Assembly: GCA_963542025.1 (NCBI GenBank)
Contig: CAUTUQ010000008.1
Location: 38,460 to 62,459 of the forward strand
DNA: 24,000 nt
Direction of reading: 5' to 3'
Source: an uncultured Atopobium sp.
GTDB lineage: Bacteria > Actinomycetota > Coriobacteriia > Coriobacteriales > Atopobiaceae
The notes under the pieces are model-generated. The model made no database searches. It was not told the origin of the DNA and saw only the letters and a program-made list of their open reading frames with translations. The position numbers were made by a program, and so were the translations under genes. This document shows positions 1-24,000 of the stretch, one piece after another. How positions within the stretch are numbered: position 1 is the first letter of the stretch; each line of letters starts with the position of its first letter.

Positions 1-796
1 GTGTTGCGCCGCCGCCAAGCAGAATTGCTAGTGCCTGAGTAAAGCCAAAGAGCAGGCAAGCTGTGTAGGTGTTCAGAGGCTTCCACTTACCAAAGATGAC
101 AGCTGCCAGTGCAATAAAGCCCTGACCAGAAATAGCCGTCTGAGTAAACTGGGAAATAATTGCCAGCGTTACGGATGCGCCGCCAAATCCTGCAAGCACA
201 CCAGAAACAATAACGCAGAGGTAGCGAGTCTTACGAACGCTAATACCCAGTGTCTCGGATGCGTGTGGATGCTCGCCAACGGAGCGAATACGCAGGCCCC
301 ACTTGGTACGATACAGCACAAACCAGACGAGAAGGGCGGTCAAAAGTGCAAGCACCACGGTAATGTCTACGTTCAAGCTGGAATAAGGTGTGTCGTTAAA
401 GGCACCCTCACCAAAGAGCTTTGGCAGCTTATTGACTGCTGGAGACATTGCAGCACCATCAAATAAAAGACGGCAAGCAAACAGAGCAATGCCAGGTGCC
501 AGCAGGTTAATTGCAACACCAGAAACTGTCTGGTCAGCGTTAAACGTAATAGATGCCATGGCGTGCAAAAGCGCAATAAGACCGCCTGCAATACCTGCGC
601 AAAGGAAGCCAACCCAAGGGTTTCCGGTGAGGTAGCTGCCCGCAACACCTGCAAAGGCACCAACGCCCATCATGCCCTCAATACCAATGTTGACAACACC
701 GGAGCGCTCGGAGACAACGCCGCCCAGAGCACCAAAAATAAGAGGTGTCGAGTACATGAGGGTAACGGACACAAGAAGAATCAGGTTAGTGAGCAT
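1..796 (-). CDS. ABC transporter permease, second membrane subunit of a BMP/nucleoside-type importer (YufQ/NupQ-like); 3' end cut by the window edge
   Basis: Absent from the ORF track because there is no stop inside the window. Hand translation of the minus strand from ATG (796-794) stays open to position 1: MLTNLILLVSVTLMYSTPLIFGALGGVVSERSGVVNIGIEGMMGVGAFAGV...GEHPHASETLGISVRKTRYL... It is polytopic and hydrophobic, with the ERSGVxNIGxEGMM-type signature of this permease family. The start overlaps the upstream permease stop (786-788) by 11 nt. Confidence 0.85.
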   Translation of the reverse strand, partial: MLTNLILLVSVTLMYSTPLIFGALGGVVSERSGVVNIGIEGMMGVGAFAGVAGSYLTGNPWVGFLCAGIAGGLIALLHAMASITFNADQTVSGVAINLLAPGIALFACRLLFDGAAMSPAVNKLPKLFGEGAFNDTPYSSLNVDITVVLALLTALLVWFVLYRTKWGLRIRSVGEHPHASETLGISVRKTRYLCVIVSGVLAGFGGASVTLAIISQFTQTAISGQGFIALAAVIFGKWKPLNTYTACLLFGFTQALAILLGGGAT

Positions 797-1988
797 TGTT
801 TGCCTCCTCCTGAGATGGGTCGGACGCATCACTCACTTGAGCAGCAAGCTTTGCCTCTTCTTCCTTAGCCTTCTGGGCACGCTTGTGATCAAGACGGTCG
901 GCAAGCATTGGAATAACGCCACCCAGAGCCATAAAGAACACGATGGTACCAATAACAATGTTGATAATCTCGGAAGGTGCACCAACCGTCTGCTGAACCG
1001 TCTGACCACCATAAAGAAGACCAGCAAACAGGAAGGATGCAGGAATACATGCCACAGGGTTGCAGTTGGCGATAAACGCAACGGACAGACCGTTAAAGCC
1101 GTTGTTCTCAAATGCTGCCAGCGTTGCAATACTGTGAGGAGCAATACCGGTGATGGTCAGAGCACCTGCAAGACCGCAGAGTGCACCAGAAATAGCCATG
1201 CAGAGCGTAATGTTTTTCTTAACGTTGATGCCGGTAAACTGTGCAGCGTCACGGTTAAAACCAACAGCGCGCATCTCATAACCAACCTTGGTGCGCATAA
1301 GCAGCCAACCAATAAAGATAGCTGCGATAATAGCAACAACAATACCAATGTTTACATCGGTACGCATAATAGCGTCGCCAATAACAGGAATATTGCGAAT
1401 TGTCTCAGCACCGTCCTCGGAATTCTTCATGCCATAGAACAGTGTGGTGTAGCCAGACTCGTTAATGGAGTATGAAGAAGTTGAGTTTGGCTGGTGGAAC
1501 TGTGGAAGAGAAACCACAAAGTTGCAGAGGTAAAGGCTGATCCAGTTAAACATAATGCTGGTAATAACCTCGTTGATGCCAAACTGAGCCTTAAGCCATC
1601 CAATAATGGCACCAATACCTGCGCCGCCTGCGGTACCAACCAAAACAACTACAGGAATCTGTAGCACAGGAGGAAGATCAAGACTGTAGCCAACAATAAC
1701 AGCGAGGATGGTACCTACAATGTACTGACCCTCAGCGCCAATGTTAAAGAGGCCAACGCGGAATGCAAAAGCAACCGCAATACCTGTAAAGAGCAAAGGT
1801 GTTGCCTTAATAATGACGTTAGAAATGTATTTTGGCTTACCTACCATGCCGCCAATAAGAGCCTCAAACGAGCTGATAGGGTCATATCCTGCAACAACCA
1901 AAATAATAGAAGCAACCAACAGGCCAACAAAAATAGCAACAATTGCTGACGTAATGGGCTTCCTCATTATCTTTGTAAGCGTACTCAC
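786..1988 (-). CDS. ABC transporter permease, first membrane subunit (YufP/NupP-like) of the BMP/nucleoside importer
   Basis: 400 aa ORF, very hydrophobic with multiple predicted TM helices (FNIGAEGQYIVG motif) and an extended periplasmic loop typical of the first permease of BMP-type systems. The GTG start (1988-1986) overlaps the TGA of the ATPase gene (GTGA coupling). Confidence 0.9.
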   Translation of the reverse strand: MSTLTKIMRKPITSAIVAIFVGLLVASIILVVAGYDPISSFEALIGGMVGKPKYISNVIIKATPLLFTGIAVAFAFRVGLFNIGAEGQYIVGTILAVIVGYSLDLPPVLQIPVVVLVGTAGGAGIGAIIGWLKAQFGINEVITSIMFNWISLYLCNFVVSLPQFHQPNSTSSYSINESGYTTLFYGMKNSEDGAETIRNIPVIGDAIMRTDVNIGIVVAIIAAIFIGWLLMRTKVGYEMRAVGFNRDAAQFTGINVKKNITLCMAISGALCGLAGALTITGIAPHSIATLAAFENNGFNGLSVAFIANCNPVACIPASFLFAGLLYGGQTVQQTVGAPSEIINIVIGTIVFFMALGGVIPMLADRLDHKRAQKAKEEEAKLAAQVSDASDPSQEEANNAH

Positions 1989-3514
1989 TCGGCGTCACCT
2001 CCTGCCATCAGCAGGCCAGCCTGCTCTTCAGTGATAGTACCTTGGTCAAACTCGCCAACATTCTTGCCGGCGTAAATAATTGCCATCTTATCGGCAACGT
2101 CCATAATCTCGTCCAGCTCAAAGGAAATCAGCAAAATTGCTGCTCCACGGTCCCTCTCGCGAATAAGCGCTTTGTGGACAAACTCAATAGCACCAACATC
2201 AAGACCGCGAGTTGGCTGAATGGCAATGAGGACGTCTGGGTTGGAAGAAACCTCACGGGCAATAATAACTTTCTGCTGATTGCCGCCGGAAAGTCCTACT
2301 GCCTGATGCTCTGCACACTCTGCAGGACGAATATCAAACTCATCAATCAGCTTCTGAGAGAATTCCTTTATCTTTGCCAGGTCAAGTGCAATGCCTTTAC
2401 CAAAGGTCTCCTCGTTGTGGCGCTCAAGCACCATGTTCTCGGCAACCGTAAAGGGCAAAACCAGGCCCCAACGATGACGGTCTGAAGGAATAGTTGCAAC
2501 TGCATGGTCAATAACTGTCTTAGGGGTTGTGCCCTGAATCTGTTCACCCTTCACGGTGATGGTTCCTGACTCAGGCTTGACCAGTGCGTTTATAGCATCG
2601 GCAAGTTCTTTTTGGCCGTTGCCGTCAATGCCTGCAAGACCAACAATCTCGCCGGCACGAATATCCAAATTAAAGCCGTTTACCTGCTCAATACCGCGCT
2701 CGTCCTTGACGTGGAGGTCTTTGATTGAAAGAACAACCTCACCAGGAGTTGATGGCTTCTTTTCTACATGCAGGTTAACGTTTCTACCCACCATAAGTGT
2801 TGCAAGCTCAGTCTCGGATGTCTTGGAAACATCAACGGTGCTCATGTACTTACCGCGACGAATAATAGTGCACTCGTCAGCGGAAGACATAATCTCTTTA
2901 AGCTTGTGGGTAATAACAATGATGGTTTTACCCTTGCTTACCAGGTCATGCATAATCTGGATAAGCTTCTCAATCTCCTGTGGCGTAAGAACTGCCGTAG
3001 GCTCATCAAGAATAAGAATCTCTGCGCCGCGATACAGGGCCTTTAAGATCTCAACACGCTGCTGCATACCAACAGAAATGTCTTCAATCTTGGCGTCAGG
3101 ATCTACGTCAAAGCCGTATTCCTCAACAATCTCCAGGACCTTCTCGCGAGCTCGCTTTGGATCAAGGACGCCACCAGCCTTGGTGACCTCATTGCCCAAA
3201 ACAATATTTTCTGTAACAGTAAAGTTCTCAACCAACATAAAGTGCTGGTGAACCATACCAATGCCGTGAGCGATAGCATCGTTTGGGCCAGAAATGGATA
3301 CGCGCTCTCCGTTGAGGTAAACATCTCCCTCATCCGCAGAATACAGGCCGTACAGTACGTTCATAAGCGTACTTTTACCTGCGCCGTTCTCTCCTAAAAT
3401 GGCGTGGACAGTTTGCTTGCGCACGTTAAGGTCTACGGCGTCAAGAGCTTTAAACGATCCAAAAACTTTGGTAATGCCATGCATCTGAACAGCGTAATCC
3501 GAACTGACTTCCAC
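1985..3514 (-). CDS. ABC transporter ATP-binding protein with duplicated ATPase domains (YufO/NupO/RbsA-like)
   Basis: 509 aa. Walker A GENGAGKST and signature-like SVGMQQRVEILKAL lie in the first half. A second nucleotide-binding domain carries GIDGNGQKEL and LSGGNQQKV. GTG start at 3514 is preceded by AAGGAGG 6 nt upstream. Confidence 0.93.
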   Translation of the reverse strand: MEVSSDYAVQMHGITKVFGSFKALDAVDLNVRKQTVHAILGENGAGKSTLMNVLYGLYSADEGDVYLNGERVSISGPNDAIAHGIGMVHQHFMLVENFTVTENIVLGNEVTKAGGVLDPKRAREKVLEIVEEYGFDVDPDAKIEDISVGMQQRVEILKALYRGAEILILDEPTAVLTPQEIEKLIQIMHDLVSKGKTIIVITHKLKEIMSSADECTIIRRGKYMSTVDVSKTSETELATLMVGRNVNLHVEKKPSTPGEVVLSIKDLHVKDERGIEQVNGFNLDIRAGEIVGLAGIDGNGQKELADAINALVKPESGTITVKGEQIQGTTPKTVIDHAVATIPSDRHRWGLVLPFTVAENMVLERHNEETFGKGIALDLAKIKEFSQKLIDEFDIRPAECAEHQAVGLSGGNQQKVIIAREVSSNPDVLIAIQPTRGLDVGAIEFVHKALIRERDRGAAILLISFELDEIMDVADKMAIIYAGKNVGEFDQGTITEEQAGLLMAGGDAE

Positions 3515-3542
3515 GAGCCACCTCCTTTACACACTTGCTAGA

Positions 3543-3572
3543 GGTGAGGAGTGCCAAAGAGCACCCCTCACC
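3543..3572 (-). other. Intercistronic stem-loop between the binding-protein gene and the ATPase gene
   Basis: ggtgaggagtgc-caaaga-gcacccctcacc gives 12 bp arms with one mismatch. It lies in the 147 nt gap inside the operon. Such hairpins commonly stabilise the upstream binding-protein message; no T-run follows, so it is not called a terminator. Confidence 0.4.
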
Positions 3573-3619
3573 AGCAAATCCAAACTCATCGGCCTTTGGG
3601 CACGTCAGAGGACAAAAGC

Positions 3620-3636
3620 CATCTGGCGAGAAACCC
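3620..3636 (+). repeat. Copy 1 of the dispersed motif catCTGGCGAGAAACCC
   Basis: The exact 14-mer ctggcgagaaaccc is also found at 17481-17494 (+) and, as its reverse complement, at 13485-13498. The 17-mer catctggcgagaaaccc is shared with 17478-17494. Confidence 0.7.
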
Positions 3637-3661
3637 TAAGGCGTAAAAACTAAGTTAGAAC

Positions 3662-4735
3662 TTAGCTCAAAGACTTAACGTACTTGTCCAGGTCATCCTT
3701 GCTTGCAGGAGGAACAACGGAGCCAGCCTTGATCTTGTCGAGAAGACCAATAGCTGCCTTGTAGGTGTCCTCAGCCATGAGGTGGTGATCCTCAGCAATT
3801 CCGACAGCATCCTCGGAAGCGCCCAGAGAAATGGTGGTGCCACCCTTCTGGCCGTCCTTCAGGATCTTCTCGGAAATCTCAACGATAGCAACGTTGACGC
3901 GCTTAAGAGCGGAGGTCAGAACGTTCTCTGGAGCAAGATATGCCTGGTCACGGTCAACGCCGATAGCAAGCTTGTTTGCGTCCTTAGCTGCCTCAATAAC
4001 GCCGGTTCCTACGCCGCCTGCAGCGTGGAAGACAACGTCGCAACCATCGGAGTACATGGAGTTAGCAATAGCCTTGCCCTTTGCAGCATCGGAGAAGGAC
4101 TCTGCGTACTGTGCAGAAACCTCAACGTTGGTGTTGTTCTCCTTGTTTGCAAAAGCAACGCCGCCGCGGTAACCATACTCAAACTGGTCGATAAGTGCGG
4201 AAGAAATGCCGCCAACAAAGCCAACCTTGCCAGTCTTTGTGGTGCGAGCAGCAATGTAGCCAACAACAAAGGAAGGCTCCTGAGCGCGGAACATAACGCC
4301 GGTGAAGTTGGCAACCTGAGACTCGTTGCCGTTGTCGATAATGGCAAACTGGGTGTTTGGATTGTCCTTAGCAGCCTTAAGGGTTGCGTCTGCCATAGCA
4401 AAGCCAACACCCCAAACAAGGTCGGACTCAGCGTCAACAGCCTTATCAAGGTTGGTTGCGTAATCGGAATCCTGCTTGGACTCAAGGTAGCTGACATCCC
4501 AGCCGTTCTTGTCCTTGAGCTCGGTCATGCCCTCCCAAGCGGACTGGTTAAAGGACTGGTCGTTAACACCACCAGTATCGGTAACCATGGTGAGCTTCTT
4601 TTTCTTGTCACCTGATGCCTTCTGGCCGCCGTCGTCCTTCTTCTGGTTGCAGCCTGCAAGACCTGCGAGTGCTGCAAGTGCGCCAGCGCCGGTTGCGCCA
4701 GTCACAAAACTACGACGAGAAACGTTCTTGTTCAT
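3662..4735 (-). CDS. BMP-family (PnrA/TmpC/Med-like) nucleoside-binding lipoprotein, substrate-binding component of the ABC importer
   Basis: 357 aa. The N-terminus MNKNVSRRSFVTGATGAGALAALAGLAGC combines a twin-arginine-like SRRSFV motif with a lipobox LAGC. The mature part has BMP-family features (VTDTGGVNDQSFNQSAWEG, GVGFA, FVGG). RBS AAGGAG lies 8 nt upstream of the ATG. Confidence 0.9.
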   Translation of the reverse strand: MNKNVSRRSFVTGATGAGALAALAGLAGCNQKKDDGGQKASGDKKKKLTMVTDTGGVNDQSFNQSAWEGMTELKDKNGWDVSYLESKQDSDYATNLDKAVDAESDLVWGVGFAMADATLKAAKDNPNTQFAIIDNGNESQVANFTGVMFRAQEPSFVVGYIAARTTKTGKVGFVGGISSALIDQFEYGYRGGVAFANKENNTNVEVSAQYAESFSDAAKGKAIANSMYSDGCDVVFHAAGGVGTGVIEAAKDANKLAIGVDRDQAYLAPENVLTSALKRVNVAIVEISEKILKDGQKGGTTISLGASEDAVGIAEDHHLMAEDTYKAAIGLLDKIKAGSVVPPASKDDLDKYVKSLS

Positions 4736-4898
4736 TCCGTGCTCTCCTTACCTCATGTGGCGGGAACATCCAGCTTTTATGCTGGATCTTTATGAGAAGT
4801 TGACCAAACTTCCCTAACTTAAGCGGAAAATCCGCATGGTTCCAAAACAAACAGCAATGACAAGCTGCTGATCTGCGATGCCTTGCGCAACAAACGCT

Positions 4899-5609
4899 TT
4901 AAGCAACAACAGAAAGAGCAACCTCCATCATCTGTGTGAAGCTAGTCTGACGCTCCTCAGCAGTAAGTGCTTCTCCTGTAAGAGGCAGGTCAGAGATAGT
5001 TAGCAGCGTAAGCGCATGCTTATGAGCGTGCATGGCGTTGAGATACAGGGCTGCCGACTCCATCTCAACGGCAAGAACATCCATGCTTGCCCATTTTGGA
5101 AGCGAGTTGTCTACGGTATAAAACACGTCGCTTGCCAAGATATTACCAACGCGAACGGGATAGCCCAGCTTCTCTGCACCAGCAACAGCCTTGCTCAACA
5201 GGCCAAAGTCTGCGGTAGGTGCAATGGTTCCAGGCATTCCGTACTGTGATGGATAATTAGAATCAGTGCTGGAAGACATGCCAATAACAATGTCTCTGAG
5301 CTTTACCTCAGGAGAAAGGCCGCCAGCACTACCAATACGGAGAATGTTATCAACTCCGTAGAAATTAAAGAGCTCGTAAGAATAAATACCAATGGAAGGC
5401 ATACCCATACCAGAACCCATAACGGAGACGGGCTGTCCCTTGTAGGTTCCGGTGTAGCCAAACATGTTGCGTACGGTGTTGAACTGCTCAACGTTCTCCA
5501 GGTACGTGTCTGCAAGAAGCTTTGCGCGCAGAGGATCGCCTGGCATGAGGACAGTCTTAGCAATCTGGCCCTCAACAGCAGCGTTATGGGCAGTTGGGGT
5601 AGTAGCCAT
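4899..5609 (-). CDS. deoD: Purine nucleoside phosphorylase, DeoD type
   Basis: 236 aa. [24 protein letters not shown] and [12 protein letters not shown] are hallmark PNP family-1 motifs. The ATG overlaps the deoB stop by 1 nt (TAATG). Confidence 0.92.
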
Positions 5610-6799
5610 TAGTTCTCCTTAAGAATCTCTGACAGGTGAGAAGTTCCAACACCAAGTTGCTCAACGCCAAAATAATCAAGGATTGTCTCGGCCATGTCGG
5701 CAAATGTGGTGGTTGTACCAAGGTTGGTGTTTGGCTTGACCTTTGGACCTGTGATAAGCAGTGGCACGTACTCACGAGAGTGATCAGTAGATGGCGTTAC
5801 AGGATCGCAGCCATGATCTGCGGTAATAATGAACAGGTCATCCTCACGAAGACCCTCAATAATCTGAGGAATGCGCTCGTCAAAGTAAGAAAGAGCGTTG
5901 GAGTATCCCACAGGATCGTTGCGGTGACCGTAAATCATGTCTGTATCAACAAGGTTGGTGAAGCACAGACCGTTAAAGTCTTTGCTGGTAGCCTCAATAG
6001 TTTTCTGAATTCCGTCTGCGTTGCAGGTGGTGAATTCAAACTCGGTCATACCGCGGTGAGCAAAGATGTCATAAATCTTGCCAATAGAAAGAACATCAAA
6101 GCCGTTCTCTTTGAGGCGATCAAGCATGGTTGGACCCGTTGGCTCAAGCGAGAAGTCATGACGGCGAGAAGTACGCTGGTATGGCCACTCCCCCTCAAAA
6201 GGACGGGCAATAACGCGAGCAACACCGTGCTCACCCTGCAGAATCTCGCGTGCAATACGGCAATACTCATAGAGTTTCTCGGGACTTACCACGTCCTCAT
6301 GAGCAGCAATCTGGAAAACAGAATCTGCTGAGGTATAGACAATCAGAGCACCAGTCTCTACGTGCTCTTTACCAAAGTCTCTAATAACATCGGTTCCGGA
6401 GTAAGGCTTGTTGCACAAAACCTTGCGGCCTGTCTTCTGCTCAAACTCCTCAATAACCTCCTGTGGAAAACCATCAGGATAGGTTGGGAACTTCTTTGGA
6501 GAAATGACGCCTGCCATCTCCCAGTGGCCAACGGTGGTGTCTTTACCAGCTGATTTCTCCTGCATACGAGCGTATGCACCCACAGGAGACTCAATTGGCT
6601 TCAGTTCAACGTCATACACAGTATCAAGCGCGCCATCAATATTAAGAAGGCCCAGCTTTGTCATATTTGGGATAGTAAGAACGCCACTTGTTGCACAGGC
6701 ACAAAGGGTATTGCTACCCTCGTCTCCGTATGCCGCTGCATCAGGCTCTTCGCCAATGCCAAAACTATCAAGAACAACTACAAAAACACGTTTAGGCAT
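5609..6799 (-). CDS. deoB: Phosphopentomutase
   Basis: [10 protein letters not shown] near the N-terminus, and HRNDP and TADHGCDP near the C-terminus, are typical DeoB metalloenzyme motifs. I trimmed the track ORF (start 6829) to the ATG at 6799, which has GGAGG 5 nt upstream (taggaggtagtATG). This gives 396 aa. Confidence 0.92.
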
Positions 6800-7111
6800 A
6801 CTACCTCCTAAAACGCCCGAAACAAGCATTTACGCACGATACGTACGCAAACTAACTTATGTGGACGAGTCATTACTATTCATTAAATATATTATTACAG
6901 TTACATAATACCGACGCCCAATTTAGAGAGATTTTCACGATACAACCGTTTGCAGATACTAAAATTCTGTAAACGGTACGCAGCAAATGCTTAGAAAAAT
7001 TAAGCAGGTAAAACCAATGTGGCGAGAAAATCGTTGAGCTCACCAGGGAAAAATTTAATGAATTCATTCTTTACAGACTCTAGCTGCTGTCTTATCGTTG
7101 TCCAAAGCAAG

Positions 7112-7175
7112 ATTTAAGCACTAGCTTAAATAAGATAAGCACCTGTTTAGAAGTTTTATATAAGCACCTGTTTAG
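7112..7175. promoter_or_regulatory. Candidate operator cluster in the deoB/psuK divergent control region
   Basis: Palindrome atttaagc-acta-gcttaaat (7112-7131) is followed by two exact 16 bp direct repeats ataagcacctgtttag (7135-7150 and 7160-7175, 25 bp period). The cluster ends about 30 bp upstream of the psuK start, in an AT-rich 400 bp intergenic region. Confidence 0.3.
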
Positions 7176-7206
7176 TCGGATTCTATTTTTGCTGCTAGGA
7201 GGCCTG

Positions 7207-8289
7207 ATGCTCACCAATCGAGAACAGATGATTTTCAACTGGATTAAAGAGCAGCCTTCCATTACTCAGAAGGAAATTGCAGAGCGCGCTGGTATCTCGC
7301 GTTCTTCTGTTTCGGTTCACATCTCCAACCTTACCGCAAAGGGCGCAATTTTGGGCCGCCGCTACATTTTGAGCGAGCGTCCCTACTTTATTGTGATTGG
7401 CGCTGCTAACATGGATATTGCTGGTCGCCCAGACACTTCCCTTGTGGCAGGAGATTCAAACCCTGGCAAGGTCACCATGTCCTTTGGTGGCGTTGGCAGA
7501 AATGTTGCCCACAACCTGGCTCTTCTCGACAGCGACGTTCGTCTGCTCACCGCCTTTGGCGAGGACTATCGTGCGCGCGAGCTCAAAGAAGGTTGCTTGG
7601 ACTGCGGCATTGACATCGACGCCTCTATTACCGTGCCGGGCGCTTCCACTTCCACCTACCTCTTCATCATGGATGAGCACGGTGAGATGCAGGAAGCCAT
7701 CAATGACATGCAGATTTACGAGTATGTCACCCCTGAGCGTATCGAGGAGCGCCTGGACGTCATCCAGCACGCTGCAGCTTGCGTGATTGATACCAACCTG
7801 CCTCAGCAGACCATCGAGTTCATTGCAAAGAACGTGACCTGCCCCATCTTCTGCGATCCTGTTTCTTCCATCAAGGCACAGAAGCTCAAGAGGGTCCTGG
7901 GCAGGATTCACACACTTAAGCCAAATCGCCTTGAGGCCGAGGTGCTCTCGGGCATCAAGATTACTGACGACGAGTCCCTTAAAGCAGCAGCTCAGGAGCT
8001 ACTTGCAACGGGACTTAAGCGCGTGTTTATCTCCCTTGGCGAGAAGGGCCTTCTTTGCGCTGATCACGAGAAGACCGTCCGCTTGCCGCTGCTTCCTGCA
8101 AAGCTGGTCAACATGACTGGTGCAGGAGATGCCATGATGGCGGGAGTTACCTGGGCGTATACTCAGGGCATGACACTTGAGCAGACCGGTTTGGTAGGTA
8201 TGGCTGCTTCCAGCATGGCCATTGAGGGCGAGGACACCATCAACGGTGAGCTCAACGTTGACGAGGTTATCAAGCGCGCAGGTATTTAG
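7207..8289 (+). CDS. psuK: Winged-HTH fused to a PfkB-family kinase, pseudouridine kinase-like (YeiI/PsuK type)
   Basis: The N-terminal ~55 aa (REQMIFNWIKEQPSITQKEIAERAGISRSSVSVHISNLTAKGAI) form an HTH. The remainder is PfkB-like: VIGAANMDIAG, DSNPGKV..SFGGVGRNVAHNLA, and NMTGAGDAMMAG (second PfkB signature). It lies directly upstream of psuG. Start set at ATG 7207 (AGGAGG 5 nt upstream) rather than the track TTG at 7189. Confidence 0.75.
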   Translation: MLTNREQMIFNWIKEQPSITQKEIAERAGISRSSVSVHISNLTAKGAILGRRYILSERPYFIVIGAANMDIAGRPDTSLVAGDSNPGKVTMSFGGVGRNVAHNLALLDSDVRLLTAFGEDYRARELKEGCLDCGIDIDASITVPGASTSTYLFIMDEHGEMQEAINDMQIYEYVTPERIEERLDVIQHAAACVIDTNLPQQTIEFIAKNVTCPIFCDPVSSIKAQKLKRVLGRIHTLKPNRLEAEVLSGIKITDDESLKAAAQELLATGLKRVFISLGEKGLLCADHEKTVRLPLLPAKLVNMTGAGDAMMAGVTWAYTQGMTLEQTGLVGMAASSMAIEGEDTINGELNVDEVIKRAGI

Positions 8290-8292
8290 CGC

Positions 8293-8341
8293 ATCTACAC
8301 GGCACAGCGCGTCTGCACGGCACGGCACGTCTGCACGGCAC
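8293..8341. repeat. 18 bp-period tandem repeat x3 (a/gtctRcacggcac) in the psuK-psuG spacer
   Basis: atctacacggcac (8293-8305), gtctgcacggcac (8311-8323) and gtctgcacggcac (8329-8341). Confidence 0.6.
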
Positions 8342-8380
8342 TACTTTCGGTTCCATTAGTCGTTTACGATTGGAGTATAT

Positions 8381-9307
8381 ATGTCTAACCTGAAGGATTT
8401 TCTCGTTGTATCTGACGAGGTCAAAGAGGCACTTAAGCAGAACAAGCCTGTTGTAGCTCTGGAGTCCACCATCATTTCTCACGGTATGCCTTACCCACAG
8501 AACGTTGAGACCGCTCTGAAGGTTGAGCAGATTATCCGCGACAACGGTGCAATTCCTGCAACTATCGCAATTATTAACGGCCAGATGCGTGCCGGCCTTT
8601 CCGCTGACGAGATTGACTACCTGGGCAAAAAGGGCCGCGAGGTTGCTAAGGTAAGCCGCCGCGACCTCCCCGTTATCATTGCTGAGAAGAAGGACGGCGC
8701 AACTACCGTCACTACTACCATGATGATTGCTCACATGGCAGGCATCGACGTCTTTGCAACCGGTGGCATCGGCGGCGTTCACCGTGGCGCTGAGACCACC
8801 ATGGACATCTCCGCTGACCTTGAGGAGCTTGCACAGACTCCCGTTATGGTCATTTGCGCTGGTGCAAAGTCCATTCTTGACCTTGGCCTTACCCTTGAGT
8901 ACCTGGAGACTAAGGGCGTTCCTGTACTTGGTTATCAGACCGAGGAGCTTCCTGCATTCTATACTCGTAAGAGCGGCTTTAGCGTTGACTACCGTGTTGA
9001 CTCCCCTGCTGAGCTGGCAGAGATCTTTACTACCCAACAGCAGATTGGTATGAACAGCGGTCTTCTGGTTACCAACCCAATTCCTGAGCAGTACGCAATG
9101 GATAAGGACACCATCGACGCAGCTATCGAGAAGGCCCTTGCAGAGGCAGAGGCAAACGGCATCCACGGCAAGGAGTCCACTCCATTCCTGCTTGCAAAGG
9201 TAGCTGAGATCACTGGCAACAACTCCCTTGAGTCCAACATTCAGCTGGTCTTCAACAACGTTGCTCTTGGCGCAAAGGTTGCTGCTGAGGTCTGCAACCG
9301 CAAGTAA
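8381..9307 (+). CDS. psuG: Pseudouridine-5'-phosphate glycosidase
   Basis: 308 aa. VVALESTIISHGMPYPQN, ATGGIGGVHRG and VICAGAKSILD are characteristic of PsuG/YeiN (indigoidine synthase A-like family). GGAG lies 5 nt upstream of the ATG. Confidence 0.93.
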   Translation: MSNLKDFLVVSDEVKEALKQNKPVVALESTIISHGMPYPQNVETALKVEQIIRDNGAIPATIAIINGQMRAGLSADEIDYLGKKGREVAKVSRRDLPVIIAEKKDGATTVTTTMMIAHMAGIDVFATGGIGGVHRGAETTMDISADLEELAQTPVMVICAGAKSILDLGLTLEYLETKGVPVLGYQTEELPAFYTRKSGFSVDYRVDSPAELAEIFTTQQQIGMNSGLLVTNPIPEQYAMDKDTIDAAIEKALAEAEANGIHGKESTPFLLAKVAEITGNNSLESNIQLVFNNVALGAKVAAEVCNRK

Positions 9308-9395
9308 GAGCGCGTCCGCGCTGCGTAAGCACCACGTAAGTACACGTGCGAACGCCGCGTAAGCATCGCATTTCTTTTGGCCCCTACGTCGTTTT

Positions 9396-9439
9396 GAACT
9401 GCCTCCTATTTCTTGAACATAAGAAATGGGAGGTAATTC
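9396..9439 (+). terminator. Hairpin copy 1 (19 bp stem), possible psuG terminator or RNA element
   Basis: gaactgcctcctatttctt-gaacat-aagaaatgggaggtaattc has one C/A mismatch and two G.U-type positions when read as plus-strand RNA. It lies 89 nt after the psuG stop. Only an interrupted T-run follows (atatgcgatttt). Confidence 0.4.
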
Positions 9440-9668
9440 ATATGCGATTTTGTAGCGTGTTAGCGTAGGCTTTTAGGCCTGGCGCACAAAAGAGCGCAGC
9501 TTTGGTAGGTTCTGCTGAAGAGTCGACATGTTCTTAATCAAGATAGCTAGGCAGTTAGGCGGTCGTACTACCTGATATGCATCTCTATGCATAAACTCCA
9601 TCTAATATGCTTGAAAATGAATAGCGAAATATAAAAAATCTAACTATAGGTAAATTCCGCTTCTAAGG

Positions 9669-9799
9669 AACACACCTATGTCAGATAATCTGCACAATTG
9701 CGGCCATATTACACATCAAATGAAGATAATCTGCACGTTTTAGCTATTTTCGGCGTCATGTATACGTCTTTTTGACAGATTATCTGTCATAGGTGTGTT
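9669..9799. repeat. 131 bp element bounded by 24 bp inverted repeats (MITE-like or long RNA stem)
   Basis: The left arm aacacacctatgtcagataatctg (9669-9692) matches the reverse complement of the right arm cagattatctgtcataggtgtgtt (9776-9799) at 23/24 positions. The element contains three (c)AGATaATCT(g) palindromes (9682-9692, 9724-9732, 9774-9788). Confidence 0.55.
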
Positions 9800-9801
9800 T
9801 T

Positions 9802-9845
9802 GAACTGCTTTCTATTTCTCGTGTCCAAGAAATGGGAGGCAGTTC
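9802..9845 (+). other. Hairpin copy 2 (18 bp stem), paralogous to 9396-9439
   Basis: gaactgctttctatttct-cgtgtcca-agaaatgggaggcagttc pairs fully as plus-strand RNA if three T:G positions are G.U wobbles. The minus-strand transcript would carry C/A mismatches instead. It shares the 5' flank gttttgaactg with copy 1. Confidence 0.45.
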
Positions 9846-10074
9846 ATTTGACGTGGGGGCTTTTCTATCTTGCGGCAGCTTGACCGCGAGTTGACCGCTG
9901 GTTGGCCGCAGTCCGATCACAACCTGATCGCAGCCCGAAATCGTTCAAGAAAATTGTCTCAAAAAGTGGACAAAAGTCCTTATTTTTATTTTTGCTAGCA
10001 GGTACAATTACTCAAACTTAAGCCGAAACTGTCCTGTAAAGAGGACTTACGAAACAAGAACAGCGAGGTCTCGT

Positions 10075-10806
10075 GTGAACGTCCTAACCTACCTTGATAG
10101 TCTTGATTCTGACGTTCGCAAGAAGATCATCAAATGGGCTTCTCGCGTTCCTGCTAATCGTCTTTCTCACTGTAGGCAGATTCGTCTTAATTCCGGGCAG
10201 ACTCTTGTCCACATGCTGGACCGCGTTGATAACGTGTACATTCTGTGCCGCGGTACCGTGCGTACTACGTCGCATAATTCCGCAGGCAGCACGTATGTTA
10301 TTGACGAGTATCGTGCGCCCGTTGCTTTTGGTGAGATGGAAGTTATCAGCGAGAGCCCGTTTTACCTGGGATCGCTCACCGCAACTTCCGGCTGCGAGTT
10401 TATTTCGGTTCCACGCGAGGACTACCTGCAGTGGATTCGTTCGGACCCTGAGGCACTTCTCACCCGCTCACGCTGGATTATCAAAAATCTGACGCGTCAG
10501 TCCGGCTACGAGCGCAGCCTGCTGACCTGGAGCGGAACCAAGCGCCTGATGTACATGCTTAGCGAGCTGACGCGCGATCAGATTCATCGCGGCGTTGTTG
10601 AGTGGCCGTTTACGGTACGTCTGACCAGGCAAGAGCTGGCAGACAAGATTGGTACCAGCACAAAGACTGTTGCCCGCGGCATCGACGAGCTTAAGGAGAG
10701 GGGCATGGTTTCTGTTCAGCACGGCAAGATTGTCATTACCGAGAGGCAGTTCCAGCGTCTCGACGACGCAATGAAACACGAGGGAGAATCCCACCTTCTG
10801 GACTAA
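10075..10806 (+). CDS. Crp/Fnr-family transcriptional regulator (cNMP-binding-like domain plus C-terminal HTH), without an FNR-type Cys cluster
   Basis: 243 aa. The beta-roll region contains FGEMEVI, and the C-terminal HTH is LTRQELADKIGTSTKTVARGIDELKERGMV. GTG start with GAGG 6 nt upstream. Confidence 0.85.
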   Translation: MNVLTYLDSLDSDVRKKIIKWASRVPANRLSHCRQIRLNSGQTLVHMLDRVDNVYILCRGTVRTTSHNSAGSTYVIDEYRAPVAFGEMEVISESPFYLGSLTATSGCEFISVPREDYLQWIRSDPEALLTRSRWIIKNLTRQSGYERSLLTWSGTKRLMYMLSELTRDQIHRGVVEWPFTVRLTRQELADKIGTSTKTVARGIDELKERGMVSVQHGKIVITERQFQRLDDAMKHEGESHLLD

Positions 10807-10971
10807 TCTCTGTACCTGGCACAACACTTGGGCAAGACCGTTCTTCTCGCCCCGAGCGTTGCGCATCTCACCTGGCATGACGCGCTTCTCGCGCCACGCC
10901 GCATCTGGAACGACCGACGTACCCGTCGTAATCACAACCCTGTTTTTGCAGGATAAACGTAAGGAGCACTA

Positions 10972-12474
10972 ATGAGCGAGTTCATGGACATCATCACTTC
11001 CGACAACCTCTCGTACAAGCAGAAGGTTCTGCACCTGGCTCAGGCTGCCGAGAACTCCGAGCATCCTATCAAGACGACCGCTGAGTTTGACCGTCTTTTT
11101 GCAGCTCACGCACTTGACGACATGTGTGAGGGCAACGCTCCTTACCGTCCTCGCTACATCTGCCCTGACTACCAGGTATTTGCTCAGAACGGCTCCGAGT
11201 TTTTGCGCTTTGACAAGCCAGAGACCCTTGATGACCTGCTCTGGGGCCTCGCCGCTCTTTACGACAACGTTCCTTCAGTCACCAGCCGCCCTGTCTACGT
11301 TGGCCAGCTGGACAAGATTATTGATCCGTTCCTAGAGGGCATGACTGACGCAGAGATTAAACCTCGTCTGCGCCGCTTCCTGAACCACATCGACCGCACC
11401 GTTGCGAGCGGTTACTGCCACGCAAACATTGGTCCAGAGGACACTCGCGCAGGTAGACTGCTGCTTGAGGTTGACCGCGAGCTCATGAACGCTGTTCCAA
11501 ACTTCACCCTCAAGTACGACCCAGAGGTCACTTCCGACGAGTTCATGCGCCTGGCAGTCAAGACCACCATGGTCTGCTCCAACCCTGCTTTTGCTAACCA
11601 CCGCATCCACAAAGAGACCTACCCTGGCGAGTACACCGTCGTAAGCTGCTACAACGTCCTTCCTATGGGCGGCGGCGCTTACACTTTGAGCCGCGTGCTT
11701 CTCCCTGGCCTGGCAAAGCTTGCAACCAACGTTGACGACTTCATGAACAACCTGCTGCCAACCGCAACCGGCGAGGTTCTGAACTTCATGAATGAGCGCG
11801 TCCGCTTTATTGTTGAGGATTCCAACTTCTTTGAGACCAGCTTCCTGGCTAAAGAAGGCCTCATTTCTCGCGAGCGTTTCTGCGGCATGTTTGGTGTTGC
11901 TGGCATGAGCGAGTGCGTCGCTGAGCTGCTGCACCTTGATAGCAGCCGCACCTACGGCAAGGATGACGAGGCTAACGAGCTAGCCGACCAGATCATGGTC
12001 AAGATTGCCGACCAGGTCAACAGCTTTGACGCCGTCTACTCCGAGGTCTTTGGCGGCCGCTTCACCCTACACGCACAGGCTGGTTTCTCCGACCAGCAGG
12101 GCGTTACCCCTGGTGTCCGCATCAAGGTTGGCGACGAACCCGCAAACCTCTACGACCACATTCGCCACAGCGCACGCATGCACCGCTTCTTCAACAGCGG
12201 CGTCTCCGACATCTTCCCAGCTGAGCCAACTGCTGAGCGCAACCCAGACGCTGTCGTTGACGTGGTCAAGGCCGCATTCTCCATCGACGACAAGTACCTC
12301 TCGTTCTATAGCTCCGAGGGTGACCTGGTCCGCATCACAGGCTTCTTGGCTAAGCGTTCCGAGATGAAGAAGTTCCAGTCCGGAGACGTTGTTCTTCAGG
12401 ACACCGCTCACGACGGCCTGGGCAACTTCACCGCTAACCACCTTGCCGACCGCAAGGTTCGCATGAGCGACTAG
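10972..12474 (+). CDS. yjjI: YjjI-family (DUF3029) short glycyl radical enzyme, substrate unknown
   Basis: 500 aa. The C-terminal DLVRITGFLAKR matches the glycyl-radical fingerprint R-[VI]-x-G-[FWY] (Gly457, nt 12340-12342). Length and overall sequence recall E. coli YjjI (about 500 aa) rather than the ~800 aa PFL-type enzymes. A YjjW-type activase gene follows 19 nt downstream. RBS AAGGAG lies 5 nt upstream. Confidence 0.8.
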   Translation: MSEFMDIITSDNLSYKQKVLHLAQAAENSEHPIKTTAEFDRLFAAHALDDMCEGNAPYRPRYICPDYQVFAQNGSEFLRFDKPETLDDLLWGLAALYDNVPSVTSRPVYVGQLDKIIDPFLEGMTDAEIKPRLRRFLNHIDRTVASGYCHANIGPEDTRAGRLLLEVDRELMNAVPNFTLKYDPEVTSDEFMRLAVKTTMVCSNPAFANHRIHKETYPGEYTVVSCYNVLPMGGGAYTLSRVLLPGLAKLATNVDDFMNNLLPTATGEVLNFMNERVRFIVEDSNFFETSFLAKEGLISRERFCGMFGVAGMSECVAELLHLDSSRTYGKDDEANELADQIMVKIADQVNSFDAVYSEVFGGRFTLHAQAGFSDQQGVTPGVRIKVGDEPANLYDHIRHSARMHRFFNSGVSDIFPAEPTAERNPDAVVDVVKAAFSIDDKYLSFYSSEGDLVRITGFLAKRSEMKKFQSGDVVLQDTAHDGLGNFTANHLADRKVRMSD

Positions 12475-12493
12475 CGAGAAGAGCTGCGCAATC

Positions 12494-13453
12494 GTGACCT
12501 TCACTGCAACAGAAACAACTTTGGGAGCAGCACGCGCCGAAGCGTCGCGTCCCACAACCGCGAGCACCGCGGCAACGAGCGACGCGGCAACCAATTCAGG
12601 AGCAGCACATCCTACCGGGTGTGTTGCTCCTGTCAATAAGATCATTCCCTTCTCGCTGGTAGATGGCCCAGGAAGCCGAACCGCCGTCTTCCTCCAAGGC
12701 TGCAACATTCGCTGTGCCTACTGCCACAACCCCGAGACCCAGGTAGAGTGCATCTCCTGCCAGGCGTGCGTCAAACCATGCCCAGCTCACGCCCTGTCTG
12801 TGGCTGACGGAAAAGTTGTGTGGGACAACTCCATCTGCATCAACTGCGACAACTGCATCAAGGTGTGCCAGCACAAGTCCACGCCAAAGATTGAGCTGCT
12901 CAGCGCGCGCGAGGTGGCCGACCGCTGCATTTCCAACATGCCGTTCATCCGCGGAATCACCACGTCAGGCGGCGAATGCATGCTCCGTCCCGACTTCCTC
13001 TACGAACTCTTCAGCTACTGCAACGCGGCCGGCCTGAGCTGCCTCATCGACTCAAACGGCACCATCGACTTCACCGAGTACCGCGACCTGCTGGCCCTCT
13101 CGAGCGGCGTCATGCTTGACGTTAAAGCCTGGGACGATCAGTGGTTTGAGCATCTGACCGGCGAAAATGGCGTCACGGTTCGCAAAAATCTTGCATTTTT
13201 GGCCGAGCAAAACAAGCTGGAAGAGGTTCGCGTCATCGTGACCGAAGGCTGGAACGACGCCGAAGCCGCAGTTGACGGCATTGCCGCAACCCTTGGCGAG
13301 AAGGTCGGTCACACGCGCATTCGCCTCATGAAGTTCAGGCGTTTTGGCGTGCGCGGACCGATGGAGAACTCTCCTTCTCCAAGCGACGAGCGCATGCAAG
13401 CGATTGAGTCGCAGGCTCGCAACCTGGGCTTTGGCGAGGTTGTCGTCAGCTAG
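12494..13453 (+). CDS. yjjW: Glycyl-radical enzyme activating protein (radical SAM, YjjW type) with a ferredoxin-like insert
   Basis: GCNIRCAYCHNPE is the CX3CX2C radical SAM motif (C70/C74/C77). Two CX2CX2CX3C motifs follow (CISCQACVKPC and CINCDNCIKVC), then GGECMLRPDF. Start is uncertain: the only in-frame options upstream of the conserved core are GTG 12494 and TTG 12521, leaving a ~35-45 aa Ala/Thr-rich extension. Confidence 0.88.
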   Translation: MTFTATETTLGAARAEASRPTTASTAATSDAATNSGAAHPTGCVAPVNKIIPFSLVDGPGSRTAVFLQGCNIRCAYCHNPETQVECISCQACVKPCPAHALSVADGKVVWDNSICINCDNCIKVCQHKSTPKIELLSAREVADRCISNMPFIRGITTSGGECMLRPDFLYELFSYCNAAGLSCLIDSNGTIDFTEYRDLLALSSGVMLDVKAWDDQWFEHLTGENGVTVRKNLAFLAEQNKLEEVRVIVTEGWNDAEAAVDGIAATLGEKVGHTRIRLMKFRRFGVRGPMENSPSPSDERMQAIESQARNLGFGEVVVS

Positions 13454-13484
13454 TCGCCGCGGCGTCGCGGACCACGACTCACAC

Positions 13485-13498
13485 GGGTTTCTCGCCAG
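13485..13498 (-). repeat. Copy 2 of the dispersed motif CTGGCGAGAAACCC (inverted on the plus strand)
   Basis: The plus strand reads gggtttctcgccag. It lies 32 nt after the yjjW stop and shares the extended context gggcac..aaaagc..tggcgagaaaccc with the 3.6 kb copy. Confidence 0.7.
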
Positions 13499-13526
13499 CT
13501 TTTGTGCCCTTTTCACTGCAACAAAT

Positions 13527-13566
13527 AACGACCTCGCAGCACATGCCACGAGGTCGTTTTCATTTT
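13527..13566 (+). terminator. Rho-independent terminator candidate for yjjI-yjjW
   Basis: aacgacctcg-(12 nt loop)-cgaggtcgtt is followed by ttcatttta. The stem is a perfect 10 bp. Confidence 0.6.
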
Positions 13567-13591
13567 ATCTATCAATGAGGTGCCAGCTGGC

Positions 13592-13680
13592 AAACTCCAG
13601 TTCAGTGGACTACCGGCCTGAAAACCCCAGTTCAGTGGACTATCGGTCCAGTAAACTCCAGTTCAGCGAGTTACTCGGTG
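13592..13680. repeat. Tandem repeat of about 30 bp x3 (aaaMYccagttcagtggactaYcgg...) in the yjjW/deoC convergent spacer
   Basis: The units are 13592-13620, 13621-13652 and 13653-13680. The third, more degenerate unit runs into the deoC stop codon and its last codons. Confidence 0.65.
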
Positions 13681-14312
13681 ACGATAGCGATTCCGCTGGA
13701 GCAGCCCAGGCGGTCGGCGCCCGCTGCGACCATTGCCTCAGCATCAGCCTTATTGTGGATGCCGCCAGCAGCCTTGACCTTGCAAGTGTCGCCGACAGTC
13801 TGCTTCATCAGAGCGACATCGTGAACAGTTGCGCCGCCGGTGCTAAAGCCAGTACTTGTCTTGACAAACGCAGCTCCGGCAGCCATGCAATCCTTACAGG
13901 CACGAACGATCTGCTCGTCATCAAGCAGGCAGCACTCCAGGATTACCTTAACGGGCACGGTACCAGCAGCCTCAACAACAGCCTTGATATCAGCGATTAC
14001 GTAGTCGTCGTCGCCCGCGACCAGGTGGCCGCCGTTGATGACCATGTCAATCTCGGTGGTGCCGTCGGCAACACTCTGCTTGGCCTCGGCGACCTTAGCT
14101 GCAGTTGAAGCAGCGCCCAGAGGGAAACCGATGCAGGAAGTAATGCCAACTCCGGAGCCCTCGAGCTCGGCGTGGGCCAGGGAAACCCAGCAAGAATTGA
14201 TAGCGACGGTTGCAAACTTATACTGCTTTGCCTCGGCGCAAAGTTTCTTGATGTCCTCAGCGGTTGCGTTTTGCTTCAAGTTTGTATGGTCGATAAGGCC
14301 GTTGACTTCCAC
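13671..14312 (-). CDS. deoC: Deoxyribose-phosphate aldolase
   Basis: IDHTNLK, FVKTSTGF (Schiff-base Lys region) and VKAAGGI are DeoC hallmarks. I trimmed the track ORF (14414) to GTG at 14312, which has GAAGGAG 6 nt upstream. This gives 213 aa, the usual DeoC length. Confidence 0.9.
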   Translation of the reverse strand: MEVNGLIDHTNLKQNATAEDIKKLCAEAKQYKFATVAINSCWVSLAHAELEGSGVGITSCIGFPLGAASTAAKVAEAKQSVADGTTEIDMVINGGHLVAGDDDYVIADIKAVVEAAGTVPVKVILECCLLDDEQIVRACKDCMAAGAAFVKTSTGFSTGGATVHDVALMKQTVGDTCKVKAAGGIHNKADAEAMVAAGADRLGCSSGIAIVTE

Positions 14313-14467
14313 GATTTTCTCCTTCTGACTGTACGTTATGAGTGGTTTGTGCCCTCTATTGTACGGCAAGCACACCGCAAAAGATGCGGCTACCTGGTTT
14401 TTGCTATCCAGCATAACTGTCTGGCTGAAATACTTAGATTAGCTAACTGGTATAACTACCTGCCGAG

Positions 14468-15496
14468 TTACCTGGCTTTGAATAGTCGCATCCACAGTGC
14501 TTGTTGACGATCTTCAAGATCAGAAATAGTTGTGTCACGTGCGACTATTCCTGTAGACTCTCGAATCTGACGAACCAAACCTTGAACACTTGAGAAACTT
14601 TTTAACATCTCTCCAGAAACCGAAAAATGTGGACATTGCACGCCCGTTACCAGCTCGTTTTCTCGATCCAAATCTCGCATGACTCTTTGGCCGCCAGCGT
14701 GCGTTACCGCTGGATCAGAATCTAGCAGCACCGTCGCTTGCTTCTTTCTTTTGTCCTTGAGCTGAATGGTTAAGTCAGGAATTCGAGTGATTTTCTCGCC
14801 ATATCGATTTTCCAGCTCGATTGGCCTATTGAGTTCGACAGTTCCTAGGTTAAATCCACCAAGGTTATACGGGAGGCACAATAACAGCGCAAGCGAAGCT
14901 TCTCGGGGCGACCGAGCTTTCTCTACGATGTGCTGAAGTGCTCGTTTAGCTGGGATGATGCCGCGCTTTCTTCCTTGCGTGGAAAGAAACTTTGCAATCG
15001 CAGCGCGATTTGTTAGAGGGCCATTTTGGCGTTGCGAAACTCCACCATGGCCATCCTGATTCAAAAAATAATCGGAACACAGGGCACTACCTGCAAGGAT
15101 TGTTCCAATAAAATCAAGCTTTGAAGCAATCTGCAAATAAGTGAATTCCGGAGAGGTAATAAATCCCTTTAAGTCAGCACCTATAGGTAGAAGCGATGAT
15201 GGCGGAACCTTTGAATTACAGATATGAAGCGCAACATTTTCTCTTGTAGACGCGGAATTCAAATCACGGATTAGCAGGTCAACCTTGCTATTAGGCTCCT
15301 GGTGAAGACGCACACCTTGTATCTCTGGTAGGTGTCCATAGTAGACGGCAAGCTCTCGTTCCATGGCTGCACCAGGTGTAGACTCTGGAACAAGTGGCGC
15401 TCTGACCATACCATTTGCTGCCGCCGACGAATCAAATGGCCTAGAGGAACTCATCAATAAATTAAACGCTGAAAAGTACGAAAGACAGTAATCCAT
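14468..15496 (-). CDS. Hypothetical protein; the C-terminal half resembles DUF559/Vsr-like (PD-(D/E)xK fold) endonuclease-domain proteins
   Basis: 342 aa, with visibly lower GC than its neighbours. Pattern SPREASLALLL..P....G......(RIPDL)....(VLLDSD)...H......D.DRENEL...G parallels the DUF559 layout S-x-x-E...R-x-D...E-x-D-G...H...D-x-x-R...L. The acidic core is altered, so it may be inactive. RBS GAAGGAG lies 4 nt upstream of ATG 15496. Confidence 0.5.
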   Translation of the reverse strand: MDYCLSYFSAFNLLMSSSRPFDSSAAANGMVRAPLVPESTPGAAMERELAVYYGHLPEIQGVRLHQEPNSKVDLLIRDLNSASTRENVALHICNSKVPPSSLLPIGADLKGFITSPEFTYLQIASKLDFIGTILAGSALCSDYFLNQDGHGGVSQRQNGPLTNRAAIAKFLSTQGRKRGIIPAKRALQHIVEKARSPREASLALLLCLPYNLGGFNLGTVELNRPIELENRYGEKITRIPDLTIQLKDKRKKQATVLLDSDPAVTHAGGQRVMRDLDRENELVTGVQCPHFSVSGEMLKSFSSVQGLVRQIRESTGIVARDTTISDLEDRQQALWMRLFKAR

Positions 15497-15722
15497 AGCA
15501 CTCCTTCGCGAAAAAGTATGAATTCCATACCCGGAAATAGCTCAAGTAATCTGACCGATTTGAAATCACATAGGAAATCTGTGTAAGATTTGTTGTTCTG
15601 GCGTCCTCCCGGAGGCTTGCCGTGCAATTTCACTGTCCTATTTCAAAATTCTGAATATTTACACTATTAAATTCATTTCTATGAATACATAATTTTCGAG
15701 CTCAAAATTATGTGCCGAAAAA

Positions 15723-15870
15723 GGTAAAAAACCCGTTTAGTTGGAAATGAAAATTGAAATTTAGCTGTTTTATCTCCAACTAAGACGATTTTTTACCGCG
15801 CCAAAAACTTTTATCTGGGCAAACGTTATATGCAGAAAAATGAAATTTCCAACTAAACGCATTTTTTACC
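15723..15870. repeat. MITE-like 148 bp unit bounded by 26 bp inverted repeats, with a third internal copy
   Basis: Copy A ggtaaaaaacccgtttagttggaaat (15723-15748) matches the reverse complement of copy C atttccaactaaacgcattttttacc (15845-15870) at 24/26 positions. Direct copy B is tctccaactaagacgattttttacc (15773-15797). It lies in an AT-rich ORF-poor stretch. Confidence 0.45.
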
Positions 15871-16001
15871 ACTTTGGCGTAACTCGAAGCGCTTTTGGCA
15901 CCGAAGCGTCCATCCTCGTCTGCGAACACGCCTATCCTCGCACGTCTGCGCCCGCGCTCGCACCCGCCCACACCTGTGCGCCCATCCGCGCACCCGCGCA
16001 C

Positions 16002-16036
16002 AAAAAAGCCTGGTAGCGGAACGCTACCAGGCTTTT
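16002..16036 (-). terminator. Rho-independent (bidirectional-looking) terminator downstream of the alcohol dehydrogenase gene
   Basis: aaaaaa-gcctggtagcg-gaa-cgctaccaggc-tttt gives a perfect 11-12 bp GC-rich stem. It is flanked by an A-run and a T-run and lies 28 nt after the stop at 16064. Confidence 0.8.
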
Positions 16037-16063
16037 AGCGAAGCTAAGTCTCTAAGCTAGATC

Positions 16064-17278
16064 TTAGAACTCGACAGGAAGGTCGAAGTAGACGCACTTA
16101 AGCAGCTGCTCCATCTCCTCCTGGGTAGGCTTGCGTGGGTTGGAGAGGGTGCAAGCGTCCTCGATAGCAAGGCGAGCAACCTCTGGAGCCTTCTCGAAGA
16201 ACTCCTTCTCGTCGATGATGGAGGTCTCGGACTTGGTTCCGCCCTCGCCGTAGTTCTTGATGCCCTGTGGGATGTCAAGAGCGTCGTTGATGTCGCGAAT
16301 CTTCTGGACGAGAGCCTCTACCAGCTCGTCCTCGGTGTTGCCCTCGAGGTGCAGGATCTCCTTAGCAATGAATGCATAGCGAGTCTTTGCGCGCTCGTCA
16401 CGAGCGTTGAACTGAATGACCTTGCCCAGGTACATAGCGTTTGCGCAACCGTGAATGATGTGACCACCAGAGAATGCTGCGCCGGTCTTGTGAGCCATGG
16501 AGTGAACAATGCCCAGAAGGCCAGAGGAGAATGCGATACCAGCGATGCACTGTGCGTCATGCATGTGCTGACGAGCCTCTTTGTCACCCTTGTAGGACTT
16601 TGGCAGCCACTCAACAATCTCGCGGATTGCATGGAGAGCGTCGCCGTCGGTGTACATAGAAGCAACGGTAGAAACATATGCCTCGATAGCATGGGTCAGT
16701 GCGTCCATACCAGTGTGAGCAACAAGCTTAACAGGCATACCATACGTAAGCTCAGGGTCAACAATAGCGACGTCAGGGGTAATCTGGAAGTCAGCGATTG
16801 GGTACTTAACACCCTTCTGGTAATCAGTAATGATGGAGAATGCGGTTACCTCAGTTGCGGTACCGGAAGTAGAAGAAATTGCGCAGAAGTGAGCCTTGGT
16901 GCGGAGCTCAGGAAGACCAAAGACCTTGCACATGTCCTCAAAAGTGGTCTCTGGATACTCGTACTTAATCCACATAGCCTTAGCTGCGTCGATTGGAGAG
17001 CCGCCGCCGATAGCAATAATCCAGTCTGGCTGGAACTCGGACATCTTTGCAGCGCCGCTCATAACGGTCTCGACGGAAGGATCGGACTCGACGCCCTCAA
17101 TGTGAGCAACCTCAAAACCTGCGGACTTGAGATCGTTCTCGATGTCATCAAGGAAGCCGCCGCGGCGCATGGAGCTGCCGCCGGAAACGATAACTGCCCT
17201 CTTACCCTTGAGGTTCTTAACCTCGTGACGAGCGCCCTCGCCAAAATACAGATCGCGTGGATTTGTAAAACGTCCCAT
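16064..17278 (-). CDS. Iron-containing (group III) alcohol dehydrogenase
   Basis: 404 aa. AIGGGSPIDAAKAMW is the Fe-ADH signature, and His-rich metal ligand regions are present (HTGMDALTHAIEAY, HSMAHKTG, GHIIHG). RBS AAGGAG lies 6 nt upstream. Confidence 0.92.
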   Translation of the reverse strand: MGRFTNPRDLYFGEGARHEVKNLKGKRAVIVSGGSSMRRGGFLDDIENDLKSAGFEVAHIEGVESDPSVETVMSGAAKMSEFQPDWIIAIGGGSPIDAAKAMWIKYEYPETTFEDMCKVFGLPELRTKAHFCAISSTSGTATEVTAFSIITDYQKGVKYPIADFQITPDVAIVDPELTYGMPVKLVAHTGMDALTHAIEAYVSTVASMYTDGDALHAIREIVEWLPKSYKGDKEARQHMHDAQCIAGIAFSSGLLGIVHSMAHKTGAAFSGGHIIHGCANAMYLGKVIQFNARDERAKTRYAFIAKEILHLEGNTEDELVEALVQKIRDINDALDIPQGIKNYGEGGTKSETSIIDEKEFFEKAPEVARLAIEDACTLSNPRKPTQEEMEQLLKCVYFDLPVEF

Positions 17279-17436
17279 AAACCTCTCCTTAACTATCTGC
17301 CACTTCCCTAAGCGGCTAGCGAAGCCATTCTTCGCAGTTACTTCTTCTCAACATTTCTATTCTATCTCTTTTGAGACAACTGTACATAAATGAATGTGCC
17401 ATTTTATGCAATATCGTTCAAATTTTATGCGGTCAC

Positions 17437-17500
17437 CTGACAAGAAACTGACAGTCATCTGACAAGAAACTGACGCTCATCTGGCGAGAAACCCGTCCAC
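17437..17500. repeat. 22 bp tandem repeat (2 exact-ish units plus 1 degenerate unit) upstream of adh; the third unit is copy 3 of the dispersed CTGGCGAGAAACCC motif
   Basis: ctgacaagaaactgacagtcat (17437-17458), ctgacaagaaactgacgctcat (17459-17480) and ctggcgagaaacccgtccac (17481-17500). Confidence 0.7.
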
Positions 17501-17625
17501 TCCAAACATTTCTATATGCCGTTCACAATCTTGTTACGACGCTCGCGGAGTTGCCTCGCACACCTCAATAACCTGCGATATCATTTCTTAAGAAAGAAAG
17601 GAATCTCAAGAGAGAAAGGAATTTT

Positions 17626-18837
17626 GTGGCGTTTGACCCAGTAAAAGAAGACTACCAGCGGCTTATCCTCCGCTTTGCTCGCACGCAAGTTGGCGACGAG
17701 GACAGTATTGCCACGCTGATGAAGGACTTCAACTGGCGATTCTCCAACGACCGCAATTCCCTCCCCCAAACCGACGAAGACCGCGCATTCAATCTAGTTG
17801 CTCAGGCGGCCGAAATTGTTGATTATCGCCTGCCTTTTGTCGAAGAATCTCAGGCGCAGACCCTTATCGACCAGGGAAAACGCCTCCTCAACCAGGCAAT
17901 TCAGCTGGACCCCAACTGTTTTGACGCCCAGCGCATGCTCCACGCCTCAAATAGCAGGCTTTTTGACGTCTACTACCAGTTCCTTGTGGAGAAGCTCCCC
18001 CAGGTAGAAGCCGCATGCTATCAGAAGGCGCAAGAGTCCTCACAGGGGCTCCCCGCTGAGCAGGCAGAACTTGCCCAGAGGCTGGCCATCAACCCCTATA
18101 AGCGCTGGTTGGCAACGCTTTCTTCTCGCGCGCTTATCTGCGGCCGCAACAAAGACGCCATCGCATATGGCGAGAAACTCCTGGAGCTTGACGCTGCAGA
18201 TGCGGCCGATGCTCGTTTTACGCTTGCACTCGCATACGCAAAACTCGAGGACGAGGACGCTCTCGACAACCTCATGGACCAGTACCGCAAGCTTGATCCG
18301 CCTCGCGGGGCAGATGACCCGTGGATTTTGCTGGCCCGCCTGGCTATTCACTTCAAAAAGCGTGAGCTGGTTGAGGCAGAACACTATCTTGACCTGCTGA
18401 TTGAGCGCTATCCCGAGGCAACGCTTTGCTGTTTTGTGCAGAAGGATTTGCCCGAGGGAGAGTTCTCGCGCCTTAACGTGCTCCCCTATTCTGAGGACGA
18501 GCTCATCATTGCCATTGCAGAGGCAACGGTGCTGCTGCAAGAAGGAAATGACCTGATAGGACGCGGTGTTCTTGGTCGTTGGCTTGCAGATCAGGTTAGG
18601 GCGAGAGACCCAAAGACCGTTGAACTTGCAGAAAAAGAGCTGCAAATGCAGGCAAACGCCTTGTTCGCTTCTACAGATTCTTTCCCTGGTGGATCCGACT
18701 TCCCCGACGACCCGGTCGGCTCTGACCCCGCTGGCTCTGGCGGCCCCAGCTTCCCCGGAGGTCCCGCCGGCCCGCAACCACACGGACCGTATATCGACGG
18801 GCCAAATAATCCACACTCAGGTGGTGATGCAGAGTGA
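17626..18837 (+). CDS. Hypothetical alpha-helical (TPR-like) protein with a Pro/Gly-rich acidic C-terminal tail
   Basis: 403 aa. GTG start with GAAAGGA 5 nt upstream. Codon usage is coherent over 1.2 kb. The tail is SFPGGSDFPDDPVGSDPAGSGGPSFPGGPAGPQPHGPYIDGPNNPH. No enzyme motif was recognised. Confidence 0.7.
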   Translation: MAFDPVKEDYQRLILRFARTQVGDEDSIATLMKDFNWRFSNDRNSLPQTDEDRAFNLVAQAAEIVDYRLPFVEESQAQTLIDQGKRLLNQAIQLDPNCFDAQRMLHASNSRLFDVYYQFLVEKLPQVEAACYQKAQESSQGLPAEQAELAQRLAINPYKRWLATLSSRALICGRNKDAIAYGEKLLELDAADAADARFTLALAYAKLEDEDALDNLMDQYRKLDPPRGADDPWILLARLAIHFKKRELVEAEHYLDLLIERYPEATLCCFVQKDLPEGEFSRLNVLPYSEDELIIAIAEATVLLQEGNDLIGRGVLGRWLADQVRARDPKTVELAEKELQMQANALFASTDSFPGGSDFPDDPVGSDPAGSGGPSFPGGPAGPQPHGPYIDGPNNPHSGGDAE

Positions 18838-19862
18838 TTAAGCATTCCGCTAACGATATGGTCAGCGAGCAGGTAGACCGCCTAGTCACAAAGTGTGCCC
18901 AAGAAAAGAACATCGTCTCTGAAGCTGCTCTTTATGAGTTGAAACTTGCGGTAGAAGCTTCTCCTGAAGACTTTATTGCTGACGAAGAGGAAAAAGCTTT
19001 TGCTCAATACGTCAACGTCATTGGTAAGTATCAGGCTGGAATTACTAAAGAAATTGATTCTGATGCGGACTTCTTCTCAAGCCGTATGGATCTGCTTAAC
19101 TTCTTGCATAATCAGATGACAAATATTACTGAAAACCCAGCTCTTAACAGCACAAGTATCAATCTTGAAGCACAGAGAATCCTGGCGCAAATCTCCAACA
19201 ATCATCCTGCAGCCATCCTTAACGACCTGCTTGACCTGCAAAAAGAATTCGACCCTATCTTTAGGCCAAAACTAGAACAAGCAAAGCAAGAGCAAGGTGA
19301 TGCCTGGAGCTGCGCTGAGGCACGACCACTTTTGCGCCTCTACGCACAGATTGCCCAGGTAGCAACCGATTGCGCTTGCTTCAAGCTCTCCAAAAAAGCC
19401 TGCGAAGATCTCTTGTTCTTCTCGCCAACTGATTTGCTGGGTGCGCGTTTTACCTTGGCATATGTGCTTGCTCGCCTGGAAGACGAAGAAGGGCTCCATA
19501 AGCTGGACGAGAGCTGCGGATATCAGTCCAATGCTTGGATGCGTCTGGCGTTTACGCTGCTGTTCTTCAAGTTGAATCGCATGCCCGCGGCAAAGCGAGC
19601 GCTCAAAGGCTTTGTCAACCTAGGCGAGGGAGCGGCGTATGCGCTGCTCAGGCCATCTTTTGTTGATCTCTACATTCCGTGCAGAATCAACTTTACACCT
19701 GATACGTTTGCCGAGAACGTTATCGCAGTTCATGAGGCCGAAGCGATTATCGCCGACGTGCCGGAATTTATTTCGTGGGCAGAGTCGGTGCCTGGCGTGA
19801 CTCAGAGCGCTCGCGACTACGCATTTAAGACTGGGCTGGACTGGTGGGAAAACGAAGAATAG
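18834..19862 (+). CDS. Hypothetical alpha-helical protein, paralog of the upstream gene
   Basis: 342 aa. The GTG overlaps the upstream TGA (GTGA). It shares blocks with the upstream protein: ARFTLAYVLARLEDEEGLHKL vs ARFTLALAYAKLEDEDALDNL, AWMRLAFTLLFFK vs PWILLARLAIHFK, and a later A(V/I)xEAEA(I/T) block. It lacks the Pro/Gly tail. Confidence 0.7.
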   Translation: MIKHSANDMVSEQVDRLVTKCAQEKNIVSEAALYELKLAVEASPEDFIADEEEKAFAQYVNVIGKYQAGITKEIDSDADFFSSRMDLLNFLHNQMTNITENPALNSTSINLEAQRILAQISNNHPAAILNDLLDLQKEFDPIFRPKLEQAKQEQGDAWSCAEARPLLRLYAQIAQVATDCACFKLSKKACEDLLFFSPTDLLGARFTLAYVLARLEDEEGLHKLDESCGYQSNAWMRLAFTLLFFKLNRMPAAKRALKGFVNLGEGAAYALLRPSFVDLYIPCRINFTPDTFAENVIAVHEAEAIIADVPEFISWAESVPGVTQSARDYAFKTGLDWWENEE

Positions 19863-19930
19863 ATGTAAGCTCAAAATCAGCTCGTTTAGCACTAGAAATC
19901 TGCAGCAACTTTGCTATACTTTTTCTTCGC

Positions 19931-20005
19931 GTCCCCATCGTCTAACGGTTAGGACATCGCCCTTTCAAGGCGGCAATACGGGTTCGATTCCCGTTGGGGG
20001 CACCA
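19931..20005 (+). tRNA. tRNA-Glu (anticodon UUC), CCA encoded
   Basis: Hand-folded cloverleaf. Acceptor gtcccca/tgggggc; D arm gtct..ggac; anticodon stem tcgcc/ggcgg with loop cTTTCAa (anticodon TTC); T arm acggg-ttcgatt-cccgt; then A-CCA. Confidence 0.93.
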
Positions 20006-20009
20006 TACG

Positions 20010-20405
20010 CTATTTGTCATTAAGCTTTTCTTTTATTAGTTTAACTAGTCTAGCAGGTGTTTTTATGCCAAGCTTCTTTAAAGCTTTTATTGCAGACATA
20101 CTTTCTTCAACAATATAAAATGTCATTGTAATTTGAACCATGGAAATAGGGCCGATTTTTGCGAGAAGGTCAAAAAGCGCCGAAAGTATAACGACTCCCA
20201 CAATAAGGAGTTTTTTCGCTATCACCGTTTCAATAAATTTCAAAGTTAATTTCTTACGATTTGTATAGCTATACATGGTGACTAGGCTATTTAGAGCTAA
20301 TACATAAATCAAACCGCATGTTAATAAAGCGTAGTTTGCAATAAAAATAGTCAATCCTTGGCTAAATTTATCCGCAATTAAAAATACAATGCATCTTCCA
20401 ATCAT
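20010..20405 (-). CDS. Holin-like small membrane protein (phage holin family 4 / TcdE-like)
   Basis: 131 aa with about 3 TM segments and a charged C-terminal tail (KLIKEKLNDK). The last TM region FYIVEESMSAIKALKKLGIKTPARL resembles the ..E..SI.EN...G..(I)P..L motif of this holin family. Strong RBS AAGGAGG lies 4 nt upstream. Confidence 0.6.
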   Translation of the reverse strand: MIGRCIVFLIADKFSQGLTIFIANYALLTCGLIYVLALNSLVTMYSYTNRKKLTLKFIETVIAKKLLIVGVVILSALFDLLAKIGPISMVQITMTFYIVEESMSAIKALKKLGIKTPARLVKLIKEKLNDK

Positions 20406-20522
20406 TGCACCTCCTTTCTATGTTAATTTACTCATTACTGTAACCTTTAAAATAAAGACAGAAATGTTTAGAGAATTAACCTTTGGCAGTGAATTTGATG
20501 AAGAAGACCCTGTATTTAGCTA

Positions 20523-20551
20523 TAGACTCTTTTGATTTATTTATATACAAT
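20523..20551 (+). promoter_or_regulatory. Putative sigma-70-type promoter for the 20607 membrane-protein gene
   Basis: TAGACT (20523-20528), a 17 nt spacer, then TACAAT (20546-20551), about 55 nt upstream of the ATG. This is pattern match only. Confidence 0.3.
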
Positions 20552-20606
20552 AGTTTGCAAAATTCTACTGAAATGTCTTTATCTGCCTACAGAATAGGAT
20601 ATCGCG

Positions 20607-21242
20607 ATGGACAGGTCAAAAGGGTTTTTTATCACGGTAATTTGCTTCGTATATTTTGTTATTTGCGTCCTGTCAGTGGTTTATTTCTTCTTCTCAAATT
20701 TCTCTTTCTTCTCACTTGATTATAATACTCCAGTGAGCTTTCTTGGCACTTTGTTAACAATACCGCAGGCATTATTTCTTATGTCTATTTTCATTCTAAT
20801 AACTTCACTAATACTGTTGTCTAAAATAAAATCTATGGTTACTTTTTTTAAAAAAGCAACTTATCTATTTGCTATTTATAATACCTCTGTTGCTTTTTGT
20901 GCAGCATTATTTTTATTCATTCCTTGCATTTTTTCCTGTCAAAATGATTATAAATCTGTAGTAAATACTGGAGAAATTTCATTATCCAGAGTTGTTTTAC
21001 TTGAGGAATTTGATGGAGGAAGAGAAACTTTACATTTTTATGTTTTACGTTTTCCATTCGGTTTGGGAGAAAGTATAGCAACTATTAAGTTATATCGCCA
21101 CTCAATACCAACTGAAGATATTGAGTGGCTACTAGTTCATGAGAATAACCAATATCACATTACAACTACAAACTCAGATGCCATTGAAACCCTAACGGAA
21201 TTTAATTCTTTCCCCATACATACAAATCTTATCCGTCTATGA
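20607..21242 (+). CDS. Hypothetical multi-pass membrane protein with a ~90 aa soluble C-terminal domain
   Basis: 211 aa. Four hydrophobic segments lie in the first ~115 aa (FFITVICFVYFVICVLSVVYFFF, ...LFLMSIFILITSLILL, ...YLFAIYNTSVAFCAALFLFIPCIF). A polar domain follows. The RBS is weak and the start is uncertain. The 3' end overlaps the convergent 790 aa gene by 14 nt. Confidence 0.55.
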   Translation: MDRSKGFFITVICFVYFVICVLSVVYFFFSNFSFFSLDYNTPVSFLGTLLTIPQALFLMSIFILITSLILLSKIKSMVTFFKKATYLFAIYNTSVAFCAALFLFIPCIFSCQNDYKSVVNTGEISLSRVVLLEEFDGGRETLHFYVLRFPFGLGESIATIKLYRHSIPTEDIEWLLVHENNQYHITTTNSDAIETLTEFNSFPIHTNLIRL

Positions 21243-23574
21243 AATCATGCGTTAATGCATGAAATAATATATCACTCAGATATTTAGATTCAGATTCATC
21301 AGGAAGTCGATTGGAAGCTGAGGCGCGTAAGAGTATCGCATCAAAAAATGGAATCTCATTTCTTGGTAGTCCATTAACCAAACTATCAAACACACTCTCA
21401 ACACACTTGCGTTCACCTTTAAATCGATTTAAGCAAAAAAGAGATCTGCGATTTAGCGGTGCTAATGAAAATATATATCGAAGAACCTCCGAAAGAAGAG
21501 CGTTTTTATCATGAAGCATCATTGCAGCTAGATAACCATCTACGTCACTCATTAAGTCTTTATAGTCAAACCCTGACTCTATAGATCTACTTCCAAGACA
21601 AACGGATAACCAATTTTGTAAATATTGTTTTTGAATTCCCTCTTTTTGACTATTTCCCCAAATCTGAAGTAAGTCTAAAATCCAACCACCTAAATCCGCA
21701 AACATAAAATAATCATAAGATACTGAATCGAAATGGCAGATATTTCCTAAAACTGTAGCAGCAAAATGCTCTAAATCATATGTAGTTTTAAACTGCCCGG
21801 GATCTGGAATGATCGATTTGCATATCCTATTCACCTCTTCTTTTAAGATTACTTCAGATGAATCATATGACTCTGGTGTATATACTTGCCACATCAAAGC
21901 AGTATTTTCTTTTGCCCAGTATTCTGGTTTTCTCAAATACTCAAGGATAAATTTAGACAGCTGCTGATTTTTAATTGGATCCTTTAACTTTTTTATAGCT
22001 ATCTTCTCAATTTGCGATATAGCATTAATAATATCGTCATGCTGGAACTTACTTTGTCCATTATGAACCACTAGCGAACAAGCTGGAAATTTTCCTGAAT
22101 AGGCAACTCTATCAAGATCCCACCTTCCTCTATACCCAGTAATTTCTGTGAATTGATCAAATACCCATTTGTCCGGAATTGAGAAACCTAGGTTTCCTGA
22201 ATATCCTGTACTCATATCAGATACAAATGCTGCTTCTGCAAGTCCATGATGGATAATCCTAGAACAAATATTTCTAGAAGCGTAAATTCCCACTAAATAT
22301 CCGTCTCGTATATTGTCCTTTAATGCTTTGAAATATGGAATGATATTACTGTCTATCTCAGGATCAGTTGCATCATAATCTACTGTGAAATATATTACTG
22401 TTTTTGGCACTCCTAAGCGTTTTGCATGCTTAACTGCTTCAAGTGCATGGCTTTTTCCTTCGCTGTAAGAAAAATGATTCAATTTAGTTGAATACATTTG
22501 AAAAATGGGAAAGTACTCTAAGCCATAGCTAACTATTCGGTCAAGCTCTCCAGTTCGAAGTGCTTTAAATAAATCATTCTCTGCCGTCATTTCTTGATCT
22601 GGCTCACAAAGATATCTTCCTACAATCCGATAGCCATCTTCCTTTAAACAAGAAGCCAACTCATCAGTAATTTCAAATCGCGTATCACATGCAACGCATT
22701 TTCTATCAGGATCTCCCTTTGAGGTAAGTAAGCTCATCCATGTTGTTTTATCAATAACAGAAGTAACTGGAAGGGCATAGCTCTCTTGGAATTTTCGTAC
22801 ATCTTCACTCAACTCAAACGACCAAGAACGTGTGATATTTCTTCTAATTCCATTACACACTAGAGCAGAACTAGCCAGCCAAACCCAATCTGAAGAGCCT
22901 GAATCAATTGTTTTTAATCTGGCACGTGTTCCATTTCCAAAATATCCTGTAGCCTCTTCTGGCGTAAATCCTTCTATTGCTTGCAAAACTTGAATCATAG
23001 CCTCATTCATTTCGCGACCATAAATACCATCAGTAGGAACAATTCCAGTATATTCACGATAACGACGATTAATTTCTTGCTGAATTTCACGTATTGACGT
23101 TTTTCCTCCATACATTGCAAGAAGTCTAAATTGCTTCATTGAAAGGAGCGCACCCATCATCTCAATATCCACCACAAAATTGTTTTGATGATTAATAAGA
23201 CCCATATCATTCTTTAACTTTAAAATTGACTCTATGGTCCCACCATCAATTACATTTGTAATTGATCCATAATGTGCCGCATATCCTTTACACCAAAGAG
23301 CTCCTTGTATAATTGCATAAATATTTGATGTTGGCTTTTTCCCCAAAGTTTGACGACTTATTCCGTTGGGAAACATCTCAGAAAACTTTGCTTTTGTGCC
23401 TTCTCCAAAATTATCAGCAGTAAACTGAATTCCAAGCTCAATTTGAAGTGCCCTAATCAAGCCAAAGATGGTGTTCCATCCAGTATGACCAGATTCCTCT
23501 ACCTGGTTAAATCGATTATCGTTAACGTAAGTTCTATTCAACCACTTTTGAGTTGCTAAAACCATTTCATCCAT
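21229..23574 (-). CDS. Large peptidoglycan-binding-repeat / DUF1906 (Rv2525c-like glycoside-hydrolase-like) protein with an unassigned ~270 aa C-terminal domain; YbfG/YkuG-like architecture
   Basis: The N-terminal ~300 aa hold four PG_binding-like helical repeats (e.g. ATQKWLNRTY...GWNTIFGLIRALQIELGI, and IREIQQEINRRY...GIYGREMNEAMIQVLQAIEG). The central region has GYRIVGRYL, FPIFQ, VIYFTVDYDA, LVGIYASRNICSRI and WDLDRV, matching DUF1906 landmarks. No signal peptide is present. The track ORF starts at 23601 but has no RBS there and sits inside a hairpin. ATG 23574 has GGAG 8 nt upstream, so I prefer it (781 aa). Confidence 0.8.
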   Translation of the reverse strand: MDEMVLATQKWLNRTYVNDNRFNQVEESGHTGWNTIFGLIRALQIELGIQFTADNFGEGTKAKFSEMFPNGISRQTLGKKPTSNIYAIIQGALWCKGYAAHYGSITNVIDGGTIESILKLKNDMGLINHQNNFVVDIEMMGALLSMKQFRLLAMYGGKTSIREIQQEINRRYREYTGIVPTDGIYGREMNEAMIQVLQAIEGFTPEEATGYFGNGTRARLKTIDSGSSDWVWLASSALVCNGIRRNITRSWSFELSEDVRKFQESYALPVTSVIDKTTWMSLLTSKGDPDRKCVACDTRFEITDELASCLKEDGYRIVGRYLCEPDQEMTAENDLFKALRTGELDRIVSYGLEYFPIFQMYSTKLNHFSYSEGKSHALEAVKHAKRLGVPKTVIYFTVDYDATDPEIDSNIIPYFKALKDNIRDGYLVGIYASRNICSRIIHHGLAEAAFVSDMSTGYSGNLGFSIPDKWVFDQFTEITGYRGRWDLDRVAYSGKFPACSLVVHNGQSKFQHDDIINAISQIEKIAIKKLKDPIKNQQLSKFILEYLRKPEYWAKENTALMWQVYTPESYDSSEVILKEEVNRICKSIIPDPGQFKTTYDLEHFAATVLGNICHFDSVSYDYFMFADLGGWILDLLQIWGNSQKEGIQKQYLQNWLSVCLGSRSIESGFDYKDLMSDVDGYLAAMMLHDKNALLSEVLRYIFSLAPLNRRSLFCLNRFKGERKCVESVFDSLVNGLPRNEIPFFDAILLRASASNRLPDESESKYLSDILFHALTHDFIDG

Positions 23575-23590
23575 TGAAGATACTCCAATC

Positions 23591-23616
23591 GACCTCCCCA
23601 TATTAATGGGGAGGTC
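23591..23616 (-). other. Perfect 9 bp stem-loop between the partial upstream gene and the 790 aa gene
   Basis: gacctcccc-atattaat-ggggaggtc. The first in-frame ATG (23601-23599) lies at the stem/loop junction. No T-run follows on the coding strand, so it may be a processing or translation-control element, or a weak terminator. Confidence 0.45.
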
Positions 23617-23628
23617 ACTACTAAAGAA

Positions 23629-24000
23629 TTAATAAACCGTAATGGATTTCTTTTGAACATTTCCAGGCTCGCCACCTGAATATGTAACACCAACTCTTCC
23701 CGTTGGACCTAGAGAGATTGCATCTGTACAATAAACTGATCCAGGAGACCAATTGCCTCCTCCAGACAAATGATTTGCTCCATACGCAGATCGCTTAGGC
23801 GTCCATACTGAAGCAGTGCTTCCAGGCTCCATGTTACTACCCCGACGAACAGTTACTCTAACCCAACACCACCTGTTACCTCCGTAAATGCCCAATCTGA
23901 GCTCTACTCGAAAATAAGAAGTACTAAATTCAGACAGTGTCTCCGTACTAATAAAATTCACGCTAAATGGATTAATGTTGCTACTCACACTTTCAATCAT
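23629..24000 (-). CDS. Hypothetical Gly/Ser/Thr/Trp-rich (probably all-beta) protein, likely truncated at its 5' end by the window edge
   Basis: The frame is open from the window edge to the stop at 23629. The sequence ...YGGNRWCWVRVTVRRGSNMEPGSTASVWTPKRSAYGANHLSGGGNWSPGSVYCTDAISLGPTGRVGVTYSGGEPGN... has no hydrophobic helices and no family I recognise. The ATG at 24000-23998 may be coincidental. Confidence 0.5.
   Translation of the reverse strand: MIESVSSNINPFSVNFISTETLSEFSTSYFRVELRLGIYGGNRWCWVRVTVRRGSNMEPGSTASVWTPKRSAYGANHLSGGGNWSPGSVYCTDAISLGPTGRVGVTYSGGEPGNVQKKSITVY

Follow-up and report, generated by a model that had tools for sequence, protein, structure and literature searches.

What reaction might be catalysed by a glycyl radical enzyme that is encoded amid genes for nucleoside uptake and breakdown? 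The question is raised by positions 10075–13453 of a window from Atopobium (Coriobacteriia), the window being the whole stretch of 24,000 nucleotides that was analysed, where open reading frames encode a Crp-like regulator, an oxygen-sensitive glycyl radical enzyme of the YjjI family and a YjjW activase. YjjI is, to our knowledge, the last orphan glycyl radical enzyme of E. coli. A preliminary description of the locus held that the family has no assigned substrate, and we likewise found no assignment of function in the searchable literature; a 2026 review of glycyl radical enzymes omits YjjI. Here, we focus on the genes around yjjI and on the ancestry of the protein. We put at about 0.5 the probability that these genes form a complete glycyl-radical module that assists, under anaerobic conditions, a locus for the uptake and catabolism of nucleosides and would carry out a redox-neutral elimination on a nucleoside-derived ribosyl substrate.

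Genes for a glycyl radical enzyme and its activase within a nucleoside locus

The three genes are placed between a psuK-like gene and psuG on one side and deoC on the other, and deoB, deoD and the genes of a Bmp/PnrA-type ABC importer are close by. This layout had been proposed in the preliminary description and is confirmed by model matches; the open reading frames named there were all found at the coordinates given. Deoxyribose-phosphate aldolase is encoded by deoC (13671–14414, minus strand; TIGR00126, 251.8 bits against a cut-off of 117.3), phosphopentomutase by deoB (5609–6829, minus; NF003766, 520.7 bits against 256) and purine nucleoside phosphorylase by deoD (4899–5609, minus; NF004489, 320.1 bits against 230). 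The importer genes (2–4735, minus; PF02608 Bmp, BPD_transp_2 and ABC_tran) comprise those for a Bmp/PnrA-like binding protein (3662–4735, 271.4 bits), an ATPase (1985–3514, ABC_tran) and two BPD_transp_2 permeases (786–1988 and 2–832), the latter of which runs off the window. The psuG product (8381–9307, plus) belongs to the pseudouridine-5′-phosphate glycosidase family (PF04227 Indigoidine_A, 461.9 bits, above the Pfam threshold). The gene next to it (7189–8289, plus), previously read as psuK, does encode a PfkB kinase, with an N-terminal winged helix–turn–helix (PfkB and HTH_24/MarR domains). Its scores of 247.6 bits (NF007355) and 256.9 bits (NF007416) each lie below the model's own cut-off, which is 540 for the PsuK model (247.6 bits), and it scores equally on a YeiI-like HTH-kinase model; because it falls short of both curated cut-offs and carries the N-terminal domain, it is PsuK-like rather than a proven PsuK.

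The yjjI reading frame (10972–12474, plus) translates into 500 aa, ending ...DLVRITGFLAKRSE..., and its product matches TIGR04040 over residues 3–497 (605.9 bits, cut-off 498.3) and PF11230 (707.5 bits). The radical SAM activase YjjW (12494–13453, plus) scores 386 bits on TIGR04041 (cut-off 250.2), so both proteins exceed the curated cut-offs of their families. As had been read from the letters, the YjjW translation contains a CX3CX2C motif (C70, C74 and C77; 12701–12724, plus), predicted to hold the SAM-cleaving [4Fe-4S] cluster (Radical_SAM and Fer4_12 matches), and two ferredoxin-type CX2CX2CX3C motifs (C86–C96 and C115–C125; 12749–12868, plus; Fer4_7, Fer4_9 and Fer4_10 matches). The activase does lie directly downstream of yjjI; the 19-nt gap given earlier hinges on a GTG start that adds an Ala/Thr/Ser-rich, low-complexity N-terminal extension of 44 aa, the length of which varies in frame between Atopobium strains. 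Outside its own family, the best matches of YjjW are HypD and PflC-type activases.

Gene neighbourhoods of yjjI across phyla

Genes for nucleoside uptake and cleavage were counted within 10 kb of yjjI in 41 YjjI lineages (less than 85% identity). At least one such gene lies within this distance in 29 of the 41, which are not independent events since related lineages share synteny; the strong enrichment is that anticipated by the preliminary description. The Bmp family recurs in 22 lineages, Udp and DeoB in 11 each, DeoD and PsuG in nine each, Cdd in seven and DeoC in six (about 0.4 expected for deoC), and no housekeeping family recurs near yjjI in more than five of the 41. Unbiased clustering of all neighbouring ORFs placed only nucleoside-related families at the top. 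Three unrelated families of nucleoside transporter (Bmp-ABC, NupC and NupG-type) adjoin YjjI, and genes for a nucleoside hydrolase, PNP, PfkB and Bmp lie beside it in two lineages at about 40% identity. Genes for importing nucleosides and for cleaving the glycosidic bond are tied to yjjI more strongly than deoC itself is. Nucleoside clusters are common in general.

The adjacency of yjjI–yjjW and deoCABD in E. coli, stated in the preliminary description, was borne out: yjjI lies 257 bp from deoC. The K-12 pair (b4380–b4379) comprises the same two families as the window, and its YjjI shares 39% identity with that of the window. Unlike the window genes, however, the K-12 pair is transcribed divergently from deoCABD, and has no adjoining Crp-like regulator, psuKG or Bmp importer.

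The occurrence of YjjI in nucleoside loci of many unrelated bacteria points to an undescribed anaerobic step of nucleoside metabolism. The preliminary reading of an enzyme acting anaerobically on a nucleoside- or pentose-derived metabolite is supported by this linkage across phyla, the biochemical conclusion staying inferential. The association could instead be positional and not functional, with YjjI acting on an unrelated anaerobic substrate; examples would be a different sugar phosphate or a compound of nitrate or nitrogen metabolism, the latter a role put forward in 2011. No nucleoside genes lie near yjjI in about 12 of the 41 lineages, of which five have complete flanks; L029, L039, L069 and L079 are without the link, and such genes were not found near yjjI in Proteus, L121, L122 or L119, the last of which has MFS and GDPD genes instead. 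The 2011 study also found E. coli yjjI co-clustered in expression with nar genes, a pattern attributable to the FNR control that they have in common. Against a purely positional association, the linkage is seen in at least seven gene orders, five phyla and the three transporter families, and the enrichment of Bmp has a binomial P of less than 1e-20 with a generous background of 3%; we regard this explanation as quite improbable.

Equally hard to credit is a substrate that is a pyrimidine base or derivative, such as uracil from uridine, cytidine or pseudouridine, in an oxygen-independent breakdown of pyrimidines. All lineages with deoD also carry a pyrimidine-specific gene (udp, pdp/deoA, cdd or psuG), and udp is found without deoD in ten; in L118, yjjI–yjjW is followed by genes for dihydropyrimidine-dehydrogenase-like, dihydropyrimidinase-like and M20 amidohydrolase proteins, and a role in nitrogen metabolism was guessed in the 2011 co-expression study. 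Pyrimidine genes, however, are often plentiful in nucleoside clusters of a generic kind, genes for ribose handling (deoB, PfkB kinases and deoC) recur alongside, and the reductive pyrimidine pathway requires no radical enzyme. The ancestry of YjjI, set out below, points to sugar chemistry.

YjjI as a relative of class III ribonucleotide reductase

Across 36 diverse YjjI sequences 26 residues are invariant, among them Gly457 and Cys226. Gly457 (codon 12340–12342, plus) is the putative site of the glycyl radical and lies near the C terminus in R-I-T-G-F, a sequence of the form R-[IV]-[TS]-G-[YF] that marks the radical glycine. Three cysteines had been put forward as candidates for the thiyl radical: C226 is conserved in 36/36 sequences, whereas C304 is found in only 2/36 and C315 in 19/36. 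Cys226 (codon 11647–11649, plus; S-C-Y-N motif, VVSCYN) is the sole invariant cysteine, with no second conserved cysteine anywhere in the 36 sequences, and is the putative thiyl-radical residue. Tyr62 (codon 11155–11157, plus) is also invariant (36/36), as are Arg61, Arg241, Arg383, His150, His367 and Glu53. The window protein has no match to the PFL-like models PF02901 and PF01228, and a comparison of YjjI with solved structures detected no sequence similarity to any of them. Known eliminases and isomerases that use a glycyl radical have a C-x-E motif, described for PFL-like enzymes (PMC13450708); the cysteine loop of YjjI has C-Y-N in its place, which counts against the elimination proposed below.

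A confident AlphaFold2 model (pLDDT 90.3, pTM 0.91) bears on the proposal that YjjI would adopt a glycyl radical enzyme barrel. In the model, Cys226 and Gly457 occupy the tips of hairpins, flanked by strands 221–224 and 228–231 and by strands 452–455 and 458–461, respectively, and the best PDB matches by Foldseek are class III ribonucleotide reductases (RNRs), with an E-value of 3.5e-16 to 8p23 and a TM-score of about 0.7. Alignment by hhalign of YjjI residues 7–486 with residues 118–711 of the class III enzyme NrdD gave a probability of 97.1% and an E-value of 5.4e-11. It pairs Cys226 with the radical cysteine of E. coli NrdD, Cys384 on the finger loop, and Gly457 with the radical glycine Gly681 (RVCGY); the preliminary description would have been refuted had Gly457 failed to align with a radical glycine. 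YjjI and class III RNR have in common a ten-stranded barrel and detectable sequence homology throughout the catalytic core, and their finger-loop cysteines correspond in position, as do their C-terminal glycine loops (R-[VI]-x-G-[YF]). On the Pfam NRDD model YjjI scores 21.0 bits, below the gathering score of 26.2. Alignment and predicted fold both show YjjI to be a pared-down relative of class III RNR, a relationship that is new in this analysis.

NrdD has an ATP cone, a specificity region and a four-cysteine C-terminal zinc ribbon, none of which is present in YjjI; in the hhalign alignment, the zinc domain stands opposite a gap of 28 residues in YjjI. The reductive half-reaction of NrdD is carried by Cys175 and a finger-loop Met (PMC4493059), whereas YjjI has Tyr62 and Val224 at these places (paired with Cys175 and Met382 of E. 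coli NrdD, the Tyr62–Cys175 pairing adjoining a two-residue alignment gap), and the Met position is Val or Ala among YjjI sequences. The activase of YjjI is of the large two-ferredoxin type and that of NrdD is NrdG-like, and the genes linked to YjjI belong to nucleoside catabolism, not to the synthesis of dNTPs.

A shortened NrdD-like protein without regulatory and zinc domains might be taken for a non-catalytic or decayed relic of anaerobic RNR. We consider this extremely improbable: conservation is very strong, with 53–76% identity between Actinomycetota and Bacillota in addition to the 26 invariant residues, YjjW is kept next to YjjI in 39 of the 41 lineages as a dedicated activase, and expression is under anaerobic regulation.

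The kinship with NrdD, closest in both fold and homology, also allows that YjjI is an RNR-like reductase of a ribosyl substrate other than a triphosphate (a ribonucleoside, ribose 1-phosphate or ribose 5-phosphate) with formate as reductant, the 2-deoxy product of which would be split by DeoB and DeoC into glyceraldehyde 3-phosphate and acetaldehyde. Such a route would suit the adjacency of deoC and yjjI in E. coli, Edwardsiella, Atopobium, several Coriobacteriia and Bacillota, and the conversion of ribose phosphate into ethanol, acetate and CO2 would, by our own stoichiometry, be redox-balanced. Also in keeping with it is an iron-type alcohol dehydrogenase gene near deoC in Coriobacteriia (in the window at 16064–17278, minus; Fe-ADH and ADH_Fe_C domains), a possible acetaldehyde sink for DeoC whose membership of the module is uncertain; it lies within 10 kb of yjjI in five lineages, namely four Coriobacteriia and a weak 91-bit match in Bacillota (L035). 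The residue pattern nonetheless speaks against deoxyribose being formed by a simple reduction of the RNR kind, given the invariant Tyr in place of Cys175, the Val or Ala in place of Met and the solitary conserved cysteine, and deoC is a rarer neighbour than transporters and phosphorylases. A reductase is therefore unlikely.

A proposed radical elimination

The reading that we prefer is redox-neutral elimination on a ribosyl substrate. The substrate class is probably a nucleoside-derived ribosyl compound, and elimination is the chemistry that we tentatively assign to YjjI. YjjW, which has a single SAM cluster and a pair of ferredoxin-type clusters, would take a hydrogen atom from Gly457, and the resulting thiyl radical would remove hydrogen from a C–H beside a hydroxyl of the substrate, for which ribose phosphate, a nucleoside or a nucleoside monophosphate are candidates. 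Because the barrel is derived from NrdD, the ancestral chemistry would be one in which ribose is attacked at C3 and loses its substituent at C2. The absence of Cys175 and the finger-loop Met, with Cys226 as the sole conserved cysteine, favours redox-neutral elimination over RNR-like reduction, and the reaction would most likely halt at a 1,2-elimination, as in a dehydratase, lyase or isomerase. Return of hydrogen from Cys226-SH would give a 2-deoxy-3-keto-ribosyl or similar product, which downstream enzymes could cleave to C3 and C2 units.

The chemistry proposed is that of the glycyl-radical 1,2-eliminases (glycerol and propanediol dehydratases, CutC and HypD), in which hydrogen abstraction beside a hydroxyl is followed by loss of a leaving group and return of hydrogen. 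These enzymes and YjjI have an activase architecture in common, but the eliminases belong to another branch of the superfamily and their Glu two residues past the cysteine is not conserved in YjjI. A further parallel is offered by YbiW and PflD, formerly orphan glycyl radical enzymes of E. coli that act as C–O lyases on the cyclic sugar phosphates 1,5-anhydroglucitol-6-phosphate and 1,5-anhydromannitol-6-phosphate, with no net redox change and with products that pass to an aldolase (PMC13450708). Their redox-neutral sugar-phosphate chemistry resembles that proposed here, and PflD is among the Foldseek matches of YjjI; they are, however, PFL-like proteins of about 800 aa with C-x-E, whereas YjjI is NrdD-like, has 500 aa and carries C-Y-N.

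In its most specific form, the proposal makes YjjI an RNR descendant that has lost the reducing half and become a radical ribosyl 2,3-dehydratase or lyase on a nucleoside-derived sugar, which we offer as a possible but doubtful assignment. Its substrate could be ribose phosphate, or a nucleoside whose glycosidic bond withstands the usual enzymes, for example a modified nucleoside. If true, this would be a previously unknown anaerobic route from the pentose of imported nucleosides to C3 and C2 units, would set YjjI apart from both RNRs and PFL-like enzymes as the third functional division among glycyl radical enzymes, and would supply a function for what we believe to be the final orphan glycyl radical enzyme of E. 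coli.

Regulation of yjjI

Expression of yjjI in E. coli appears to be controlled by FNR, CRP and possibly DeoR. FNR binds upstream of yjjI in a study that places the gene in the FNR regulon, CRP ChIP peaks occur within yjjI as well as between yjjI and deoC, and DeoR operator palindromes are found on both sides of the yjjI promoter region. In Yersinia, yjjI expression is higher anaerobically.

In the window, the 243 aa regulator upstream of yjjI on the same strand (10075–10806, plus) is indeed of the Crp/Fnr family, as first described, with a cNMP_binding domain (PF00027, 44.5 bits) and a C-terminal HTH_Crp_2 domain (PF13545, 44.4 bits), both above Pfam thresholds. Compared with the cysteine pattern of E. 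coli FNR, it is without an Fnr-type N-terminal cysteine cluster for oxygen sensing, its only cysteines (33, 58 and 107) being unclustered. A homologous regulator lies directly 5′ of yjjI in 18 of the 41 lineages. Between the convergent yjjW and deoC, a consensus scan picked out a GC-rich, terminator-like hairpin with a 14-bp stem (13527–13558, minus).

The yjjI–yjjW module

Three open reading frames (ORFs) on the same strand fill positions 10075–13453 of the window. The first (10075–10806, +) encodes a regulator of 243 amino acids with cNMP-binding and Crp-type helix–turn–helix domains, the upstream Crp/Fnr-like protein of the preliminary description. The second (10972–12474, +) encodes a 500 amino acid protein with a full-length match to the glycyl radical enzyme family YjjI (605.9 bits on TIGR04040, whose cut-off is 498.3, and 707.5 bits on PF11230). 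After a gap of 19 nt, the third (12494–13453, +) encodes a radical-SAM protein of 319 amino acids that matches the activase family YjjW (386 bits against a cut-off of 250.2). Judged by these scores, the enzyme is a bona fide YjjI-family member and its partner a member of the YjjW family. [quoted passage not shown] In YjjI, Gly457 (RITGF, 12340–12342) and Cys226 (VVSCYN, 11647–11649) lie exactly where they had been placed from the sequence. With a putative radical-storing glycine and radical-transferring cysteine, YjjI and YjjW have the make-up of a complete enzyme–activase pair.

The deo/psu setting of the module was also described correctly: deoC lies downstream of yjjW in convergent orientation, a PsuK-like HTH-kinase gene and psuG lie upstream, and deoB, deoD and a Bmp/PnrA-type ABC importer are found farther upstream. 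Some 20 genome and MAG loci labelled Atopobium or Atopobiaceae encode a YjjI at least 92% identical to that of the window, mostly 98–100%. Canonical CRP (TGTGA-N6-TCACA) and FNR (TTGAT-N4-ATCAA) boxes are not enriched within the window, so the Crp-like regulator is assigned no operator, and a search of the locus with Rfam found no riboswitch.

Atopobium YjjW has an Ala/Thr/Ser-rich N-terminal extension (window 12494–12625) that is absent from other genera. In-frame indels of up to 30 amino acids make its length differ from strain to strain, giving whole proteins of 294–324 amino acids, and the true start codon is therefore uncertain.

Fold and ancestry of YjjI

The YjjI family is small and tight. 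Only 435 of 1.8 billion cluster representatives are recovered at E ≤0.001, many of them fragments; identity is 53–76% between Actinomycetota and Bacillota, and 39% between the window protein and that of E. coli. A PDB sequence search with the YjjI profile gave no meaningful match to any solved structure. An AlphaFold2 model built from 59 sequences (pLDDT 90.3, pTM 0.91) places Cys226 at the turn between strands 221–224 and 228–231, and Gly457 at the turn between strands 452–455 and 458–461. Two finger loops bearing the cysteine and the glycine are typical of the glycyl radical superfamily (PMC4493059), and the predicted structure has this arrangement. When the model is compared with the PDB using Foldseek, class III ribonucleotide reductases (RNRs) rank first (P. 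copri 8p23, E 3.5e-16, TM-score 0.74), followed by PflD, the hydroxyproline and propanediol dehydratases, and PFL.

Profile alignment with hhalign is sensitive to the depth of its inputs: a YjjI alignment of little depth, set against NrdD sequences taken singly or from close relatives, gives a probability of only 1–2%. With 36 YjjI sequences (including representatives at 37–43% identity) and 14 NrdD sequences (from E. coli, phages and Neobacillus), the probability is 97.1% (E 5.4e-11), and YjjI 7–486 aligns with E. coli NrdD 118–711. Cys226 is paired with NrdD Cys384, in the finger loop PMGCRSF, and Gly457 with Gly681 (RITGF versus RVCGY). The ATP-cone region of NrdD (residues 1–117) has no counterpart in YjjI, and the zinc-ribbon segment falls in a gap of 28 residues. 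At the position of NrdD Cys175, which acts in the reductive half-reaction, YjjI has an invariant Tyr62, while finger-loop Met382 is replaced by Val or Ala; roles in this half-reaction are described for both the cysteine and the methionine (PMC4493059). On this alignment, the YjjI core is derived from NrdD and the reducing apparatus of NrdD is absent. This ancestry, together with the loss of the reductive residues, is the element that goes beyond the preliminary description. YjjI is thus related to NrdD yet is not a ribonucleotide reductase, as it lacks three defining features; nor, to judge from its motifs, is it a PFL-like eliminase.

Independently of the NrdD alignment, Cys226 is the sole cysteine conserved in all 36 YjjI sequences. 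Further invariant residues include Glu53, Arg61, Tyr62, His150, Asn228, Arg241, His367, Gln369 and Arg383. C304 and C315, which had been put forward alongside Cys226 as candidate thiyl residues, are present in only 2/36 and 19/36 sequences, and C202 in 21/36; all three are rejected as catalytic cysteines.

Linkage of yjjI to nucleoside genes

Besides E. coli and Salmonella, many anaerobes of the gut and mouth carry YjjI; a scan of one representative genome per species gave at least 597 stretches coding for YjjI relatives, confirmed by tblastn. The best 80 of these at least 597 loci were taken with 10-kb flanks and collapsed to 41 lineages (YjjI less than 85% identical), the window and E. coli included. 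In a first pass, all ORFs neighbouring yjjI were clustered without prior labels and the families annotated afterwards. YjjW was found in 39 lineages, an ABC ATPase, its permeases and a Bmp binding protein in 22–27, PNP/UDP-type phosphorylases in 19, the Crp-like regulator in 18 and phosphopentomutase in 13. PsuK and PsuG, and likewise a YitT-type membrane protein, occur in 9–10 lineages, a GntR/FCD regulator in nine, a PF00756 esterase in eight, and DeoC and cytidine deaminase in 6–7 each. Housekeeping families served as an internal control, and none is found near yjjI in more than five lineages.

A targeted count gave Bmp in 22 of the 41 lineages, Udp and DeoB in 11 each, DeoD and PsuG in nine each, Cdd in seven, DeoC in six and Pdp in three, with at least one of these genes beside yjjI in 29/41. 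Binomial tails run from 3e-6 (DeoC) to 4e-23 (Bmp) for a background set generously at 1–3% per 20-kb neighbourhood, figures that overstate independence because related lineages have common synteny. Gene order varies by lineage: the importer genes may precede or follow the yjjI–yjjW pair, the associated regulator may be of Crp-like or GntR type, and the gene that abuts the pair may be psuG, udp or deoB. The taxa concerned are Actinomycetota, Bacillota and Pseudomonadota, together with contigs labelled Spirochaetota and Elusimicrobiota.

The strongest argument that this linkage exceeds chance is the diversity of transporters, for three unrelated nucleoside transporter families adjoin yjjI. Bmp-ABC is the transporter in most lineages. 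A NupC-type transporter is found near yjjI in Edwardsiella, and immediately upstream of it in a second genome, which encodes a YjjI sharing 65% identity with that of E. coli; in two Neobacillus species a NupG-type nucleoside:H+ symporter gene lies directly 3′ of yjjW. Two lineages at approximately 40% identity have yjjI–yjjW near an inosine–uridine nucleoside hydrolase, a PfkB kinase, a PNP-type phosphorylase and Bmp-ABC. Nucleoside linkage is absent from Proteus and from the lineages of loci L029, L039, L069, L079, L119, L121 and L122. The neighbourhoods lean towards pyrimidines: wherever a lineage has deoD, it has a pyrimidine-specific gene as well, and udp occurs alone in ten lineages. Across multiple phyla, yjjI is linked to nucleoside import and glycosidic-bond cleavage, which upholds the cross-phylum association first proposed.

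Other associations were seen at single loci or groups of loci. In both of the distant lineages that carry the nucleoside hydrolase gene, an ADP-ribosylglycohydrolase-family gene forms a pair with it (L086, 195–2206; L120, 7449–8973). In eight Bacillota lineages, L040 (12275–13306) among them, the gene immediately 3′ of yjjW is that of the PF00756 'putative esterase'; in L118 the esterase gene (12386–13204) precedes a LarA-like gene and genes resembling those of reductive pyrimidine catabolism. In Neobacillus sp. WH10 (L117), a canonical nrdD–nrdG pair (5051–7404) lies approximately 2.6 kb upstream of a Crp–yjjI–yjjW–nupG-like cluster, and a single genome thus retains both a true anaerobic RNR and YjjI.

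Position and control in E. coli and Yersinia

The adjacency stated for E. coli K-12 is correct: yjjW–yjjI (b4379–b4380) is divergent from deoCABD, with 257 bp between the start codons of yjjI and deoC. Within the yjjI ORF, 386 bp from its start, is a perfect DeoR operator palindrome (E. coli locus L001, 8665–8680); another copy, which differs at one position, is found 45 bp upstream of deoC (9264–9279), exactly 599 bp from the first. These two deo operators, which form a repression loop, thus flank the yjjI promoter region on either side. CRP ChIP-seq peaks have been reported inside yjjI and in the yjjI/deoC gap, and FNR ChIP places a binding site upstream of yjjI, which is counted in the FNR regulon. 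In Yersinia intermedia, yjjI and yjjW are 4.3-fold and 2.1-fold higher, respectively, under anaerobiosis.

Proposed substrate and reaction

The substrate of YjjI is likely to be a ribosyl compound derived from imported nucleosides, a reading to which we give a probability of about 70%. Because enzymes for purines, pyrimidines and pseudouridine all co-occur and YjjI varies hardly at all from phylum to phylum, an attractive candidate is a product common to these enzymes, such as ribose 5-phosphate or ribose 1-phosphate; a phosphate group would fit the three invariant arginines. Minimal clusters of transporter, yjjI and yjjW favour instead a nucleoside or nucleoside monophosphate.

For a ribosyl substrate, an RNR-type enzyme without a bottom-face cysteine would carry out the first half-reaction alone. 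YjjI would take the 3-hydrogen, the 2-substituent would leave, and the same cysteine would give the hydrogen back; the net reaction would be a dehydration or lyase reaction yielding a 2-deoxy-3-keto-ribosyl product. Bottom-cysteine mutants of class I RNR behave in this way. Such a redox-neutral elimination is proposed tentatively, at somewhat less than even odds. The adjacency of deoC had first suggested a reductive route to deoxyribose phosphate; this appears improbable and ranks below elimination, because YjjI without a bottom-face cysteine should stop after the first half-reaction. Following elimination, one may speculate that a ketoreductase and then DeoC would act, or a C–C hydrolase such as the esterase-family protein encoded after yjjW. 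Every test that followed from the preliminary description supports its hedged reading of an anaerobic YjjI step in nucleoside catabolism.

Gut and oral bacteria use glycyl radical enzymes for key anaerobic reactions, and whenever a further member has been assigned, a new pathway has come to light, recently in choline, hydroxyproline, isethionate and anhydroglucitol metabolism. Derivation from NrdD, an active site that keeps no more than the radical-initiating half of that of RNR, and cross-phylum linkage to genes of nucleoside import and cleavage make the function of YjjI a directly testable problem: the list of substrates is short, and the prediction of elimination, not reduction, is clear. 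If true, YjjI would add a new step to nucleoside catabolism and be a natural case of ribonucleotide reductase chemistry repurposed. A June 2026 review recognises two divisions of the superfamily, the anaerobic RNRs and the PFL-like proteins, describes E. coli YbiW and PflD as sugar-phosphate C–O lyases, and nowhere mentions YjjI (PMC13450708). Searches of openly available full texts found no functional characterisation of YjjI, in agreement with the earlier statement that it has no assigned substrate, and nothing relevant linking glycyl radical enzymes with deoC, nucleosides, uridine phosphorylase or pseudouridine. The sole functional proposal found is a co-expression guess from 2011, 'nitrogen metabolism', drawn from FNR-type motifs; it is rejected as specific evidence, since co-expression with FNR-dependent genes is its entire basis.

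Other features of the window

The spacer between psuG and the regulator gene is 767 bp long, and ranges from approximately 150 to 770 bp across Atopobium strains. It contains a 54-nt direct repeat (9391–9444 and 9797–9850, 80% identical), each copy of which is in itself a hairpin, and between the copies a 24-nt inverted-repeat pair (9669–9692/9776–9799, 96% complementary); these repeats look like the remnant of a small mobile element. A 342 amino acid ORF (14468–15496, −), which shares the strand of deoC and lies 53 bp upstream of it, is seen only in Atopobium loci and has no match in Pfam or NCBIfam. Two ORFs of 403 and 342 amino acids (17626–19862, +) overlap by 4 nt, the first ending in a Gly/Pro-rich tail; neither matches a known family, and both are kept in two Coriobacteriaceae loci (L023 and L024). 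In the region 19931–24000, GC content falls from approximately 50% to 31–39% beyond a tRNA-Glu(UUC) gene at 19931–20005. The low-GC stretch is probably a prophage lysis cassette or an island that integrated next to this tRNA gene; it encodes a phage holin (20010–20405, −; PF05105) and a 790 amino acid protein with peptidoglycan-binding and Rv2525c-like glycoside-hydrolase domains (21229–23601, −).

Follow-up and report, generated by a model that had tools for sequence, protein, structure and literature searches.

Introduction

Bac41 of Enterococcus faecalis is encoded in the order bacL1-bacL2-holin-orf-bacA-bacI (pYI14, pMG2200), and BacA depends on the endopeptidase BacL1. To our knowledge, BacA does not lyse cells on its own, and no enzymatic activity has been detected for it so far. 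In the PaLoc of Clostridioides difficile (TcdR/TcdE/TcdL) and in UviA/UviB/BCN5 of Clostridium perfringens, one locus combines genes for an alternative sigma-type regulator and a TcdE-family holin with those for exported proteins that lack a leader; a peptidoglycan (PG) hydrolase-like protein is associated with such clostridial, or type 10 secretion, loci. In Bac41, BacL1 and BacA act as secreted effectors under positive regulation by BacL2, and self-protection is conferred by BacI (bioRxiv 10.1101/2020.11.20.391417; PMC13532309). Plasmid pMG2200 was reported as Bac41-type (PMC8532689), immunity specificity has been tied to diversity in the region 3′ of the effector gene (PMC8532689, citing Kurushima 2016), and the system was suggested to be able to outperform toxin-antitoxin systems in plasmid maintenance (PMC8532689).

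Here, a locus from an oral Atopobium sp. (Actinomycetota; a Firmicute host had been assumed in a first-pass annotation) is compared with these systems. The holin, membrane protein, and large protein described in that annotation are all present in the stretch analyzed (24,000 nucleotides, referred to as the window; Table 1). Overlooked were the phage origin of the module, its known homologue Bac41, and the upstream partners at or beyond the window edge, i.e., a 123-aa protein, a second membrane paralogue, and a sigma-like regulator.

Results

Table 1. Positions of the island features and the bordering tRNA gene (window coordinates unless stated otherwise)
Feature	Position	Strand	Remarks
tRNA-Glu(UUC)	19931..20005	+	ARAGORN; Rfam tRNA, 61.6 bits; island begins right past 3′ end
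TcdE-type (Phage_holin_4_1) holin, 131 aa	20010..20405	-	PF05105, E 8e-10
38-nt promoter/operator-like block	20445..20482	-	40 nt upstream of holin ATG
TM4A, multi-TM protein, 211 aa	20607..21242	+	convergent with large gene; candidate immunity protein
BacA-family protein, leaderless	21229..23601	-	790 aa from first ATG; probably 781 aa from M10
C-terminal all-alpha domain, PF27189 'YkzU'	21232..22086	-	residues 506-790 (~285 aa)
Rv2525c-like/DUF1906 GH25-like domain	22144..22650	-	residues 318-486; PF08924, E 3e-43
PG-binding-like repeat region, N-terminal	22702..23574	-	residues ~10-300; PG_binding_1 at ~206-230 and 254-290
Leaderless beta-sandwich protein, 123 aa	23629..24000	-	complete gene; ATG is the final codon of the window
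Sigma-70-like regulator, 191 aa	just past window end
Second copy of 38-nt block	L004 9436-9473, past window end		upstream of 123-aa gene

At position 20006, GC content drops from ~50% to 31–39%, where a low-GC island (~9 kb, 30–39% GC) begins. On the full island, read in the 99%-identical contig L004, neither an integrase nor phage structural (virion) genes were found; the setting is thus not that of an ordinary prophage lysis cassette, a possibility that the first-pass annotation had raised. A search for an att repeat belonging to the island was negative as well, which leaves it without a sign of current mobility. Further cargo comprises the sigma-like regulator, a membrane protein paralogous to TM4A (TM4B), the leaderless 123-aa protein, and an ABC-3C defence system, which adjoins the module in two Atopobium lineages. 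In at least seven copies of the island (Atopobium contigs), no gene is disrupted, and purifying selection acts on all of them (dN/dS 0.07–0.35, and higher, 0.50–0.84, for TM4A). The parts diverging fastest are TM4A and the C-terminal domain of the large protein.

The large protein probably starts at M10, because alignments with homologues (1843 in total) begin there. Across residues 10–504 (~500 aa), it is 39% identical to the 726-aa BacA of Bac41-type plasmids (E 2e-102), and it matches phrog_15213 (E 4e-278; PHROGs). The BacA-bearing subject locus was typed as Bac41 by its six-gene order, a match of BacL2 to the equivalog model NF041508 (264.8 bits), and its identity to the locus on pMG2200, where bacL2 is annotated; it encodes a TIGR01593 holin (82.8 bits). 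Among the island copies, dN/dS of the whole large protein ranges from 0.14 to 0.35, with 0.15 for the N-terminal repeat region (strongly conserved in the family), 0.11 for the DUF1906 domain, and 0.35 for the C-terminal domain. Four PG-binding repeats had been counted in the first-pass annotation. Two were found by HMM (Pfam PG_binding_1 at residues 255–290, 38.2 bits; scanned singly, repeat 3 scored 26.6 bits and repeat 4 21.8 bits), another takes its sole support from the Pfam match of BacA at the aligned position, and the first is only putative, so the count was too high. The DUF1906 core noted there was recovered as PF08924 (Rv2525c_GlyHyd-like, the former DUF1906); it resembles PDB 1sfs (E 9e-07) and the endolysin family phrog_13480 (E 7e-18), and acidic residues D306, E310, D408, D410, D482, and E486 are invariant across 18 homologues. 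The protein also lacks a signal peptide, as had been stated, with no N-terminal hydrophobic segment in a Kyte-Doolittle scan (maximum 19-residue mean 1.13).

The last ~270 aa, previously held to match nothing, carry PF27189 'YkzU', a Pfam family of unknown function, in precomputed annotations. An AlphaFold2 model of this domain (pLDDT 87.3) contains 15 helices. Fold searches against PDB and BFVD gave no significant match, nor did profile searches among PDB sequences and in a local Pfam copy; no known wall-binding module, the alternative named earlier for this region, was therefore matched. Homologues with ~60% identity in their N-terminal parts are only ~30% identical here, and the domain is a candidate variable specificity or effector domain.

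The large gene and TM4A overlap at their 3′ ends by 14 nt (21229–21242), exactly as claimed. TM4A consists of three long hydrophobic stretches (residues 3–37, 43–81, and 85–113), with a K-rich loop at 73–84, followed by a ~100-aa C-terminal soluble domain; the protein is therefore multi-TM, as annotated, but has either three or four TM segments instead of necessarily four. Its dN/dS, the maximum on the island, could mean relaxed constraint, not diversification. No family match for TM4A was found in Pfam, PHROGs, NCBIfam, or PADLOC. TM4B, encoded upstream, is a distant paralogue (24% identity), and neither protein resembles BacI, or the convergent partners of other lineages, in sequence. When co-occurrence was surveyed, a convergent protein with at least two TM segments was present 3′ of the large gene at 44 of 64 non-redundant loci (69%), compared with 21 of 338 (6.2%) in the background, the loci being phylogenetically related, so that the Fisher p-value overstates their independence. 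The antisense multi-TM gene is, thus, a positionally conserved partner of the large gene.

The holin lies on the same strand as the large gene at a distance of 824 bp, which agrees with the ~800 bp given before. Its assignment holds at the Pfam cutoff for Phage_holin_4_1 (39.2 versus 22.2 bits) but not at the stricter one of NCBIfam TIGR01593 'toxin secretion/phage lysis holin' (31.9 versus 40.2 bits); phrog_199 (holin) is matched as well. Among the island copies, its dN/dS is 0.07–0.28. The same holin family is found beside homologues of the large gene in seven other lineages, Bac41 included; most homologous loci do not encode it. We propose that the leaderless proteins leave the cell through the holin, possibly by non-lytic export.

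The gene for the 123-aa protein, its ATG preceded by AAGGAG (read from L001), is separated by 28 bp from the large gene downstream, and the two are probably cotranscribed. The protein has no hydrophobic N-terminus and belongs to a tiny family (19 representatives in 1.8 billion proteins). Among these relatives, one has a Tat-like signal and one an extra domain besides its N-terminal signal, which argues that the family works outside the cell. AlphaFold2 predicts an Ig-like sandwich (pLDDT 87.1) with generic fold matches only. The gene order sigma-like, small, large is also present at L054 and L091. The 38-nt block matches L004 exactly twice (0 expected from 100 shuffles); it is invariant at both sites in all island copies, irrespective of the flanks of the two sites, which are unrelated.

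The evolutionary origin of the module is in prophages. An intact Schaalia prophage (L050) encodes the same protein family and, 6 kb from the large gene, its own adjacent holin and Amidase_2/CW_7 endolysin; the large protein is therefore not the endolysin there. Generally, intact prophages encode members of the family at a distance from their own holin-endolysin pair, which, together with the missing integrase and structural genes on the island, upholds the earlier view that this is not an ordinary phage lysis cassette. In Timonella, which belongs to a different class, the same cassette of sigma-like, small, large, convergent 4-TM, and holin genes is flanked by host genes. The Timonella and A. 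minutum relatives retain a holin-Amidase_2 pair beside the module, and the A. minutum copy is frameshifted. Carriers of the family are prophages, plasmids (567 records), and islands; at most loci, the large gene and the convergent TM gene are accompanied by neither the small protein nor this holin.

Discussion

The best explanation, to which we assign somewhat better than an even chance, is that the locus represents a Bac41-like, cell wall-targeting effector/immunity module, released by the holin and carried on a ~9-kb phage-derived genomic island beside tRNA-Glu of Atopobium sp. Support comes from the homology of the large protein to BacA, a secreted effector of Bac41, whose locus likewise combines a holin gene with a multi-TM immunity gene. 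Further points in its favour are the frequency of the convergent TM gene above background, the Timonella cassette, the lack of an integrase and of virion genes, gene integrity with the fastest divergence in TM4A and the C-terminal domain, the shared 38-nt element, leaderless products with signal-bearing relatives of the small one, and the prophage in which a copy occurs besides a separate holin-endolysin pair. The candidate toxin/immunity module of the first-pass annotation is backed to this extent, its mechanism being putative; as a whole, that interpretation is partly supported, the rejection of a lysis cassette and the toxin/immunity idea standing, the Firmicute host and the number of PG-binding repeats not.

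The sigma-70-like regulator may activate two promoters via the common 38-nt element, one of which would drive synthesis of the 123-aa and the 781/790-aa BacA-family proteins and the other that of the TcdE-type holin. The leaderless products could then cross the membrane via the lesion made by the holin, whether or not part of the population lyses. Outside, if Bac41 is a guide, the N-terminal repeats would bind PG, and the large protein would attack the wall of island-free neighbours by its GH25-like and/or its variable C-terminal domain. From their position, the conserved arrangement, and fast evolution we infer that TM4A and TM4B, transcribed in the reverse orientation, shield the producing cell, a role that BacI has in Bac41. 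The island looks like a weapon in bacterial competition, not like a virus's own lysis genes.

That the locus is a type 10 secretion-like apparatus, in which the holin perforates the membrane and the hydrolase breaches the wall locally, with the 123-aa protein as cargo and the membrane proteins as antiholins or regulators, appears doubtful. The toxin-secretion/phage-lysis family of the holin would fit, as would the leaderless small protein with relatives bearing Tat/Sec-type signals, the recurrent, closely spaced small-large pairing, and the promoter-like element coupling the holin to the small/large operon. However, the large gene and its convergent partner mostly occur without the small protein and this holin, the BacA homologue was itself reported to be a secreted effector (bioRxiv 10.1101/2020.11.20.391417), and a variable C-terminal domain with a fast-evolving partner better fits an effector-immunity interface than a housekeeping secretion component. 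Quite unlikely is a prophage lysis remnant, decaying or merely retained and without current function, in which the large protein would be an (ex-)endolysin, the holin its partner, and the antisense gene an unrelated moron. Despite the fact that it accommodates the matches to phrog_15213 and, on the GH-like domain, to endolysin phrog_13480, homologues within prophages, the low GC and tRNA-adjacent position, the holin-Amidase_2 pairs in Timonella and A. minutum relatives, and the A. minutum frameshift, it has to contend with the separate holin and endolysin of the Schaalia prophage, intact genes under purifying selection in at least seven Atopobium contigs, a convergent TM partner conserved far above background, the distance of the holin with an antisense gene in between, and a C-terminal domain that is not a known wall-binding module.

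The module might also serve the maintenance of a lysogen or mobile element (addiction or exclusion), a constitutive membrane protein protecting carriers and lysing carriers releasing a killer of element-free cells, so that the main benefit would be stabilization of the element, not competition between species. The range of carriers of the family, the suggested superiority of Bac41 over toxin-antitoxin systems (PMC8532689), and the adjoining ABC-3C system in two Atopobium lineages would suit this scenario. We regard it as very unlikely: it differs from the effector/immunity reading in selective benefit alone, not in mechanism, and an island with neither integrase nor att repeat gives no sign of current mobility.

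With Rv2525c of Mycobacterium tuberculosis, which is Tat-exported and consists of a single domain, and with the YbfG/YkuG-type DUF1906 proteins of Bacillus subtilis, the large protein shares its central Rv2525c_GlyHyd-like domain; unlike for the island, no immunity or holin context is known for these proteins. The plasmid-borne BacA bears the annotation 'ybfG'; in B. amyloliquefaciens, YbfG was found in both the pellicle and the cell-free fractions (PMC12020853). Gram-positive phage holin-endolysin cassettes have in common with the island the holin family, the match of the GH25-like domain to an endolysin PHROG, and a prophage origin. Unlike in such cassettes, the large gene and the holin are separated by an antisense membrane gene, virion genes are missing, and the phage that carries a copy encodes a true endolysin besides; the island protein, moreover, is ordered as wall-binding repeats, catalytic-like domain, and orphan domain. 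A sigma-type regulator, a TcdE-family holin, leaderless proteins, and an associated PG hydrolase-like protein relate the island to the clostridial release loci and type 10 secretion. Their cargo is unrelated, whereas the hydrolase-like protein of the island is large, with its own PG-binding repeats and variable C-terminal domain, and has dedicated membrane partner genes; non-lytic release is only proposed here.

Bac41 and the island agree in a large protein homologous through PG-binding repeats and Rv2525c/DUF1906 domain, a Phage_holin_4_1/TIGR01593-type holin, a positive regulator-like gene, a multi-TM gene at the 3′ end of the large gene, effectors without signal peptides, and the phage-like character of a module on mobile DNA. 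They differ in that the island has no BacL1-type lysin (Phage_lysozyme + Amidase_5 + SH3_5), its regulator is sigma-70-like instead of BacL2 (no NF041508 match), and its large protein ends in YkzU (PF27189), whereas BacA has Ybfg_C with a C-terminal hydrophobic tail, and the function may therefore differ. On the island, the membrane partner runs convergent to the large gene, has a paralogue, and is unrelated in sequence to BacI, whereas the downstream membrane gene of enterococcal plasmids is co-directional; the island also encodes the additional 123-aa beta-sandwich protein and is chromosomal, in a Coriobacteriia actinobacterium. The missing lysin, the different C-terminal domains, and the dissimilarity of TM4A and TM4B to BacI and to other lineages' partners count against the Bac41-like reading, as does a holin that is absent at most homologous loci and scores under the NCBIfam cutoff. 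Bac41-type systems are what is known; the Atopobium island would be a different form of them, presumably with an effector/immunity function.

A low-GC island next to tRNA-Glu

Ordinary chromosome of ∼50% GC extends to window position 19900, and from the base after the tRNA-Glu(UUC) gene through the window end, GC falls to 31-39%. This low-GC stretch encodes a holin, a membrane protein (TM4A), a large protein of the BacA family (790 aa, probably 781 aa from M10) and a small protein; coordinates are collected in the table. The gene coordinates in the first-pass annotation were all correct, as were the 14-nt overlap of the TM4A and large genes and the spacing of ∼800 bp (824 bp) between the large gene and the holin gene. 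The host phylum, Actinomycetota (Coriobacteriia), had been missed.

Features of the window and of contigs with homologous loci (L-numbers)
Feature	Position	Strand	Remark
PfkB and Indigoidine_A-like genes	window 7189-9307
YjjI-like enzyme and activase	window 10972-13453
Two ORFs, 403 and 342 aa	window 17626-19862	plus	directly upstream of tRNA-Glu
tRNA-Glu(UUC)	window 19931-20005		island border
Holin, 131 aa	window 20010-20405	minus
38-nt block, copy 1	window 20445-20482	minus	40 nt before holin ATG
38-nt block, copy 2			upstream of the 123-aa gene
TM4A, 211 aa	window 20607-21242	plus
Large protein, 790 aa	window 21229-23601	minus
Small protein, 123 aa	window 23629-24000	minus	ATG is the window's final codon
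Complete island	L004 ∼4670-13600
ABC-3C system	L004 4674-7715; L012 6497-9562
Duplicated unit, first copy	L004 8671-9514		diverges from small/large operon
Duplicated unit, second copy	L004 12360-13196		window 20406-21242; diverges from holin
Genes between terminase genes	L050 13529-20003; L084 13592-18313		Actinomycetaceae prophages
783-aa enterococcal protein	L089 6001-8352		E. faecalis p1207_3
Bac41 holin	L090 4949-5428; L095 3461-3928		E. faecalis plasmids, between bacL2 and bacA

The full island was found on a contig (L004) that is 99% identical to that of the window; six further contigs were 95-96% identical. It spans ∼9 kb, is bordered by host genes at 50-57% GC, and consists, in this order, of an ABC-3C defence system (DUF2326 ATPase, MC6/7, CTD11), a 191-aa sigma-70/YlxM-like protein, a second 211-aa membrane protein on the opposite strand (TM4B), the 123-aa gene followed by the large gene, TM4A (again on the opposite strand), the holin and tRNA-Glu. 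The defence system, the regulator, the two membrane proteins, the small and large proteins and the holin are its only gene products, and neither integrase nor virion genes were found in its copies on L004 and L001. When phage records were searched with the island, megablast returned nothing, and tblastn matched only two records, one of which is an unannotated 10-kb contig. Among the proteins of the hydrolase module, PADLOC found no defence-system match; only the neighboring ABC-3C-type protein was recognized. The ABC-3C system (DUF2326 ABC ATPase, MC6/MC7 middle component and CTD11 effector-like protein) fills the other half of the low-GC island.

Contigs L008, L027 and L032, which carry the module, were binned as Candidatus Saccharibacteria, Oceanospirillaceae and Prevotella MAGs, and between the Saccharibacteria-binned contig and the Atopobium island, identity is 95%; these assignments probably reflect mis-binning, transfer being the alternative. 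On the host side of the border, the 403- and 342-aa ORFs have host-like GC and matched no family except for a weak TPR similarity. Also in the window are a YjjI-like glycyl radical enzyme (PF11230, E 8.5e-213) followed by a radical-SAM/4Fe-4S activase, and a PfkB-family kinase with an N-terminal HTH beside an Indigoidine_A-like gene (pseudouridine-5′-phosphate glycosidase type), which we read as a pseudouridine kinase/glycosidase pair. Upstream of the PfkB gene, on the opposite strand, lie genes for a Bmp-type nucleoside ABC transporter, a PNP_UDP_1-family phosphorylase and a metalloenzyme-superfamily protein; with the PfkB/Indigoidine_A-like pair, they make up a nucleoside-salvage neighborhood.

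The large protein is a BacA homologue with a distinct C-terminus

Pfam assigned residues 318-486 of the large protein to PF08924 (Rv2525c-like, formerly DUF1906; E 3e-43) and also detected PG_binding_1. Of four proposed PG-binding repeats, two were recovered by a piecewise scan and the remaining two were not. The GH25-like Rv2525c domain carries invariant acidic residues. Judged by hydropathy alone, neither the large nor the 123-aa protein has a hydrophobic N-terminal segment, as had been claimed for the former in calling it free of a signal peptide. In BLASTP, residues 10-504 aligned at 39% identity (E 2e-102) with a 726-aa protein of plasmids pSVR2332 and pMG2200, which carries the same Pfam domains (PG-binding plus Rv2525c/DUF1906). 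By its position and domain content, this protein is BacA, a component of the Enterococcus faecalis bacteriolysin Bac41; the size of BacA and its homology to YbfG/YkuG agree with the plasmid annotation. No alignment to the 726-aa BacA was obtained beyond residue 504, where the two proteins differ: BacA ends in PF21015 (Ybfg_C) and a hydrophobic tail, the window protein in PF27189 ("YkzU"). Phrog_15213, annotated as "unknown function", matches the large protein from end to end.

Within the family, conservation is strong over the first ∼505 residues and much lower over the last ∼285, which some members lack; there, identity is ∼30% among homologues that share ∼60% in the N-terminal part. The assignment to PF27189 comes from precomputed annotations; the local Pfam copy, from which this entry is absent, gave no match for the C-terminal domain profile, and no relevant literature on "YkzU" was found. 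The AlphaFold2 model of residues 506-790 (pLDDT 87.3) is all-alpha with 15 helices and had no significant fold match in PDB or BFVD. A sequence profile of the domain compared with PDB sequences returned nothing, nor was a word-indexed search of proteins informative. The lipid II phosphatase toxin TelC (5ukh) ranked top in the PDB comparison and was rejected as the fold of the domain (E 0.55, TM 0.26).

A rapidly diverging membrane protein convergent with the large gene

TM4A comprises three long hydrophobic stretches and a soluble C-terminal part of ∼100 residues; from a lysine-rich loop at 73-84, its topology is probably N-in, C-out. Its distant paralogue TM4B is 24% identical to it. In the island, the duplicated unit consists of a multi-TM gene plus its upstream region, and each copy diverges from a plus-strand unit of L004, either the small/large operon or the holin. 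Only a 38-nt block and the faint protein similarity have survived from this duplication.

A membrane protein at this position is typical of the family. The gene after the large gene nearly always runs antisense to it, with no more than 200 bp between the two gene ends and often an overlap, and encodes 130-270 aa with several TM segments. Across 64 non-redundant loci with enough flank, such a convergent multi-TM partner was present in 44 (69%), compared with 21 of 338 other long ORFs in the same loci (6.2%; Fisher p 3e-27, a value that overstates independence because the surveyed loci are related). The partners are highly diverse, falling into 27 BLAST clusters, and hhalign detected homology across lineages only between clusters c2 and c7. 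Between TM4A and BacI, the immunity protein of Bac41, hhalign found no similarity (probability 0.5%); a multi-TM gene does abut the 3′ end of the large gene, in the opposite orientation to bacI. In Atopobiaceae bacterium 24-176 (L086/L087), the large gene is preceded by two paralogous small-protein genes and converges with the gene for a 4-TM partner of 250 aa; downstream, the place of the TcdE-type holin is taken by two 72-aa genes.

Small protein, holin and putative regulator

The small-protein family is tiny, with 19 representatives among 1.8 billion proteins. Most relatives are leaderless and ∼120 aa long. One member has a Tat-like signal and another an N-terminal signal plus an extra domain, which argues for a function of the family outside the cell. 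The 123-aa protein was modeled as an Ig-like beta sandwich (pLDDT 87.1) whose fold neighbors are all generic, and a word-indexed protein search was uninformative; candidate roles are a co-effector in the place of BacL1, the Bac41 lysin, a targeting subunit or a cargo.

The holin assignment made from the sequence held against Pfam Phage_holin_4_1 (PF05105; 39.2 bits, cutoff 22.2); with NCBIfam TIGR01593, the protein scored below the cutoff (31.9 vs 40.2 bits). The 191-aa protein passed the UPF0122 threshold (28.8 bits, cutoff 22.7), with a sub-threshold match to sigma70-ECF. It neither matched NF041508 (BacL2) nor showed pairwise similarity to BacL2, of which it is at most a functional analogue. 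Upstream of both the holin gene and the 123-aa gene lies the 38-nt block AGGTTAATTCyCT-N5-TTTCTGTCyTTAkTTTArAG, which occurs twice in L004 (0 expected) and is invariant in every island copy; the sequences surrounding its two copies are unrelated. The block may be a common promoter or operator, and its presence at two sites suggests probable co-regulation of the holin with the small/large operon. A scan for sigma-70 promoters and terminators performed at chance level. In the Timonella cassette described below, no convincing shared upstream motif was found.

Distribution, prophages and compact cassettes

The large protein had 1843 scored homologues of ∼780-830 aa, from Actinomycetaceae, Bifidobacteriaceae, Gardnerella, Coriobacteriia, Lachnospiraceae, Peptoniphilaceae and Eubacterium. 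In Arcanobacterium, Schaalia and Anaerosacchariphilus, a family member resides inside a prophage, with replication or late-regulator genes on one side and the small terminase gene on the other. In the Schaalia prophage, a holin (Phage_holin_4_1) and an adjacent Amidase_2/CW_7 endolysin of the phage itself lie 6 kb away, and thus the family member is not the endolysin there.

Compact versions occur as well. In Timonella sp. A28 (class Actinomycetes), genes for a sigma-like protein (187 aa), a homologue of the small protein (133 aa), the large protein, a convergent 4-TM protein, a holin and an Amidase_2-like protein are flanked by housekeeping genes, and the 4-TM gene overlaps the large gene by 4 nt. 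A. minutum has a degraded copy beside an ABC-3C system, with the large gene split (521 + 209 aa) and the amidase gene also split. A metagenomic contig encodes a sigma-70-family protein (TIGR02937, 53.8 vs 42.9 bits), a small protein and a large protein. These cassettes are likeliest to be remnants of a prophage late region of the kind seen in Schaalia, where the lysis genes are close to a BacA-type module; the Atopobium version would have lost the amidase as well.

Two Actinomycetaceae prophages (L050 and L084) encode a SAM synthetase, a ParB-N6/N4 methylase and a Dcm methylase between their terminase genes; in L050, a phage holin-endolysin pair also lies between the small and large terminase genes. 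Another class, on E. faecalis p1207_3 and several hundred further enterococcal plasmids, is a 783-aa protein annotated merely as a glycoside hydrolase domain protein. It is 35% identical to the window protein through residue 742, and hence includes the YkzU-type C-terminus; its gene is followed by a co-directional gene for a 131-aa single-TM protein and preceded by genes for secreted proteins.

Interpretation of the island

The most economical reading, and the one we favor on balance, is that the island carries a phage-derived effector/immunity module resembling Bac41, equipped with a regulator of its own and with a holin through which its products would be released. The large protein would kill by attacking the cell wall and leave the producer through the holin, lytically or not; TM4A and TM4B would confer immunity, and the sigma-like protein would control the module. 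Against this reading stands that BacA by itself is inactive in Bac41, and that the island is without a BacL1-type lysin and its membrane partners without sequence similarity to BacI. The interpretation in the first-pass annotation is supported in part: toxin/immunity and holin export had been rightly put forward as candidates; the Bac41 homologue, the phage ancestry and the upstream partners had been overlooked.

In an exporter of the type 10 (T10SS) kind, dependent on a holin and a peptidoglycan hydrolase, the large protein would open the wall and the small protein would be exported. The holin gene is indeed encoded together with the proposed exported proteins, as in T10SS; a holin of the window type accompanies family members in a minority of lineages only (the Atopobium island, A. 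minutum, an Actinomyces MAG, Timonella, Peptoniphilus, two Clostridia MAGs and Bac41 plasmids), and we consider such an exporter unlikely. Still less probable, in our view, is an inert lysis remnant. A simple lysis cassette, rightly rejected in the first-pass annotation, is at odds with the 824 bp and the antisense gene between the large gene and the holin and with the absence of phage structural or packaging genes. All genes are intact in the Atopobium copies, the small gene is nearly invariant, and dN/dS was 0.14-0.35 for the whole large gene (0.15 for the PG-binding part, 0.11 for the GH-like part and 0.35 for the C-terminal domain), 0.07-0.28 for the holin, 0.10-0.20 for the sigma-like gene, 0.50-0.84 for TM4A and 0.45 for TM4B; purifying selection thus keeps the module in place. 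Change is fastest in two parts, the C-terminal domain and the membrane protein encoded beside it, a pattern that would be expected at an effector-immunity interface, or that may for TM4A reflect relaxed constraint. Least probable of all is that the module chiefly stabilizes a mobile element, by the same mechanism as in the Bac41-like reading and with a different benefit. A plasmid search returned 567 records with family members (384 enterococcal); at the far border of the island, no att-like direct repeats of the tRNA end were found.

Comparison with Bac41 and other systems

For the Bac41-like reading, the closest reference is the locus of pSVR2332 and pMG2200, the latter of which carries a Bac41-type bacteriocin (PMC8532689). 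It encodes, in order, a 595-aa lysin (Phage_lysozyme, Amidase_5 and 3 x SH3_5), BacL2 (NF041508, 264.8 bits; annotated as bacL2 on pMG2200), a holin (TIGR01593, 82.8 bits), a 175-aa secreted protein, the 726-aa "ybfG"/glycoside-hydrolase-domain protein, a 180-aa multi-TM protein and a YcxB protein. The lysin matches the published description of BacL1, in which a catalytic part of ∼329 aa precedes a triple SH3 repeat (PMC9951850). E. faecalis is lysed by two secreted effectors, BacL1 and BacA, acting together; BacL2 is a positive regulator, BacI guards the producer, and for BacA itself no activity has been detected (bioRxiv 10.1101/2020.11.20.391417; PMC13532309; PMC7476776). Bac41 subtypes differ in the region downstream of the effector gene, which is tied to immunity specificity (PMC8532689, summarizing Kurushima 2016). 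In the ∼9-kb island (L001, L004), no lysin of the BacL1 type (Phage_lysozyme, Amidase_5 and SH3_5) was found anywhere, and whereas the Timonella and A. minutum relatives have an Amidase_2-like gene after the holin, the window island has none.

In polymorphic toxin systems, the immunity gene lies immediately downstream of the toxin gene; here, the variable adjacent partner is convergent rather than co-directional. The C-terminal domains, though variable, remain one family, and the PDB comparison of the window protein's domain matched no recognized toxin fold. We tentatively propose, as a possibility rather than an expectation, that BacA/YkzU-type proteins and their hypervariable 3′ multi-TM partners constitute a widespread class of leaderless, cell-wall-directed effectors with immunity proteins. 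Prophages, plasmids and islands of Actinomycetota and Bacillota would carry this class, and Bac41 would be a special case of it. Compact versions would add a sigma-like regulator and a TcdE-type holin to give a self-contained, type-10-like weapon of Gram-positive bacteria, in which the all-alpha C-terminal domain may determine specificity or killing and be neutralized by the extracytoplasmic domain of the partner. As far as we found, such a class has no earlier description in the literature.

To our knowledge, Bac41 is the only two-component bacteriolysin of enterococci, and BacA is its unexplained half. The present comparison places BacA in a very large family that is found in human-associated Actinomycetota and Bacillota and carried by prophages, plasmids and islands, and the fast-evolving membrane partner, which is nearly always present, provides a comparative handle on BacA-type function and immunity. 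The cassettes of Atopobium and Timonella, made up of a regulator, the small and large proteins, a membrane partner and a holin, are compact enough for reconstitution, which could show whether, in Gram-positives outside the clostridia, TcdE-type holins export leaderless proteins in folded form. Should the modules serve as weapons between strains in oral and vaginal communities (Atopobium, Gardnerella, Mobiluncus, Actinomyces and Bifidobacterium), they would bear on colonization resistance and may also supply narrow-spectrum lysins. Bac41 itself looks holin-exported and phage-derived, because a TIGR01593 holin is present in its locus and BacL1 is built like a leaderless phage endolysin.
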